A stretch of DNA of 64,000 nucleotides from Candidatus Poribacteria bacterium (lineage in GTDB: Bacteria; Poribacteria; WGA-4E; PCPOR2b), in the NCBI GenBank assembly GCA_965218095.1, contig OZ244587.1, positions 5,312,001-5,376,000 on the forward strand, written 5' to 3'. The position numbers and the translations under genes were made by a program. The notes under the pieces were generated by a model, which made no database searches, was not told the DNA's origin, and saw only the letters and a list, made by a program, of their open reading frames with translations. Below are positions 1 to 64,000 of this stretch, piece by piece (the stretch's first letter is position 1; the number at the start of each line of letters is the position of its first letter).

Positions 1-546
1 CTCGGCGCCGAGGAGACGCGGCGTATCTCACTTGGAGGCGCAGTCAAATTCTTAAATTGGGACACGGCGCCGACAATCGGAGCAGACGGCGCCGTTGTGG
101 AAGATTTGCCGGGGCGTAGTCAGTTGAGCCTGGATGTCGGGGTAATCTTTCGTCCAGCCCCAAGTATTCCGATAGCTCTATCCCTCCAGAATCTCAATAC
201 CCCCAACATCGCTTCGACCGATTCGCCCGTAACAGAGAATCTCCCGCTGCAGGTGACGCTCGGTATCGGTATTTCTGGGCAAGACACCATATGGGGAATG
301 GATCTCGTTTTCAAAGGAAGCCAGGTTGATGTTAAGGTCGGTATCGAGCGCCAGTTTAATAGGGAGAGTCTGATTGTGCGTGGTGGATTCCGGTTGGAGA
401 ATCTGGCATGGGGAACAAATCTGACGCTTGGCGGTGGGTATCGCCCGTACAAAAGCATCCGCATTGACTACGGCTTCCTTTTTCCCATCGGCGGAATCGA
501 GGACACTTATGGCAGCCATCGGTTTAGCATCGTGTACGATTTCTGA
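1..546 (+). CDS. C-terminal part of an outer-membrane beta-barrel protein (PorV/PorP-SprF-like), 5' end outside window
   Basis: Frame 1 is open from base 1. Alternating beta-strand pattern (SLDVGVIF, GGFRL, RIDYGF, SHRFSIVYDF) ending in a terminal Phe. Confidence 0.65.
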   Translation, partial: LGAEETRRISLGGAVKFLNWDTAPTIGADGAVVEDLPGRSQLSLDVGVIFRPAPSIPIALSLQNLNTPNIASTDSPVTENLPLQVTLGIGISGQDTIWGMDLVFKGSQVDVKVGIERQFNRESLIVRGGFRLENLAWGTNLTLGGGYRPYKSIRIDYGFLFPIGGIEDTYGSHRFSIVYDF

Positions 547-569
547 AACGCCATCAATCGAGTGAGGCA

Positions 570-1323
570 CTAAAAAAGAGTGAGTTGCCTTTCCTTTATA
601 GGAGACCTATAAAAAATCACTTCTTTGCTTATTTTCCCAGTAACACCTTTTGAGTCTTTCAAGGGTTGAAAAGGTAAATAGTCCATATTCACCTTCACAA
701 AAAATGAGTTCCCCCTTTCTCTTTAGTGCCCATTCGGCCAAGTTCTTATAATCAAGCAGATCGCTTCCATGTCTATACCCTTTTCCCGGCGCTTTTCTAT
801 AAGGTGGCTCAATAAACCAGGTTGCTTCAATATCCGGAGCTTCGGTATAATCCCCACAAATAATTCGCCAGTGCTTTACCTTAAATAGATTATTCGCCAT
901 ATACCGCTTACTTATGCTCCAATTCCTTGACAGAATTGGAGTGATTTTGATCGTCCGATAGTAAAAAGCCATTTTGGTTGCAGCATGTATAATATGTAGA
1001 AACTCAGAACTCTTTTCTCCAATCTTCAAATCTGGCATTCTTAATATCTCTTCGGGTGTTGCTTTCGCAATTAACCATTGCCATAGGCTCGCTACTCTTT
1101 CATCCTTCTCTATTAAAATAACGTTCTTCCTCCAATTATCTCCATGTAACGAGTATGCTGCTGAACCCGCAAAAGGTTCAATGATATTATCAAAATTCGG
1201 ATCAGGATAGTACCTGACTATCTGTTTTTTTCGACCGTAGTAGTAAAACATCTTCTTTATCAGTGGGCTTTGACCTACCAGAATTTTATAGGACGCGGAC
1301 TTGATTTGTTCAATTATTGCCAT
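570..1323 (-). pseudogene. Dam/D12-like DNA adenine methyltransferase, frameshifted near 3' end
   Basis: YYGRK and IEPFAGS (motif I); motif IV reads EPPY instead of DPPY. After FCEGEYG (~685) another frame continues DYLPFQPLKDSKGVTGKISKEVIFYRSPIKERQLTLF* to TAG at 570-572. Confidence 0.7.
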
Positions 1324-1412
1324 CTTCTACCTGAAATGACAATATCTTTCCATATTTCCGCTGGTATTCTTTTTTATCAAGAATTACAGTCCATCCTGCT
1401 CCCATCTTTCTC
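1310..1412 (-). pseudogene. 3' remnant of a gene truncated by IS3, overlapping the methyltransferase start
   Basis: Open frame RKMGAGWTVILDKKEYQRKYGKILSFQVEDGNN* starts at the IS end, and its stop overlaps the MTase 5' end. Confidence 0.4.
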
Positions 1413-1491
1413 TATAATGGTCCCCAATATTCGGGCCAGGAGTTAAGTAAGAAATAACGTCTAACTCCCGTCCACCAATGGAGGTCTGAAT

Positions 1492-1782
1492 ATGTCAACC
1501 AAACGGATTCGGCATACTGCCAAATTCAAGTTTCAAATAGCCGTTGAAGCCATCAAGCCCGATAAAACTATCAACCAATTGGCAAGCGAGCATCAGTTGC
1601 ACCCAAGCCAAATCAGCCAATGGAAGAAACAGTTGCTTGAACAAGGTAGCGATATTTTCGCTACCAACCCGACCCAGCGACAGCGTGAGCAAAATGACAG
1701 GGAGTCGAGCCTGTATGAGCAAATGGGGCGGTTGAATATGGAACTCGACTGGTTGAAAAAAAAAGCTGCCTCAAGCCGCTGA
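1492..1782 (+). CDS. IS3 transposase OrfA (HTH)
   Basis: KFKFQIAVEAIK...QLASEHQLHPSQISQWKKQ...LDWLKKK. Confidence 0.9.
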   Translation: MSTKRIRHTAKFKFQIAVEAIKPDKTINQLASEHQLHPSQISQWKKQLLEQGSDIFATNPTQRQREQNDRESSLYEQMGRLNMELDWLKKKAASSR

Positions 1783-2589
1783 ACAGAGACGGGCACTCGT
1801 TGAACCCGACCACCTGAAACTGAGTATCCGTCGTCAGTGTGAATTGCTCGGTTTTTCCCGGTCAACCCTCTACTGTCAACCGGCTACAGAGTCAGCAGAC
1901 AATCTGCATCTGATGAGACAAATAGATGAGCACTATCTGCAAACCCCTTTCTATGGGAGTCGTCGAATGACACAACATCTTAAGCGGCTTGGCTACCGTG
2001 TGAACCGCAAACGCATCAGGCGACTCATGCGTTTGATGGGCATAGAAGCGATTTATCCCAACTCACCCATCAACAGCGAGCATCGGATTTATCCGTACCT
2101 ATTACGTGACTATGAGGTGACAGCCTCCAATCAGGTCTGGTCGACTGACATTACATATATCCCGATGAATAAAGGGTTTATGTATTGGGTTGTGATACTC
2201 GACTGGTATAGTCGTTACGTCATCACTTGGGAACTATCTAATAGTTTAGAGGGTCAGTTCTGTCTTGATGCCTTGCATCAAGCATTATGTGGGGCAACCC
2301 CTACCATCTTCAATACCGACAAGGCGTCCAGTTTACAGCCAATGCTTTCATCGATACCATCGAAGCCGCTGGCATTGCTATGAGTATGGACAGCGTGGGG
2401 AGAGCCATTGACAACATTTACATTGAGCGGTTTTGGCGAAGCGTCAAGTATGAAGATGTTTATCACAAACTTTACCAAACAGGGCAAGCCCTGTTTGATG
2501 GATTAACTCAATATATCCGTTTCTATAATCAACAGCGACCTCACCAGAGTCTAAATTATGCTACCCCGGCTGAGGTCTATCTGAGCTAA
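1782..2589 (+). pseudogene. IS3 transposase OrfB (DDE integrase core), frameshifted
   Basis: WSTDITYI, FNTD then a frameshift (~2320), DNIYIERFW in the second frame; 9-bp deletion relative to copy 2 (YPNSP vs YPKPKLSP). Confidence 0.85.
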
Positions 2590-2831
2590 AGCAGTGTCAG
2601 TTTATCTCAAATATCTTACTTATTTTTCCTGTGTTTTGGCCTCGACAATGGGTCCACTTTAGTGGAAGCATGGACGGGTGATGAAAAGCAGTAGTTTCGG
2701 ATTTCGGCGGTTCTGGAAGGCGTGTTTGTTGGCATCAAATGAACGAGACGATTTTCCTGATGGATGTGGGGAATTATACTTCATAATTGCTTCAAACGTG
2801 AGGCGTATTGCACAAAACATAAGGGCTCATG

Positions 2832-2866
2832 TTAACTTGACAATGTTAAATTAGACGTCAAGTTAA
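2832..2866. promoter_or_regulatory. Perfect 10-bp inverted repeat, putative operator overlapping TTGACA
   Basis: TTAACTTGAC-N15-GTCAAGTTAA; TTGACA at 2837-2842. Confidence 0.45.
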
Positions 2867-3097
2867 GTAATTTTCAAAAATAAAACTCGTGCAAAGGAAA
2901 AATCCGGATCAGTAATTTCGATGTTTCTCTGACGCTTTCGCATTTTTTCAACACGCAACCGGTCAGGTAGTCGCGTAAACTGACAGTGCTTTAGCCATAG
3001 TACAGGTGAAACCCCAATCACGTTTCATCGTATATTCTGTCATAGGAATGATGGCTCATAATCATAATCGAAACGATTGATATTAGGAGAAAAACAC

Positions 3098-3253
3098 ATG
3101 TTCAACGGTATTGAACTCATGTTGGGAGCGGTTTGCTCAATTATGGGAATCGGCGGTGGATACCTTCTTCTCACTACTGTTTTCGCTGGCATCCAGTTAA
3201 TCTCTAAACGTCGCGGGTTGGAAGCAGAGGTTGAGAAAAATCTTGACACCTGA
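3098..3253 (+). CDS. Small 51-aa single-pass membrane protein (not in ORF track)
   Basis: AGGAGA RBS 7 nt before ATG; MFNGIELMLGAVCSIMGIGGGYLLLTTVFAGIQLISKRRGLEAEVEKNLDT*; hydrophobic segment followed by KRR. Confidence 0.6.
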   Translation: MFNGIELMLGAVCSIMGIGGGYLLLTTVFAGIQLISKRRGLEAEVEKNLDT

Positions 3254-3360
3254 AACTCTCTTTGGGTAGCATATTACGCTGTTTCTGCATTTATTCCTTC
3301 TAACTTTTGTCCTCCGTTTATGAAAAAGAGGGAAATCCATCTTTAACCGGTGGCTTATTC

Positions 3361-4065
3361 ATGCATTATAAGCAACTCCACCCATGGGACATAACACCCG
3401 CCGAAGCACGCCAGATCCAAAACAAACTCCGTGATCAGGTCATACACGAAGACCAGTTCGGGGAGATCAAGACGGTCGCCGGGGTCGATCTCGGTTTCAG
3501 GAAAGACATCGCACGTGCATCGGTTATCGTGTTGAGCTTTCCAGAGTTGCAATTGATTGATGGTGTCCTCGTTGAAAGCCCGGTTGGTTTCCCTTACATT
3601 CCGGGCTTGTTATCTTTCCGCGAAACACCTCCCCTTCTCAAAGCTTTTGATCAACTAAATACTGAACCGGATCTCGTTATCGCTGATGGGCAAGGCATCG
3701 CTCATCCAAGGCGTTTTGGAATTGCGTCACACCTGGGGTTAATTTTGGACAAACCCGCCATTGGTTGTGCCAAATCCCGTTTATGGGGAAGACACAAAGA
3801 ACCAAAGCCTGAGGCGGGCTCAATTGAGTATTTGTACGACAGGGACGAAATTATCGGCGCAGCCGTTCGCACAAGATTTAACGTCAATGTCGTGTATGTT
3901 TCGATTGGGCATCGTGTCTCTTTGGATTCAGCAATCCGGTTTACACTGGCGTGTCGTCGGAATTACAGACTACCTGAAACAACACGATATGCGCATCAGG
4001 TTGCAGCGGGTAATATTTCATTGCCCCAAAAGGTTGAAGACGAGGAACAACTTACACTGTTTTAA
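3361..4065 (+). CDS. nfi: Endonuclease V (deoxyinosine 3' endonuclease)
   Basis: VAGVD, FPYIPGLLSFRE, DGQGIAHPRRFGIASH, IGCAKS, SIGH, YRLPETTR. Confidence 0.95.
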   Translation: MHYKQLHPWDITPAEARQIQNKLRDQVIHEDQFGEIKTVAGVDLGFRKDIARASVIVLSFPELQLIDGVLVESPVGFPYIPGLLSFRETPPLLKAFDQLNTEPDLVIADGQGIAHPRRFGIASHLGLILDKPAIGCAKSRLWGRHKEPKPEAGSIEYLYDRDEIIGAAVRTRFNVNVVYVSIGHRVSLDSAIRFTLACRRNYRLPETTRYAHQVAAGNISLPQKVEDEEQLTLF

Positions 4066-4295
4066 TATTGCAGGCCGGGCTGCAAAGGAAAGGAAGGATG
4101 GTGCGTTTCACGTTTCACACATTCTCCCAATGGATTTGTTGATAATGTGAAGTGGCAGATAGATAACATACAAATCAACGGGACATGGCATTTCGTTAAA
4201 CCGGTTCAAAAGGTAATATAATGGTCCCCTATATTCGGTCCAGGAGTTAAGTAAGAAATTAGGTCTAACTCACCCCCGTAAATGGAGGATTAAAT

Positions 4296-4586
4296 ATGTC
4301 AACAAAGCGGATTCGGCATACTGCCAAATTCAAGTTTCAAATTGCACTTAAAGCCATCAAGTCAGACAAAAGTATCAACCAACTGGCAAGCGACCACCAG
4401 TTGCACCCAAGCCAAATCAGCCAGTGGAAGAAACAGTTGCTTGAACATGGGAGCGATATTTGCGCTTCCAGTCTGAGTAAGCAACAACGCGAGCAAAATG
4501 ACAGAGAGTCGAATCTGTATGAGCAAATGGGGCGGTTGAATATGGAACTCGACTGGTTGAAAAAAAAAGCTGCTTCAAGCCGCTGA
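4296..4586 (+). CDS. IS3 transposase OrfA
   Basis: Paralogue of 1492-1782. Confidence 0.9.
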   Translation: MSTKRIRHTAKFKFQIALKAIKSDKSINQLASDHQLHPSQISQWKKQLLEHGSDICASSLSKQQREQNDRESNLYEQMGRLNMELDWLKKKAASSR

Positions 4587-4629
4587 ACAGAGACGGGCAC
4601 TCGTTGAACCTGACCACCCCAAACTGAGT

Positions 4630-5403
4630 ATGCGTCGTCAGTGTCAGTTGCTGGCGGTCTCTCGGTCAACGCTCTACTACCCACCCGCTGCAGAGTCGGA
4701 AGACAATCTGCATCTGATGCGGCAAATAGATGAGCAGTATATGGAAACACCTTTCTATGGGAGTCGCCGAATGACAGCGCATCTGAAGCGTCTTGGCTAC
4801 CGTGTGAATCGCAAACGCATCAGGCGACTCATGCGTTTGATGGGCATAGAAGCAATTTATCCCAAACCCAAGCTCTCACCCATTAACAGCGAGCATCGGA
4901 TTTATCCATACCTATTACGTGACTATGAGGTGACAGCCTCCAATCAAGTCTGGTTGGCTGACATTACATATATCCCGATGAATAAAGGGTTTATGTATTG
5001 GGTTGCGATACTCGACTGGTATAGTCGTTACGTCATCACTTGGGAGTTATCCAATAGTTTAGCGGGTCAGTTCTGTCTCGACGCCTTGCATCAAGCATTA
5101 TGTGAGGCAACCCTTGCAATCTTCAATACCGACCAAGGTATCCAGTTTACCGCCAATGCTTTCACCGATACCATCGAAGCCGCTGGCATTGCTATGAGTA
5201 TCGATAGCGTGGGTCGGGCCATTGACAACATTTACATCAAGCGGTTTTGGCGTTCGGTCAAGTATGAAGATGTTTACCAGAAACTGTACCCGACGGGACA
5301 AGCCCTTTTTGATGGATTAACTCATTATATGCGTTTCTATAATGAGAAGCGACCTCACCAGAGTCTCGATTATGCGACGCCGGCTGAGGTGTATCTCGGC
5401 TAA
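4630..5403 (+). CDS. IS3 transposase OrfB (third catalytic residue appears E->K)
   Basis: WLADITYI, NTDQG, DNIYIKRFW (copy 1 has DNIYIERFW). Confidence 0.85.
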   Translation: MRRQCQLLAVSRSTLYYPPAAESEDNLHLMRQIDEQYMETPFYGSRRMTAHLKRLGYRVNRKRIRRLMRLMGIEAIYPKPKLSPINSEHRIYPYLLRDYEVTASNQVWLADITYIPMNKGFMYWVAILDWYSRYVITWELSNSLAGQFCLDALHQALCEATLAIFNTDQGIQFTANAFTDTIEAAGIAMSIDSVGRAIDNIYIKRFWRSVKYEDVYQKLYPTGQALFDGLTHYMRFYNEKRPHQSLDYATPAEVYLG

Positions 5404-5478
5404 AGCAGTGTCGGTGACTCTCAATCATCTTACTTATTTATCCATTATTTTGGACTGGACAATGGGTCCACTTTAGTC

Positions 5479-5590
5479 CTACTCCAGCCCTCTTGTCTTG
5501 ATGAAGTGATACAGTGTCAACTTGTGAACACCTGTTACCTTCGCTATCAATGCTTGACGAGTACCTTTCAATTTTTATCCTTCTTTCCCC
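5479..5590 (-). pseudogene. Possible C-terminal HTH remnant of a serine resolvase/invertase
   Basis: Alternative frame GKEG*KLKGTRQALIAKVTGVHKLTLYHFIKTRGLE* resembles the resolvase-tail pattern IAKxxGVxxxTLYxFI. Confidence 0.4.
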
Positions 5591-5634
5591 CTCGGCATTA
5601 AAGAGGTAAACATCGTCGGCTATAATACGAATTT

Positions 5635-8600
5635 TCATACCAATGCCGCACTGCAAATAATTTTTGGAACGGATTCATTCTCAAGTTGAGCATCCCGCTG
5701 CCTCGATTCCCACTCCCCCATGTTATGTTGGTGGTAAAGGTCGATCAGATTTTGCAATAATGCGTTTCCTGTCACACCATTTCGACGTAGTAAATTGAGT
5801 TCTTGATTCACGGCGTTCGTAATTGTCCCGCGGAACGCCTTTTCCAATGTGTCCGCTTGAGCAGAGATATCTTCATCTGGCGCGTTCCTAAAAATAAGTT
5901 GCAATTCCTTTAGCACGTACCGTTGCGCTTGCGTCAGGGAAAGTGTGTGCTTGCGTTCCGATTGCAGGTCTCTGATTTCTTGAGTGAATAACCGCTTGAC
6001 CCCCATAATGACCGCGTTGTAATCCGTAGGCAACTCGCCCCCGGAAAGTTCCGGTTCGCACTTGATATAACTGAGGATGCGGGAGATGTCTCTGGAGATG
6101 ATACCGCCTTTTTCGTCCAGAAGGAATAGTTGCTGATAACGCCCTGCTTGACAAAACAGATAGGTCCCTTGTGAACCTTTTGGCATTGCTGTGCGAATCC
6201 CGTCTCTCAGATTCGCAATTCGCTCATACTCCGCCGGGTCCTCATGCCGCAGCTGCCTCAGAATCTCTTCGGCTTCGTTGAGATCTATTGCCTTTTCATC
6301 TTCGGCGTTTTCAAACAGGCTCAACTGTTCGCCTTCCCCCTCATAGATGGCATACATCGCTGTTTCGTTAAGTTGTTCTGATTTATCGAGGATAGCCGCG
6401 TCCTCGCCAATCGTATCGTGAATCTCTTGGATGCGATGATGAAGGATCTGTTGCAGCCCCAAATTTTGTTCGATGCCGGTTTCTGGCAGAAAGTTGAAGC
6501 CGTAAATCACATCGTGCTTGCTCCCGATACGGTCAATGCGCCCGAATCGCTGAATCAGCCGCACGGGATTCCAGTGGAGGTCGTAGTTAATAATTTTGTC
6601 GCCGTCCTGTAGGTTCAGTCCTTCCGCTAGCACGTCGGTGGCGATGAGGGTGAACAATTCCGACTCCCCACCCTGAAATTGGTACTCTGGATTTGCTTTC
6701 GGCGCGAAACGCCCCACTGCTCGTTCTTTGCTTTTGTCACCGCTATAGATCACGTCAACCTCATCCCGTTTGCCATCGGGGTTGAGATTTTCAAACAGAT
6801 AACGCGCCGTATCTGCATATTGGGTGAAGATTAGGCATTTTCCCTCGTTAAGTGGCGGTTCTGCCAAGTGCTGTTTGAGGATTTGCAGCTTAGCATCTTG
6901 CACGGCGGTGATTGGTGATACAAGTTCCGACATCCCTCGTAGTAACTGGAGGTCATGCTCAATATCTGCACGCAGTGCTTCGATTTTGAAATCCGCAATG
7001 TCGTATCGTGCTGAAGCCTGCCTCAACGCATCCATCAAGTCCTGTTCCTCTGCCTCGTTGGGTTCGTAGAGAATTGCTTGCGCTTCTTCACCGGCGGGGA
7101 CAATGCCACCTTCAAGGGCTTCGAGAAAGCGTTCGTGGACTGCCAACAACCGACGCACCGTCTGCTTAAAAGCGTACACGCTGGATTCAAATCGCTTGAA
7201 CAGGAGTATCCGCATCAGCCCACGCAGGTTGATCCCTGACCGTTGCAGGTTGGTATAAGGTTCTTGTTTCTGCTTTGCCTCGATCACGTAGTTCCAAAGT
7301 CCATAACGGGCATAGGTTAATTCGCCAGCCGAGGAGGAGTTCAATTGGCTGCTGCGCGGTTTTCCTATATGTTCCCGCAGCTTAAAGTAAAGTCCCTGAT
7401 AGGTGTCCTCGATATTGTAGGAGATGGTTTCCAAGACACGCTTGGGGAAGAACTGCTTTTTTCCACCGACAACAACGTAAGCCTTTCGATGTCCATCAAG
7501 GTATTCCTGAAATCGGGATGGATCAACGGGGTGATCGGTCCCCTCATCGAAACCGTACCAGCGCAAGATGTGATTGCGGGTGCGTCGGATGAGGATATTC
7601 CTCAACAGGTCGGGGAGATTTTTTTCTCGCTTCTCAATCTGGCGAAAGTACGTCCGCAGGTTGGGCGGATCGATTGGCAAATCGGTGATGTCGTTGTGAT
7701 GAAAAAGTTTAATCTGGTGGTATATGTCCCAAGCGCTCTTGTTGCGTGGTGTCGCTGTAAGAAAACAACATCGTCGTCTAGTGGCTAAGAAGGTCTGCAA
7801 CACTTTGTAGCGTTGCGTGTCGGGGTGGCGGAAGTTATGGCTCTCGTCAACCAGTACGAAATTCCGGTCGCGGTATATCACGTCACCAAGAATTGTAGAG
7901 GCGGTGCTGTGCACCTGCTCACCCTGTCCACCGTCACCTTCTCGTAAAACTCCCATAGAAAGCACACGGGCGTTGAGTTGGTAGACCTCATTGTAGCGTT
8001 CCCACATTTCGATCAACGGGGCAGGGCAGATAATCAGTGGACGTGCATTTTCCGTCCGTTCAAAATACTTAACAATCGCTGCACCGATGTAGCTTTTACC
8101 GAGACCGACCACATCTGAGACAAAGGCTCCGCCGTAATCGCGAATAATCTGCACCGCCTGTCGGACAGCAACTTTCTGAAAATCCGCTAACTGTTTGATA
8201 ATGTCATCCACCCAAAGTATGTCCGCCTCATCCTCCCCTTCGAGTCGGTCTTTAACCAGCTCATAAAGTGTCTTCATGTAAATATCATAGGGTCTGACGG
8301 GGGCAATCGCCCAAGATGATTTCATTACCTCCATCAGGGATTCATCGAAGTCTTCCGCCTCATCCCAGAGCTCGTCGAACCAGCGACACAGTTCGGCGTG
8401 GTTGGCGTTCCCTTGAACCACAACGTTTAACTCGGTATTGTGGCTCACACCGGATAGCGTGAGGTTGGATGACCCCACAACGGCGATGCCCTTTTCGTAA
8501 CGTCCGTCTCCATCATAATCGAAGATGTAGGCTTTGGCGTGTAGCCGTCCTTTGGTATAGACGCGAGCAAGCAGCCGCTTTTCCGCTATCATCTTTGCCA

Positions 8601-8970
8601 ACGTTTTAATCAACGCTTCACTTTCGTCGGTCTGATCCATCAACTCGACCGACTCTATGATATTCTCTACGGTGTCTGCCCCCATCTGCCGACGTTCGGT
8701 TCGCTTGGGATAAGCCTGCGCTTCTGCAGCTTCTGCGACTTGCTCTAATCTGCGATACCCCTCGGCGAGCTGCTCCAACGTTTCACGATTGGTGGTGTTA
8801 CCGATCAGCAGGCGCAGTTCTTTGGCGTGCTGGAGTTCTTTCGCAATGCTTTGGAATCCCGACAGAAAAAAGTAGCCCACCGCGAATCTTGCTTTTTCAG
8901 TGGAGTCGAGGATGACGTTGATGTGCTCGACCAACTTTTCGTTGCGGTTGTCGATGATGTCGTGTTGCAT
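5635..8970 (-). CDS. SNF2-like SF2 helicase with N-terminal PLD (HKD) nuclease domain, R-M associated
   Basis: AVGYF, RLHAKAYIF, GSSNLT (PLD); DVVGLGKS, DESH, TATP, TDVLAEGLNLQD, QRFGRIDR (helicase). Confidence 0.9.
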   Translation of the reverse strand: MQHDIIDNRNEKLVEHINVILDSTEKARFAVGYFFLSGFQSIAKELQHAKELRLLIGNTTNRETLEQLAEGYRRLEQVAEAAEAQAYPKRTERRQMGADTVENIIESVELMDQTDESEALIKTLAKMIAEKRLLARVYTKGRLHAKAYIFDYDGDGRYEKGIAVVGSSNLTLSGVSHNTELNVVVQGNANHAELCRWFDELWDEAEDFDESLMEVMKSSWAIAPVRPYDIYMKTLYELVKDRLEGEDEADILWVDDIIKQLADFQKVAVRQAVQIIRDYGGAFVSDVVGLGKSYIGAAIVKYFERTENARPLIICPAPLIEMWERYNEVYQLNARVLSMGVLREGDGGQGEQVHSTASTILGDVIYRDRNFVLVDESHNFRHPDTQRYKVLQTFLATRRRCCFLTATPRNKSAWDIYHQIKLFHHNDITDLPIDPPNLRTYFRQIEKREKNLPDLLRNILIRRTRNHILRWYGFDEGTDHPVDPSRFQEYLDGHRKAYVVVGGKKQFFPKRVLETISYNIEDTYQGLYFKLREHIGKPRSSQLNSSSAGELTYARYGLWNYVIEAKQKQEPYTNLQRSGINLRGLMRILLFKRFESSVYAFKQTVRRLLAVHERFLEALEGGIVPAGEEAQAILYEPNEAEEQDLMDALRQASARYDIADFKIEALRADIEHDLQLLRGMSELVSPITAVQDAKLQILKQHLAEPPLNEGKCLIFTQYADTARYLFENLNPDGKRDEVDVIYSGDKSKERAVGRFAPKANPEYQFQGGESELFTLIATDVLAEGLNLQDGDKIINYDLHWNPVRLIQRFGRIDRIGSKHDVIYGFNFLPETGIEQNLGLQQILHHRIQEIHDTIGEDAAILDKSEQLNETAMYAIYEGEGEQLSLFENAEDEKAIDLNEAEEILRQLRHEDPAEYERIANLRDGIRTAMPKGSQGTYLFCQAGRYQQLFLLDEKGGIISRDISRILSYIKCEPELSGGELPTDYNAVIMGVKRLFTQEIRDLQSERKHTLSLTQAQRYVLKELQLIFRNAPDEDISAQADTLEKAFRGTITNAVNQELNLLRRNGVTGNALLQNLIDLYHQHNMGEWESRQRDAQLENESVPKIICSAALV

Positions 8971-9059
8971 GGATGCATCCTAGATCTTCTTGGAACGCGC
9001 AATCAATTGCGCTACTACAAGCCGTCAATTTGTCCAATCTTTCACTTGCAAGCCAGCCC

Positions 9060-9093
9060 CCGCTTGCTGTTGTAACTCTGCTTTTCGCATGGT
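9060..9093 (-). repeat. Gene-start scar copy 1 (MRKAELQQQA)
   Basis: 32/34 identical to 14672-14705; lies just after the NDT stop. Confidence 0.85.
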
Positions 9094-9098
9094 TGTTA

Positions 9099-9569
9099 TT
9101 ATTCCTTGGCCCAATCCACCAGTGCTTTATCGGGCGATGAAATATCGGCGATAGATGTGTAGTAGTAGCGTTCCCATCCGAGGCGGGGTAGGCCGGTGAA
9201 AATCATCAGGTTGAGTGGGTATTCATCACTATCGACGGCACGTCGAAAGTCGTCCCGAAATAGGAAGGTAGGCTTGCCGAGTGCGATCGCTATCCCTAGC
9301 TCAATCATGACTCCTTCATCTGGTGGCACTCCGTTCACGACCGCGAAAATCGCGTCTGCGTCGAATACATCCTGTTTATCCTTTTGTCCAATTCGGTATG
9401 CCCAGTCGGAGGATATTGTGTCTTGGTTGTTGCGTTCAAATGGCTCCCACACTTCTAAGCCAACCGCTTCCAATGCCTTAATGAGAGCGGGTAATATGGT
9501 TTCTCGTTGTTGCTCTGAGAAGCCGTAGGGGTTCGCAAGATATATTGTCTTTTTTTTGTTCACGGGCAT
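9099..9569 (-). CDS. Nucleoside 2-deoxyribosyltransferase family protein
   Basis: IYLANP, D..DVFDADAI, DEGVMIELGIAIALGKP, NLMI. Confidence 0.88.
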   Translation of the reverse strand: MPVNKKKTIYLANPYGFSEQQRETILPALIKALEAVGLEVWEPFERNNQDTISSDWAYRIGQKDKQDVFDADAIFAVVNGVPPDEGVMIELGIAIALGKPTFLFRDDFRRAVDSDEYPLNLMIFTGLPRLGWERYYYTSIADISSPDKALVDWAKE

Positions 9570-9574
9570 TGCTT

Positions 9575-10798
9575 TTACGATTCCCTCTCTTCTTGCAGGG
9601 ACTTGGCCGCAAAAATTGTTAAGCGTAATTCTTCGCCAAATAGTTCGTATACAGGGATTTTACCGCTCAGTCTTTCACTTTCGTTCAAAATGATACCAAC
9701 CCCTTCCCCCCGACGTTCTAAAAAGTGTCGCCGCACTACCTGTGCACCCATATCATCGTTGAGTGTCGTTTCCGAAAGTAGGCGAGCTAGGAGTTCGTTA
9801 CGGGGCGCTTGGTTGTAGCGCAAATCGTCCACCGTTAAGGTGTTTGCCAATGCACCCGGCGAATACAGTTCTAGCCGGTCAGTGAACATAAACAGACGAA
9901 TCTTCGATCCGGCTTTTGAATAATCTCTATGTACAACTGCATTAACCACTGCCTCAAAAACGGCTCTCATGCTGTATTGTGATCGTTCTATTCTGCCAAT
10001 TTCCTTGCGGGCCGATACTTGGTTGTATCTTTCAACAAATTTGAAGGCCTCCACAATCTGTTGGTCCAGCGGTCCCCTAAAATCCTTAGCATCAATCTGG
10101 TAGTTCGTATCCCTTTCCACGCCATTATAGAAAACAGCTTGAATGAAACTGTTATAGAGATAATCGTCGGGTTTATCATGACACATCAACAAACCGGCTA
10201 CCGAGGCGCGGTACTCCTCGCCTTCTTTGACTAGCAAACGTCTTTTAAGTAGCAGGTCTTCTATCTTCTCACGATCAGTCGCTCTTGCTGTAATAAATCG
10301 TTGATACAGCGTTTCCTTTAATGTGTCTTTGTGAGTGTTCGGCACGAACTGCTCATCAAAAGAGATTCTACGTGCCTGCGAGCGGCTTTGTAATAACCGC
10401 CCCAACTGCTCGGTGGTCATCTCTCTTTTGCTGCTGCCTTGGCGGATGAAATAACCGTTAGATGTTTTGTGAACAAACGGGCTCCGAGGCACCTCGATTT
10501 TTAACAGATTTTTATCATCAATCCGCAGTTTTTCTGTAACAATGTGAACCATGGAGTCAATGTTGTCCCGACATATCTCAAGCACTGTTTTCTCTGTCCT
10601 GTCCAAATCTCGGCGGTTCATGCCGACAATTTTGTTATGGTCGTCAACACCGATCAGTATTGCCCCACCGCTGGCGTTGGCAAAAGCAGCGATTTCATCG
10701 GCGAGACTCTCTCTGTGAGGTAACTCTCTTTTGAATTCAATCGTTGAGTCTTCTCCCAGATATATTTTTTCAGTGAGTTCTGTCAAACTGTCAAACAT
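9575..10798 (-). CDS. AlbA_2 (Schlafen-like) DNA-binding domain plus RecG C-terminal/HATPase_c_4 protein
   Basis: GEDSTIEFK, EIAAFANASGGAILIGVDD, EAVVNAVVHRDY, RLELYSPG, ERRGEG. Confidence 0.88.
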   Translation of the reverse strand: MFDSLTELTEKIYLGEDSTIEFKRELPHRESLADEIAAFANASGGAILIGVDDHNKIVGMNRRDLDRTEKTVLEICRDNIDSMVHIVTEKLRIDDKNLLKIEVPRSPFVHKTSNGYFIRQGSSKREMTTEQLGRLLQSRSQARRISFDEQFVPNTHKDTLKETLYQRFITARATDREKIEDLLLKRRLLVKEGEEYRASVAGLLMCHDKPDDYLYNSFIQAVFYNGVERDTNYQIDAKDFRGPLDQQIVEAFKFVERYNQVSARKEIGRIERSQYSMRAVFEAVVNAVVHRDYSKAGSKIRLFMFTDRLELYSPGALANTLTVDDLRYNQAPRNELLARLLSETTLNDDMGAQVVRRHFLERRGEGVGIILNESERLSGKIPVYELFGEELRLTIFAAKSLQEERES

Positions 10799-10824
10799 TG
10801 CTAATCCCCCAATCAATATATTAC

Positions 10825-10882
10825 TGTCTGCATCGTGGATTGTCGCAGACTAACGGAGGACACGGATTCAAAGGTAGTCAAT
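10825..10882. repeat. 58-bp junction repeat, copy A
   Basis: 52/58 identical to 14570-14627; the minus strand starts with codons IDYL*. Confidence 0.85.
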
Positions 10883-10918
10883 CAACTCAGAGAATGGAAT
10901 AGCTAGATGCCTTCCCAC

Positions 10919-11548
10919 TCAGTTCTGAGAGGGATCGGAAACTGATTGTGCGCTGCGGATGCGGTCTAATGTTCGCTTTAGACTTAGAGATGCAACAGCA
11001 GCACGTTCTAAATCCCAATGGGTTCGTACAAATTCGCTGAAACGACTGTTATATTCGGGACCTACTCTTGCGGTCGCTGCTCGTGGTCCCGGCACTAGCT
11101 GGTCTCGCAATCTTCTCTTGTTACTCCTTCGTGCAAGCGAGACCAGAAATTCTTTGGGATTGTCTATAACGTCTGTGTTGGACGGAATCCGATTTACGGG
11201 TATTGATAGAAATCCTGCGAGGGCACTCCGATCTGCCATAATCCAAGATTCGACTTCCATGACCGCAACGCGAAAGAAAAAACCAGGATTTAGGGAGCCT
11301 TTAACCCAAGATTCAATCAGGTTCGGAGGACAATTTTTGGAGGAGTCTAAATCTGTCAACATGAATACGTAAGGCGGTCCCTTGGCTGATCGGTTGAGTT
11401 CGATGGCTCTCCTTTGAAGGTAAGAATTCCCTTGATATGTATTTGGGATTCTTTGCACAATTTCGATACCAAAATGCTTTAGAATTTTAGTCGAAACTGC
11501 ATTGCTTAGTGCATCCTCAACTGCAAGGATTACGCTGTTTAGGCTCAT
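10919..11548 (-). CDS. DUF4276/TOPRIM-like protein, partner of the ABC ATPase
   Basis: LAVED, LTDLD, AVMEVESW; start overlaps the ATPase stop (TAATG). Confidence 0.75.
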   Translation of the reverse strand: MSLNSVILAVEDALSNAVSTKILKHFGIEIVQRIPNTYQGNSYLQRRAIELNRSAKGPPYVFMLTDLDSSKNCPPNLIESWVKGSLNPGFFFRVAVMEVESWIMADRSALAGFLSIPVNRIPSNTDVIDNPKEFLVSLARRSNKRRLRDQLVPGPRAATARVGPEYNSRFSEFVRTHWDLERAAVASLSLKRTLDRIRSAQSVSDPSQN

Positions 11549-12699
11549 TATAGGAAACTCAACTGTTCAGCATTTTCGGGTTTGGCTCTTGAAAGCACGG
11601 CTTCACTGACTGTCAATCCAGCCTCAAGGAGTGTTCGCACTTCATCAATATCGGAGGCTATTTTGACTGCGGTTCCCTCTTTTGCAGGTGTGAGCAAAAG
11701 CACCTCCCTCCCATCAATGCCGGCTTCTGTCAGCAGGGCATCGCTATGTGTACTAACGAAGACCTGTCGCCGCCGTCTTCTTTGCATCTTAGAAATAAGG
11801 GCCGCGAGCTGTGATACAATTCCCGCGTTTAATGAAAGTTCGGGCTCCTCCAATAAGAGGACGGACTCACTTTCGAGCAGTGCCCATAATAGCCCCAGAA
11901 GACGCAGCGTCCCGTCAGAAAATTGATCTTCGCGTTGCCGACCTGCATTCGGACGCCAGTGGGAATACAGTGCCTGTAAATGGGGGCGGCCGGTGGTTTC
12001 GTCGCGAATAAATTCCAAACCCTCAAGTTGAGGCACAGCAATTTTGAGGGCTTGTTCGATTCTTTTTAAGCGTGAACGGCGGGTTTTTTCCGGGACACTA
12101 GCGACCCTTTCAAGGAACCCTTGCCCAAACGGATCATCTTCAACGATTCTTCCCTGAATTGAATCGGCAAACCGTAAGAGTTGAGGAACCAGATGCAGGT
12201 ATGTGATGGTTTGGAGGAAACGCACTATTTCCCGAAAATCGGCATTAACATTAATCTGCTCAAGAAAGGTCTGGGTGAGTCGATCTCGATCCGCTTCATC
12301 TTCCGCATTTGGTCTACTAAGGAGTTGTTCACCATTTTTCCATACACGTTCATAAGTGAGATAGGTCCGGCGGTATCCACGCGTTTCTTGGCGAAATCCG
12401 AGTCCATATTTCCAAGTTGCAGGAGAGTCTGAATCGTCGGCAAGGTGAATTTCAATTGTAACTTCTGGATCGCGCCGCGCTGCCAAACTACGGATTTTAG
12501 AAACTCCGCCTCGGTCTTTGACCGCTTTCTGAAAGCCCCCTCCCTCTGCTTTTACGATATCTCGAAGAAAACGAAAGATATCGAGGAGGTTGGATTTGCC
12601 GGACGCATTCACGCCTATGATAAACTGGCGTTCGCTAAGACGCACATCAATCTGTTGAAAATTACGCCAGTTTTTCGCGATGAGGTGATTGATAATCAT
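11548..12699 (-). CDS. AAA_21/AbiEii-type ABC ATPase
   Basis: NWRNF, Walker A GVNASGKS, signature FSDGT, Walker B LLLEEPE, STHS. Confidence 0.9.
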   Translation of the reverse strand: MIINHLIAKNWRNFQQIDVRLSERQFIIGVNASGKSNLLDIFRFLRDIVKAEGGGFQKAVKDRGGVSKIRSLAARRDPEVTIEIHLADDSDSPATWKYGLGFRQETRGYRRTYLTYERVWKNGEQLLSRPNAEDEADRDRLTQTFLEQINVNADFREIVRFLQTITYLHLVPQLLRFADSIQGRIVEDDPFGQGFLERVASVPEKTRRSRLKRIEQALKIAVPQLEGLEFIRDETTGRPHLQALYSHWRPNAGRQREDQFSDGTLRLLGLLWALLESESVLLLEEPELSLNAGIVSQLAALISKMQRRRRRQVFVSTHSDALLTEAGIDGREVLLLTPAKEGTAVKIASDIDEVRTLLEAGLTVSEAVLSRAKPENAEQLSFL

Positions 12700-12780
12700 A
12701 ACAGTAACTCCCGATAAGTTTGATAATCAAATTCTGGTTCTGCTGTAGTGTATTTCCTTAGGGGCAAGGCGCCCGCGCCC

Positions 12781-12924
12781 GTAGGGAACAGCGATCCTCC
12801 GGTTCCGGTTCTGTTGGTTTCAGTGACTGAAACCAACAGAACCGTGAATCCACGATTCCGTAAGGATTGTTCCAATCCAACGGAATCGGGATCTGTGACC
12901 GAGAGTCCGAGAGTTGTTCCCTAC
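12781..12924. repeat. 144-bp GTAG-ended structured element with two internal hairpins
   Basis: Ends GTAGGGAACA/TGTTCCCTAC; perfect 19-bp inverted repeat 12806-12824/12826-12844; second stem ~12853-12888. Confidence 0.8.
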
Positions 12925-12939
12925 TGAAGTGCCTAAATC

Positions 12940-13872
12940 CTATCTAGGATTCCATTCGGCGTTATGTTCAGTGCTGAGTGTGGCTGCATCCGAATCGGTG
13001 TCTAAATCCACCCCATCGCCGTTCTTTAATAGCGAACGGGTTTTGTCGTGGAACTCTGGATTTTCCTTTCCCCGGATGTCATAACCCCAAATTCTGTTGT
13101 TGACGGCGTTATCTATAATGCTGTTGATGTAGGCATAGTCCAGATTGGTTCGCCGCTGAATCTCCTCTAGTTCCATACCGTTTTGGTACATACCGAGTAC
13201 CTCGTGCTTGACTTTTTCACGCGCCATCTTCTCTTTCATTTCATCTTCAGTGACGCCGGTTTCTGCCGTTATTTCATTAAAGCCTTTGCCTTCTCGTAAC
13301 ATATCGTGTGCTTTGTCTTGGTTTGTTATCTTGTCCAAGAGTTGCATTATTTTCGCATGGTCATTAGATTGTGCTTCGGTTTCGGTCTCCACTTCGGTAT
13401 CCTCGTCTGGGTCATTTTGCTCGACTGGCAGGGGTGGTGCTTTGACGCTCCTGACAGCTTGATTGAGAGTGAGCAATGCTTTCGGAACAAGTGAGATTCG
13501 CTCTTTTGGGCTAAGGGATGAAATTGTAGATTCCAGACTGTCATACGCGGCGTTCAATGCGCTCACTGCCTTAGATGCCAGTTGTCGGTGATGCTTCTCC
13601 AGCTCCCGCAGGTAATTCGCCTGCATTAGCCTGAATTGCTTATCCCACTTTCCGGCGTTGTAACAGCTATCGTTAGGGTTGACGGTGCAGATTGCCTCCT
13701 TTGCCCATCGATGGTCGGCTTTTGGATCGCCGGTTGTTCGCTCTGGGTATCGCTCGACAAGAGCGTCAGCGACTTCGGTGGTGCTATGATCGTGAGCAAA
13801 TAGAGAAAGCCATTCTGCTAGTTCGGATTGGGTCTGGTGGTATGGGTTTTTGTATTTTCGTTTTTGTGTCAT
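12940..13872 (-). CDS. Hypothetical 310-aa protein with two HTH-like segments
   Basis: Long ORF with AAGG RBS; AHDMLREGKGFNEITAETGVT and VLGMYQNGMELEEIQRRTNLD; acidic linker. Confidence 0.7.
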   Translation of the reverse strand: MTQKRKYKNPYHQTQSELAEWLSLFAHDHSTTEVADALVERYPERTTGDPKADHRWAKEAICTVNPNDSCYNAGKWDKQFRLMQANYLRELEKHHRQLASKAVSALNAAYDSLESTISSLSPKERISLVPKALLTLNQAVRSVKAPPLPVEQNDPDEDTEVETETEAQSNDHAKIMQLLDKITNQDKAHDMLREGKGFNEITAETGVTEDEMKEKMAREKVKHEVLGMYQNGMELEEIQRRTNLDYAYINSIIDNAVNNRIWGYDIRGKENPEFHDKTRSLLKNGDGVDLDTDSDAATLSTEHNAEWNPR

Positions 13873-14060
13873 TTTCTAACCTTTTTGGTGATTTCGACGG
13901 AGTGTTTAGGTGATTAGTTGTTTCGACAGGATTAAGGATTCAAATGGACGCTGATAAACGCAGATGAACACAGATTTCTTTCGTTTTTCTATTTTTATCT
14001 GTGACAATCAGCGAAATCTGCGTCTGCATCTACTTTTAGAACTGAAGCGCGTAAGTCCTA

Positions 14061-14474
14061 TTACATTTGGATTATGACAAATACGCCGATGATGAAGGCA
14101 ATCTCTACCATATAGAAAATAACAAGGGTGAGAGAAAAGATAGCGGAGGGCCAGCTACATTTGGGTTTATTTTTGTGCTTCATAGGATTCATCTCGAAAT
14201 CGGTATCGGATTGAACTCTGATTTCGCCGTATACTTGTCGAAACAACCTCTCCTGTTGGAGAAAGTATCCGTCCAGAATCCAAAACCCCAGGGCGGGAAG
14301 AATAAGCACCAAGACAAAATGTGAGTTTTGCATGTCCGGTTTGGCGATCAAAACCATCGCTGCGACAATGAGGATCATGCTCCAGCTTTTGACCCAGAAA
14401 CTGTTGCTCCCCAAACGGTTAATAACGGCTTGGGTCATTTTCAAATGCTCTACGACCTTTTCTGTGCCATTCAT
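14061..14474 (-). CDS. Small multi-TM membrane protein of a type often found in defence loci
   Basis: HLKMTQAVINRLGSNSFWVKSWS...FWILDGYFLQQERLFR; three hydrophobic segments. Confidence 0.75.
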   Translation of the reverse strand: MNGTEKVVEHLKMTQAVINRLGSNSFWVKSWSMILIVAAMVLIAKPDMQNSHFVLVLILPALGFWILDGYFLQQERLFRQVYGEIRVQSDTDFEMNPMKHKNKPKCSWPSAIFSLTLVIFYMVEIAFIIGVFVIIQM

Positions 14475-14569
14475 GGATTTATCCCTCAGCACGAAATCTT
14501 GAAATTTGGTGGTGTCATTTAAGGTTAATTTTCTTTCGAGGACTTGCTCTACAATGGCGATTTCCTCAT

Positions 14570-14627
14570 TGTCTGAATCGCGGATTGTTGCAGATTAACG
14601 GATGACACGGATTCAAAGATAGTCAAT
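14570..14627. repeat. 58-bp junction repeat, copy B
   Basis: 52/58 identical to 10825-10882. Confidence 0.85.
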
Positions 14628-14702
14628 GACCGCTTTCAGTTTTTCTGCCGAGAGTTGTTCAATTAACATAACCGCTTGCTGTTGTAGGTCTGCTTTTCGC
14701 AT
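14613..14702 (-). pseudogene. Truncated small antitoxin-like gene MRKADLQQQAVMLIEQLSAEKLKAVIDYL* (scar copy 2)
   Basis: Upstream purine-rich RBS; 29 codons ending inside the 58-bp repeat; antitoxin identity is inference. Confidence 0.55.
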
Positions 14703-14809
14703 GGTAATCCCTTATTCTCCTCTCAGGCTTTGTGGGGCGGAGATTCGTCTCCCGCAATCAAGATAGAAACGGGCGAATCAGGGCGCCTCTGCCACAAAAT
14801 ACCTTATTT

Positions 14810-15574
14810 TCATTTCGGGTAATCCCGTATCCGTAAATCTGCTGGCCATTCGGACATCTCATCACCTTTTCTTCCCCGGCTCCGCTTACGCGCCCAATCT
14901 GTGCCCATCTGCTTGACAAACAGGGCGACCGAGGCATCGAGGCACTGATCCCGAATATCAACAACCCACTCTTCCTCCATCGGTCTAGCATCTGTCCCTG
15001 ATTCCCCGCCAACGATTACCCAATCTATACCATCTAATCTGAGATTACCGAGTCGCCCAAGTAACGGCTCCAATGAAAGGAACTTAATTTGTGCCGCGGT
15101 CCCTCGTAGACAATCAATCCTGAAGGTATAGTCTACGCTTTCCACACTTACCCCCATCCAGATATTCGGCGGCCAAACCAATTGAGGACTCAATTCTGCA
15201 AGGCGTTCCGCACGTTTGGTTAGGACTTGAAATTGGTGCCAGTCAGCCCGTTTCATAACATCAAAGACCTTTTGGATGTACTCAAACGGCACACCTTCAT
15301 GGAACAAATCGCTCATGGAGTTAACGAAAATCAACCGAGGTCTTTTCCATTTTAAGGGTTGGTCCAAAAGGTGTGGTACACGTTGAATGCGGTTGGTCCA
15401 ACGGGGCCCAGCTTTCGTCATTTTGGCGAGCCCCTCGTATGCTAAGCCCTCGCGAGCAAATCGGGAGGCGATACGTTCGGCGTAGCAGAAGCGACAGCCT
15501 TCGGAGACACGGGTGCAGCCACGTACCGGATTCCATGTTGATTCTGTCCACTCGATCTTTGTTTGGGTAACCAT
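14810..15574 (-). CDS. DUF5131 (phage Gp37/Gp68) protein with Cx6Cx2C motif
   Basis: TKIEWTESTWNPVRGCTRVSEGCRFCYA, FVNSMSDLFH, LTKR, SLEPLL, WVIVGGESG. Confidence 0.93.
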   Translation of the reverse strand: MVTQTKIEWTESTWNPVRGCTRVSEGCRFCYAERIASRFAREGLAYEGLAKMTKAGPRWTNRIQRVPHLLDQPLKWKRPRLIFVNSMSDLFHEGVPFEYIQKVFDVMKRADWHQFQVLTKRAERLAELSPQLVWPPNIWMGVSVESVDYTFRIDCLRGTAAQIKFLSLEPLLGRLGNLRLDGIDWVIVGGESGTDARPMEEEWVVDIRDQCLDASVALFVKQMGTDWARKRSRGRKGDEMSEWPADLRIRDYPK

Positions 15575-15580
15575 TTTTGC

Positions 15581-16450
15581 CTACCTTCTCAAGATGTGTT
15601 CTGCAATTCCTACAGCGGTTGAAGCACCCCTCGGGTTTCCCGCTGCAAAACAGAGCAAGTATAATGGAATATTGCGGCTATTGTATAATCGCAGCGGATT
15701 TTTTGCAACTTCCGTAAATACCGAATCTAAACGCTCAATAAAATAGTGTTCAATAGCATCCCAATTATCGACTTTTTGTTGACTTGGAAGATTTTCAAAA
15801 AGTGAAGGTGTTTCACTCTCTTTGTAAAATTCATTGAACCAATCCTTAGTTCCAAAAAACTGGTCAAGTATATTTCGTATACCCTCGTCAATTTGGCCAT
15901 CTCTCCGCAAAAGCCGATTCACAGCGACTCCGAGCGGAAAAAGTAGCCACAAGTCAATTGCTTTGGTATTGGCAATTGCTTCGATCGTTTGCCACTTAAC
16001 TTCCATTCCATAAGGATCTAGGAACAAAACAGCTCTCCGTCTCGAAGATAGCCAATTATAACTACACAAATTTTGAACGTGTGTGTTCCCATCAGCCCTA
16101 ACAAGCTCAATACGGTCACGCAGATGCGGGAAGTCATCCTTTAATTTTTCGAGCTTGGAAAAACGATCTTTGTCTTTCTCAATAAATATGTACGTGTCAA
16201 ACTGAGGCTCCACTTTAAGCGCGACTCGTGCAGAGCCATCAAGAAACTCCAACATTTCAGGGAACATCAACTCTGAAGAATTTTCACTCTCTTTGAGTGT
16301 CCTATACCCCGCTCCGGCAAACGCATCAATATAGGCAAAGCGGAATGGTTGTTTATTCATTATGGTTGCGTAAGCAGAAAGATACTTGCGCACACGCTCT
16401 AGCTTTTCTTCTGTCCAATTGCCACCAAATTGTATTTTCTTCATTTTCAT
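15581..16450 (-). CDS. tcmP: Three-Cys-motif partner protein (TcmP family, SAM-binding-like fold)
   Basis: WTEEKL..YL, YIDAFAGAG, GSAR, FIEKD, FLDPYG; directly upstream of DUF5131; AGGAG RBS. Confidence 0.85.
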   Translation of the reverse strand: MKMKKIQFGGNWTEEKLERVRKYLSAYATIMNKQPFRFAYIDAFAGAGYRTLKESENSSELMFPEMLEFLDGSARVALKVEPQFDTYIFIEKDKDRFSKLEKLKDDFPHLRDRIELVRADGNTHVQNLCSYNWLSSRRRAVLFLDPYGMEVKWQTIEAIANTKAIDLWLLFPLGVAVNRLLRRDGQIDEGIRNILDQFFGTKDWFNEFYKESETPSLFENLPSQQKVDNWDAIEHYFIERLDSVFTEVAKNPLRLYNSRNIPLYLLCFAAGNPRGASTAVGIAEHILRR

Positions 16451-16459
16451 GCTCCTGTT

Positions 16460-16488
16460 ATTATATATTAACACATGTTAAGTTACAA
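16460..16488 (-). promoter_or_regulatory. sigma70-type promoter for tcmP with a palindrome in the spacer
   Basis: TTGTAA-N17-TATAAT on the minus strand; TTAACA-N2-TGTTAA at 16468-16481. Confidence 0.6.
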
Positions 16489-16544
16489 GTGATAGTTGAG
16501 GTTTTTTATCGCGTGATTGGTGTTTCAGTCGGTGTCATTTAAGT

Positions 16545-17649
16545 GAGGGGTGCTCATAAGTCCCCTTATCGAAAGAGTGTAATCAGATGTGTTACATTTC
16601 TCAGGGGTCTTCCCCAAATAGAATTGACTAACATAGCCAGTTGCAGTAAAACCACCCCCAGCATCAAAAAGGTAGAGACATTCGCTTTTCGACTCACCGG
16701 CAATTGCTTATGATTGGTATGGGTCGATAGTAATTGGCTCAACAATCCAAAGATAGGTTCAATAGCAACCTTGCGCTTGTGTTGATAGGTCTGCAACTGC
16801 GCCGATTGATTCACCGCTTCAACATAACGCCGTGCCCGCTGACTCTTTGCGCCTCTGACGGGAGTGATTAGCAACAGTCCCTGGTTCGCCAAGTGTTGGG
16901 TACGTTTCAAGTCGGTATAGCCGGCATCAGCGACTAAATACCCGATGTTCTGTTCAAGCAGTGTGTCGAGTTGTCGGTCAAGGACGGCTTTTTCACTCAC
17001 ACACGCGGTGTCAATGGCACTCATACGAGGCAATCCCTCTATAGAGACGGTCAGATGAAGCCCATAGCCGTAAACCCAACCGTGATAGTGACTCTTTGAC
17101 CAACTGGCGTCTGTGTCAATGGCACGGATGCCAGTTGGGATGCGATTGGCATTTCTATCCTTCTGATGCCAGACGCTTCCTTTTGCCTTAAACAGACTTT
17201 TGTCTTGGTAAACCACCTCTGGAGGTGAGTCAGGTATCAAAGTCATTCCCACATCACCGAGATACCCGATGAACGCCTCTAGCTGGTAAGCGAGTTGTTT
17301 GTAGCGTCGGCAAAGGGTTGCCCGAGACGGAACACATGCCAGTTTAAGACGACACAGCCACTGCGGGTGTAGCTTGAGCCATCTGTGTTGTGCCTTAAAG
17401 CGATGGAGGCCTTTGAGCGTTAAGATGGCAAAAAGGACAATCAAGCAGTCGTCTGTATACGATTTCGGACGTCCATGGCTCTCAGGTGGCGGTGCATGGC
17501 TGGAAGCGTTGAAATGGTCAAGTTGTTCAAACAAAAATGTGATATAATACGTACTGTCAGGATAACCCATGTTATAATCCTCTCTTTCTTGCACGTTAGA
17601 TTAGATTATAACCGTTATCCTGACTCAAGTCTACTTATGAGCACCCCTC
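16545..17649 (-). mobile_element. 1105-bp DDE IS (IS4/IS5/IS982-like), copy 1
   Basis: 17-bp IRs GAGGGGTGCTCATAAGT; 8-bp target duplication ATTTAAGT (16537-16544, 17650-17657). Confidence 0.95.
16566..17594 (-). CDS. DDE transposase (DDE_Tnp_1-like)
   Basis: GRPK, DTDASW..GWVYGYGLHL, VADAGY, RKVAIEPIFG. Confidence 0.92.
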   Translation of the reverse strand: MQEREDYNMGYPDSTYYITFLFEQLDHFNASSHAPPPESHGRPKSYTDDCLIVLFAILTLKGLHRFKAQHRWLKLHPQWLCRLKLACVPSRATLCRRYKQLAYQLEAFIGYLGDVGMTLIPDSPPEVVYQDKSLFKAKGSVWHQKDRNANRIPTGIRAIDTDASWSKSHYHGWVYGYGLHLTVSIEGLPRMSAIDTACVSEKAVLDRQLDTLLEQNIGYLVADAGYTDLKRTQHLANQGLLLITPVRGAKSQRARRYVEAVNQSAQLQTYQHKRKVAIEPIFGLLSQLLSTHTNHKQLPVSRKANVSTFLMLGVVLLQLAMLVNSIWGRPLRNVTHLITLFR

Positions 17650-17657
17650 ATTTAAGT

Positions 17658-17714
17658 GAGAGTTGTTCAATTAACGTTACCGCTTGCTATTGTAGGTCTG
17701 TTTTTGGCATGGTA
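17658..17714 (-). repeat. Gene-start scar copy 3 (MPKTDLQ*QAVTLIEQLS)
   Basis: 52/57 identical to 14650-14706; overlaps the 3' end of the HEPN-like gene. Confidence 0.85.
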
Positions 17715-18530
17715 TTTTCCTATAGCTTGGCATATCGTGGTGATGTATCTACGGAAGTGGAGCAGAAGAATCTCCTGATCTTCCCCTAACCAACTTTGGT
17801 CAACGCTCTGAGGGTGTCCAGCTTCGTTTCGGTTCTCACGATATATGTTCCCAAGCCTATTTAACCGATTCTTCAACTCTTCTCCGAATTTCTTATCAGT
17901 CCCAAAGGTGTTGGGAATGACCGTATTGGAGAGATATTCGGTTAAGCGCAAAATGTTCCCGCTCCTTCTCTTTTTTATATCTTTCTGATACTGTTTGGAG
18001 TGAGATTCTATAGATTCCGCTAACCAATGTATGGCTCTCTCTGAAGCAGCACCGAGACAAATCACAGATGAGATGTACAGTCCTTCTTGGTAGGCACGTA
18101 GGCTTTCAAGATAGTATTGTTTAACGACATTATCAAGTGTGCCAATTTTCTGTTCTAGCGCATCAACAATTTCTTGGGGCTTGTCCACCAAAAGCAGGAT
18201 TTCATCATCAAAGTCAGACTTCATGCCGATAGAGGTAAGATGAACAATGAATCTATCTTCTGAGCGAATGGTTCGCGATGGATATGAGAAGCCTCTCACC
18301 ACTAATCCCTTTCTTTCAAGCAGGGCAATTGCTTCTAATAGCTCAGCAGGATCGTGTTTTCCTGCATCAAGAAATAACTCCCTCCTTAAACAGGCAACAG
18401 GATAAAAGTCAGAACAATCAGGATCGGAAGTGATTTTCTCTTTCAGAAAACGAAATACAAATTTTGCTAGGGATTCCACATCCATCCCCCGAATCTGCTG
18501 TTGTTCTTGTTCACTGAGTCCGGTACGCAT
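17667..18530 (-). CDS. Putative wHTH + HEPN-like (Rx4H) protein
   Basis: ELLEAIALLERKGLV...HLTSIG (wHTH-like); ESLRAYQEGLYISSVICLGAASE and RNEAGH (HEPN-like); AT-rich. Confidence 0.65.
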   Translation of the reverse strand: MRTGLSEQEQQQIRGMDVESLAKFVFRFLKEKITSDPDCSDFYPVACLRRELFLDAGKHDPAELLEAIALLERKGLVVRGFSYPSRTIRSEDRFIVHLTSIGMKSDFDDEILLLVDKPQEIVDALEQKIGTLDNVVKQYYLESLRAYQEGLYISSVICLGAASERAIHWLAESIESHSKQYQKDIKKRRSGNILRLTEYLSNTVIPNTFGTDKKFGEELKNRLNRLGNIYRENRNEAGHPQSVDQSWLGEDQEILLLHFRRYITTICQAIGKYHAKNRPTIASGNVN

Positions 18531-18609
18531 TGACTTTTATCCCCTCATTACTCAAAACTCATATCTATCCCTTCAAACTCCTTGCTTTCGGCACAATTGT
18601 GGTATTTTG

Positions 18610-19638
18610 TTAGGCATATCTTGAGCGAGCGGTAAATAAATATGAATATACATCTGTTTCGACTTTGTCACTACCACCAAGGCCCACCAACGCTCCTGTG
18701 GCTGCAATGGCAGCTCCTACCGGATCTCCCTTACTCAAATTCCAAACGGCACCAGCCAAACCTAAGCAAAATGATGCAGGCTTTTTCCACGTTTTGCGCG
18801 TCAGTTTACAAAGATCACTTGCCATTGATTCCAGTTCCTCCTGACGTGCCTCGAATGCTTGATCTCGCTCTCTAGATTCCATAAGACTCAACTCACGGAC
18901 AAACTTGCGTACACACAGGGTGTAGTTTCGATGTTCCGAATAATGCTCCCCGCGAAAAGCAAGGACTTCTTCAATAGGAACTGATCCTAAGTCAACTCCG
19001 ACAGTATTCATATCAAAGGCGATTATGTCATTGACTGTAGGGGTTGATGAGATAGACACAAGTTCTCCAAGTGCTTTAACTAACTCAGGGCGATCAGTTG
19101 CTGGAGATAAATCTAATCCCTGTTTTTGTCCTTGAGGGCGCAAAATATGTGCAAGCAGGACAAGTATCAGTGATCGAACAGTCGTATTTATTGGGATTGA
19201 GTGCCCTCCATCTTTTGTGTCTTTAGCCAACCCACGACTTTTCAGTTCTTCAAAAATCATTTGTGCTAACTCTGGATCTCCATCAAAACCTAGACGCGAC
19301 TTCGAAATAGAACCAAAAGCAGTTGTTTTATTAAGTTCATCAAGTGCGCCCGAAGTTATAATATCTGTGAGTTTTGAAACAAGTTCACAAGTTGCATCTT
19401 TATCTACAGCAGTTTCCGGTTTTATAACATGGAACAATCCATATTCCCTAAGACCTGTGATTATAGCGAGGTCATCAAGCCAAGAATGTTCTTCCATGTA
19501 GTTGGGAATAAGCATTCCAATTCCATCAAAGAAAAGGATTAGATTTTTAACCCAATCTGGATCAAAAAGATACTGATTTGGATAATAAAAAGCAACTTCT
19601 GGAAGTACTTTTGATTCCTTAGAAAATTGGTTTTTCAC
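18610..19638 (-). CDS. Hypothetical protein, DUF6236-like N-terminus; native GTG start separated from its RBS by an IS
   Basis: AFYYP...WVKNLILFFDGI; hydrophobic/Gly-rich tail; the empty site reads AAGGAG-TTAATTCAA-GTG. Confidence 0.65.
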   Translation of the reverse strand: MKNQFSKESKVLPEVAFYYPNQYLFDPDWVKNLILFFDGIGMLIPNYMEEHSWLDDLAIITGLREYGLFHVIKPETAVDKDATCELVSKLTDIITSGALDELNKTTAFGSISKSRLGFDGDPELAQMIFEELKSRGLAKDTKDGGHSIPINTTVRSLILVLLAHILRPQGQKQGLDLSPATDRPELVKALGELVSISSTPTVNDIIAFDMNTVGVDLGSVPIEEVLAFRGEHYSEHRNYTLCVRKFVRELSLMESRERDQAFEARQEELESMASDLCKLTRKTWKKPASFCLGLAGAVWNLSKGDPVGAAIAATGALVGLGGSDKVETDVYSYLFTARSRYA

Positions 19639-19649
19639 TTGAATTAACT

Positions 19650-20754
19650 GAGGGGTGCTCATAAGTCCCCTTATCGAAAGAGTGTAATCAGATGTGTTAC
19701 ATTTCTCAGGGGTCTTCCCCAAATAGAATTGACTAACATAGCCAGTTGCAGTAAAACCACCCCCAGCATCAAAAAGGTAGAGACATTCGCTTTTCGACTC
19801 ACCGGCAATTGCTTATGATTGGTATGGGTCGATAGTAATTGGCTCAACAATCCAAAGATAGGTTCAATAGCAACCTTGCGCTTGTGTTGATAGGTCTGCA
19901 ACTGCGCCGATTGATTCACCGCTTCAACATAACGCCGTGCCCGCTGACTCTTTGCGCCTCTGACGGGAGTGATTAGCAACAGTCCCTGGTTCGCCAAGTG
20001 TTGGGTACGTTTCAAGTCGGTATAGCCGGCATCAGCGACTAAATACCCGATGTTCTGTTCAAGCAGTGTGTCGAGTTGTCGGTCAAGGACGGCTTTTTCA
20101 CTCACACACGCGGTGTCAATGGCACTCATACGAGGCAATCCCTCTATAGAGACGGTCAGATGAAGCCCATAGCCGTAAACCCAACCGTGATAGTGACTCT
20201 TTGACCAACTGGCGTCTGTGTCAATGGCACGGATGCCAGTTGGGATGCGATTGGCATTTCTATCCTTCTGATGCCAGACGCTTCCTTTTGCCTTAAACAG
20301 ACTTTTGTCTTGGTAAACCACCTCTGGAGGTGAGTCAGGTATCAAAGTCATTCCCACATCACCGAGATACCCGATGAACGCCTCTAGCTGGTAAGCGAGT
20401 TGTTTGTAGCGTCGGCAAAGGGTTGCCCGAGACGGAACACATGCCAGTTTAAGACGACACAGCCACTGCGGGTGTAGCTTGAGCCATCTGTGTTGTGCCT
20501 TAAAGCGATGGAGGCCTTTGAGCGTTAAGATGGCAAAAAGGACAATCAAGCAGTCGTCTGTATACGATTTCGGACGTCCATGGCTCTCAGGTGGCGGTGC
20601 ATGGCTGGAAGCGTTGAAATGGTCAAGTTGTTCAAACAAAAATGTGATATAATACGTACTGTCAGGATAACCCATGTTATAATCCTCTCTTTCTTGCACG
20701 TTAGATTAGATTATAACCGTTATCCTGACTCAAGTCTACTTATGAGCACCCCTC
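19650..20754 (-). mobile_element. 1105-bp DDE IS, copy 2
   Basis: Same IRs and transposase as copy 1; 8-bp target duplication AATTAACT (19642-19649, 20755-20762). Confidence 0.95.
19671..20699 (-). CDS. DDE transposase, identical protein to 16566-17594
   Basis: The translations in the ORF track are identical. Confidence 0.92.
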   Translation of the reverse strand: MQEREDYNMGYPDSTYYITFLFEQLDHFNASSHAPPPESHGRPKSYTDDCLIVLFAILTLKGLHRFKAQHRWLKLHPQWLCRLKLACVPSRATLCRRYKQLAYQLEAFIGYLGDVGMTLIPDSPPEVVYQDKSLFKAKGSVWHQKDRNANRIPTGIRAIDTDASWSKSHYHGWVYGYGLHLTVSIEGLPRMSAIDTACVSEKAVLDRQLDTLLEQNIGYLVADAGYTDLKRTQHLANQGLLLITPVRGAKSQRARRYVEAVNQSAQLQTYQHKRKVAIEPIFGLLSQLLSTHTNHKQLPVSRKANVSTFLMLGVVLLQLAMLVNSIWGRPLRNVTHLITLFR

Positions 20755-20858
20755 AATTAACTCCTTATTGTAGGGGATGTATAAAATCCTGTCATATCTA
20801 CAAAAGCCTTGAAGGTCTTTGCCAACGAAATTTTATCTCTGAAGATTCAATCTGACGA

Positions 20859-20887
20859 AGTATACCCCACAACTGTTAAGCTGTCAA
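20859..20887 (-). promoter_or_regulatory. Near-consensus sigma70 promoter at the head of the cargo array
   Basis: TTGACA-N17-TATACT on the minus strand, pointing into the array. Confidence 0.7.
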
Positions 20888-20921
20888 TAGAATCGTGAGG
20901 CAATCTAGGGTCGTCTAGCAC

Positions 20922-20951
20922 GGGCGGGCGGATACGGAGATCCGCCCCTAC
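20922..20951 (-). repeat. GTAG-type REP palindrome
   Basis: GTAGGGGCGGATCTCCGTATCCGCCC. Confidence 0.65.
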
Positions 20952-20979
20952 AAATTCCACAAAATCCCCTGTTGCCCTT

Positions 20980-23900
20980 TCAAACTTCTCGATTCCCTCC
21001 GCTCACGACCACTTTGGCTGTCGGCCTCCGACGAGCCTTGAGAATCCTCATTCTAGCGGATTCTGCTACAAACAAATGCAAGGCTCGAACTTCGGCTTTG
21101 CTTAATCCAATCTGAGAAAGGACTGCGTAGTCAAATTCTTGTCTGTCACATCTCTCAATTTCATCAGAGACGAGGTCAATAGGTCTATTCCTAAGTTCTT
21201 GGAAAATATCATGGAGAGAAGGTGTAATTTCTAAATCTCTGCACACCGGAATCTTCTCTAACAGAACGACTTTTGTATCTATTCCACCGTGATTGACTTG
21301 AAGTCCTTGTAGTTCAACCCACAAGTACGGCAAAAGGGTATTTAGGAAAATTGGAAGCGACGGCAATCCGTGTGCATCAATCGTGAAAAAACGATCGGAA
21401 GCCATTACATTTTGCGGGGCTAAGTAGCAGATGAAACGTTCAAAGAAAGCCCGTGGCCAAAATAGATTTGCTCTCCGTTGTTCCGGCAAGCTATACCAAT
21501 TTTGACGACTGGCAACACTGGAACCCGTGTGATAGCCTTCTGACTCACCATAACGAATATACTCCAAGGCGGAAGTGCCTCGGAGACTCTCTCGACTTTG
21601 GTGACACCAAAAGGCCATGCTTCCAACAGTGTCTGGAATGGCGATTCTGTAACAATTACGTGGACTGCGGATAACACGTCTTAAAAAGTGTTGCTCGATT
21701 TCACCTTCCCACCCATCTTCATTAATTACGCGCATCAGTCCATTTCCTATTGGGTTTGCGCTGTTGAAGTAGAAAAAATCGTTCGCTCCTGTCGTAAAGC
21801 CGCGCTGCACCTCAGCGACATCTCCCAAACGCACCAGTTTATCCTTCCCCTTCTCCAGAATTGTCCAGTAGATGTCCGGGGCGCGGAGATACTTCCCGCC
21901 CCACTTGTCGCCTGTATACTTCGTTCTGGGAGTGGCATCATCGCTGCCTGCTTTCAAAAGGTCCCCGTGCGAGATCGGAAAGACGCAGTGCTCCTGTGTG
22001 CTCAACCGTTCCGGGGTGGTCTCAATCTCGTAGAAGATGACCGCATCCAGAACTCCCTCAAACGGCACTTTGAAGGCCACAAACCGTGTTGTCCGGTCTA
22101 ATCCTCGCTCGCGTTTTTCGTCGGGTGCGGAGAAGAGACAGATGACTGTGTTCACATCGGCTGCGGCGAAGGAGCGTCGCGCCTGATTGTCGATAATCTG
22201 TTTGACGTGACAGTGCTTGAGGGTGAACTCCTGAAGGTCTTTTCCGTAGCCGACATCGAGCCACGAATTGGAGGTGATGAAACAGAACGCACCTTCCGGA
22301 TTGAGGAGAGAAAGTCCATGAAAGTAGAAGTAGATGTAGAGGTCGCTTTTGGCGTCAAGTTTGTGAGAGACAGCGGCTGACGGATTATCGGGTTTGATGT
22401 CCTTTTCGCGTCTGTAGCCAAAGAAGCGCGGAAACGCCTGATAGACAGAACGAGCGAGTTTTGCCTTGTACGCCTTCTTGTTTGTGGTGGTGATCTTTTC
22501 ACGTGGGGCTTTCGGATCAGAGATGTTCTCCTGTCGGACATACGGCGGGTTACCGATTACGATGTCGAAACCGCTCTTTTCGTCCGTGAAGAGCTCCACA
22601 AAGGCGATGTCCCACACAAAAGGCACGTCCTTCGCGCTCACAAGCGCGTTGCGAACTTCGGTGAGACGGTCGCGGTCTTCGGTCAATGCTTCGATCTGCT
22701 TCCGCCACTCCATCGCCTGTAGGTCGAGTTGGTGTACGGCTCTCTCTTCGATTGTGCCATCAAGCCGCATCTGTCGCTCTCTGGGACCGTCGATTAGCTG
22801 TTGCAGGTCGTCAATTTGCTCTTTGATGTCTTTGGCATGTGTATCAACCAACTCGCGGAAAAGTCGCAATTCTTCCTGTTGCAGCTCTTTTTCAGACCGA
22901 TAGCGACAAACGGGGTCGTTGTTGAAAAACTTCAGTTTTTCGTTTTTCAGGCGGGTGATACGGGCTTTTAACGCGGGCGGTACGCCGCTGAAGTCGGCGC
23001 GAATTTGGGCGAGGTTCATGCCGCCGATTTCTTGGACGAGGCTATCGCCGCATCGGATATTGAACGAGAAATGAGGAAGCAAGGGATCTTTCCGCAGGTG
23101 GAGTTCTTCACGGGGAAAATCCGCGTCGATGATCAGGGCGAGCCAGAGCCGTAATTCCGCAACATGACACGCCCACTCCATCACGTCTACACCGTAGAGG
23201 TTTTGACCGATGATACCCTTCTTGCGGTCAAAGCTGGATTCCTCCTGTCCAAGCCGTTGATTGGCTCTAGTCCGGAGGTCATCAAGGATGTGCAGCATTC
23301 CCACGAGGAAAGAACCGGAACCGCAGGCGGGATCGACGACCGCGAGCTCTTTTAGGCTTGCGTCGAGAGGCTCCCAAAGCTGCATCTCTGCGAGTTTTTC
23401 ATCCGCTCTTGCTTTATCGTCCGGATTAAAGGCAAAAAGCACCTCGTAGAGGAGGTTTTTATGGGTTTCTCCTAAGTGGTTCGTCAAGTTGTCCACCAGC
23501 GCGAGACGGCACATCAGATCAATCTCTGTGCGGGGGGTATAGAAGATGCCCGCGTCCCCGCGTTCATCCGCTTCAGTGGAGACATTGACGAGGCTTTCAT
23601 AGACCTTCCCAATCATCTCCGGATCGACCGCGACCTCCTGATCGAGGGGGCTATCTTCAGCGATGGTGAAGTTGTAGTTTTCAAGAAATTCAAAAATCCG
23701 CTTGAAACGCACATCAGAAATTAGGAAATCGTGTTCCCCGTCAAGGTTATTCTCTGTGAACAGACCGCCGTTGAGATAAGGGGCTAACGCCAATGCCTCT
23801 CGGATCGTGTCGGGGAAATGACGGTGTCCGCCGTGAAACTTGTTATTGAACGCCTCAAAGAATAGGACTTTGAGCCAGTGGTTGACAAACGAATCAACAG

Positions 23901-24663
23901 GCTCGTCTGCTGACCGGTAGCTCTCCCAAAACGACCGGAGAAACTCGGTATCCTCACCGAGCCAACGTTTGCGCTGAATAAAGTAGAGGAACATACAACG
24001 GTTGAGGAACTGCAACGCATAATCGTGTGCCCGGCGATGGTCTGCGGTCTGAATCGCCAAGTCGTCCTGAAGGACTTGGAAAACAGATTTATAATCTTCA
24101 AAGAATTGCTTTGTGACTGCTTCGACATCGAAGGCTTCTTCGTGACGCTTCTGAATTGCGAGCGGCGACAACTCTTCCAAATTGGGACTATCGATGGATT
24201 CCAAGTCAAGCATCGCAATCCGCTCGGATGCCGTGCGGAGTTTCTCATGAGGACTAATTGTGATGCGGCGGAATAGGCGGCGTCTCTCGGAGTCACCTGT
24301 ATCGTATTTGACATTGACAAAGTGCCAATCCGTTCGTTCCCGGTTGCTGAAGACGAATAGGGTGTAGGGATGGTCTTCTAGGAGCTTAGAGATGACAGGG
24401 CGTTCAGCCGTCAGCAGCAGACGGTCTGAGTTAAGACGGGCGTAGATGACATGAAAAGCGTTGTCCGTTCCGCCCGTCGCAAAGAGAACTGGATCGTCGG
24501 CGAGGGCATTTTTAGCCGTGTCCGTCCAGTCCTGACGGGAAATCCCGTCGTTTTGACGGTCATAGTTTAACTCTGTCCAGAACAGTTCCCGGAGGGGTTC
24601 GATTCCTCGAAAATCTGTGAGGAGTTGGCCGAGATTTTTTTGATGTTCGCGGTCATGGTGCAC
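20980..24663 (-). CDS. Eco57I/type IIG-like N6-adenine DNA methyltransferase with C-terminal specificity region
   Basis: YLNGGLF, DPEMIGKVYE, GIFYTP, DPACGSG (motif I), GNPPY (motif IV), SDLY, ITSNSWL. Confidence 0.92.
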   Translation of the reverse strand: MHHDREHQKNLGQLLTDFRGIEPLRELFWTELNYDRQNDGISRQDWTDTAKNALADDPVLFATGGTDNAFHVIYARLNSDRLLLTAERPVISKLLEDHPYTLFVFSNRERTDWHFVNVKYDTGDSERRRLFRRITISPHEKLRTASERIAMLDLESIDSPNLEELSPLAIQKRHEEAFDVEAVTKQFFEDYKSVFQVLQDDLAIQTADHRRAHDYALQFLNRCMFLYFIQRKRWLGEDTEFLRSFWESYRSADEPVDSFVNHWLKVLFFEAFNNKFHGGHRHFPDTIREALALAPYLNGGLFTENNLDGEHDFLISDVRFKRIFEFLENYNFTIAEDSPLDQEVAVDPEMIGKVYESLVNVSTEADERGDAGIFYTPRTEIDLMCRLALVDNLTNHLGETHKNLLYEVLFAFNPDDKARADEKLAEMQLWEPLDASLKELAVVDPACGSGSFLVGMLHILDDLRTRANQRLGQEESSFDRKKGIIGQNLYGVDVMEWACHVAELRLWLALIIDADFPREELHLRKDPLLPHFSFNIRCGDSLVQEIGGMNLAQIRADFSGVPPALKARITRLKNEKLKFFNNDPVCRYRSEKELQQEELRLFRELVDTHAKDIKEQIDDLQQLIDGPRERQMRLDGTIEERAVHQLDLQAMEWRKQIEALTEDRDRLTEVRNALVSAKDVPFVWDIAFVELFTDEKSGFDIVIGNPPYVRQENISDPKAPREKITTTNKKAYKAKLARSVYQAFPRFFGYRREKDIKPDNPSAAVSHKLDAKSDLYIYFYFHGLSLLNPEGAFCFITSNSWLDVGYGKDLQEFTLKHCHVKQIIDNQARRSFAAADVNTVICLFSAPDEKRERGLDRTTRFVAFKVPFEGVLDAVIFYEIETTPERLSTQEHCVFPISHGDLLKAGSDDATPRTKYTGDKWGGKYLRAPDIYWTILEKGKDKLVRLGDVAEVQRGFTTGANDFFYFNSANPIGNGLMRVINEDGWEGEIEQHFLRRVIRSPRNCYRIAIPDTVGSMAFWCHQSRESLRGTSALEYIRYGESEGYHTGSSVASRQNWYSLPEQRRANLFWPRAFFERFICYLAPQNVMASDRFFTIDAHGLPSLPIFLNTLLPYLWVELQGLQVNHGGIDTKVVLLEKIPVCRDLEITPSLHDIFQELRNRPIDLVSDEIERCDRQEFDYAVLSQIGLSKAEVRALHLFVAESARMRILKARRRPTAKVVVSGGNREV

Positions 24664-25066
24664 GATGTTACCCTCCCATATGCGGCATGGATTTTGGAAA
24701 AAGCGGATCGGCTTTAACTGGCTAAGAAGATGCCGCCGACTGCCCGATCCTTGTAAATATCAAACCCAACGAACAATAGGTGAATTGAACCTAGAAGTAT
24801 TATAAATCGAAATAGGCGGGTTTTCGAGGAAAAAATGAGGACTCTGATTTTCCCCAGTTTTTTGTGGGGTTCAGTGATCTGGGATTTTGGGTAATTGCCG
24901 GGTTGGGTTTCCCAACCCAAAAGCGGGTAAATCAGAACACTTTTTCGTTGCAGAAAGTGATGAAACTTTGATATGATATGATGTGATGCGTTGATGTTGT
25001 TGTATCCATCTTTTCGATAAGGAGGTGCGGCGCCTCAAAACGGGGAAGGTCTGCCGCGGATTTTTT

Positions 25067-25813
25067 ATGAGAAACAGAATTCGTGAGAAATTATCGGGTG
25101 GGGAAATCTCGATTGGGTCATGGCTGAACCTAGGGTCGCCACTGGCAGCGGAGGTGATGGCTGCTGCCGGGTTTGATTGGCTGGCAGTTGATGCGGAACA
25201 TTCGTCCGTGGGAATTACGGAGATTGCTGATATGTTCCGGGCGATTGAATCTCGGGCCGCAACACCCATTGTTCGGATCTGGGATCGCCAGCCGGAGACG
25301 ATTGGGCGCGTACTGGATGCGGGGGCATTCGGTATCGTCGCGCCACATGTTAGCACGACAGAGCAAGCCGCGCAACTCGCGCAAGCCAGCCGATACCCAC
25401 CACAGGGAAAACGGTCTTCGGGGACCGGTCGAGCGGTGACATGGGGAGCGGATTACCGGTCGTGGATTAACGATGAGGTCATGGTGATACCGCAGATCGA
25501 GGACCGGAAAGGGATTCAGAATGCTGAAGCCATCATGTCAGTCAAAGGTATCGATATTGGATTCCTCGGACCTGGCGACCTATCCCTTGAAATGGGTATT
25601 CCTTCTGGAAGCCCTGACCACGAGGCGGCGATTCAACAGTTCTTGGCAGTGTGTAATCGGGTCGGCAAACCTTGTGGCATTCCAGTATCTTCTGGGGAAG
25701 AGCTCTTGGAACGGCAGGAGCAGGGATTCATGTTCTTTGACTTGAGCAATGATCTGAGTTTCCTAGCGGCGGAGGCGGGGCGGCAGTTGAGAAAAGCAAC
25801 GGGTGATGCGTGA
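25067..25813 (+). CDS. HpcH/HpaI aldolase family protein
   Basis: GFDWLAVDAEHS, VLDAGA, RYPPQGKR, QIE, FLGPGDLS. Confidence 0.92.
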   Translation: MRNRIREKLSGGEISIGSWLNLGSPLAAEVMAAAGFDWLAVDAEHSSVGITEIADMFRAIESRAATPIVRIWDRQPETIGRVLDAGAFGIVAPHVSTTEQAAQLAQASRYPPQGKRSSGTGRAVTWGADYRSWINDEVMVIPQIEDRKGIQNAEAIMSVKGIDIGFLGPGDLSLEMGIPSGSPDHEAAIQQFLAVCNRVGKPCGIPVSSGEELLERQEQGFMFFDLSNDLSFLAAEAGRQLRKATGDA

Positions 25814-25859
25814 AACGTGATTCAAGGAGACGGAGCCTGTCCGATCTATCAGGGATGCA

Positions 25860-26061
25860 GTCAGACTATAACGTACAAGGCGAACCTGTTCGCACGATAG
25901 ATCTCGGTTTTGTCTCGGCGGATGAGTACGCCTCCAGGGAGAAGGCTTCTTACTGGGATGGACGGAATGTGCAGGGTGAGCCTGTTGCAAGTGGCGTTTA
26001 TTTCTATGATTCAAGCCGGCACATTCTCTGCCACGAAAAAACTATAGTTGTGCTAAAATAG
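25860..26061 (+). pseudogene. Remnant of a C-terminal secretion tail (T9SS type A/FlgD-Ig-like)
   Basis: YNVQGEPVRTIDLG...YWDGRN..GEPVASGVYFY with no parent gene. Confidence 0.75.
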
Positions 26062-26113
26062 TATCAGATGACCCGCTGACGGGGGTCATTCTTAAGGGAG
26101 GGCATCGGAAATC

Positions 26114-27205
26114 ATGAAAATCACTCGCATCAGACTCTACATCGTCAACGTCCCTGAACGAAAGTGGTGGTGGTCCGACGACATCCACGGTCAGCCTGCG
26201 CATCGGCGGGCTGAACACGGTATCGCTGAAGTCGAAACCAACCAGGGGCTAACAGGGCTTACCCAGATAGGGCGTTTCACGCCGGTGGAGCCCCTCGAAG
26301 CGAAATTGAACTCGTGGCTGAGTCAGGATGTCCTGAAGGTCAATCTCGCTGAGGCGACGCCACCGATGGTAGGGGCTTTTGAACAGGCGATACTAGACCT
26401 GCGCGGCCAGACGCTCGGCGTTCCCATCTGGCAATTGTTTGGTGGCCGGCTGCGAGATCGCATTTTTGTCACCCAATGCACCGGCTACAAGACTCCGGAA
26501 CATACGGCAGAGGACGCTCAGTGGGGATGGGAACACGGCTTTCGCGCCTACAAGATGAAGTGCATCACCAGCAGAGAAACGACACCGGAAGAACGCATCC
26601 GCTACGTCACCGACCGGGTGGAGGCCATCCACAAGGTCCTGCCGGATATGGTGGTGCGGCCCGATATTCGCTGGCGGCTTCAGGAGGTCTGGGTCGCGCA
26701 AGAACTCGCTCGCCGTCTACAGAGGCATCGCATTGACTGCTTGGAAAGTCCGATAAACAAGCGTGCGGCAGGCGGTACGTTTTCCGAGTGGCGTCGTCTG
26801 CGGCAGACCATTCACTTGCCTATCGGCGACCATATTTCTAGCAGCGAAGACCTCATCCAGCGATTCCAGGCGGAAGCGCTCGACTACGCCATCGTCGGCG
26901 GGCAGAGCCATTTCGAGACAATCAACCAATCCCGCTTGGCTCATGAGCTTGGTATGGGCGGCTGGTCACAAACGGTGGCGTACGGGCCGGGGGCGGCCAT
27001 GGGGTTACACGTCGCTGCCTGCATGCCTAACTTGACCCAACCCTACGACATGGTCGGGCCCATGGCTTGGGAGGACACCCTGGTGAATGAGGACTTCCCT
27101 TTTGAAAATGGGTGCTTTGTAGTGCCGAACCATCCGGGACTGGGGTATACCCTGAATCACGATGCAGTTAAAAAGTATTTGGTCAAGGAGCAGGTTTTTG
27201 AATAG
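26114..27205 (+). CDS. Mandelate racemase/muconate lactonizing (enolase superfamily) protein
   Basis: AILDLRGQTLGVPIWQLFGG, KMK, PGLG. Confidence 0.85.
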   Translation: MKITRIRLYIVNVPERKWWWSDDIHGQPAHRRAEHGIAEVETNQGLTGLTQIGRFTPVEPLEAKLNSWLSQDVLKVNLAEATPPMVGAFEQAILDLRGQTLGVPIWQLFGGRLRDRIFVTQCTGYKTPEHTAEDAQWGWEHGFRAYKMKCITSRETTPEERIRYVTDRVEAIHKVLPDMVVRPDIRWRLQEVWVAQELARRLQRHRIDCLESPINKRAAGGTFSEWRRLRQTIHLPIGDHISSSEDLIQRFQAEALDYAIVGGQSHFETINQSRLAHELGMGGWSQTVAYGPGAAMGLHVAACMPNLTQPYDMVGPMAWEDTLVNEDFPFENGCFVVPNHPGLGYTLNHDAVKKYLVKEQVFE

Positions 27206-27298
27206 CGTTACAGCAAGGAGCGCGAGACTTTCACTTTCCAAGGAGGGCGTGCTGCCATACAGTCTCCTGAATCCAGATCTGAAAGGTAATCATCACCC

Positions 27299-28276
27299 AT
27301 GTCCAAGATCAAACTTCGTCCCACCCGTGAGGATACAATCACTGCTGCTCGCATCATTGCCGAACATTTTGAAGCCTCGCCCTTGAAAGCAGAGAAAGCA
27401 TTCGGCGAGTTCCTGAATGCCAGTGTGTTTGTAAAGTACGAATTTCTGAATCCGGTCAGATCGTTCAAAATTCGGGGCGCGTTTAATTTAGCCTATGCGC
27501 TTGCTCGCAGTGGAGATGTTTCGAGAGTCATCACCGTTTCGACGGGGAATCATGGCGCCGCTATGGCGTATGCCTGCCAGCGATACAACATTCCGCTCAC
27601 AGTTGGTGTCCCCGTCAACTGCGATCAGAGCAAAGTCGAATTGATCCGTCAATTAGGTGGGGAGTTGGAATTCCTCGGGCGTGACCTGGACCAAACCAAG
27701 GAACTGCTGCAAGGACGCCTGCTCTCACCTGACACTGTTTTTATCGAAGATGGTTCCTGCCCAGAAATCGTCGCCGGCACCTCAACGATTGGGTGGGAAA
27801 TTGTTCAGGATCTACCGGAGGCGGAAATTGTCATCGTCCCGGTGGCGAACGGCGCATTAATCGGCGGAATTGGAACGGTACTTAAGGAGTTTAACCCATC
27901 AATCCAGGTGATTGGCGTCCAATCAGATCTCGCGTCTTGTATGGCGCTGTCGTTTCAAGCGGGTCACGCCGTGAATACAGAAAGCTGTGACACTTTTGCC
28001 AGCGGTATAGCGGTGAGAGTCTCAATTCCAGAGGCAGTGGATCTGATGCTGGAAGTGGTAGACGAGATGCTCTTAGTTTCTGAGACGGATTTGAAACAGG
28101 CGATGGGCGCCTTCTATCGTTACACTGGACATTTGCCTGAAGGCGCCGGCGCAGCCCCTTTAGCCGCAGTGCTGAATATACGAGCCGCACTTAAGAATAA
28201 GACCGTCTGTTTGATTGCTTCAGGGGCAAATGTAGATAAGGTATTGCAACAGGAAATCAGGGTAAATTTCGTGTGA
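27299..28276 (+). CDS. PLP-dependent threonine/serine dehydratase-like enzyme
   Basis: SFKIRGA, STGNHG, EGAGA, SGAN. Confidence 0.88.
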   Translation: MSKIKLRPTREDTITAARIIAEHFEASPLKAEKAFGEFLNASVFVKYEFLNPVRSFKIRGAFNLAYALARSGDVSRVITVSTGNHGAAMAYACQRYNIPLTVGVPVNCDQSKVELIRQLGGELEFLGRDLDQTKELLQGRLLSPDTVFIEDGSCPEIVAGTSTIGWEIVQDLPEAEIVIVPVANGALIGGIGTVLKEFNPSIQVIGVQSDLASCMALSFQAGHAVNTESCDTFASGIAVRVSIPEAVDLMLEVVDEMLLVSETDLKQAMGAFYRYTGHLPEGAGAAPLAAVLNIRAALKNKTVCLIASGANVDKVLQQEIRVNFV

Positions 28277-28308
28277 ACCTTGCGAAGGTTTGAAACCTTC
28301 GCAAGGTT
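28276..28308. repeat. Palindromic REP-like element
   Basis: AACCTTGCGAAGGTTT-G-AAACCTTCGCAAGGTT; a related half-copy lies near 51258-51278. Confidence 0.7.
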
Positions 28309-28325
28309 GCGCAAGGAGGAAAATC

Positions 28326-29123
28326 ATGTCAGATTTCAAAGATAAAGTTGTAATCGTCACCGGCGGCGCCAACGGCATCGGCCGGGGTATTTCTACCGCT
28401 TTTGCCCGGGAGGGTGCTCAAGTCCTGTGTGCGGATATGGACGAAGCGGCAGGCGCACAGCTTGCTAGCGAATCCGGACAGATGGCTGGTACTATCCGAT
28501 TCCAGCGGGCGGATGTTGCCCACAGCAGCGAATGCCAGGGGGTAGTCGAGACAGTCGTGTCAGAATGGGGCGGGGTGGATATCCTCTGCAACAATGTCGG
28601 TATCCAGCCCGCGAGTAGTTATTTGCCTGCCCACGAATTCCCAGAAGAAATGTGGGATCGCATCATTGATGTGAATCTCAAGAGTTTCTTCCTGATGAGC
28701 AAATTCTGCATTCCAGAAATGAAGAAGCGGGGGGGCGGGGTGATCATCAACACAGCCAGCGTCCAGGGACTCCAGTCGATGAAAGGGGTATCGGCTTACG
28801 CAGCCAGCAAGGGCGGCGCCCTCTCCCTGACCCGTCAGTTGGCCCTGGAGTACGGCGAAGACAATATTCGGGTGCTGGCGGTCAATCCCGGTACAATTGA
28901 CACGCCGTTAGTGGCTGAAGCGGTGGACTTCATGGGCGGCGACTTGGAGAGCCTCAAAAAATTATGGGGTAAGGCGCACCCAATCGGCCGCATTGGTCAG
29001 CCCGAAGAAATCGCCAATGTTGTTCTCTTCCTAGCCAGTGACAAAGCCTCCTTCATGACCGGCGAGTACGTCTGCGTAGACGGCGGCATGATGGCAAAAG
29101 GCGCCTGGGCGGATAGCGAGTAG
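28326..29123 (+). CDS. SDR family oxidoreductase
   Basis: TGGANGIG, NNVG, YAASK, NPGTIDT. Confidence 0.93.
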   Translation: MSDFKDKVVIVTGGANGIGRGISTAFAREGAQVLCADMDEAAGAQLASESGQMAGTIRFQRADVAHSSECQGVVETVVSEWGGVDILCNNVGIQPASSYLPAHEFPEEMWDRIIDVNLKSFFLMSKFCIPEMKKRGGGVIINTASVQGLQSMKGVSAYAASKGGALSLTRQLALEYGEDNIRVLAVNPGTIDTPLVAEAVDFMGGDLESLKKLWGKAHPIGRIGQPEEIANVVLFLASDKASFMTGEYVCVDGGMMAKGAWADSE

Positions 29124-29182
29124 ATCCGATGCGACAGGATCATACTCGCATCGGCCATAAATTGGGATTTCATCATGGCTTA

Positions 29183-29244
29183 GAGCCTATGAATCCGCAT
29201 AGAGTGTTCTATATTACGATGGTTCCGAGTTTTTAGATAGACTC
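29183..29244. mobile_element. Possible 62-bp IS5-like MITE scar
   Basis: GAGCCTAT...ATAGACTC flanked by TTA on both sides; weak IR. Confidence 0.3.
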
Positions 29245-29340
29245 TTAGTTCAAGTTTGGAAGGGAAGGAAGAAACAGAAGGCGTTTCGCTCCTTTCTTCC
29301 CTATTTAAGTGATTTTCAGTATTAAACTATACATTTCGTT

Positions 29341-29426
29341 TGTAGTAGCGCAATTCATTGCGCGTTTGGGATGGCGATGAATCATCCTGCTACACGGGAT
29401 CTCGCTACGCTAGAGACCTCACTACA
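29341..29426. repeat. GTAG REP pair
   Basis: TGTAGTAGCGCAATTCATTGCGCG...ACTACA; a near-identical unit lies on the minus strand at ~8995-9020. Confidence 0.65.
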
Positions 29427-29491
29427 AACCATTACTTTTTTTTTGAAAATTACTTAACTCTCTGTTTCCGTAGATTAGTGAGAGGAAAATC

Positions 29492-30427
29492 TTGATCGTC
29501 CTTAGCAGCATTAATGGAAAGATAGGCATCTCGACAGCAATGAATGCCCTGAAGGCAGGCGGAGACGCCCTGGATGCTGTAGAAGCAGGAACCCGTGATG
29601 TTGAACGCAACACTGCTGACCAAACCGTTGGTTCAGGAGGGCTGCCGAATATACTCGGAGAAGTTCGACTTGACGCCGCCATCATGGATGGACGCACCCT
29701 ACGAGCTGGCGGTGTCGGTTCGGTGCAGGGATGCGTTCATGTGATTACGCTTGCCCGGCGCGTTATGGAGGAGAGCCCGCATGTCTTCCTTGTTGGGGAT
29801 GGGGCGGAACGCTTCGCACAGGAAATGGGGTTGATGCGCGAAGAACTCTTGACCCCTGAGGCAGAGGACAAGTGGCGTCAGGGACTGCTGCGCCGTTATC
29901 CGGATCTGGATGTCTCAAAACTGGCTGAGGGTAAGAACTTGCGGGATATAGTGAGGTACTTGAACCAACCGATGGCGGGTTGGAAACCGGCTGAACCACA
30001 CGGCACCGTTAACTTCATCGCCCAGGATGGTGACGGCAATGTGGCAACAGCAGTCAGCACAAGCGGCTGGCCCTGGAGCTATCCGGGACGTCTGGGGGAT
30101 TCTCCTGTGATTGGCGCTGGCGGATATGCTGACAACCGATGGGGCGCCGCCGCTTCGACAGGTACAGGCGAAGTTGTGCTGCGCACTTCCGCCACGCGCA
30201 GCATCATCCTTTATATGAAGATGGGTATGACCGTTGGCCAAGCGGCAGAAGAAGCACTCAAGGATCTGCGCGATTTGCAAGATCCCCTTGTCGATCACAT
30301 TGCAATTATTGCGCTGAATCGCGCCGGCGAGCATGTCGGTTACTCACATCGTCCCAATGAACGATATGTCTATATGACAAACACAATGAGCGAGCCAGCT
30401 AAGGTTGATATGGTGCAGATGCCTTAG
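29492..30427 (+). CDS. Ntn-hydrolase asparaginase_2 family (glycosylasparaginase/isoaspartyl peptidase)
   Basis: ALDAVE, LDAAIMDG, HGTV (nucleophile Thr), STSG, GRLGDSP, TGTGE. Confidence 0.92.
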   Translation: MIVLSSINGKIGISTAMNALKAGGDALDAVEAGTRDVERNTADQTVGSGGLPNILGEVRLDAAIMDGRTLRAGGVGSVQGCVHVITLARRVMEESPHVFLVGDGAERFAQEMGLMREELLTPEAEDKWRQGLLRRYPDLDVSKLAEGKNLRDIVRYLNQPMAGWKPAEPHGTVNFIAQDGDGNVATAVSTSGWPWSYPGRLGDSPVIGAGGYADNRWGAAASTGTGEVVLRTSATRSIILYMKMGMTVGQAAEEALKDLRDLQDPLVDHIAIIALNRAGEHVGYSHRPNERYVYMTNTMSEPAKVDMVQMP

Positions 30428-30469
30428 CGTCTCCCGCTTGCGGCTGTGCATTCACAGGAGACATCCAAA

Positions 30470-31465
30470 ATGAGCCGTTCTCAGATGTTGACCAACGCAG
30501 TAGCCGAAGAACAGGCGTGGCGGGCGGGTACCATTGATGATACTGCATCCTGGCGCTACTCCCTGTCCGAAGATTGCCTCTCTGTTTTTGATGCGTTTGT
30601 TCAGGAACTGCGGCGCTATTCCCGACCGATTACTGAGATTCAGATTCAGAAATCATCATTCGACGCCCCTGGTCTTCGATCGGGGATTTCGCTTCGCGCG
30701 ATTTGCGGTGAGTGCCTTCAACCTGTGCTTGATGCCCTTAACTCGGGGCGGGGTTTTGCCATCCTTGAGCGAGTACCTCTGGAGCGGTTTACTTCTGAAG
30801 AGGCGCGGGCAGTGTACTGGGTGATTGGTCAGCTCCTTGGGCTTCCCTTTGAGCAAGATATTAAAGGCACCCTGCTGTACGATGTGCGAGATACCGGTCA
30901 GGATGTGGCTCGGGGAGCTCGCTTTTCCGTGACCAACGCCGAGAGCTCCTTTCATAACGACCATTCCTTTGGCGATCCGGTTCCCGACCTTGTGGGGCTG
31001 CTCTGCCTGCGCACGGCGAAATCGGGTGGACAGAGCCAGCTTATCACCGCATACACGCTCCACAATGAACTGCTGGGAAATCATCCTGATATACTCGAAA
31101 CTCTCTATCAGCCATTTTATTTCGATCGTCGGGGTCAGTTCAAAGCGGGGGAGTCACCGACTTTTCAAGCCCCAATCTTCCAATGGGATAGGCAGGAACT
31201 GACCATTCGCTATTTGCACTACTACATCCAGGCCGGCCACGAGCGGGCTGGTAAAGCGTTGACCCCGGATCAGGAAAGGGTCCTGAGCGTTATGGAATCG
31301 CTGCTGCGTCGTCCAGATTTCAGGGTGGAGTTTAGCTTAAAACCCGGGCAGATGCTTTTCACCAACAACCGGTGGGTGCTTCACAATCGTACTGCATTTG
31401 AGGATTATCCCGACCCGGAACGTCGTCGCCATTATGTGCGACTCTGGTTAAGTAAAGCCCGATGA
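30470..31465 (+). CDS. TauD/TfdA-family 2OG-Fe(II) dioxygenase
   Basis: FHND, GLLCLR, GGQS, NNRWVLHNRTAF, RHYVRLWL. Confidence 0.9.
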   Translation: MSRSQMLTNAVAEEQAWRAGTIDDTASWRYSLSEDCLSVFDAFVQELRRYSRPITEIQIQKSSFDAPGLRSGISLRAICGECLQPVLDALNSGRGFAILERVPLERFTSEEARAVYWVIGQLLGLPFEQDIKGTLLYDVRDTGQDVARGARFSVTNAESSFHNDHSFGDPVPDLVGLLCLRTAKSGGQSQLITAYTLHNELLGNHPDILETLYQPFYFDRRGQFKAGESPTFQAPIFQWDRQELTIRYLHYYIQAGHERAGKALTPDQERVLSVMESLLRRPDFRVEFSLKPGQMLFTNNRWVLHNRTAFEDYPDPERRRHYVRLWLSKAR

Positions 31466-31560
31466 ATTGGGATACAAGCACCTGTCCGATTCTCGGACGA
31501 GCACTGTTGCTCTACTATACGAATCAATTCAACTCAACAAAAGCAAAGGAGGATTTTGAC

Positions 31561-31983
31561 ATGAGCACCTTACTTCACGTCGGAGTGCGCGCTTCCAACC
31601 TTGAGCAATCGATCCGTTTCTGGCAAGATGGCTTAGGGCTGCGAGTGGCAAAGCGGCGCGAAAACCGCTACGACCTCACAGATGGCTATCACAACTTCGC
31701 TGTCTTCCAACACCAGGGCGAACCACGTCCCCCGCATCTGGGCGGAATACTTGATTACCTGCATATCGGCGTCGGTGTGCCAGACGTAACTGTGGCTGCC
31801 AAACGGCTACGAGAGATGGGTTATGAGATCTTCTCCGATGGCTTGGGTGGTAAACAGCCACTAGATCCGGATAATCTCCAGGAACCGGCTTTCAAGGTGG
31901 AAGACCCGGATGGCATTACCGTTGATGTCAACGAAACTGACATGGCGTGGCCGGGTACGACCCTGCATCCTAACTCTCAGTAA
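31561..31983 (+). CDS. VOC/glyoxalase family protein
   Basis: LHVGV..LEQSIRFW, HIGVGV, EDPDG; AGGAGG RBS. Confidence 0.88.
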   Translation: MSTLLHVGVRASNLEQSIRFWQDGLGLRVAKRRENRYDLTDGYHNFAVFQHQGEPRPPHLGGILDYLHIGVGVPDVTVAAKRLREMGYEIFSDGLGGKQPLDPDNLQEPAFKVEDPDGITVDVNETDMAWPGTTLHPNSQ

Positions 31984-32089
31984 TTGGTGAGTGGTAGAGT
32001 GGTGATTGGTGGATCAATGCGACCACCTACCTCTTGCCCATCATGGACTCATTTGAAAATGTAATTTGTGATTAGATAGGAGATGAAAT

Positions 32090-33025
32090 ATGACTGACTA
32101 CCGATTCAAACTTGGTATGTACCTTCCCGAATTGCGTCTGTCCTTTGACGAGGCATTGGCTAAGGCAAAGGAGATCGGCGCAGAATATATTTGGTTCAAT
32201 AGCCTGCCTGACGAACCGCCTATCGCCGAGATGAGCGACACCGAGGTGGATGGTATAGGCGAGCGCGTCGCCCGACACGGTTTGCAGATATTCCTCATCG
32301 GCGCAAGTAACCCCTTCAAGCAGGTTCATCTGAGCGACCTAAATCTGGAAACGATGGCGGACCATCCGGAATTTCGCAAAGGGTTTGACGACTGCATTCG
32401 TTCCATGCAGGTTGCTGTCCGTCTGGGAATAGGTGCGGTGAATATTTTCACCTTCGCCTGGCCTGGCGAGTACACTGCCGGCAAACCCACCTGGCCGATG
32501 CGCTGGCTAACGCGGGGCGGCGTCATCGCTGATGTGGATATGGAGAAACTGGTCAAGGCGTTCTCTATGGTAGCAGAGCAGGCAGAGCGTTATGATGTCG
32601 ATGTTGCCCTCAGCATGATGCCCTGGAACTACACCAATACGACCGGCAATTTCCGACGCGTTGCTGAAGCCGTTGGCTCCAAGCGGCTCAAGGTCATGTG
32701 GGGCCCCGCAGACAACATAAATTGCGGCGAGTGGGATACAGCAACCGCTGGCTTCGACAATGTGCGTCCGTATCTGCATGGGCTTCATCTCAAAGACCTG
32801 CATCTCATCAACGGTTTACACCTCAATTTCGAGTACCGCCCCCTTGGCGAAGGTGACGTTGACTACCTAACTGTGCTGCGGAATCTACGTGACCACCGCT
32901 GTGATGCGGTGCTTTCGGTTGCAACTCACTTCCGCCCGCCTAGCGGCTTGGCTGAAGAAGCGATGCGTATCAATTATGCCAATCTCAAGGCGCTTATCCA
33001 CCAAGTTGAAGCTGAAACGGTATAA
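32090..33025 (+). CDS. Sugar phosphate isomerase/epimerase (xylose isomerase-like TIM barrel)
   Basis: LHLKD, PLGEGDVDY; paralogue of 54068-54997. Confidence 0.85.
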   Translation: MTDYRFKLGMYLPELRLSFDEALAKAKEIGAEYIWFNSLPDEPPIAEMSDTEVDGIGERVARHGLQIFLIGASNPFKQVHLSDLNLETMADHPEFRKGFDDCIRSMQVAVRLGIGAVNIFTFAWPGEYTAGKPTWPMRWLTRGGVIADVDMEKLVKAFSMVAEQAERYDVDVALSMMPWNYTNTTGNFRRVAEAVGSKRLKVMWGPADNINCGEWDTATAGFDNVRPYLHGLHLKDLHLINGLHLNFEYRPLGEGDVDYLTVLRNLRDHRCDAVLSVATHFRPPSGLAEEAMRINYANLKALIHQVEAETV

Positions 33026-33089
33026 CTGCCAGGGTCCGAAAGGGTTCTAGTGGTTCATTTCGTACCTTGATTTCGTCCAATGAGAACCG

Positions 33090-33211
33090 ACTTTGATACA
33101 ATGGCTAAACTGGCGCTTCCTGCCACACGGAAAAGGATCTGGCTTCGGCGCATACTTTTTCTGGTTGATGTCAATGTCCAGGGTCTTGTTGGTTGCATCT
33201 GATTGTGACAT
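33090..33211 (-). pseudogene. 5' gene remnant (MSQSDATNKTLDIDINQKKY...FRVAG)
   Basis: RBS plus ATG at 33211, frame broken after ~20 codons; loosely resembles the '..INL..YGTFAEIG..FFRVGG' family start. Confidence 0.3.
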
Positions 33212-33300
33212 CTGTTTTGCCCTTTCTTAGCTATCCATTCTCCGATGGATCGGAGCAGGCTCTGAGAGGAAGGAGAAAATGGTCTCCGTTCATGTTTGGT

Positions 33301-34056
33301 CTAAAATTTCTCATACCTGTCTGCACGGTTATGCCCGAAAAGGCCAGGACACAGTTGCTTCATTTCTGGTGGCATGCGTTCATAGGTTTCGGGCCAGATC
33401 GGCTGATGACCACCTTCGATCCAGTTGTTGAACCAGCGTGGGAGGTAAGCGATGTTCAGCCCGATACGAATCTGGTTGCTTGTATTCGCGCGAGCCTGGT
33501 GATACGTACCGCCATGCCACATGAGCACTGAGCCAGCCTGTCCGGGAATCGGCTTAATCAGTGGGCTATCCGGCGTGATGTCCGACGGGGGAGTTTTCCG
33601 GCGCGAGCGGTGGCTCATCGGTACGATGCCCGTCGCCCCATTCTCTATCGTGAAATCGGTCAGCATCCAGATGGTGTTGATCAGCCACGGCACATCAGGA
33701 ACTTCTGCGAACTCACGGGCAGAATCGACGTGCAGGTGTTGACCCGGCGCGCCAGGCCAGGTCGGCTTAGAGCACGCTTCGACGACCCGACAGTTTGGCC
33801 CCAAAAAGTGCCGGGCAATCGCCACTGTGTCCGGATGGCTCGCACAGGTCCAAACCCGATCGTCTAAGTTCATCATACCAAACAGCGTCTGATAGTGCTG
33901 GTCACCTGTGTTGTAGCGCTGGCACTCTGGGTCGGTGTGCAATTCGAGGAAGCGTTTAGCCATGCTGCGTGCCATGTCTTCGGGGATGCGATCTTCCAGC
34001 ATGCAGTAGCCGTAGATCGTTAGGTGCTCGATTGCGGCTTTGAGATCACTGTTCAT
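33301..34056 (-). CDS. Phytanoyl-CoA dioxygenase (PhyH) family protein
   Basis: LHVD, WMLTDFTIENGAT..VPMSH, AGSVLMWHG. Confidence 0.92.
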   Translation of the reverse strand: MNSDLKAAIEHLTIYGYCMLEDRIPEDMARSMAKRFLELHTDPECQRYNTGDQHYQTLFGMMNLDDRVWTCASHPDTVAIARHFLGPNCRVVEACSKPTWPGAPGQHLHVDSAREFAEVPDVPWLINTIWMLTDFTIENGATGIVPMSHRSRRKTPPSDITPDSPLIKPIPGQAGSVLMWHGGTYHQARANTSNQIRIGLNIAYLPRWFNNWIEGGHQPIWPETYERMPPEMKQLCPGLFGHNRADRYEKF

Positions 34057-34157
34057 TGGTATCTCCTTTCCGTGAAACGTGATGCGTGAATGAACCCGGA
34101 GATGTACTAAACTTGTCTCGTCTTGTTTCTTTCTTTCTATTCTTCCTTTTCTTTTTC

Positions 34158-35177
34158 TTATAACAAGTAATCGGAGATCTGCTTGACTGTTCCATCTTGG
34201 CTCGAATCGATTGCGGCGAACACCATCGCCAGACTCTTGAGATTTTCGATCCCTACGCTTTCGGGAAGGCGTCCCTTCTCGATGGCAGTGAGAAATTCGT
34301 CAAACGCTGCCAGTTGCCCTTCCCGTGGGCTGGTCACTGTCATCACATTCTCACGGGGCGCGGTGCGGTTGCCGTGGTCTGCGCCCTTTCGTGCGATGTA
34401 CAGATCCGGAAAGATCATCGTGAGCGTCCCTGTCTCACCGATAGCCCGGAGCTCCCCGTACCAGTCGGTCATGTCGCCAGATGCAATGGCATCGCCGTGG
34501 TAAGTCACGGGAAGCCCATTTTCCATTGTAAAGTGCGCAAGCCCGGTGATGTCGTCTGTAAACGTGCTATAAGGCGTATTCCAACTATTCGCCCACGCTG
34601 TCACAGGGTTGCTGCCGAGCGAGGCGCGGAGGAGATCGAAATGATGGATGCTCATCTCGATGAACAGCGGATGCTCCATTTTATGGCGGAATTCCCCCCA
34701 CGAATAGTAGGGCGCTCGAAAGTAGTGGGTGACATGGCTCATCCGCCCCAACTCGCCGCCGTTGACAATTTCTCGGAATTTTCTGACCCACGGGTGAAAG
34801 CGGGCTTTCTGAGAAATCATGAACACGCGATCTGTATTCTGTGCGGTGCGTAGAATGCTATGGGCTGAATCGATGGTATGGGCAATCGGTTTTTCCGAAA
34901 GTACATGTAAGCCTGCTTCCAATCCTGCTTTGATCACGGCTTCGTGATGGGCGGGAGGAACGATACAGAGCAGCGCGTCGGCTTCTACGGCTGCAAGGGC
35001 ATCTTCAACGTAGCTGAAGGCGGCGGATTCGGAAACGCCTGTTCTCTCGCGGGCTGCGGCAAGGTGCTGTGCGTTGATGTCTACAAGCGCGGCATATTCG
35101 GCGCGGTTACAAGCAGCAACGGTCGTCAGCCAACGCCGTCCGTAGCCGCCAACGCCAACTTGGATAATTCGGTGCAT
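34158..35177 (-). CDS. Gfo/Idh/MocA oxidoreductase
   Basis: VGVGGYG, HVLSEKP, EMSIHHFD. Confidence 0.92.
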   Translation of the reverse strand: MHRIIQVGVGGYGRRWLTTVAACNRAEYAALVDINAQHLAAARERTGVSESAAFSYVEDALAAVEADALLCIVPPAHHEAVIKAGLEAGLHVLSEKPIAHTIDSAHSILRTAQNTDRVFMISQKARFHPWVRKFREIVNGGELGRMSHVTHYFRAPYYSWGEFRHKMEHPLFIEMSIHHFDLLRASLGSNPVTAWANSWNTPYSTFTDDITGLAHFTMENGLPVTYHGDAIASGDMTDWYGELRAIGETGTLTMIFPDLYIARKGADHGNRTAPRENVMTVTSPREGQLAAFDEFLTAIEKGRLPESVGIENLKSLAMVFAAIDSSQDGTVKQISDYLL

Positions 35178-35528
35178 TCAAAAACCTCCGTATTGTTTTC
35201 AGAACTAATGGTGGAGGGGTTGTCCACTAGTATAACGTGTCCTACTCTGCGAATTCTGTGGTGGCAAGGAATTGGGCTTTCGAGTATGTGTGGGAGCGAG
35301 GAAATTCAACACGCTCGCCTCCTCGCTCCCTCACCTCATTACTCCGTGCCCCTAAGTGCCATCTGCATCCTTACATCGAACTGACGTTAATATATACCCC
35401 TCAACATCCTTTGGTGTAATACTTCCCACCCGCGCAAAATGCGCCTCAATCCTCCGCCGCAGATGTTCGCCAGCTAATTCCCACTTCTCAACCGGCAAGC
35501 TTAAATCAAGCAACCCGTAAAAGGCAGG

Positions 35529-35699
35529 TCATCCAGCCTGCTGCACAGGGCAATCACCGTTCCAGAGCAGGGCATAGTCTACCTTCTTGCCCAATTCGCC
35601 TTTGTCACGGCGGGCAGGGTGCAGGCATATTTCGGGGCGGAAGGTATCTGCCATGAAAATACATCTGTCGCAAGGGCGTTCATTATTTAGGGGGTACAT
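35529..35699 (-). CDS. Possible 56-aa Cys-rich peptide (CxxC...CxHP...CP)
   Basis: MYPLNNERPCDRCIFMADTFRPEICLHPARRDKGELGKKVDYALLWNGDCPVQQAG*; below the ORF cut-off, no clear RBS. Confidence 0.3.
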   Translation of the reverse strand: MYPLNNERPCDRCIFMADTFRPEICLHPARRDKGELGKKVDYALLWNGDCPVQQAG

Positions 35700-35704
35700 A
35701 GGTA

Positions 35705-35920
35705 TTATTCGTTACTGCCCTTCAATACAAAGCGATCACGATTGGGCCAGATTGGGTCTTCAGGGTCAAACCGCAAGAATTTCTGCCAGAGGCAATAGGT
35801 AACTGGGGCCAGGGCCACCGCTGTACCGGGGTGACCAGAGTTGGCCGCCTGAATCGCATTCATGGACGGGGTCCGAATAGTATTGATAGATAACTGGTCA
35901 AGATTTGCTTGTTCAGACAC
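35705..35920 (-). pseudogene. tkt: Transketolase N-terminal remnant
   Basis: INTIR...AIQAANSGHPG...FLRFDP..PIWPNRDRFVL then truncation. Confidence 0.85.
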
Positions 35921-36051
35921 AAATCTTTCCCCTTTTGGGTTCACTACTTGGTCAACACTTTGGTTCAATCAACGCGAAATATGAAATTCGCGGGCAACGG
36001 GCTTTTTCAAAGGGTGAAAAAAGTGTCAACCGAACTTTCATGGAGAATGAA

Positions 36052-36723
36052 TCATTCTCCGGTCTGCTGCAACGCCTGATGAGTCAGGATCCGAAGGCAG
36101 TCAGCTTCCGACAGGTAAGGCTCGATCTGCGCCACAAATTGTGAGAGTGTTTCCTCCACCGTTGCCGTCGTAGTGTCGAGGACGAACCTTCTGCGGATCA
36201 GTGTACCTTGGTATTCTTCCTCAAACTGTTGCAGGACGTATGCGATGTCTCTCTCCGGCACCAGGCTGCGCGGGTGTGGGTTTTCCCGCATCCGTTTCGC
36301 AATGACTTCGGCGGAGGCTTTGAGCAAAATGAGCACTGTGTCGGGGGCTTTCGCCATAATCGTTTTCTCCACCGCCCGCGCAAACCTCGTGCGCTCGGCA
36401 TATTCGCCCTTTCCGCCGTAGCCGTAGTATAACGGTGCATAAACCGCTTCTTCGATGTGAAATCCGGTCATGTTGTGGTCGGGGTCAGCGTAAAATGCGG
36501 GCTGGAGATGATACTCAATGATGTAACGTTGGAACATCTCCTTGAGTCGCGGACTTAGCGCCAGGAATTGCTTCTGTTCATTCTCCGATAGCTCGGAAGA
36601 AGGAATGGTAAAGTGGTCGTGGAAACCGCCGCCACTGCCTATTGTGCGGTCAATCCATTTAACAATTTCGCTGGCTAACGTGGTCTTGCCGGTGTATTCG
36701 CAGCCAACCAATATCAGTCTCAT
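36052..36723 (-). CDS. P-loop nucleotide-kinase-like hypothetical protein
   Basis: MRLILVGCEYTGKTT; AGGAGA RBS. Confidence 0.75.
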   Translation of the reverse strand: MRLILVGCEYTGKTTLASEIVKWIDRTIGSGGGFHDHFTIPSSELSENEQKQFLALSPRLKEMFQRYIIEYHLQPAFYADPDHNMTGFHIEEAVYAPLYYGYGGKGEYAERTRFARAVEKTIMAKAPDTVLILLKASAEVIAKRMRENPHPRSLVPERDIAYVLQQFEEEYQGTLIRRRFVLDTTTATVEETLSQFVAQIEPYLSEADCLRILTHQALQQTGE

Positions 36724-37044
36724 GGCTATTCTCCTGAATGTTATGGTTGGACGTACTATCACTAAACCTTTGAGAAATCTGCGCCGTGACTTTCTCGCAC
36801 TATGAACAAGGGAAAAATGAAACCCCGATAGATCGGGGCAGGCTGTGATGTGTGAAACATCTTGCCTCTTACGCAATACGCAACACGTTCTCGGCAGATG
36901 AAAGTACTGACGCTGGATGTTATGATAACACACCAGCCACTAATGCCGATCAGTATAGCAGAGATCCAAATTTTTGTCAATAGTATAGCAGATTTCCCGC
37001 CTGAAATTCCGAGACCATTGCGAATTTTTACAGGTTCTTACGAT

Positions 37045-37776
37045 TCACCGGACTGCTGATGTGCCAATCCGGCAGAACCCCTCTGCAAACTGGCACTCAC
37101 TCATTCCTGCCGTGAACTGTGCTTCAAGGGCCCGGTAGCGATTCAGTATCTCATAGTGTTCCGGCAACTGAGGTTGGGCGCCGAATTTCGAAAGCGCCTC
37201 CCGCTTGCGCTCAAATACCATCGTGATATCCACATAGATTTCCGGCAGGAACTTCGATACCGGGGACGTTCCCAACATGGTTTCGTAGCAGATCAGTTGC
37301 GGCGAAGCATACGGTGCGTGTGCCGTCTCAATACCGGGGACACCACAATAGCGACAAGCCCAGAGGACTGCCTGGGTGGTTTCCACATGATCCGGATGCA
37401 GCAAATCATCGATCCAGTGGCTCAAGACCATGTCTGGCTGGAAAGCCCTGATCGCGTCGAGGATTTGCAGTCGCCGTTCTGAGCCTAGAACCAGCGGACT
37501 ATCGCCGAAATCGAAGCAATTAATCGACGCCCCGAGGATGTCTGCGGCAGCTTGTATTTCCTCTTTCCGAATTGCCTTTATCTCCTCCAGAGTTGGAGTC
37601 TCCTCTCGGGCCCAAAGTGCGGGTGACTCGCACCGTTCCCCATAGGTCAGGTCGTAGACTTGTACTTTTCCCCCGGCTTCCACAAGCCGTATAATCGTCC
37701 CGCCAGCCCGGGAGCAAAAATCAGCGGCATGGGCGCTGAACACCAGTACCTTTCTTCCTTCGTGAATCATGATCAT
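37045..37776 (-). CDS. PIG-L/LmbE family deacetylase
   Basis: SAHAADF, GG, HPDH, YVDIT, AEGF. Confidence 0.88.
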   Translation of the reverse strand: MIMIHEGRKVLVFSAHAADFCSRAGGTIIRLVEAGGKVQVYDLTYGERCESPALWAREETPTLEEIKAIRKEEIQAAADILGASINCFDFGDSPLVLGSERRLQILDAIRAFQPDMVLSHWIDDLLHPDHVETTQAVLWACRYCGVPGIETAHAPYASPQLICYETMLGTSPVSKFLPEIYVDITMVFERKREALSKFGAQPQLPEHYEILNRYRALEAQFTAGMSECQFAEGFCRIGTSAVR

Positions 37777-37971
37777 CGTCTCCTTTCAGTCAGTGAGTCG
37801 GTGAATATGATTAATGATTTTCGTTCATTTCATCACACAATTCCTCTTTTCATGTTACCATGATTCGGACAGTCCTGCAACCAAAACTATTTCTTGATTT
37901 AGACCGGATTTGATGCTAAACTGTTGGCGAATGTGCAACATGGATAAAGTGTATGCCGAAGGAGGTTTCTC

Positions 37972-38055
37972 ATGACCGACAGCCCGAATCGGAGTTTTGA
38001 TAATCGCATTCCTGTGACGGCCGAGGTCGCTGTAGCCTTAATCGTCGGTGAGTAG
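37972..38055 (+). pseudogene. 5' remnant, possibly of an FAD-dependent oxidoreductase
   Basis: GGAGGT RBS; MTDSPNRSFDNRIPVTAEVAVALIVGE* resembles the 'IPV..EVDVLVVG' start. Confidence 0.4.
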
Positions 38056-38186
38056 AAGCGGTATTAGATGATCCTTCGGTGTGTGCTGCTGGCATCATGT
38101 TTCCTCTATGATGAAAGCTGGTCCTATTCGGGGAAGCTATTCTTTTCCCCTATGCAGCATCTGTTCAGCAATTATCTTGACTTTAT

Positions 38187-38280
38187 CTTATAGCGAGTAA
38201 AATGCGCGCTTCTCCCGTCATCCTGAACGAAGGGAAGGATCTCTTGCACCTTAACGAGGAGATTCTTCGCTGCGTTCTAT
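38187..38280. repeat. Dispersed intergenic repeat (GTCATCCTGAACGAAG..GAAGGATCT type)
   Basis: CTTATAGCGAGTAAAA..CGC..TTCTCCCGTCA...GGATCTC recurs at ~42917-42973; a related core lies at ~55016-55066. Confidence 0.75.
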
Positions 38281-38608
38281 TAGACTTCCAAGAAACTACC
38301 CGCGATGAGTTCAGATTAAAAGAGCTCATCGGCAGATCCACTGGTGGCTCCGGTCTCCGACCGAGAATCTTCGACTTGCCGCCTCAGTCCCCCAATGCTG
38401 GGGGGAGAATCGCAAAAACTCCTGAAGCCTGCCCCGACCCATCAGGGAATTGGAGGCCGGGGGGCGAATGTCAAGTTATACCATTTCTCAATTGAACCCA
38501 TTAAGAAATTCTGAGCAATTGCGACCGCTCCCTTGAATATGTTATAATCTACACAATTCATTCCACATAGGCCGTGTCAACCGACTAACGGCCGGGAGAA
38601 AACATAAC

Positions 38609-39364
38609 ATGAAAATTAGACCGAATCGAATCAAGCACAAACTGGCTGAAGGCGGCGCCGCCTATGTGGCCAGTGGCATTGCACACCCTGATGACATCGA
38701 TACCTTCGGCCCATCTGGGTTCGACGGAGTGTGGCTGGAAGGCGAACATGGGCCGGTAAGCGCCGCTGAACTCGGCAACCTCACCCGCGCCTGCGACATC
38801 TGGGGCATGACCTCCGTGGTTCGCATCAACCGAAACGATCAGGGCCTCATTTACCGTACGCTCGACCGAGGCGCCCAGGCCATCGTGGTTCCGCACGTCA
38901 ACACGAAGGAAGAGGCGCAAAATGTGGTTGACGGCGGCAAGTTTGCCCCTATCGGCTATCGGGGCATGTATACGAGCCGCCAGGGCTACGCTGTCCCCGA
39001 TTACTTCCAGGTAGCAAACGACGAGACACTGCTGATTGTACTGATTGAAGACATTGTTGCTGTCAGAAACCTCGACGACATCCTGACGGTGGACCACATC
39101 GATGTGTTCTTCGTCGCACCGTCAGACCTGGCAACTTCGATGGGGCACATCGACGACTTTCAGCATCCGGAGGTTCAGCACACGGTTGATGATGCATTAG
39201 CCCGCATTCAGGTGGCGGGACGCGTCGCCGGCGCACTCACCAACAGCGACACCGTCGCAAAATACGTTGCCGCTGGCGTGCGCTTCTTCCTGACCGGCGT
39301 TGGAGCGTGGATTGCCGCTGGAGCAGCTGAATTCATACGTTGCGCCGAAGAGGCCAAATCGTAA
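38609..39364 (+). CDS. HpcH/HpaI aldolase family protein
   Basis: GFDGVWLEGEHG, TLDRGA, IE, FVAPSDLA. Confidence 0.92.
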   Translation: MKIRPNRIKHKLAEGGAAYVASGIAHPDDIDTFGPSGFDGVWLEGEHGPVSAAELGNLTRACDIWGMTSVVRINRNDQGLIYRTLDRGAQAIVVPHVNTKEEAQNVVDGGKFAPIGYRGMYTSRQGYAVPDYFQVANDETLLIVLIEDIVAVRNLDDILTVDHIDVFFVAPSDLATSMGHIDDFQHPEVQHTVDDALARIQVAGRVAGALTNSDTVAKYVAAGVRFFLTGVGAWIAAGAAEFIRCAEEAKS

Positions 39365-39485
39365 GAAATATGAGGCGCTACAAGGATGAGTACTCTGTCA
39401 AATTTTGGCATATTTTCAGCCTGTAAGAAACCGAGTTTTTCTGAAAAAATTCGGTTTCTGGGCATACCAAAACTTACGTCCGGGT

Positions 39486-39685
39486 CTGATTAACTGACAA
39501 AACTCGGTCGGATCGATGTCATGGCTCGTTTTATCCGATTTCTCATGCGTTGTGGAGAGTAGAGACCAGGGAGCGAGGGAGCATGGAGGCGGGCAAGAGC
39601 GAACCTTATAGACTTGCTTCCTCACACACTTGCCCTCTCTGTTGACGGGCTGTCTGCTCCCAAACCACTTTTGTCAGTCAACCAG
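39486..39685. mobile_element. 200-bp MITE/internally deleted IS
   Basis: 17-bp IRs CTGATTAACTGACAAAA / TTTTGTCAGTCAACCAG (15/17); 9-bp flanking repeats CGTCCGGGT / CGTCCGGGC. Confidence 0.75.
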
Positions 39686-39768
39686 CGTCCGGGCACATAA
39701 TTTTACCGTCCCTTGCACAGCCTCAACAAGCAGATGACCCAAAGTGAGAAAGAGATAGGAGTGAAGCT

Positions 39769-40938
39769 ATGAAGATAACCCGAGTTACACCGTGGCTTGT
39801 CACTGCGCCTCAGCCGTACCTTGACACGGCTAATGAAGCACCCGACCAGGAACGGGAATACGTCTTTGTCCAGGTATCAACTGACGAGGACATCACCGGC
39901 TGGGGGGAGATCACCGTCTCTACCCGTTGGGCAAACCGCGCGATCTGCGCCGTGATTGCACATGTAGGCGAACTGATTGAGGGCGACGATCCTACACGCA
40001 TCGAGGCAACATGGAACAAGGTCTTCCGGGCCTTCACATACATGGGGACCCGGGGAGCAACGTCAAATGTGGTCAGCGCCATCGACATCGCATTGTGGGA
40101 TATTCGAGGAAAACAGTTGGACTTACCAATCTACGAACTGCTCGGCGGCCCGGTCCGGGACTCGATAGCCCTTTACACACACCCAAATGGTGGAGAAACC
40201 CCGGAGAGCATTGCGGCGCACTGCAAGGCAATCGTGGAGACTGGTCACACCGCATTGAAGGCCGACCCCTTCCCAAAGCAACCCGAAGAGGCAAACGGTT
40301 ACTTGAGCGGGCAGATAGACGCAGCCGGAGAAGAACATGGGGCAAACGTGATTGCCGCGATTCGAGAGGCAGTTGGACCCAGCATCGAGATTCTAATTGA
40401 TTGCCATGGCCGGTTCGATGTCGCAACAGCAATTCGGTTGGCTGACCGTCTGGCGCCGTACAACATTGGGTGGTTCGAGGAGCCGGTCCCCGTTGAGAGT
40501 TACCATGCCTTGAGGCAGGTCCGAGAGCACACAAATGTACCGATCTGCGTTGGCGAGCGGCTGCACACCCGCTATGAGTTCCTGCCAATCCTTGAGAACA
40601 AGCTCGCCGATTACATCATGCCGGACGTTACATGGGCCGGCGGCATTTCGGAGTTGAAGAAAATTTCGACGCTAGCTGAGGCTTACTACGTGCCGCTGTC
40701 GCCGCACGACGCAAGCGGGCCAATTAACGTACTTGCTGGGGCGCACACGATGATGACGACGCCGAACTTCTACAAGCTAGAGACCATGCGCGCCAAGCTA
40801 AATGCGTATGATGTGTTGGTGGATCATCCGCTGGAAATCCGGGATGGTCACCTGTACCTGTCAAACCGGCCCGGACTTGGGATTGAGATGAACGTGGATT
40901 ACCTGCGCAGCAAAGCAATCGCGCCGTTTTCAGGTTGA
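39769..40938 (+). CDS. Galactonate dehydratase-like enolase superfamily protein
   Basis: SAIDIALWDIRGK, DCHGR, WFEEP, GERL, PH, PGLG. Confidence 0.9.
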   Translation: MKITRVTPWLVTAPQPYLDTANEAPDQEREYVFVQVSTDEDITGWGEITVSTRWANRAICAVIAHVGELIEGDDPTRIEATWNKVFRAFTYMGTRGATSNVVSAIDIALWDIRGKQLDLPIYELLGGPVRDSIALYTHPNGGETPESIAAHCKAIVETGHTALKADPFPKQPEEANGYLSGQIDAAGEEHGANVIAAIREAVGPSIEILIDCHGRFDVATAIRLADRLAPYNIGWFEEPVPVESYHALRQVREHTNVPICVGERLHTRYEFLPILENKLADYIMPDVTWAGGISELKKISTLAEAYYVPLSPHDASGPINVLAGAHTMMTTPNFYKLETMRAKLNAYDVLVDHPLEIRDGHLYLSNRPGLGIEMNVDYLRSKAIAPFSG

Positions 40939-41081
40939 AGCGCTAGTGGCCCGTCAAGTTTAGTTTGATGGATAGGTTTCCGGGTGAGGCTCCCGTGCTC
41001 ATCCGAGAATCGGACCGAACCCAGCCGGTATTGGCTCGGCAGGAGCCTCGCCCTCCCGGCATCGAAAGCGGGCATCGCTGC

Positions 41082-41162
41082 TTACAGTCCGGCGTCAATC
41101 GGCAGCGCTATGCCCGAAATCCACCAGGCCCCGTCGCTAGACAGAAATATCGTAGCCCAGGG
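41082..41162 (-). pseudogene. SDR C-terminal remnant
   Basis: WATIFLSSDGAWWISGIALPIDAGL*. Confidence 0.55.
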
Positions 41163-41242
41163 TTCCTAACTGCCCCAAATACCTCTGCCTTGACCCGGTA
41201 GCCATGAGCGCCAAGCTCATCATCAAAAAGGGGTTAATATCT

Positions 41243-42877
41243 ATGAACGTTTCACTCAAACAACCTCTCCTGCTCAACGACGAGCAGATCCGCGAATTCA
41301 TTGTTAATGGGTATATTGTCCTGAAGCCATCCGTCCCCGATGAACTTCATAAAACCATTTCTCGGAAACTGACGGAAGTTCTGGATGGAGGGGCCAATCC
41401 GGGGAACAATGTCCTGCCGCGGGTTCCAGAGATGCGGCACATCGTCAACAGTCCCGAAGTGCGGGGTGCGCTGATTAGCGCCCTGGGTGAGGACTACATT
41501 GAACACCCGCACCGCTACTGCCATTACCTTGCGCCGGCTCCAGAACCTGACCCTGATCCAGCCGTTAAGCTGGCTGCGAACTGTCATCAGGACGCATATA
41601 CGCCCCTGGGCCGCCCCCGGCAGCATTATTCGCGTTACGCGAGGATTATGTACTACCCGCAGGATACGCCGATTGAACTGGGACCGACCCACGTTATCCC
41701 CGGCACCCAATTTAATAAGGGGCTTACCGACGAAGACCGGTTACGTGCCATACCTACAGCAGGAAAAGCGGGCACAGTGTCGCTGACGCATTTCGACGTC
41801 GGTCATGCCGCAGGCGTCAATCTCGTGAATAAACCCCGCTACATGGTGAAGTTCATTTATGTTCGCGCTTTGGAGCCGAAAGCACCGTCGTGGAATTGCC
41901 AAAACCTGCAATGGCGGAAACCCCGCAATATCGAAGCGCAATATAATTTGGAACTGGCCTGGTCTCACAGTTGGGATTGGATGTGTGGGAAGCGGGATCG
42001 CTACGAAAGCCTCCGAAACGACGGGGCTAAGTCCTCCAATGGCGACTTGGGCCAACTGATTGCAGACCTGGGTGTCGACCGAGAATTGTGCGCTCGCTTG
42101 CAGGCTGTCTACGACCTTGCCGGGCTTGGCCCCAATGCCGCCGCCGCCATCCCTGACCTGGTCAACATGCTGGAAACCGACCATCAAGCGGCGCGAGTGG
42201 CAGCGATCTATGCGCTCGGCGCGATCGGCAAACCCGCTGTCGATCCGCTGATGGAGATGCTGAAAGCGGCGGGTCGCCGAGAAGATGCACATCTAGTCCC
42301 CGAACCTTGGGACGAAGGCGCCATCTCGATGGAAGACGCGGCGCACGCTTTGACCGCCGTTGGAGCGCCTGCCGTTAGATCCCTGACCGAAGCCCTGGAG
42401 TCCCCCAGCGAATGGGTCCGCATTAATGCCGCCTTCGCGCTCGGCGAGATGGATTCGCATGCAGCGAGTGCCGTGTCGAACCTGACGAAGCGCCTGGGCG
42501 ATGACTCTCATCGCATCGTCCGCACCGCGACGGACGCGCTGGGAAGCATCCGCCAAAGCTACCCGACGTTTATCCCGCACATCAGTCGTTTGCTGCTGGA
42601 GGAGTGGGTGGACTGGAACGAGGAGGCGCGTCGCGGCTGGACAGCTCAAGACCAAGTTCGCGTCAACGCCGCGATGGCGTTTACGCGGTTGGGTAAAAAC
42701 GCCGCGGGCGCCGAGGACGTTTTGCTCCACGCGCTGGACGATCCGTGTGGGCATGTGGGCGCCTTTGCCATGGATGCATTGAAGCGCATTGATTTGCCAG
42801 CCGCTAGGCAAGCTATGATGGAGTACCTGGAGGCCCAGCGCTGGGATGAATCTATCACGGCAGATAGGCAGTTTTGA
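41243..42877 (+). CDS. PhyH-like dioxygenase domain fused to HEAT/PBS-lyase repeats
   Basis: HQD, YYPQDTPIELGPT..PGT; repeats RVAAIYALGAIG, VRINAAFALGEM, VRTATDALGSI. Confidence 0.88.
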   Translation: MNVSLKQPLLLNDEQIREFIVNGYIVLKPSVPDELHKTISRKLTEVLDGGANPGNNVLPRVPEMRHIVNSPEVRGALISALGEDYIEHPHRYCHYLAPAPEPDPDPAVKLAANCHQDAYTPLGRPRQHYSRYARIMYYPQDTPIELGPTHVIPGTQFNKGLTDEDRLRAIPTAGKAGTVSLTHFDVGHAAGVNLVNKPRYMVKFIYVRALEPKAPSWNCQNLQWRKPRNIEAQYNLELAWSHSWDWMCGKRDRYESLRNDGAKSSNGDLGQLIADLGVDRELCARLQAVYDLAGLGPNAAAAIPDLVNMLETDHQAARVAAIYALGAIGKPAVDPLMEMLKAAGRREDAHLVPEPWDEGAISMEDAAHALTAVGAPAVRSLTEALESPSEWVRINAAFALGEMDSHAASAVSNLTKRLGDDSHRIVRTATDALGSIRQSYPTFIPHISRLLLEEWVDWNEEARRGWTAQDQVRVNAAMAFTRLGKNAAGAEDVLLHALDDPCGHVGAFAMDALKRIDLPAARQAMMEYLEAQRWDESITADRQF

Positions 42878-43051
42878 AGTTTCATGGCTCACTCAGTGAA
42901 GCAGTTTATGACAGAACTTATAGCGAGTAAAACGCGCTCTTCTCCCGTCAGCTTTAACGAAGTGAGGGATCTCTATCGGCATCGGGTCAGTAGGATAACG
43001 AACACTATTTCTTGAGGCGAGGGAAATGTTGAACCAACAAAGGAGATTATC

Positions 43052-43801
43052 ATGAGACAGTCAAGCAACGAAGGCAGGCTCGCTGGTAGGGTCGCGATTA
43101 TAGCGGGTGCTGGCGGAGGTATGGGACGTGCCACGCCTCTGTGGTTTGCGGCAGAAGGTGCAAAACTCATGCTTGTGGCGCGTCGAGCGGAGCCATTAGA
43201 GAAAATGGTCTCCGAGATCCAGGCGAATGGGGGAGAGGCAGACTATGTGACCGCCGATCTCACAACCATTGAGGGCGGTGCAAAGATGACGGATGCGACC
43301 ATTGAGCGGTGGGGGCAGATTGATGTGTTGTTCGACAACCTGGGGGATGCTGCGGCAAGTGGGTTGCGGCTGCACGAAACTGACGAGGAAGCGTGGAAGT
43401 ATCTGGTGGACATCAACCTCCACACTGCTTATATGTGTACTCACGCCCTGTTCCCACACATGCAGGCGCGAAAACAGGGCTCGGTTATCTTGGTCTCGGC
43501 TGCCAGCGCAACCCGTCAACGCGCCAACGCCGGATATGGTGCAGCGAAATGGGGGCTTGTCGGGCTGACTCGCAATCTCGCTCGACAATATCGCGATGAT
43601 GGGATTCGGATTAACTGCATCTGTCCGGGCAGCATTGGCGATTCTCGCGGTGAGGAAGACGCTGGGGCGCCGCCGCCCGAATTGGTTCGTGAGGGGCATC
43701 CGGCTGACATTGCCATGGCGGCGGTCTTTCTAGCGTCTGATGAGTCCGCTTGGGTTACCGGCGTCAGTATTGACATTGACGGCGGCGAATCGGTGGCGTA
43801 A
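43052..43801 (+). CDS. SDR family oxidoreductase
   Basis: GAGGGMG, YGAAK, ICPG, DGG. Confidence 0.9.
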   Translation: MRQSSNEGRLAGRVAIIAGAGGGMGRATPLWFAAEGAKLMLVARRAEPLEKMVSEIQANGGEADYVTADLTTIEGGAKMTDATIERWGQIDVLFDNLGDAAASGLRLHETDEEAWKYLVDINLHTAYMCTHALFPHMQARKQGSVILVSAASATRQRANAGYGAAKWGLVGLTRNLARQYRDDGIRINCICPGSIGDSRGEEDAGAPPPELVREGHPADIAMAAVFLASDESAWVTGVSIDIDGGESVA

Positions 43802-43832
43802 CTGAAAAACGGAAATGAACCCGTAGTACCCA

Positions 43833-44654
43833 TCACTGACCATTGGTAGGGTCAGCAAGACCCAGAAGGCTCAGCATGTCACGATGCAAGATCTGAGAAG
43901 GCAGGTCATCCGGCAGCGGAGGCAGGTGCAGCCCTTTAACGATTTCATTGAAAGCGGTTATTAGAAAATCGGTGCCGAAAAACAGCTTGTCGGTGACGCC
44001 GTATTCGACTACCAGCCGTAGCGAGTTGTAGAATTGCCAGGGCGGGGAGAATAGAGCGGAAATGTCCGCAAAGACGTTGGGTTGCTTTCGGATGAGAACG
44101 ATGGTCTCCGCTTCCCAGGGATGCCAGATGTGGGCAATGACCATCTTTAGATCGGGGAAGCGAAGTGCAACATCTTCGAGCAGGACGTACTTCATCGGTG
44201 CTTTCCGCGGATAGGTCGTTCCTCGATGAAACATGATCGGCAGCCCAAGTTCTTCAGCACGGGCGAAGATTTGGAGGGCGCGAGGGCCCAGAGGGTTCCA
44301 TCCCCCGTAGATTGGGCTCATTTTTAGCTCGCGAAACCCCAGTTCTTGCACAGCGCGATCTACTTCTGAGAGGGCGCCATCTTCGGTTGGACAGATTGCT
44401 GCAAAGCCGATAAGTTTTTTCAGATCCGTGCGAATGTAGTCTGCGACGGTGTTGTTGACGGTAAGGAAACCGGTGAGTGGCGCTCACAGTCCGAATACAA
44501 TCGCACGGTCTACCTTCGCTACAGCGGCAGCGTGCATTTCCGGTGTGATGTCCAGGTCTACCTCTTGCCTGCGCATGATAAAGGTTTCACGGGCGAGCGC
44601 CTCAGTCAACTCGCCCGGATATCCCCAGAAATCGGTGTAACAATCAATGATCAG
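43833..44654 (-). pseudogene. Amidohydrolase_2 family pseudogene
   Basis: Split over frames; start CTG; IIDCYTD (HxH lost); FPDLKMVIAH, FGTDF. Confidence 0.8.
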
Positions 44655-44886
44655 TGGTATTTCACCCTTCGTTAATCTCAGCCAAGTTGCCACCTATTCC
44701 CATTTCGGTTTGGAAATCTGGAAGGACAAAGACGAGGGAACGGAAGAAAAGGAAGAAGGGGAAGGAGGAAGCGGCATTACATCCTTTCCTTCCATTCTTT
44801 TCTTCCTTCCAGCAAGCAACTCCTCATTATGGGAAATAGGTTAACAAGCCCAACCGGTATAGTTGGCTAGAAGGTAGCAACTCGGC

Positions 44887-45711
44887 TTAATCTCTTTTAG
44901 GGGGTTTGATTTCTTTGTTTACAGCCCATTCAGGATAGTAACTGTACGTCTCGGCGCCTGGGTAGGGACTTCCAAGGGGCTGCGGCGGCACATAGAATGG
45001 CCCCGGTGATCCGATCATGACAGACATGATGAATTGAAGCCCCACCGATCGAAGACAACGGGCAGAGCGCACATTCCACGGTGCGGTTGTGGCAAGAACG
45101 AACCGGTTATTTTCCAGTATCCATTGCCCAGCCGCGCTCACGACAGCGCGTCCTAGTCCACGACCTTTGGCTTCCGGTGCAGCGTCCACACCGATTTCCC
45201 AGATGCGGTCATCCTCGGCGCGGACCGTTGCGAGTGCTGCTAGTTTGCCCTCCTCGAAGATTCCGAAACCGACCCTTGCCTCGTCTGAAAAGCAATGCCA
45301 AAAAATACGATTATTGACTGTTTCAGCCAGTTTATCTGCGGAAAGCTGTACAGGACGGACGTCCTCTACCGAGCGAAAACAGTCCGCATCGCCGACATAA
45401 AACCAGCTTGGTCCCCACACCCCACAGCCGTCGGGCAGTAACATGCGCGCGAGTTCATAGGCGCCGAATATTGAGAACAGTTCATCCAGCGCCAAGTTCG
45501 CTACGATCGGTTTAAGTGCCTTCACCCACCGCTGCTGCGTTGCGACAAGTCCACGCTCGCCGACCCTGGCTGCGAACAGCGCACTCGAATCGGATGACCC
45601 ATATTCGCTCTCATACACCGGTATTGGATCGGAACCTGCAAGATCCAGAGATACCCCGATCTTCTCATCCAGCCACGGACGAAGGTCTTCGGTAAGGCTT
45701 GATGCTTTCAT
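44887..45711 (-). CDS. GNAT family acetyltransferase
   Basis: WEIGV..PEAKGRGLG, NVRSA. Confidence 0.82.
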   Translation of the reverse strand: MKASSLTEDLRPWLDEKIGVSLDLAGSDPIPVYESEYGSSDSSALFAARVGERGLVATQQRWVKALKPIVANLALDELFSIFGAYELARMLLPDGCGVWGPSWFYVGDADCFRSVEDVRPVQLSADKLAETVNNRIFWHCFSDEARVGFGIFEEGKLAALATVRAEDDRIWEIGVDAAPEAKGRGLGRAVVSAAGQWILENNRFVLATTAPWNVRSARCLRSVGLQFIMSVMIGSPGPFYVPPQPLGSPYPGAETYSYYPEWAVNKEIKPPKRD

Positions 45712-45713
45712 AG

Positions 45714-46490
45714 CTATTTCTCTCCTGTCGGATTCATGCGTAGGATTTCCAGATTTTGTTTTAGTGCCTGCGTGCCGTAAGATAGGGCATTGCCGACGTT
45801 GAGAAAACGATAGCCCCACCGAATCTTCTCCTGAATCTCGGATACCTCCCCAAGCGTGGTACCGGCGACAATGCCAGCGCCTTCGAGCCGGCGGGGCACA
45901 TCCTGCATAATCTCCTGAACCTCCTGAGAACCGGTTTCCGTGATCCTTCCAACTGAGGCGGAGAGATCTAACGGCCCAACGAGAAGGACATCAATGCCTG
46001 GGACTTTTGCAATCTCGTCAATGTTTTCGTACCCCTGCCGACTCTCAATCTGGAGAACCAACACCGTCTCTTCATTGGCGGTCTTGATGACGTGAGTCCA
46101 GTCCTCTCCGGCGATGATGGGCCATCGGGGAGAGATGCCGCGCTTCCCTTCCGGGGCATAGCGGGCGTATTGCACAGCCTGGGCGGCTTCTTCCGGGGTG
46201 TCAACTTGAGGTACCATCACGGCTACTGCGCCTACATCGTAGGCTTTCTTAATCAGCGCCGGATCATTCCAGGCTACCCGGATCATAGGAGCCACACCTT
46301 TCTGTCGGGCGAGGACAGGGACGATCTCCAACGCTTCAGTCCCAAATGGCGCATGCTCGGTGTCGATCCAGAGGAAGTCGGGGTCAGCCTGGGCTATCAT
46401 GCTGACGACGAATGGGGAAGGCACTGACAGCGAAGAGCCTAGCACGAGTTCTCCGTTTCTAAGTTTCTGCTTGAGCGGATTGGGGTACAT
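45714..46490 (-). CDS. HpcH/HpaI aldolase family protein
   Basis: WIDTEHAP, YDVGA, QIE, VGPLDLS. Confidence 0.92.
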   Translation of the reverse strand: MYPNPLKQKLRNGELVLGSSLSVPSPFVVSMIAQADPDFLWIDTEHAPFGTEALEIVPVLARQKGVAPMIRVAWNDPALIKKAYDVGAVAVMVPQVDTPEEAAQAVQYARYAPEGKRGISPRWPIIAGEDWTHVIKTANEETVLVLQIESRQGYENIDEIAKVPGIDVLLVGPLDLSASVGRITETGSQEVQEIMQDVPRRLEGAGIVAGTTLGEVSEIQEKIRWGYRFLNVGNALSYGTQALKQNLEILRMNPTGEK

Positions 46491-46892
46491 GGTGTTTTCC
46501 TGATGAAATCTGGATGCTTGAGTTTGAATACCAAAGCGTGTGAAACTATTGACATAATTTAATCCTAGTTTAGCAGGTTTTCTGCTGATCGTCAAATAGA
46601 TTTTTTAACTCAGATTCAAGTTGAGAGTCTCCTGATCTCACTTGTGATTTTCTTGATACACCCGGTCGCGTTTTTGCTGGACATTTTAACAGATCTCTAT
46701 TATACTGCGTGAAAGCGGTTGATAAAATAATAACAATTCTTGTCAAATAATTGCTGTCAAAGGATTTTCACGTGATTCAGTTTTCTGGAAAATTTGGGAG
46801 TAAATCCGGTTGTCGCTTGTCGTGTCATGTAATGCCTAAAAAAGGCGTGATATACAGGGAATTTCTGCTTGAACGATTGATGGAGGAAATCA

Positions 46893-48077
46893 ATGATAGA
46901 TGGACCACGCGCCTGTCAGGCGTCGGAATTTGAAGAGGTAGTCGTCCTGATCAATCGGGTGTTCAGAGCGGGGACAGGCCAGGATATTCGGACGGACTAC
47001 CCGCTGGTGTTTAATCCGTCAAGAATGGAGTACATGCGCATCCTCAAGGTGGACGGCAAAGTCGTTTCGCATGTGCCGGTCTGGCCACGCGAAGTCGTCG
47101 CCGCAGACGACAGGTTCATGATCGGCATCATCAGCCCCACTGTCACGCACCCGGATTATCGCCGACGGGGATATGCTACCCTTTGCCTTCAAGACTGTAT
47201 CCGCATCATGAAGGAGAACAAGTGGACCGTCTCTGTGTTATGGACGATGGAAGCGACGTTCCCCTTTTATCAGCGGTCCGGCTGGGAAGCGGTTGGGGCG
47301 CAGGGCTGGGTCTATCGGCTCCACTCGGAGGATAGCAAACTTTTTGAAGGCGGCGCTTTCGATGTCATTCAATACGACCCGGCGAATCTCCATCATCTTG
47401 AGACAATTATGAAGTTCCACGATGCAGAGCCTTATCGCATCACCCGCTCTCACACGGAGTACCATGCCCTTTTTTCTTTGCCGAAGACGACCACCTTCCT
47501 GGCGATGAAGGGAACAGAAGTCGCCGCTTACCTGACGGTCGGAGAAGGAACTAACAAGCCCGGTTTAATCGAAGGTGGAGGCGATATGGGTGGGCTGGAA
47601 ACTCTAGTCAGATGTGCTTTGCTGGAACGAGATGCGGGCGAGGAAATTCAAGCGCCGGTACCGTTGACGCCATCTTGTCTCGGACAGCTTATGGAGACCA
47701 AGAAACCGGGAAGCCGATGGCCGGTTGAGGAGGCAAAGGGTGTGGGCTATCAGATGATGCGAGTCAATAGTCTTGAAACATTGCTGCGACAGATTCAGAA
47801 TGACTTACGAAGAAAATCTATCGGACTGCATGGCAGCGTCTGCTTGGTCTGTCGAGAAACCGATGAGGCCGTTACTCTCAAGTTCCGCGGTGGGGATGTT
47901 GATGTATCAGCCGAGCGATCTGCAGAGCTAGTAGTGCTGACCTGTCGGGAGCTTACGCAACTAATTTTTGGCGCTCACCCCGCCGCGAAGCCGGTCGAGT
48001 GTCACGGAACGGCAAGTGAAATTCTGAAGGAGATCTTTCCCTTTTACTTTCCGATTTGGGAATTGGATCACTCTTGA
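46893..48077 (+). CDS. Eis-like GNAT acetyltransferase with SCP2-like C-terminus
   Basis: THPDYRRRGYA, FYQRSGWE, LTQLIFG. Confidence 0.82.
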   Translation: MIDGPRACQASEFEEVVVLINRVFRAGTGQDIRTDYPLVFNPSRMEYMRILKVDGKVVSHVPVWPREVVAADDRFMIGIISPTVTHPDYRRRGYATLCLQDCIRIMKENKWTVSVLWTMEATFPFYQRSGWEAVGAQGWVYRLHSEDSKLFEGGAFDVIQYDPANLHHLETIMKFHDAEPYRITRSHTEYHALFSLPKTTTFLAMKGTEVAAYLTVGEGTNKPGLIEGGGDMGGLETLVRCALLERDAGEEIQAPVPLTPSCLGQLMETKKPGSRWPVEEAKGVGYQMMRVNSLETLLRQIQNDLRRKSIGLHGSVCLVCRETDEAVTLKFRGGDVDVSAERSAELVVLTCRELTQLIFGAHPAAKPVECHGTASEILKEIFPFYFPIWELDHS

Positions 48078-48099
48078 AATTGAAGCGAGGTATTGAGAA

Positions 48100-48600
48100 A
48101 TGGCTGTTCGGGAAATTCTACTGCTCGGAAACCCTAAGCTGTATGAAATATGTGAGCCGGTTAAAAAAGCAGAGCTCGAAACTATCAAACCTGCTGTCCA
48201 AGATCTGCACGACACCTTGATGGACTTTAGAGAAAAATATAACGCCGGTCGGGCAATCGCCGCGCCACAAATTGGCGTGATGAAACGCGTGGTCTACATG
48301 TACATCGACAGACCGGCCGTTTTCATAAATCCATTCTTAGATCTCAAGAATGCAGAGATGATGGAACTGTGGGATGACTGTATGAGTTTTCCCGATCTCC
48401 TTGTAAGGGTTCGTCGGCATCAACGGTGTCGAATTACATATCGGGATGAAAACTGGGGCGAACAAAGCATAGAGCTTGAGGGAGACCTCTCGGAGCTCTT
48501 ACAGCACGAGGTTGATCATCTCGACGGAATATTGGCTGTGCAAAGATCAATTGATGATAAATCGTTTGCCCTCAGGAGCCAACGTTGCTTCTTGAGGTGA
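48100..48600 (+). CDS. def: Peptide deformylase-like protein (variant motifs)
   Basis: AIAAPQIG, DDCMSFP, QHEVDHLDG. Confidence 0.85.
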   Translation: MAVREILLLGNPKLYEICEPVKKAELETIKPAVQDLHDTLMDFREKYNAGRAIAAPQIGVMKRVVYMYIDRPAVFINPFLDLKNAEMMELWDDCMSFPDLLVRVRRHQRCRITYRDENWGEQSIELEGDLSELLQHEVDHLDGILAVQRSIDDKSFALRSQRCFLR

Positions 48601-48626
48601 TTCGAGTGCAGATTGAGGTACTCACA

Positions 48627-49808
48627 ATGAATCCCGTACTTTCAAGCCTACTGATTGAAAGAATCCGCCAGAGCGTTGACCAGCAGCGTTTAGTGGATAC
48701 CGCCATAGCCCTAATCGAAATTCCCAGTCCGACCTGCAGCGCCGGCGCCGCAGCCGACTGCCTCGCTTCCATTCTGGAAAGCGACGGTTTTGATGTAGAA
48801 AGACCCGTTGCGGACTGGCCCGATGCGCCCGCGGTGGTGGTTCGCTTTCATACGGAAAAACCGGGCCGCATCCTGCAGTTTGATGGACATCTGGATACGG
48901 TGCATCTGCCTTTTGTCCCGCCCCGGCACGAAAACAGTTGCCTCTACGGGTCCGGCGCCGCTGATATGAAAGGGGGCATTGCAGCGTTTGTAGAAGCCCT
49001 GCGGGTACTGCGGGATACGCAAAGCCTGAACGCCGGCGGCATCCTGCTTACGGCGCATGACCATCACGAGGGTCCCTGGGGCGATCGCCGGCAGCTTCAT
49101 GCCCTTATCAAGGCGGGCTACACAGGCGATGCAGTTCTCCTCCCCGAATACCTAGCTGACCGCTTGCCCGTGGCTGGTCGTGGCATGGGGATTTTTGAGA
49201 TCAAGATCAGTCGTGACGGTGAGCCCATCCACGAGACCTTGTGTCCGCCTGACCAGCCCGATGTGTTGGGGGCCGGTGCTGAATTGGTTGTGCGGTTCCG
49301 GGACCTAAACGCGCATCTCAAGAAGAATTCGCTGCCCCACGCAGGGGTTGATTCCATCTTCATCGGCCTGATTAACGCCGGGGAGATTTTCAACCAGTCT
49401 CCAACGGAATGCAACCTAAAGGGTACCCGCCGCTGGGTCACGCCCGGGAGCGTCGAAATGGTTCAGGCTGAATTCAACCGAATCCTGGAGGAACTTGCTC
49501 AGACTAGTCGCACCCGTATCGAGGCAAATTTCGAGGTTCAGGGAGATGCGTTCCGCATTGAGCCCACCGATCCGGTTATCATTGCCTTCCAAGCTGCTTA
49601 TCAAGCAGTCACCGGCGCCTCCCTCCCTATGGGCGGCAAACCCTTTGTGGACGACGGCAATACCCTCTCCCGTATGGCTGGCATCCTTCCCCTCACCCAC
49701 GGTCCCGCCGCCACCGGCGCCCATACATTGCAGGAATGTGTTCCGGTTCAGGAACTGGTACGGGTGGCTCAAGTTTACGCATTAACAGCAATAGGGTACT
49801 GCTCTTAG
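48627..49808 (+). CDS. M20 family metallopeptidase (ArgE/DapE-like)
   Basis: GHLDTV, GSGAADMKGG, AHTLQE. Confidence 0.88.
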   Translation: MNPVLSSLLIERIRQSVDQQRLVDTAIALIEIPSPTCSAGAAADCLASILESDGFDVERPVADWPDAPAVVVRFHTEKPGRILQFDGHLDTVHLPFVPPRHENSCLYGSGAADMKGGIAAFVEALRVLRDTQSLNAGGILLTAHDHHEGPWGDRRQLHALIKAGYTGDAVLLPEYLADRLPVAGRGMGIFEIKISRDGEPIHETLCPPDQPDVLGAGAELVVRFRDLNAHLKKNSLPHAGVDSIFIGLINAGEIFNQSPTECNLKGTRRWVTPGSVEMVQAEFNRILEELAQTSRTRIEANFEVQGDAFRIEPTDPVIIAFQAAYQAVTGASLPMGGKPFVDDGNTLSRMAGILPLTHGPAATGAHTLQECVPVQELVRVAQVYALTAIGYCS

Positions 49809-49878
49809 TCGTTCGCCTGAAAATCCACCAGCGATATAAGACGGACAAATTTGTAGCTTGAATGCAAGGAGAACCAAA

Positions 49879-51222
49879 ATGAAGCTTAATGAACGTCAGG
49901 AAAAGCTGCTCAAGCGCACCTTTCTGGACTACCAGCCGACCGCAGAATTTGTCAAAAATCCGCTCATCCTGCACAAGGCGGAAGGACTCTACTATTGGGA
50001 TGTAGAGGGGAAGCGTTATTTTGACGGAATCGGCGGGATATTTGTCGCCACGCTCGGACACGGACATCCACGGGTTATGAGGGCGATGCGAAAGCAGATG
50101 GAAACATTGAGCTTCGCCCCGCCCATGCACGGGACTGCGGATGTCACGCTGGATTTCATCGAGCGGCTGGGCGAGGTCACCCCTGGAAATCTGAACTACA
50201 TTAAAACCTACAGCGGTGGGTCGGAGTCCATTGAATCCGCCATAAAATTCACACGGCAATACTTCAAGCAGAGCGGGCATCCGGGGAAGTACAAGTTCAT
50301 CAGCAGGTACTTTGGGTATCATGGAGCGACCTTCGGCGCCATGGCGGCCAGCGGCACCGGCAAGCGCAAAACCCGGTTTGAGCCTCAGATGAGCGGCTTT
50401 CTCAAGGTCTTTCCGCCGACCTACTATCGCGATCGTTTCTCCTCTTGGGAGGAGTGCAACCGGTTCTGTGCGCAGATGTTTGAGGACGTAATCATCAACG
50501 AAGATCCGGACACCGTCGCCGGCGTCATTATCGAGCCCATCGGCAATACCGGGGGCATCATCACGCCGACTGAGGCTTATTTTCAGATCATCCGTGAGAT
50601 TTGCGACTGCTACAATGTTATCCTGATCTATGACGAGATCATCACCGGATTTGCTCGGACCGGGTCCATGTTCGCGGCCCAGACTTTCGGGGTGACGCCG
50701 GATATTATTTGTTGCGGCAAGGGGCTTTCGAGCGGCGCCATTCCTCTGGCGGCCATGATAGCAAGGGAGGATATGGGGGAGCTCTTCTACGGCCCGGCAG
50801 CAGATGAAGTGAATTTTGCACACGGGCATACATTTGCGGGTAATCCACTAGCCTGTGCGGTGGGCATCGCCGTTATTGATGAAATCGTTGAAAAGGAACT
50901 GGACTGCAAAGCCCGTGAACTTGGGGATTACCTGGCTGCAAAGCTGGAGGGATTGAAGAAGTACGGTGTTGTCCGAGAAGTCCGCGGCAGGGGGATGTTG
51001 CGCGGCATAGAGTTGGTCAAAGATGCCCAAAACAACGAACCTTATCCTGAGTTGGGGCAAGCCTTGAAGCGGACTGCGCTCAACAATGGGTTGATTATCC
51101 GAATCGACCCGACTTGGTTTGCGGTTGCGCCGGCGCTGATTGCGGAGAAGTCAGATATAGATGAACTGTGCGACCTGATTGAAGACAGCTTGGTGGACGC
51201 CCTGGAACAAGTAAAGCCTTGA
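49879..51222 (+). CDS. Class III PLP aminotransferase
   Basis: GSESIESA, YHG, DEIITGFARTG, KGLSSG, HGHTFAGNP. Confidence 0.93.
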   Translation: MKLNERQEKLLKRTFLDYQPTAEFVKNPLILHKAEGLYYWDVEGKRYFDGIGGIFVATLGHGHPRVMRAMRKQMETLSFAPPMHGTADVTLDFIERLGEVTPGNLNYIKTYSGGSESIESAIKFTRQYFKQSGHPGKYKFISRYFGYHGATFGAMAASGTGKRKTRFEPQMSGFLKVFPPTYYRDRFSSWEECNRFCAQMFEDVIINEDPDTVAGVIIEPIGNTGGIITPTEAYFQIIREICDCYNVILIYDEIITGFARTGSMFAAQTFGVTPDIICCGKGLSSGAIPLAAMIAREDMGELFYGPAADEVNFAHGHTFAGNPLACAVGIAVIDEIVEKELDCKARELGDYLAAKLEGLKKYGVVREVRGRGMLRGIELVKDAQNNEPYPELGQALKRTALNNGLIIRIDPTWFAVAPALIAEKSDIDELCDLIEDSLVDALEQVKP

Positions 51223-51362
51223 CCCATTCTTAATTTGGACAATCAAACCACCCCACGGTTCCAAACCTTTGCAAGGTTGAGTCAGTCGCCTTTTCATGAG
51301 ATTCATCAGTAGAGTTGTTCCTAAATCTGGCAAAGCGGTGTACTAAGCGAAAGGAATTTCCC

Positions 51363-52160
51363 ATGAACCGAGATTCTGAACTCAAGCAGGAGTTTTTTCA
51401 CGCACTCTCTCAATTCGTCTTATTGCTGGATAATCATGTTAGCACAGGTGATGGCCAATGGAGTATCAAAGGATTCATTGATGTATGTCGGAATATTTAC
51501 ACTATTTCTTCCGATACGAAGGTAATATCGAAGATTCTTGAGATACATCTCTTTCCACGTATTCTCAACTTTGCACAAAAAGCTAGATACCGACTTGTTC
51601 TGGCTGAACATCAGAATTATTATCCCGACATTTCTTTTGTGCATGCTGATGACGAGAGTATAAAATTCGCAGTTGATTTCAAGACCACATACCGCTTAGG
51701 AGATAACCCAGAATTTTTAATGGATTCACCTTGAGGTTCCCACGGGGAATACTTTGTAAATAGAGATAGTTCAAAGAATATTCAATTCCCTTATAGTCAA
51801 TATAGTGGACATTTCTGCCTGGGCATCATCTACAGCAGACATGCGAAAGAAAATTAGATGAAACTCGCACCTACAGGCTTGAGGAACTTCATTCGATTGC
51901 CTCAGTCATAAGGAACTTTCAATTCTTCGTAGCAGAGAAGTGGAAAATCGCGAGCGATAAAAGCGGTAGTGGGAATACCGCAAATATTGGAAGCATCAAC
52001 AAGATTTCTGATATACTTTCAGGCCGGGGCATGTTCTCACGCTTGGGTGAGAAATGGTTCGACGATTACTGGATGAATTATGGTAAGATTACGGTCACTG
52101 ATAGTAAGGGCAAGGCAAAAAAGATTACGAATTTGAGTGATTTTGTCACATATAGGGGTG
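51363..52160 (+). pseudogene. EcoRV-family type II restriction endonuclease, frameshifted
   Basis: [46 protein letters not shown]; frame breaks at ~51720-51735 and ~51850. Confidence 0.85.
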
Positions 52161-52558
52161 GAATTTCTGAGGGTGATTTTGTATATTGCGATCCGCCTTA
52201 CGTCGGGAGACACGTTGATTACTTCGATAGCTGGAACGAAGAGAGTGAACGACAACTGTTCACAATTCTGAGTCAGTGTCCTTGCAGGTTTATTTTGTCA
52301 ACTTGGCATAGTAACCGGCACCGAGAAAATGCCTTTCTTCGCACGCTGTGGTCAAGATTTAACATCTTGACTAAGGAACACTTCTACCACGTTGGCGCAA
52401 AGGAAGCCAATAGAAAGCCCATACTTGAGGCATTGGTGATGAATTTTGCTCCCAAACACTTACATGAAGAACCAATTGAACGACCTGAACAGTTGATGCT
52501 TCTCGAAAAGGTAGCTGAATATCAGACTCTAACTGACCTGCCTAGCAGAGATGGTTAG
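52161..52558 (+). pseudogene. C-terminal fragment of a Dam-like methyltransferase fused to the REase tail
   Basis: [10 protein letters not shown]...LS; motif I and N-terminus absent. Confidence 0.8.
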
Positions 52559-52650
52559 ATTAGAGAACATCCCGCCATTAACCAAAGGAGGTCGTCAAAA
52601 CTGTGTCACCGCAGCCACCAGTCCTTAATTTACTTACATCGTTTAGGGAA

Positions 52651-52679
52651 TTGACGCATTTTGGGATTCGTGATATAGT
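52651..52679 (+). promoter_or_regulatory. sigma70-type promoter
   Basis: TTGACG-N17-TATAGT with extended -10 TG, upstream of PhyH. Confidence 0.6.
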
Positions 52680-52712
52680 TATCCTATGAACAACCTTTAA
52701 GGAGAGAACCAC

Positions 52713-53717
52713 ATGCAACCTTTTCTCGATTCAACAGATGTTGTGAATAACGAATTTGAACTGCAGAAGCGTGCACAGCGAGATGGATACCTGTTCATCC
52801 GTGGGTTATTGCCCGCTGATGTGCTGGAAAGTCTGCGGATGCAGTGTCTTGAGATTGCGCGTAAGGCGGGTTGGGTCAAGACTGACACGCCGCTGCAAGA
52901 CGCCATCGCAGACCTGAACGGGTTTTGCGTCGAGCCAGAATCGTACATGCAGGTATATAACCACATGTACAAACTTCAGGAGTTTCACGCGCTGCAGCAT
53001 CATCCGAACCTCATTGGGTTGATTGAGGGGATACTGGGTGAACCTGTGATGCCACACGCACGAATCATCGGGCGGACAATCTTCCCACAACGCGAAGTGT
53101 TCACCACTCCGCCGCACCAGGACTTCATCCCCATCCAGGGTACGGCTGAGACCTACACCGCATGGATACCACTGAGCAACCTCCCACCGGAATTAGGCGG
53201 ACTTCAGATTGCGTCCGGCTCGCATCGGCACGGCGTCTACGAATTTCGTCCCGCGATGGGCGCCGGTGGTATGGAAGTCATTGACCCACTCGAAGGTACC
53301 TGGGTGAACAATCCGCTCAAGCGGGGAGACGCCCTTATCTTTCACAGTATGACTGTGCACAAGGGTGTGTCCAACACCAGCAACCGGCTGCGCATGTCGA
53401 TCGACGCCCGGTACCAGAAAATCAGCGATCCGATTGCGCCGGGCAGCCTTCTGCCGCATGGCCAACTGAGCACATGGGAAGAGATTTACGCCGATTGGCC
53501 GTCCACCGATTTGCAGTACTACTGGCGTAAATGGGATATGCAGATCAAGGAATACGACAACAGCTTTCACGAAAAACGAGACCGTCTGGCGTTTGAGATG
53601 GCTGAGAATGGTGACAACCGCGCGATTTCCGTGCTTCAGCGGATTATCGCCCGCGATGCGGATCCGGACAAGCGCAAGAAGGCGGTAGATCTGCTCACCA
53701 CGCTTGAGGCATCGTAA
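52713..53717 (+). CDS. PhyH family dioxygenase
   Basis: TPPHQD, WIPL, GGL..GSH, FHSMTVH, RMSIDARY. Confidence 0.92.
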   Translation: MQPFLDSTDVVNNEFELQKRAQRDGYLFIRGLLPADVLESLRMQCLEIARKAGWVKTDTPLQDAIADLNGFCVEPESYMQVYNHMYKLQEFHALQHHPNLIGLIEGILGEPVMPHARIIGRTIFPQREVFTTPPHQDFIPIQGTAETYTAWIPLSNLPPELGGLQIASGSHRHGVYEFRPAMGAGGMEVIDPLEGTWVNNPLKRGDALIFHSMTVHKGVSNTSNRLRMSIDARYQKISDPIAPGSLLPHGQLSTWEEIYADWPSTDLQYYWRKWDMQIKEYDNSFHEKRDRLAFEMAENGDNRAISVLQRIIARDADPDKRKKAVDLLTTLEAS

Positions 53718-53719
53718 AA

Positions 53720-53958
53720 TCCGTCACGATACGAGTTTGTCATTTGCGCACAAAATGGTTCGGGACGAAACGCAGGCCGCAGAAGTTCGTGAAAAGATTA
53801 TGAAGAAATATGGCCTAAAGACGATACCGCCTTTCCGCTGCGATTTCCGTGATCCTTGGGGTAATCGCATTCAGGTTGTTGACATGCACGACGGATCGAC
53901 AGCGTGGCTTCAGTCCTACGAGGAGGTTCAAAAGGTTGGAGCAAAGCTACCGGATTAG
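53720..53958 (+). pseudogene. C-terminal remnant of a VOC-family gene
   Basis: DFRDPWGNRIQVVD with no N-terminal half. Confidence 0.55.
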
Positions 53959-53988
53959 TGATTTATTTTTTACGGACGTAGGATTGGT

Positions 53989-54021
53989 AGACCTAACAGG
54001 TTTTAGAAACCTGTTAGGTCT
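53989..54021. repeat. Palindromic REP-like element
   Basis: AGACCTAACAGGTTT-TAG-AAACCTGTTAGGTCT. Confidence 0.7.
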
Positions 54022-54067
54022 GGCCCTCCGGTCAACAGAGTATGGCGTAAATAGGAGATAATAACCG

Positions 54068-54997
54068 ATGACCGACTACCGTTTCAAAATTGGGATGGAC
54101 CTTCAAATGACAGGCTTGCCTTTCGACGAGGCGCTTGCCCTTGCGGAGGAGCTCGGTGCGGCGTACGGATGGTTCGGCGACCTGCACTGGGCGATCGATG
54201 GCGGGATAACCGATGCCGCCATTGATGGGATAGGCAAGCGTGTTGCCCAGCATGGGGTCAAGCTGTTCATGATCGGCGCTGGAGGTGCTTTTAGCAAACT
54301 TCACCTAGCAGATCTGGAACTGGAAAGGCTACAAGATCATCCGGAGTTTCGCACGGACTTCAACCACCTCATTGAAACCATGCTTGCTGCCAACCAACTC
54401 GGTGTGGATTCGGTGTTGGCTTATACCTTCGCCTGGCCCGGCGAATACTCTGCCGGCAAGCCCACCTGGCCGATGCGGTGGCTCACGCGAGGCGGCGTCA
54501 TCGCCGATGTTGACATGGAGAAGCTGGCCAAGGTGTTCTCCCTCGTGGTGGAGCAGGCTGAGAAGTACGACATTGATGTTGTACTTGGCAATCTGCCCTG
54601 GCACTACACCAACACCACCAGTCACTGTCGCGCTTTGGTTGAGCGAGTCGGCTCCAAGCGAATCAAGATTATGTGGCACCCGTCCGACAACCTGACCTCC
54701 GGCGAGTTAGATTCGGCGACAGCGGGCTTCATTAACGTGCGCCCCTACCTCCATTCGCTTCATGTGAAAGATCTGCGTGTCCTCGACGGCCCGAAGTGCA
54801 ATTTCGAGTACTGTCCCCTGGGCGAAGGTGACGTCGACTACCTGACTGTGCTGCGAAATCTCCACGACCACCACTGTGATGTGGTTTTTGCAGTCGCCAC
54901 GCACTTCCTACCACCTGGCGGTTCTGGGGCAGACGCGATGCGAATCAATTTTGCCAATCTCAAGCCCCTCATCAAACAGGTGGAGGCAGGTGGGTAA
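54068..54997 (+). CDS. Sugar phosphate isomerase/epimerase TIM barrel, paralogue of 32090-33025
   Basis: Shared TFAWPGEYxAGKPTWPMRWLTRGG, LHVKD, PLGEGDVDY. Confidence 0.85.
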   Translation: MTDYRFKIGMDLQMTGLPFDEALALAEELGAAYGWFGDLHWAIDGGITDAAIDGIGKRVAQHGVKLFMIGAGGAFSKLHLADLELERLQDHPEFRTDFNHLIETMLAANQLGVDSVLAYTFAWPGEYSAGKPTWPMRWLTRGGVIADVDMEKLAKVFSLVVEQAEKYDIDVVLGNLPWHYTNTTSHCRALVERVGSKRIKIMWHPSDNLTSGELDSATAGFINVRPYLHSLHVKDLRVLDGPKCNFEYCPLGEGDVDYLTVLRNLHDHHCDVVFAVATHFLPPGGSGADAMRINFANLKPLIKQVEAGG

Positions 54998-55098
54998 TCC
55001 TGAAATCAACATTATTGTCATCCTGAGCTCCGATTTGTGATTGGGATAAACTGCGGGAAGGATCTCCTTTGCCAAAGACTCTTCGGTTTGCTCAGATG

Positions 55099-55151
55099 CC
55101 CCGATGGATCGGGATTTCGCTTCGCTCAACTTGCATCCCGATCCATCGGGG
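55099..55151. repeat. 17-bp perfect inverted repeat built from two CCCGATxxATCGGG mini-palindromes
   Basis: CCCCGATGGATCGGGAT...ATCCCGATCCATCGGGG. Confidence 0.75.
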
Positions 55152-55201
55152 GTGACATTTTAACGCACGATTTGTGCAAAATTTCCGTTAAGGAGGATAC
55201 G

Positions 55202-56251
55202 ATGGCAAAACAACTGAACATCGCGATCATCGGCTGCGGTGGGATTAGTAACTCCCACATGCCTAACATCCTGAAGACACCGGAGATGCATCTCGTTGCA
55301 ACGATGGATGTCATCGAAGAAGCTGTACGCAGTGATGGACGGCGGATTGGTGCGCGCGTGCGTGCCGAGGAGGGCGCCGCTGAATACTACACAACCAACC
55401 TGGACCGCGTACTCTCGGACCCCAACATCGATGCGGTGCTGATCTGTTCAACTCACGACACCCACGCTGATATAGCGGTCAAAGCCTGTGCCGCAGGCAA
55501 ACATGTCTTCTCAGAGAAGCCGCTGGCAATGACACTTGATGAGGCGAGGCGTGTCCAAAAGGCCGTCCATGAGTCAGGCGTGCAGCTTATGAGCGGGTGG
55601 TGGTTCAAGCACTCGCCGGTAACCAGGCGGTTACGCGAGGTCATCCGTCAGCCATACTATATCCTCTTCACCTGTCGTGTTTCGTATGAAAAACCCAACG
55701 ACCCCGAGGGCCCATACGGCCGTAGCGGTATTCTTGACAACTCGGGATACAACCTCTACTGGATCTGGTACGTCATGCGCTCGCAGCCGGTGGAGGTGTT
55801 TGCCATGGGCCACGACGGGCAACCCACAAACACCAGCACAATCGTTATTCGCTTCGCCAACGGTGGGACTGGGACTTCTGTTTTCAGCACCGTCGGCAGT
55901 GGCGGCATTCTCCCCAAGCATTATGCCGAAGTCCTGGCTGGCCCGGTGAGCGCGGCCACGGTTCGCTTCGGAAACCTTGTGTTCCAAGGAACTGACGAAC
56001 CCGGCATCGAGAAGAACGAATATCACAACGGCTTCGACGAGGAAATGGGTATGTTCGCCCGACTGTGCTTGGAAGGTAGCCCCAATCCAATGGACGCTTG
56101 GGAAGCCTCGGTGCCGACGTTGATCTTCGAGAAGGCGCTTGAATCAATGCGCACGCATCAGCCTGTGCCCGTCAACATCCAGGACGAATTCTATCTCCCT
56201 GATGGCAAGTTGCCAGCCAGCATTGAGAGCTTTGGTGATGTGAAGAAATAG
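55202..56251 (+). CDS. Gfo/Idh/MocA oxidoreductase
   Basis: IGCGGI, GKHVFSEKP; AGGAGG RBS. Confidence 0.9.
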   Translation: MAKQLNIAIIGCGGISNSHMPNILKTPEMHLVATMDVIEEAVRSDGRRIGARVRAEEGAAEYYTTNLDRVLSDPNIDAVLICSTHDTHADIAVKACAAGKHVFSEKPLAMTLDEARRVQKAVHESGVQLMSGWWFKHSPVTRRLREVIRQPYYILFTCRVSYEKPNDPEGPYGRSGILDNSGYNLYWIWYVMRSQPVEVFAMGHDGQPTNTSTIVIRFANGGTGTSVFSTVGSGGILPKHYAEVLAGPVSAATVRFGNLVFQGTDEPGIEKNEYHNGFDEEMGMFARLCLEGSPNPMDAWEASVPTLIFEKALESMRTHQPVPVNIQDEFYLPDGKLPASIESFGDVKK

Positions 56252-56421
56252 GGGACATTTCGTAAATCCGCATCCAGTACACTGTCACACTTAAACTGAC
56301 AGATTCGTTTTCAGAGCCTGACAAGCGCATCCTTGAGAAGCAGCATCAACCAAACGTGATATGTATTGCGTGTTGGGCGCTTGTGGAGTGCAAAATTCGA
56401 TGAGCTCGATCCATTGATGCC

Positions 56422-57316
56422 CTAATCCGTTTCTTGCGATGGAATTAATCCTTCAAGTTCCGCTTGCGTGAACCCCGTCACTTGTATAATTGTTTGCATC
56501 GGCACTTGCTGTTGAATGAGTTTTCTGGCAACTTCGATTCCGCTGCTTGCTTGCCTTCTTCTATCCCTTCTGCCCGACCTGCTGCTATCCCCTTTTCCAT
56601 GCCTTCTTGCTCTGCGGCTTGCCTTTCCGCATAAGCAATTCGCACCCGGTCCAGGCTTCTCTCATAATGATACTGTTCCGCCTCCGACATCGCCGCTATT
56701 TCGGCAATTTCAAATGCTGCCCGAAATGGTTCATCAGATAGTTCTTCAGGAATACGGCGGAGATCCGGCAGATGCTTCAGGAAATAGATTATTTATCCCG
56801 ACGGGTCTCCAATTGGCTCAATTCAAGATGAAATTTGCTTAACTCAAGAGTGACAAATGTCAGTTTATCATAATAGATGTCGCCCGTGAGGATGTCGCTC
56901 AATTTGGCGAAATGAATAAACTGATCATTGGCAATCAGATCAAAATCCAGAACACCAAGACAGTAAATCGGCTGTAGCTCATAATTTCATTCTCCTTTCT
57001 GCGCTTGTTGAGCGATTGGAAATGAACTGTAATACACCAACCGATCTTTTAAAAAGCTTTGGCTTCTTTTCTGCATTTCGATGACAAACCGCTGTCCACG
57101 CTCGTCGACACAATGGAGATCGTAAATGCCGATCCGCTCATCAGGCCGACCGGGCATCTGTTCAAAGGGTAAAAAGGAGATTTTCGCAATTTGGGCTTCC
57201 AATTCCAGCAGATTAAACAGAAAGCTCTTCAAGACGATCTTGCTCTCCTCACTGGCGAATAGTTTCTTAAAACCGTAATCGGTTGTGGGGGCCATGTACC
57301 TTGAGTGGTAAAGCAT
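56422..57316 (-). pseudogene. Rpn/PD-(D/E)XK_2 nuclease-transposase family pseudogene
   Basis: TDYGFKKLF, YD..C, IEMQ, R..YY; internal stop at 56987 and frameshifts; EGMEKG/EGIEEG tail repeats. Confidence 0.85.
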
Positions 57317-57373
57317 AATAACCTCCTGATGCGTAATGTGTAAATGAATCCTTTACCCATTGCCTCCTGGGAA

Positions 57374-58555
57374 TCACTGTTTATAGGCATCCAGAATTTC
57401 CGCCTTAACCACTTCGACCTCCTCTTCCTCCCGCCCGACAAACACCGCCGCGAAGATTCGATCGTTTTGAAAATATCGAGCGGTAAAGGTGTTCTCGGCG
57501 AGTTCATCCGTGAAGTCAACACGATCCGGTCGCAAGTCAAAATCCCCAACAAACTCAAACTCCAGATCAAAGAGATCGCTGAAAAAGTAGGGCAACTCGC
57601 GGTAAGGCTGGTGTTCACCTGCCATATTTGCGCCGGCGACTTCGCCGTGTCCCTTTGCGGTGTCCCAATGTTCGACGCGGCGACGCTTGTTGAAGATAAC
57701 ATCTTGATACCATGCAATATCTCCGGCGGCGTATACACCGGCGAGGTCGGTTTCCAAATATTCGTCCACGGGGATGCCATTGTCCCCTTCCAGCGGCGTC
57801 CCTTTGACCAGCGTGAGGTCTGGGCGAACACCGATGCCGAGTGCGACCATATCAGCCGTCAATTCCTCTCCAGATTTCAAGACGACTGTCTCCACTTTTC
57901 CACTCCCCCGGAACTCTGCGACTTGTGAACGATTCATCAAGGTGATTCCCTTTGAGCGGTAGTAATCCGCCAGCCATTGAGAGATTTCTGGACTCAGCAT
58001 CTGCTCCCACGGGTGTTCTTCCATGTAAACCAGCGTCACGTCCAACTCACGCTGCTGAAATGCCGACGCGAGTTCGAGTCCAATGAACCCTCCACCGACA
58101 ACAACGACCTGCTCTGCAACTTCGCTCGCTTTGATCAAAGCGTCGGAGTCGGGAATTGCGCGGAGGAAGTAAAGCTCTTCCAGATCTGAGCCAGGGACGT
58201 TGAGTTTGATTAACGCTGCGCCTGTCGCCAGAAGGAGTTTTTCGTAAGCGATAATTTCACCTGTTGAAAGGGTTACGGTTCGATTGTTGAGATCGAGTCC
58301 TCTTGCTTGCACACCGCCGCGGAAGGTGACGTTATTTTCGTCATACCAATCTTCCTCATGATGGTATGTATCCGATGGCTCCCAATCCCCTTCGATGAGA
58401 TAGCCTTTTGAAAGCGGGGGACGGTGATAGGGGAAATAGGCTTCGCTGCTAATGATTGCGACTGAACCCTGCGGGTCGTGTTCACGAATGCTCTCCGCAG
58501 CACATGCCGATGCAAGTCCACCACCGATAAGCAGGTATTGCGTCTTTTCTGCCAT
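57374..58555 (-). CDS. FAD/NAD(P)H ferredoxin-reductase-like oxidoreductase
   Basis: IGGG, YHRPPLSK, LATG, GGGFIGLE, YAAGD, RVEHW. Confidence 0.92.
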   Translation of the reverse strand: MAEKTQYLLIGGGLASACAAESIREHDPQGSVAIISSEAYFPYHRPPLSKGYLIEGDWEPSDTYHHEEDWYDENNVTFRGGVQARGLDLNNRTVTLSTGEIIAYEKLLLATGAALIKLNVPGSDLEELYFLRAIPDSDALIKASEVAEQVVVVGGGFIGLELASAFQQRELDVTLVYMEEHPWEQMLSPEISQWLADYYRSKGITLMNRSQVAEFRGSGKVETVVLKSGEELTADMVALGIGVRPDLTLVKGTPLEGDNGIPVDEYLETDLAGVYAAGDIAWYQDVIFNKRRRVEHWDTAKGHGEVAGANMAGEHQPYRELPYFFSDLFDLEFEFVGDFDLRPDRVDFTDELAENTFTARYFQNDRIFAAVFVGREEEEVEVVKAEILDAYKQ

Positions 58556-58655
58556 TTTGAGACCTCCTTTTTTGTGAAACGGGATGCGTAAAACGGAGAA
58601 ATGAAATTGCGGGAAACGTATTGCCTTCGGTTTCTTTCTCTTTACATTTTACGCT

Positions 58656-61379
58656 TTACGCCTCAGGTTTGACGTGCGTCTCTAAAATTAACTGCGTCCC
58701 ATCCTCTCGTGCCAGCGTCTCGAAGAAATGTTTCGCTGTAGGATAATCTTCAGGGGGGATGATCGGATCTTTGAGCGTAAAATTGAGTGTGTAATGGATT
58801 TGATTTCCTTCCAGTTTGTACCGGCGATTCATGCTGGCGAAGCTGTGTTCAAGACAAACATGGTCTGGCAGCACTGCCGTCCACCCTTCCGGCAGAGTAA
58901 TCCGTATCGTCTTCTCCATCTGCATGGGGTAACTCAGATCAAGAAGAGATTTTCGTTCAGCCGCTGCAAAAATCTCCGCGTAGTCCGCAAACTCGTCGTT
59001 CGGAAGCGGCAACAGCATGTGAGCATCAATCTGCTTGGCGTAGTTCCCGACAGTAAAGGTGATGTCAATCTGAGCAGGTACATTGAGATCATTGAGGTCG
59101 GAAATCTGCACCTGATCGATTCGGACGCCGGGAAACTGCTTGCTAAGTTCAACGGCGAAGGTATCTTTCCACGCGCTCGGAGACACCTGCTTGTACTCCA
59201 ATCGGGCTTCCAAATTGTACTGCCCGCCCGTGTCAATCCGCATTCTCCCTTGAATAGATCCATCTGCGTCGAGTGTGATTTCCGTATTGACGATTAGCCG
59301 ATTGGATTCAGGTGGAGAAGCGGGAATATCGACAAATTCGCCCCGATCATTTCGGATAACGAAGCCTTTACGCCCTCCATCCCTGGCAGGGAGCTCGCCG
59401 TAGGCGCACGTTTCGGAGGTCGGATCCAGCCAGATATAGCCTCCATCGTCTCGGGGGATTGCGGCGATCAGATGGCTGAACTGTCCAAGCGACGGGAGTT
59501 CAAGGTCAACCCGTTCATACGGTGCAGGGTTGAGCATCACCGGAAACGCTTCGATACCAACGAGATCGAGCATCGCGATCATCAGGGTCGTTTTGTCCTT
59601 GCAGTCGCCGTATCGGACCTTGAGCACTTGATCGGCTGGCGAGGGTTGATATGCGCCTTGACCGAGTTCGATTCCCACGTAGCGGATCTGTGATGTAACG
59701 AAGTGATAGATCTCCCGAATCTTATCCTCATTTGTGATGAGAGATGTGGTGAGTCGCTGCACCGTTTCTTCGATGGCTTCATCGACAGTGTATCGATCTT
59801 TTGCGAGGTCTTTGTACCAATTGTAAACGGCGTCCCAAGATTCCACAGACGAATAGCTCAAGCGTGGGATGATATCGTTGATCGGCGGCATATTGTACTC
59901 CTCCTTGAGCCCCAGCGTTTCGCCATAGGTCCAAAGATAGGTGCTCGTCGCTTCCTCGTGAAGCACCTGCGGATTGAGTTTGCAATTGACCGCCTTCCAC
60001 CGAAATTTCGTATCTTTGGGGACACGCAGCGCATAGTTGGATTGGAGGGTAGGGTCTGTAGATTGCAAACTGAATCCCCCCCAAAACCATGTTGTACTCC
60101 CGACCAATTCGGCGCCTGCATCTTCAAGCGTGACCTGATATTCAATGCACACCCCTGGTTTCAGCGCAGGCATTGAAATAACCCGCCACATCGAATCCGA
60201 ATAGAGATTGTAAGAGAGCAGCCCCGGCGGAGTGACATCATTGAACGCCTCATCGAGCGGTTCAACGACGGCGCCATCGGGCAGAATAGTTCGCGCAACA
60301 TTGAGACCAATATGCTGTGCGGTGGGATTGTATGGGATTGCAATGTCATCATACTGTTGTACGCCCCGCTCCGTGAAGATCTTGACCACTTGGTGCGAGG
60401 TGTAGCGAGACTGCCCCGTCGGCAGCACCTCGTGGCTAAACTGGTTGAGCAGAATGAGCACGTCCGCATCCGGGTAATCTGAGGCATCGGGGGCTTGGGT
60501 AATGATCGTGTCTATATTGATGTCGATCAGATCCACCGGCGGAATGTCGGCAGATCTCACGACAAATCGATCCAATTGTGCGAGGGCCTGGAGGCGCGTG
60601 GGAGCAAGCAGATTTTGCGGATCGACCTCCAGGATTTTGTGGTATTGCAGTTGCGCCTCGTAGTAATGTCCGTGGTCTTCGTAGAGGGCGGCGAGGTTTT
60701 GACGCGCCCATATATCTTTCGGGAAAAGCCGAACCGATTCTCGAAACTCTGCAATTGCTTCGCCAATATCTCCCCTTCCCAGGTAAATCAAACCAAGATA
60801 GTTATGCAGATTTTTGCTTTCAGGTCGCGCAGACTTTGGATCGATTTCCAACGCTTTTCGTAATACCTGCTCGGCGTCGTCGAGCAGGTGGAGTTGCTTG
60901 TAAGCCAATCCGAGGTGGTTGAGGGCGTACAGGTTACGCGGATCCAGCTTCAAAGCCTCTTCGTACTCCCGTGCTGCGGCTTCGTGTTTGTTCAGATTCT
61001 CGTAGATATAGCCCAGATAATTGCGAGCGTTGATATTTTGGGGTTCAAGTTTCACCAACGCAACGAAAGCGTCACGTGCATTTTCGTACTCTTGCTGTTG
61101 GAAGTAGAGCTCGGCGATTTTGAGCTGAACGTTACTCGAATTTGGCTTGATCGCCAGTGCGGCTTGATAGGCTTTGAGGGCGCGGTCTAAATCCTGATTC
61201 TGGAGCGCCAAATTTCCCACCTCGATCTGTTCCCGCCACTGTTTGTTTCGCTCGACCAGCGGATCGACAATCTCCTTTTCAGAGGATGGTCCTCGGGTGA
61301 AGATTGAACAGCCACTCAGTAGCAGTAGCATAGTGATGAGTGGGATGCTTTGTCTGAAACGTTGGATTTTCATGGTCAT
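58656..61379 (-). CDS. Lipoprotein with TPR repeats, DUF3857 and transglutaminase-like domain
   Basis: Lipobox LSGC; TPRs; IRYV, GDCKD, H, WLDPT. Confidence 0.88.
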   Translation of the reverse strand: MTMKIQRFRQSIPLITMLLLLSGCSIFTRGPSSEKEIVDPLVERNKQWREQIEVGNLALQNQDLDRALKAYQAALAIKPNSSNVQLKIAELYFQQQEYENARDAFVALVKLEPQNINARNYLGYIYENLNKHEAAAREYEEALKLDPRNLYALNHLGLAYKQLHLLDDAEQVLRKALEIDPKSARPESKNLHNYLGLIYLGRGDIGEAIAEFRESVRLFPKDIWARQNLAALYEDHGHYYEAQLQYHKILEVDPQNLLAPTRLQALAQLDRFVVRSADIPPVDLIDINIDTIITQAPDASDYPDADVLILLNQFSHEVLPTGQSRYTSHQVVKIFTERGVQQYDDIAIPYNPTAQHIGLNVARTILPDGAVVEPLDEAFNDVTPPGLLSYNLYSDSMWRVISMPALKPGVCIEYQVTLEDAGAELVGSTTWFWGGFSLQSTDPTLQSNYALRVPKDTKFRWKAVNCKLNPQVLHEEATSTYLWTYGETLGLKEEYNMPPINDIIPRLSYSSVESWDAVYNWYKDLAKDRYTVDEAIEETVQRLTTSLITNEDKIREIYHFVTSQIRYVGIELGQGAYQPSPADQVLKVRYGDCKDKTTLMIAMLDLVGIEAFPVMLNPAPYERVDLELPSLGQFSHLIAAIPRDDGGYIWLDPTSETCAYGELPARDGGRKGFVIRNDRGEFVDIPASPPESNRLIVNTEITLDADGSIQGRMRIDTGGQYNLEARLEYKQVSPSAWKDTFAVELSKQFPGVRIDQVQISDLNDLNVPAQIDITFTVGNYAKQIDAHMLLPLPNDEFADYAEIFAAAERKSLLDLSYPMQMEKTIRITLPEGWTAVLPDHVCLEHSFASMNRRYKLEGNQIHYTLNFTLKDPIIPPEDYPTAKHFFETLAREDGTQLILETHVKPEA

Positions 61380-61561
61380 TCTCCTTGTATAATATGTTTC
61401 AGTTGGTGTGTTGTGTATTGCGTCAGATGATTTGCAGATTTAACCTGAGTTGCCGTGCGCCATGTTGACAGAGGTAGGGGAGATAGGGTATAGCACGGAT
61501 AATTGGAATGAACGGATCTATACCGACATTGAGCAAATGTTAACGATTTACCACCGCTGAT

Positions 61562-62778
61562 CTATATTTTCGGTGCCATCATGTCGGCGAGCATCTGATC
61601 GGTGATGTGGTGACCGAGGACGAAGATCTTCCGGCCGGCGTACCAGAAGATGCGCACTCCGTTGTGCTCGGTGAGGCTGGCGTACATGGAAAGCCATTTC
61701 CAGCAGTGAGGGAAAACGCCGACGTTTCGTGTGTCGAAAATCAGCTTCGGCTCACTGAACCACACGGGCTGATGGGCATTCGTCCGAAATTCGCCAACCA
61801 CAAAGAATTGGGGACGGCGGTTGTTGAGGTCCATGGGACCGTGGCCGCCGTAACCGTAGCCATTGTGGTTCTGCATAAACAGCAGAAAGCGCCCGTCATT
61901 GAGGCGGAACATCGGCGAGGGTGCCACCGGATTGAGCACCGGGTCGCCGTCATCTTTGAAGCGTAGCATTTCGATTAGGCGAAAGTGGCGCCCATCATCG
62001 TCTGAGACGGTGTACTAGATCTGCCCATTGGCGGTGTGCATCACCGTACCAGGTCTTCATCGTCAGGTAAGAATGTCATTTCAACATCCTTTGGGTCAGG
62101 TCCCTTGTCCATGTTGTTGTAGCGGATAAACTCGCAACGACATTCAAGGAAACTCTTGTCCTTGGAAGGTGGTTTAACGTAGGCAGCGGTCGAGCGCGTC
62201 AGCGGGACAATCTGGCGCCCCTTTGCGTCTCGGATCGGTTTCTGCCAGACGATGCATCGGCTCAACACCCTCGGATCGAGATGATCGAACTTGCTGCGAC
62301 GGTAGGGAATGTCAACGCCGCCGTCTATCCAGGTATGACCGTCATCATCGGAGTACTTGCAGTGCATGATGGCATTGATAAAGCCTTCACCAATGCCGGG
62401 CGCAAAGTTGTAAAACACATAAATGCGCCCCGACTTGCTCATCACGGGCCAACCACAATTGCAGTACGTCCCCAATTTCTGCGGCGCGGCGATCGCCGTG
62501 GGCGCAGTCCAGGTGAGGCCGTCGTCTGTGCTGCGCACACACACAACCGAATAATCAGAAACGTCTTGCCGGGTTGCCATCGTCCACACAGCCAAGAGTT
62601 CCCCACCCGGTGTCACGTCTACGAGCACATGGTCGTTGGCTTCAGCGGCATGCGGCGGCTGGACCGGCAGATAGACAACTACGTCAGGTTCGGTGCGCGT
62701 CCAGTCATCACTAAAGCAGGGATACTGCCCGACAGCCGGTTTGTTCCTGGGTGATTGCGGTTGATTATTTTCGTTCAT
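61562..62778 (-). pseudogene. Sialidase/BNR-repeat protein, disrupted
   Basis: STDDGLTW, SDDDGHTW; stop at 62041 with a third Asp-box-like (SDDDG) fragment between the two ORFs. Confidence 0.75.
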
Positions 62779-62872
62779 AAGATATCTCCGTTAAATTATC
62801 CTGGAGTCTCCTGCCTTTGATGATCATTTGTAGAGAGGTCAACACCCCATAGGCTTTCTGGAGTGCAAAAAT

Positions 62873-64000
62873 TCAAGTTTCGCCGAATTCTGCCACAGCA
62901 GGTCTCTGTTTCCAAAATCCCGTGGCTTGTTCAAAGGCATAAGCCAACTGTAGAACACCCAGGTCGTCCTGGTGCCGTCCTACAATCTGGAGGCCCACAG
63001 GTAGACCTTCGGGCGTGAAACCGCAGGGGACTGAGATGGCGGGGAGTCCGGTGACACTGATATAATAGCAGGATTTCATCCAGTCGATATATGTATCCAT
63101 TTTCACCTCGTTGATCTCGGTCACATAACGCTGCCTCACATCGAAGGGCGGCGCCTGGTTCACGGGAAGGATCAGGAACTCGCAACTCTCCATGAATTTC
63201 CGCACACGGTGATAAAGCTCTGCTCGCTTGAGTTCTGCTTGCCCAATCTGCGGTCCACTCAGCTTCATCCCCTCTTCAATGTTCCAGATCACGGTGTCCT
63301 TCACCTGGTCCCGGTGAGTCTTCAGCAGTTCGGCATAGGCAAGTTCAAAACGCCAGGCCCGCCACACCTTGAAGATTTCGTCCGCATCCGTGAAATCCGG
63401 CTCGCCATCCTCTATGACACAGCCTAGTTCCTCAAACACATGCCGCTGCCCGTCAATCGCCGCCGTCACACGCACATCCACCGGCAGTCCCCCCAAATCA
63501 CGACTCCAGGCAATGCGTACCCCTTTGAAATCACGCTCAAGGGGGTGGGAGAACAGGCTGCCCGGTTCGGTGATGGCAATAGGAGAGCGCGGATCGGGGC
63601 CGGCAATCGTGCTCAACATGAGGGCAGTATCCTGCACCGTGCGAGCCATAGGCCCTTGCACGGATATGGTAAACCAACCCAGCAGGGCAGGCCATACGGG
63701 GACTCTACCGGGGGAAGTGCGGAAGCCGACCACATTGCAGAAATTAGCCGGGTTGCGCAGAGAACCGCCCATGTCGCTGCCATCTGCGATTGGCTGCATG
63801 CCGCAGGCCAGGGCCACCGCCGCGCCGCCGCTGCTACCGCCGCAGGTTTTGGTGGTGTCGTAAGGGTTGAGGGTCTCCCCGAACACTTCGTTGTAGGTCT
63901 GAGAGCCGGCGCCAAACTCAGGAGTGTTGGTCTTGCCGATGGTGATAGCCCCCGCTTTTTTCAGTCGCTCCACGATCAGCGCGTCATGTTCTGGCACAAA
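62873..64000 (-). CDS. Amidase signature family protein (5' end outside window)
   Basis: GKTNTPEFG, GGSSGG, GSDMGGSLR, GLPVGLQIVG. Confidence 0.93.
   Translation of the reverse strand, partial: FVPEHDALIVERLKKAGAITIGKTNTPEFGAGSQTYNEVFGETLNPYDTTKTCGGSSGGAAVALACGMQPIADGSDMGGSLRNPANFCNVVGFRTSPGRVPVWPALLGWFTISVQGPMARTVQDTALMLSTIAGPDPRSPIAITEPGSLFSHPLERDFKGVRIAWSRDLGGLPVDVRVTAAIDGQRHVFEELGCVIEDGEPDFTDADEIFKVWRAWRFELAYAELLKTHRDQVKDTVIWNIEEGMKLSGPQIGQAELKRAELYHRVRKFMESCEFLILPVNQAPPFDVRQRYVTEINEVKMDTYIDWMKSCYYISVTGLPAISVPCGFTPEGLPVGLQIVGRHQDDLGVLQLAYAFEQATGFWKQRPAVAEFGET

Follow-up and report, generated by a model that had tools for sequence, protein, structure and literature searches.

A hypervariable defence array between a methyltransferase gene and a helicase gene in a Poribacteria bacterium

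Genes of the array

We analysed a window of 64,000 nucleotides from a Candidatus Poribacteria bacterium (assembly GCA_965218095.1, contig OZ244587.1, positions 5,312,001 to 5,376,000). Within it, an array of about 12 kb is framed by an Eco57I/MmeI-type methyltransferase gene on the high-coordinate side and a PLD/HKD-SNF2 helicase gene on the low-coordinate side, just where a preliminary description of this DNA had placed it. From the upstream end, the features are:

20980..24663, minus strand: type IIG-like N6-adenine DNA methyltransferase, 1227 aa; upstream frame gene
20859..20887, minus strand: promoter-like TTGACA-17-TATACT, 93 nt past the methyltransferase stop and before the first cargo gene; a consensus match only
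19649..20755, minus strand: insertion sequence (IS) copy 2, with a 342-aa DDE transposase (19671-20699) and a 6-bp duplication, ATTAAC
18610..19638, minus strand: DUF6236-like cargo, 342 aa (GTG at 19638); weak Pfam match to DUF6236 (5.5e-4)
17667..18530, minus strand: cargo, 287 aa, of a widespread uncharacterised family (Atlas hypothetical-protein clusters at 0.96-0.97)
17658..17723, minus strand: MRKA copy B, an antitoxin gene's decayed 5' end, whose eighth codon is a stop; interrupted by IS copy 1
16544..17650, minus strand: IS copy 1, with transposase 16566-17594 and a 6-bp target duplication, TTTAAG (16538-16543 and 17651-17656)
14810..16474, minus strand: two-gene cassette, PADLOC candidate system PDC-M41 (TcmP-like, 15581-16474; DUF5131, 14810-15574)
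14511..14715, minus strand: junction block, with a truncated antitoxin gene of 29 codons (14613-14702), an element (14568-14617), a leader and a 13-mer (14511-14523)
14061..14474, minus strand: PDC-M50A membrane protein, 137 aa from ATG (PADLOC PDC-M50A, 5.7e-36)
12940..13872, minus strand: cargo, 310 aa, no assigned function; relatives have only fragments
10919..12699, minus strand: HEC-01 cassette (ABC-type ATPase, 11548-12699; DUF4276/TOPRIM-like partner, 10919-11548)
10822..10882, minus strand: second element copy (element 10822-10872, after a 12-nt antitoxin-gene relic), between HEC-01 and the SLFN gene
9099..10798, minus strand: SLFN+NDT cassette (Schlafen/AlbA_2-HATPase_c_4, 9575-10798; nucleoside 2-deoxyribosyltransferase-like, 9099-9569)
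9060..9093, minus strand: MRKA copy C, a 34-nt remnant of the start of an antitoxin gene, just upstream of the helicase gene
5635..8970, minus strand: HKD (phospholipase D-type nuclease)-SNF2 helicase, 1111 aa; downstream frame gene

The methyltransferase matches Pfam Eco57I (1.1e-33), MmeI_Mtase and N6_Mtase as well as PADLOC REase_MTase_IIG (2.5e-50), and it falls below the cut-offs of all the NCBIfam BREX, MADS and Alw26I models. The helicase matches PLDc_2, SNF2-rel_dom and Helicase_C in Pfam and C3a139 "HKD+Snf2" in PADLOC (1.4e-82); every NCBIfam model is below its cut-off (DrmD scores 138, with 610 required). In other phyla the two genes lie close by, with a tblastn gap down to 24-258 nt. 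Of 68 loci from other lineages (L065-L132), 40 have the methyltransferase gene upstream of the helicase gene and on its strand, and none has it downstream; many of the remaining 28 are short contigs. In the clade of the window, 11 of 12 relatives have a methyltransferase orthologue upstream of the helicase, and there the pair is separated by 4.4-15.8 kb. Domain content and conserved linkage suggest that the two proteins may act jointly as a restriction system. It seems probable that a two-gene restriction-modification-like system has come to serve as a fixed frame around a hypervariable island.

There are 12 open reading frames between the flanks. The preliminary description listed nine cargo genes, but it had counted among them the two transposases of a single insertion sequence; the actual cargo is ten genes, namely HEC-01AB, TcmP with DUF5131 (PDC-M41), PDC-M50A, SLFN with NDT, and three unknowns. 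The HEC-01 cassette is recognized by PADLOC (HEC-01A, 3.6e-158; HEC-01B, 2.2e-56) and by Pfam AAA_21 (5.5e-37). The cassette at 14810-16474, with its "radical SAM mobile pair"-like DUF5131 gene, matches PDC-M41A (4.6e-116), PDC-M41B (3.8e-98), NCBIfam TIGR04474 (220.6 bits, cut-off 53) and Pfam DUF5131 (2.2e-89). For SLFN+NDT, the Pfam matches are SLFN_AlbA_2 (1.3e-24), HATPase_c_4 (3.9e-17) and Nuc_deoxyrib_tr (6.4e-27). Among the unknowns, the product of 18610-19638 has Atlas neighbours that carry DUF6236, and the product of 17667-18530 has no match in Pfam, PADLOC or NCBIfam.

The two insertion-sequence copies have 0 mismatches over 1107 bp and 18-bp inverted ends. Their transposase matches Pfam DDE_Tnp_1 and DDE_Tnp_1_3; among the NCBIfam models IS982 fits best, with 57 bits, which is below the 130-bit cut-off. 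Copy 2 separates the next gene, 18610-19638, from its own promoter and its AAGGAG ribosome-binding site; it lies between that site and the GTG start. The promoter-like site said to head the array is present and fits 11 of 12 positions. As a class, such sites are no commoner here than in shuffles (22 versus 19.3 +/- 4.2).

Repeats at the junctions

The repeats that had been reported between cargo genes are real, although one of them is not what it seemed. The 34-nt stretch encoding MRKA occurs at 9060, 14672 and 17680 (copies 2 and 3 share 94% and 85% identity with the first), and the longer 57-nt match, 14650-14706 versus 17658-17714, is 91.2% identical (52/57). Full-length relatives identify this stretch as the 5' end of antitoxin-like genes of 69-76 aa, whose partners are either a Doc toxin (TIGR01550, 50.6 bits, above the cut-off) or a RelE-like toxin (below the cut-off). 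Such genes are multi-copy in 20 of 29 genomes of the family. What was taken for a shared gene start is a relic of toxin-antitoxin cassettes, that is, the truncated 5' ends of multi-copy Doc/RelE-type antitoxin genes. The 3' end of gene 17667-18530 extends into the decayed MRKA copy, and one relative (L035) also has a C-terminal fragment of this gene's product together with an MRKA copy.

There are exactly two copies of the third repeat, GGTGTCATTTAAG, at 14511 and 16531, as had been noted; shuffling gives an expected 0.07 matches, and a count of 2 arose in 1 of 100 shuffles. The copy at 16531 adjoins IS copy 1. With the insertion sequence removed, it would stand directly behind the MRKA copy at 17658-17723, and therefore this junction is a cut-down form of the 14511-14715 block.

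The remaining repeat, 58 nt beginning "IDYL*" at 10825 and 14570, was also correctly described (90% identity, 52/58). It contains an element of about 50 nt, gene-oriented and unstructured, with phased AATCC repeats. We aligned 56 strong copies, in which 28 columns are at least 90% conserved. Unlike its flanks, the element is conserved in four genera, and its four AATCC repeats are spaced by about one helical turn. It resembles a protein-binding site, which could mean a dedicated factor. None of seven single copies is predicted to fold (z +0.9 to -1.6), nor is the consensus (4 pairs, -3.3 kcal/mol), so the element probably acts as double-stranded DNA. Of 41 hits, 37 are in gene orientation. The usual order in relatives is element, short leader, antitoxin start. 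The next called start lies 6-130 nt away for 16 of 25 array copies, and the likely start codon is about 25-40 nt away where we read it directly.

The preliminary description also asked whether the repeats are spread genome-wide. The MRKA stretch has just three copies in this genome, all at this locus. The exact core of the element has 21 copies in 6.35 Mb, of which 11 are in two methyltransferase/helicase arrays that make up about 0.6% of the genome, or roughly a 90-fold enrichment. The core is also dispersed intergenically: about 7 of 10 dispersed sites are among housekeeping genes, such as those for COX3, Pup ligase and an SRP54-type GTPase. Across the family it is found in 26 of 29 genomes, at 1 to 82 exact copies each, and 0 times in a reversed control. 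The core belongs to a lineage-wide REP/MITE-like repeat. Elsewhere in the genome there are also inverted doublets with outward TGT...ACA termini that are predicted to form long hairpins (z -3.1). Four dispersed doublets have identical outer flanks, so they sit within a larger repeat, and they show no clear target duplications.

Variation among relatives

The frame is kept in 11 of 12 orthologous Poribacteria loci. With the window, this gives 12 arrays, and these have 12 different architectures, which bears out the earlier claim of a variable defence locus between the two frame genes. Their cargo matches PADLOC or Pfam defence families, and the same cassettes are reused in other orders, as from a shared pool: HD-f2, GNAT-f24, TIR-f25-M50A, DUF5131-HEC-01 and SLFN-NDT are blocks that recur in new orders. 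SLFN and NDT are sometimes paired and sometimes separate, and PDC-M50A is in 8 of 12 relatives' loci (one of these at just 39% identity and two as fragments). Besides the two recent insertions in the window, IS630, IS200-like and DDE elements are present in arrays. Metagenome contigs matched to the locus are short, at 90% likeness, with ambiguous joints.

The element recurs ahead of the same genes (SLFN, f2, M50A and f26) in different loci, and in relatives' loci it gives 19 hits within 10 kb upstream of the helicase and 0 within 10 kb downstream. However, the earlier idea that such repeats join all the modules is not supported: the 12 arrays contain 25 plus-strand elements, 24 of them outside open reading frames, far below the number of gene junctions.

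Do changes in gene content fall on these sequences, as had been proposed? Some fall on them exactly. In all, 31 of 291 clusters of homology breakpoints are within 15 nt of an element, versus 5.4 expected. Many blastn "breakpoints" may mark the limits of divergence instead of crossovers. Between L041 and L043, three indel edges are exactly at element edges. At the element at 10822-10872, where the SLFN block starts, homology is lost at the 5' edge in six relatives and at the 3' edge in two. Against a null of intergenic positions only, the excess is only about 2-fold (26 of 171 breakpoints versus 13.1). The other 260 clusters (about 90%) are away from the element, as are most cassette junctions, and therefore shared short sequences explain only part of the shuffling.

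Possible mechanisms and known systems

We favor the view, at a probability of roughly 0.6, that this is an embedded defence island in a sponge-symbiont bacterium, shuffled by homologous recombination. Accessory anti-phage and toxin-antitoxin cassettes are nested, uniformly oriented, between the frame genes, and we infer from the sequence comparisons that their content changes through ordinary recombination without a dedicated integrase. Three routes seem probable. The first is crossing over in short sequences common to many cassettes, namely the REP/MITE-like element that precedes many cassette genes and multi-copy antitoxin genes at their conserved 5' ends. The second is the swapping of larger stretches via the conserved frame genes following DNA uptake from related strains. 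The third is hopping of insertion sequences. The "scars", which are truncated antitoxin starts and element copies joined to foreign flanks, would be the traces that such events leave. Element similarity tracks both flanks equally (upstream, 0.816 over 32 pairs; downstream, 0.815 over 39 pairs), and copies within a genome are slightly more alike than copies between genomes (0.806 versus 0.777; 0 of 2000 label permutations reached this, with pairs that are not independent). Both observations argue against site-specific crossover.

The integron-like mechanism that had been suggested is unsupported, and we reject it. As the preliminary description reported, the array has no integrase and no attC-type sites: the element lacks both an attC-like fold and, on reading the consensus, RYYYAAC/GTTRRRY ends, it is tied to neither neighbour, and most junctions do not have it. 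(Outside the array, the window has fragments of IS3-type rve transposases at 1844-2589 and 4630-5403.) Across the genome, no integrase reaches the integron-integrase cut-off, and the sole strong integron-integrase-like sequence, which scores below that cut-off and lies 3.8 Mb away, is a pseudogene with 7 stops.

An alternative that we consider unlikely, though it deserves some weight, is that the element serves chiefly in regulation, as an operator, promoter or leader that certain cassettes share at their 5' ends, and that it marks boundaries for no other reason than that cassettes start there. A regulator, perhaps the MRKA antitoxins' conserved N-terminal domain, would then bind the AATCC repeats. 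Autoregulation of toxin-antitoxin operons via operator repeats is well established, and the element's position close upstream of starts, its usual place before an antitoxin start, its recurrence ahead of the same genes and its probable action as double-stranded DNA all fit. Yet seven genomes with the element have no MRKA match at E <= 0.01, and therefore the antitoxin cannot be its obligatory partner. The core also lies between housekeeping genes, and by reading, its consensus has no sigma-70-like hexamers at good spacing.

We are more doubtful that the element is a true site of recombination or transposition for an enzyme that acts in trans and is encoded elsewhere, so that cassettes are captured in a manner analogous, but unrelated, to an integron. 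It could, for example, be a one-sided transposon end, as the opposite strand begins with TGTCTGAATC followed by repeated CGGATT sites. A directional element conserved in 56 copies from four genera, with the phased direct repeats typical of protein-binding sites, is what such an enzyme might use, and the enrichment in two arrays, the exact indel edges and the hairpin-forming doublets are also in its favor. On the other hand, we found no recombinase or integrase in the 12 arrays or a second locus, nor near three further arrays (whose open reading frames we inspected by size only), and no autonomous element with these ends; the nearest thing to an integron integrase is the distant pseudogene. Ownership by neither neighbour, absence from most junctions and the placing of the dispersed doublets inside a larger repeat also weigh against it. 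Least probable of all is that the repeats have no special link to variability, being decayed duplicated toxin-antitoxin cassettes plus a generic intergenic repeat in a "genomic sink" where arrays differ via unrelated insertions, deletions and IS activity: the family-wide spread of the core, its housekeeping neighbours, the 2-fold excess against the intergenic null and the mobile elements are compatible with this, but the 90-fold enrichment, the 19 hits versus 0 around the helicase, the independent breakpoints precisely at element edges and the three MRKA copies at one locus are not what it would predict.

How does the island that we favor compare with known systems? The frame pair has the set of domains of DISARM class 1 and the type ISP and type IIG restriction enzymes: an N6-adenine methyltransferase with an MmeI/Eco57I-type module, a SNF2 helicase and a PLD nuclease. 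In contrast to them, PLD and SNF2 are fused here in a single protein; we found no DrmA or DrmB, and the NCBIfam scores for DrmD, DrmC and PglX are far below their cut-offs.

REP, BIME and REPIN elements and MITEs are known hot spots for recombination and IS insertion. Our element is similarly short, lineage-specific, multi-copy and intergenic, also between housekeeping genes, and it occurs both as singlets and as inverted doublets that would fold into long hairpins. Unlike those families, it has a low copy number (21 exact cores in 6.35 Mb), and half of its copies are in two defence arrays, where they are single, gene-oriented and unstructured, with direct repeats. No link to a RAYT-type transposase emerged; IS200-like Y1 transposase genes near three loci lack flanking elements.

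Sedentary chromosomal integrons are described as stores of anti-phage cassettes (bioRxiv 10.1101/2024.07.02.601686 and 10.1101/2024.07.02.601719; PMC12614218). As in such integrons, small defence and toxin-antitoxin cassettes here form unidirectional arrays, with strain-variable content and a homogeneous short repeat between some cassettes. In contrast to integrons, the window's locus has no intI, attI, attC-type hairpin or RYYYAAC/GTTRRRY ends, its element is at a minority of junctions, its cassettes are often multi-gene, and two genes of one restriction-like system frame the array.

The closest match may be "embedded defence". In their main text, Payne et al. (bioRxiv 10.1101/2024.01.29.577857) describe defence genes that lie within Hma, BREX, DISARM and type I restriction-modification systems, with 96.7% co-orientation of the embedded genes, and leave the mechanism open (a "genomic sink"); that text has 0 instances of the words "recombination," "hotspot" or "integron." As in that description, a multi-gene defence system based on methylation has co-oriented cargo nested between its genes here, and this cargo includes candidate families so defined, such as HEC-01. 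The host in our case, a methyltransferase plus HKD-SNF2 (PADLOC C3a139), is outside the four systems analysed in that text, and the array is much longer, with 10 cargo genes over 12 kb, while the arrays of relatives reach 15.8 kb. Furthermore, unlike the cases described there, all 12 of our arrays differ, and they contain a conserved junction element and antitoxin relics.

Frame genes, cargo and insertion sequences

All of the large ORFs across 5635-24663 are on the minus strand. There are 10 cargo genes, plus two transposase ORFs, between a methyltransferase gene and a helicase gene, which we call the frame genes. From high to low coordinate, the frame genes and the cargo are:

20980-24663, minus: N6-adenine methyltransferase of the Eco57I/MmeI type, 1227 aa (high-coordinate frame gene)
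17667-19638, minus: DUF6236-like protein (342 aa) and protein of unknown family (287 aa), cargo
Cargo, minus: TcmP and DUF5131 proteins, together PADLOC PDC-M41
Cargo, minus: PDC-M50A
12940-13872, minus: uncharacterised 310-aa protein, cargo
Cargo, minus: HEC-01A and HEC-01B
Cargo, minus: Schlafen/AlbA_2-HATPase_c_4 protein (SLFN) and nucleoside 2-deoxyribosyltransferase-like protein (NDT)
5635-8970, minus: PLD/HKD nuclease domain fused to SNF2 helicase, 1111 aa; best model PADLOC C3a139 "HKD+Snf2", 1.4e-82 (low-coordinate frame gene)

The preliminary description had tallied two more ORFs as cargo, but these are transposases. They belong to a single insertion sequence that has recently inserted twice (16544-17650 and 19649-20755); the two copies are identical over 1107 bp and have perfect 18-bp inverted ends and 6-bp target duplications (TTTAAG and ATTAAC). 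The transposase has a DDE_Tnp_1 domain and matches the NCBIfam IS982 model at 57 bits, below the cut-off of 130 bits. Copy 2 lies between the AAGGAG ribosome-binding site and the GTG start codon of the first cargo gene, and it parts this gene from the TTGACA-17-TATACT site (20887-20859). An IS3-type transposase (HTH_21 and rve domains) is also present just downstream of the helicase gene, as two copies or fragments at 1844-2589 (split over two frames) and 4630-5403.

The 342-aa and 287-aa proteins belong to widespread uncharacterised families and, among the 12 loci compared, are found together only here. This pair may be an undescribed two-gene defence candidate. Between the gene for the 310-aa protein and HEC-01A, there is a perfect 39-nt palindrome (12806-12844; 19-nt arms and a 1-nt centre), which may serve to terminate transcription in both directions or to bind a protein.

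Neither frame gene reaches the curated NCBIfam cut-offs for the BREX, DISARM, MADS, or Zorya models. BREX, which combines a PglX methyltransferase with PglZ and BrxC, is ruled out: the PglX models give at most 48 bits against cut-offs of 400-900, and PglZ and BrxC have no match within the locus. DISARM has a DrmA and DrmB core, plus DrmD or DrmC and DrmMI. It is ruled out by the NCBIfam scores for DrmD (138 bits vs. a cut-off of 610) and DrmC (22 vs. 133); the locus contains no separate DrmA or DrmB protein, and the sole DrmA match is weak, partial, and on the helicase itself. A Hma system would have the HmaA helicase, the HmaB methylase, and the HmaC ATPase together. PADLOC's HmaA model matches part of the helicase (residues 505-906, 5.3e-24), but C3a139 is far better (1.4e-82), and none of the locus proteins match PADLOC's HmaC.

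The two frame genes are linked well beyond this clade. Among 68 distant loci from other phyla and more distant Poribacteria (L065-L132), 40 have the methyltransferase upstream of the helicase on the same strand, and many of the remaining loci are on short contigs. By tblastn, the gap between the two genes is down to 24-258 nt in some of these loci. Given this linkage and these small gaps, the ancestral state was a compact two-gene operon, which has been opened up in the Poribacteria clade. In two of the relatives (L033 and L037), the match to the methyltransferase is limited to residues 1-946, at about 81% identity, and the last ~280 residues are replaced. These are presumably the target-recognition part beside the array (window 20980-21800). 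Because the C-terminus is replaced, the variable zone seems to begin inside the methyltransferase gene.

Variability among relatives and a second locus

Three other genera of the family yielded 12 orthologues of the helicase, with identities of 75-88%. The records that encode them are named as Candidatus Poribacteria MAGs, and parts of the locus are also present in RNA runs that carry the label sponge metagenome. Of the 12 orthologous loci, 11 have the methyltransferase on the helicase's strand and 4.4-15.8 kb upstream of it; in the twelfth (G002), only the NDT gene and housekeeping genes are found upstream. These 11 arrays and the window's array have 12 different architectures, which draw on a common pool of cassettes. 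Further members of the pool include TIR, HD+f2, and GNAT+f24 cassettes (f2 and f24 are cargo gene families), an 877-aa ABC-type ATPase, and SAVED, ThiF, AbiTii, 8xMP, and Fic genes. We take the SAVED and ThiF genes to be CBASS-like. The mobile elements in the relatives' arrays are IS630, IS200-like, and other DDE elements.

The commonest cargo is f2, which is found in 8 of the 12 relatives' loci and has no match in Pfam. Its alignment resembles what we take to be an antitoxin-like domain of the Panacea/DUF4065 type, and f2 is the partner of the HD protein. We considered f2 as a recombinase or a regulator, and rejected this.

The genome also contains a paralogous locus (G000:C1:3508438-3537134, at 3.52-3.53 Mb; loci L001 and L002). 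Here, an HKD-SNF2 helicase adjoins an IIG-like methyltransferase, followed by about 26 kb of co-oriented genes. The cargo includes TIR-TPR, FRG-TPR, Fic, and PDDEXK_3 proteins, a second methyltransferase, a fused PARIS-like protein, and a fragment of PDC-M50A.

We also compared Logan contigs from metagenomes to the locus at 90% likeness. In three studies, nine runs contain 0.26-0.61 of the words sampled from the locus; the joints in these contigs are short-sided and ambiguous. A contig that joins 10811 to 14568, found in two studies, is best read as a relative's ordinary junction between the repeat element described below and SLFN, and not as a deletion. Contigs that join 9562 to 20870 (two studies, with a side of 35 nt) weakly hint that some strains have the NDT gene directly after the methyltransferase-proximal region. 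All three DNA runs had low depth over 15795-16429 and 17700-19604, from which we draw no conclusion. In the RNA run, 24 of 30 bins were covered, which by itself does not establish transcription.

Joints between cassettes

All of the repeats in the preliminary description were found, at the identities that it gave. The main part of its 58-bp "IDYL*" repeat is an element of about 50 nt, at 14568-14617 and 10822-10872 in the window. A profile search of the 6.35-Mb genome found nine strong copies: these two and seven in the second locus, where all are on one strand and are accompanied by four inverted doublets. The consensus of 56 strong copies from 15 genomes has four AATCC(G) direct repeats that are 9-10 nt apart, then ATTCAGACA, and 28 columns of the alignment are at least 90% conserved. 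Of 41 hits across the window, the loci of the relatives, and the second locus, 37 point the same way as the genes. Nearly all array copies (24 of 25) are outside of ORFs, and many copies end about 25-40 nt ahead of the next start codon. For the relatives, the 10 kb upstream of the helicase contains 19 hits, and the 10 kb downstream contains 0. The element was not found in the loci from other phyla.

Part of the element, a 17-nt core, is a family-wide repeat, with 1-82 exact copies per genome in 26 of 29 genomes and 0 for the reversed control. The window's genome has 21 exact cores, of which 11 are in the two arrays, which make up about 0.6% of the genome. Core copies are also found between housekeeping genes, and some are paired as inverted doublets (75-164 nt) that fold into long hairpins (for one of these, -15.9 kcal/mol and z = -3.1). 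REP/REPIN or MITE repeats are short, intergenic, multi-copy, and dispersed, and also form inverted hairpin doublets; in these features, the core is REP- or MITE-like. Four 78-nt inverted doublets (G000:C1:1350637, 2206926, 2843472, and 3165585) have identical flanks on both sides, so they are internal parts of a larger four-copy repeat.

When all 12 arrays were compared with one another by blastn, 291 clusters of breakpoints emerged, of which 31 were within 15 nt of an element, vs. 5.4 expected from uniform placement. If only intergenic clusters are considered, then 26 of 171 were at an element vs. 13.1 expected. In the window, six comparisons place the start of the SLFN block at the element's 5' edge, and two place it at the 3' edge. 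One comparison has the end of the HEC-01 block at the 3' edge, and three have the start of the PDC-M50A block inside the element or at its 3' edge. Between L041 and L043, two of the relatives' loci, three indel edges are element edges. The breakpoints fall on the scars only in part, and most are elsewhere, such as the exact boundary of the SLFN and NDT genes. There are only 25 elements in the 12 arrays, and most cassette junctions do not have one.

The sharing of variants had hinted that the element might be owned by the upstream cassette, as attC sites are. Pairwise comparisons showed no preference for either side: the similarity of elements was 0.816 if only the upstream flank was shared, 0.815 if only the downstream flank was shared, and 0.780 if neither was. 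The similarity is slightly higher for copies that share a genome than for those that do not (0.806 vs. 0.777). Together, these values fit crossovers and gene conversion within shared sequence, rather than a fixed crossover point. In L037 (from genome G024; oriented coordinates 14022-16382), there are three tandem copies of f26, a gene for a coiled-coil-like protein of about 210 aa, and each copy is preceded by a near-identical element and the 3' flank of HEC-01B. This triplet is a locally amplified cassette.

Other joints involve the recurrent MRKA gene start, which has three copies in this genome, all at the window's locus. It is present in 20 of 29 genomes from the family, with up to 6 copies in each, and these are often grouped, two or three to a stretch of a few kb. 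The relatives have it at the 5' end of intact genes of 69-76 aa, with a conserved N-terminal half and one of three types of C-terminus. Behind each of these is a toxin gene, either of the Doc family (TIGR01550, above its cut-off) or RelE-like (below the cut-off); the intact pairs are 69 aa with Doc and 76 aa with RelE-like. In the window, all three copies are cut short (one to 29 codons, one by a stop in codon 8, and one to 21 codons) and none is followed by a toxin gene, which rules out an intact type II toxin-antitoxin module. These copies are relics of toxin-antitoxin cassettes. The 13-mer at 14511 and 16531 has 2 matches vs. 0.07 expected. Copy 1 of the 1107-bp insertion sequence is inside a junction block: with it removed, the 13-mer at 16531-16543 is directly behind the MRKA copy at 17658-17723, and this junction is the block at 14511-14715 in a shorter version.

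Mechanism and comparison with known systems

The most likely mechanism is ordinary recombination, that is, homologous recombination plus the activity of insertion sequences. Homologous recombination would occur at the short sequences that are shared between cassettes and through the conserved frame genes.

We also considered a more specific role for the element. With its four helically phased AATCC repeats ending GATTCAGACA, it could be the site of a putative trans-acting protein, maybe the HKD-SNF2 protein itself, that captures, excises, or reshuffles defence and toxin-antitoxin cassettes in the restriction-like operons of Poribacteria. Such a system would do for immunity genes what an integron does, but with no integrase. 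We think this is unlikely, but if a dedicated factor does act on the element, then genes would be captured here in a new way.

As the preliminary description had stated, the array has no integrase: a domain search turned up neither integrases nor recombinases among the 13 locus proteins, 48 representative proteins of the relatives' loci, and the second locus. Nor were tyrosine or serine recombinases seen among the proteins of the relatives' loci. Genome-wide, TIGR02249 had 0 matches over its 265-bit cut-off. Its best match (216 bits, with 7 stops; G000:C1:1536854-1537808, at 1.537 Mb) is a decayed pseudogene of an integron-integrase-like tyrosine recombinase; it is far from both arrays and has no element copies nearby. 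An attC site is an imperfect palindrome with RYYYAAC ... GTTRRRY ends that forms a single-strand hairpin. The element's consensus has no conserved GTTRRRY or RYYYAAC on either of its strands, and without the attC fold or these end motifs, the element cannot be read as attC. The cassettes are co-oriented, yet there are only 25 elements in 12 arrays and the element is not tied to the upstream cassette. The locus is neither an integron nor a CALIN. What survives of the original interpretation is that the cassettes vary and that their joints recur, and not the likeness to an integron.

Other readings can be dismissed more quickly. An autonomous transposon with the element at its ends was suggested by minus/plus pairs that are 1.4-2 kb apart in G004 and G007, but these are further arrays, with no obvious transposon around the pairs (the ~1100-aa genes beside them were judged by size alone). 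The element is not a structured RNA: single copies, as DNA, fold no better than shuffled sequences (7 of 7, z from +0.9 to -1.6), the consensus structure of the 56 copies has a negligible 4 pairs (-3.3 kcal/mol), and Rfam has no match in the window or in L002. An island linked to a tRNA is unsupported, as there are no tRNA genes in window 1-30000.

The embedding of defence genes inside other defence systems is already known, but the route by which they enter is still an open matter. For its study, this clade provides a natural series, with the same two frame genes, 12 different arrays, and one pool of cassettes. It also offers recognisable joints (the conserved element and the antitoxin relics) and a second locus of the same design in one genome. 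Together, these make the question of embedding testable with long-read metagenomes from sponges. The arrays also flag uncharacterised cassettes as candidate anti-phage genes: the 287-aa/342-aa pair, the 310-aa protein, and f2, the partner of the HD protein.

An embedded island has co-oriented cargo, with known or candidate defence families, inside one multi-gene defence system (Payne et al. 2024). Here, the frame pair is linked across phyla, the cargo is co-oriented, and the cargo includes HEC-01, PDC-M41, PDC-M50A, and SLFN, with TIR, HD, SAVED, AbiTii, and Fic in the relatives. By these features of its genes, the locus is an embedded defence island, with the frame pair as a predicted restriction-like system. 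The preprint (bioRxiv 10.1101/2024.01.29.577857) describes co-oriented cargo within Hma, BREX, DISARM, and type I systems; it also defines HEC-01, which is reported to have given no protection in that study's assays. The origin of embedding is left open there, and "recombination," "hotspot," and "integron" do not appear in the main text. That preprint's "embedded" defence is the closest published description of this locus.
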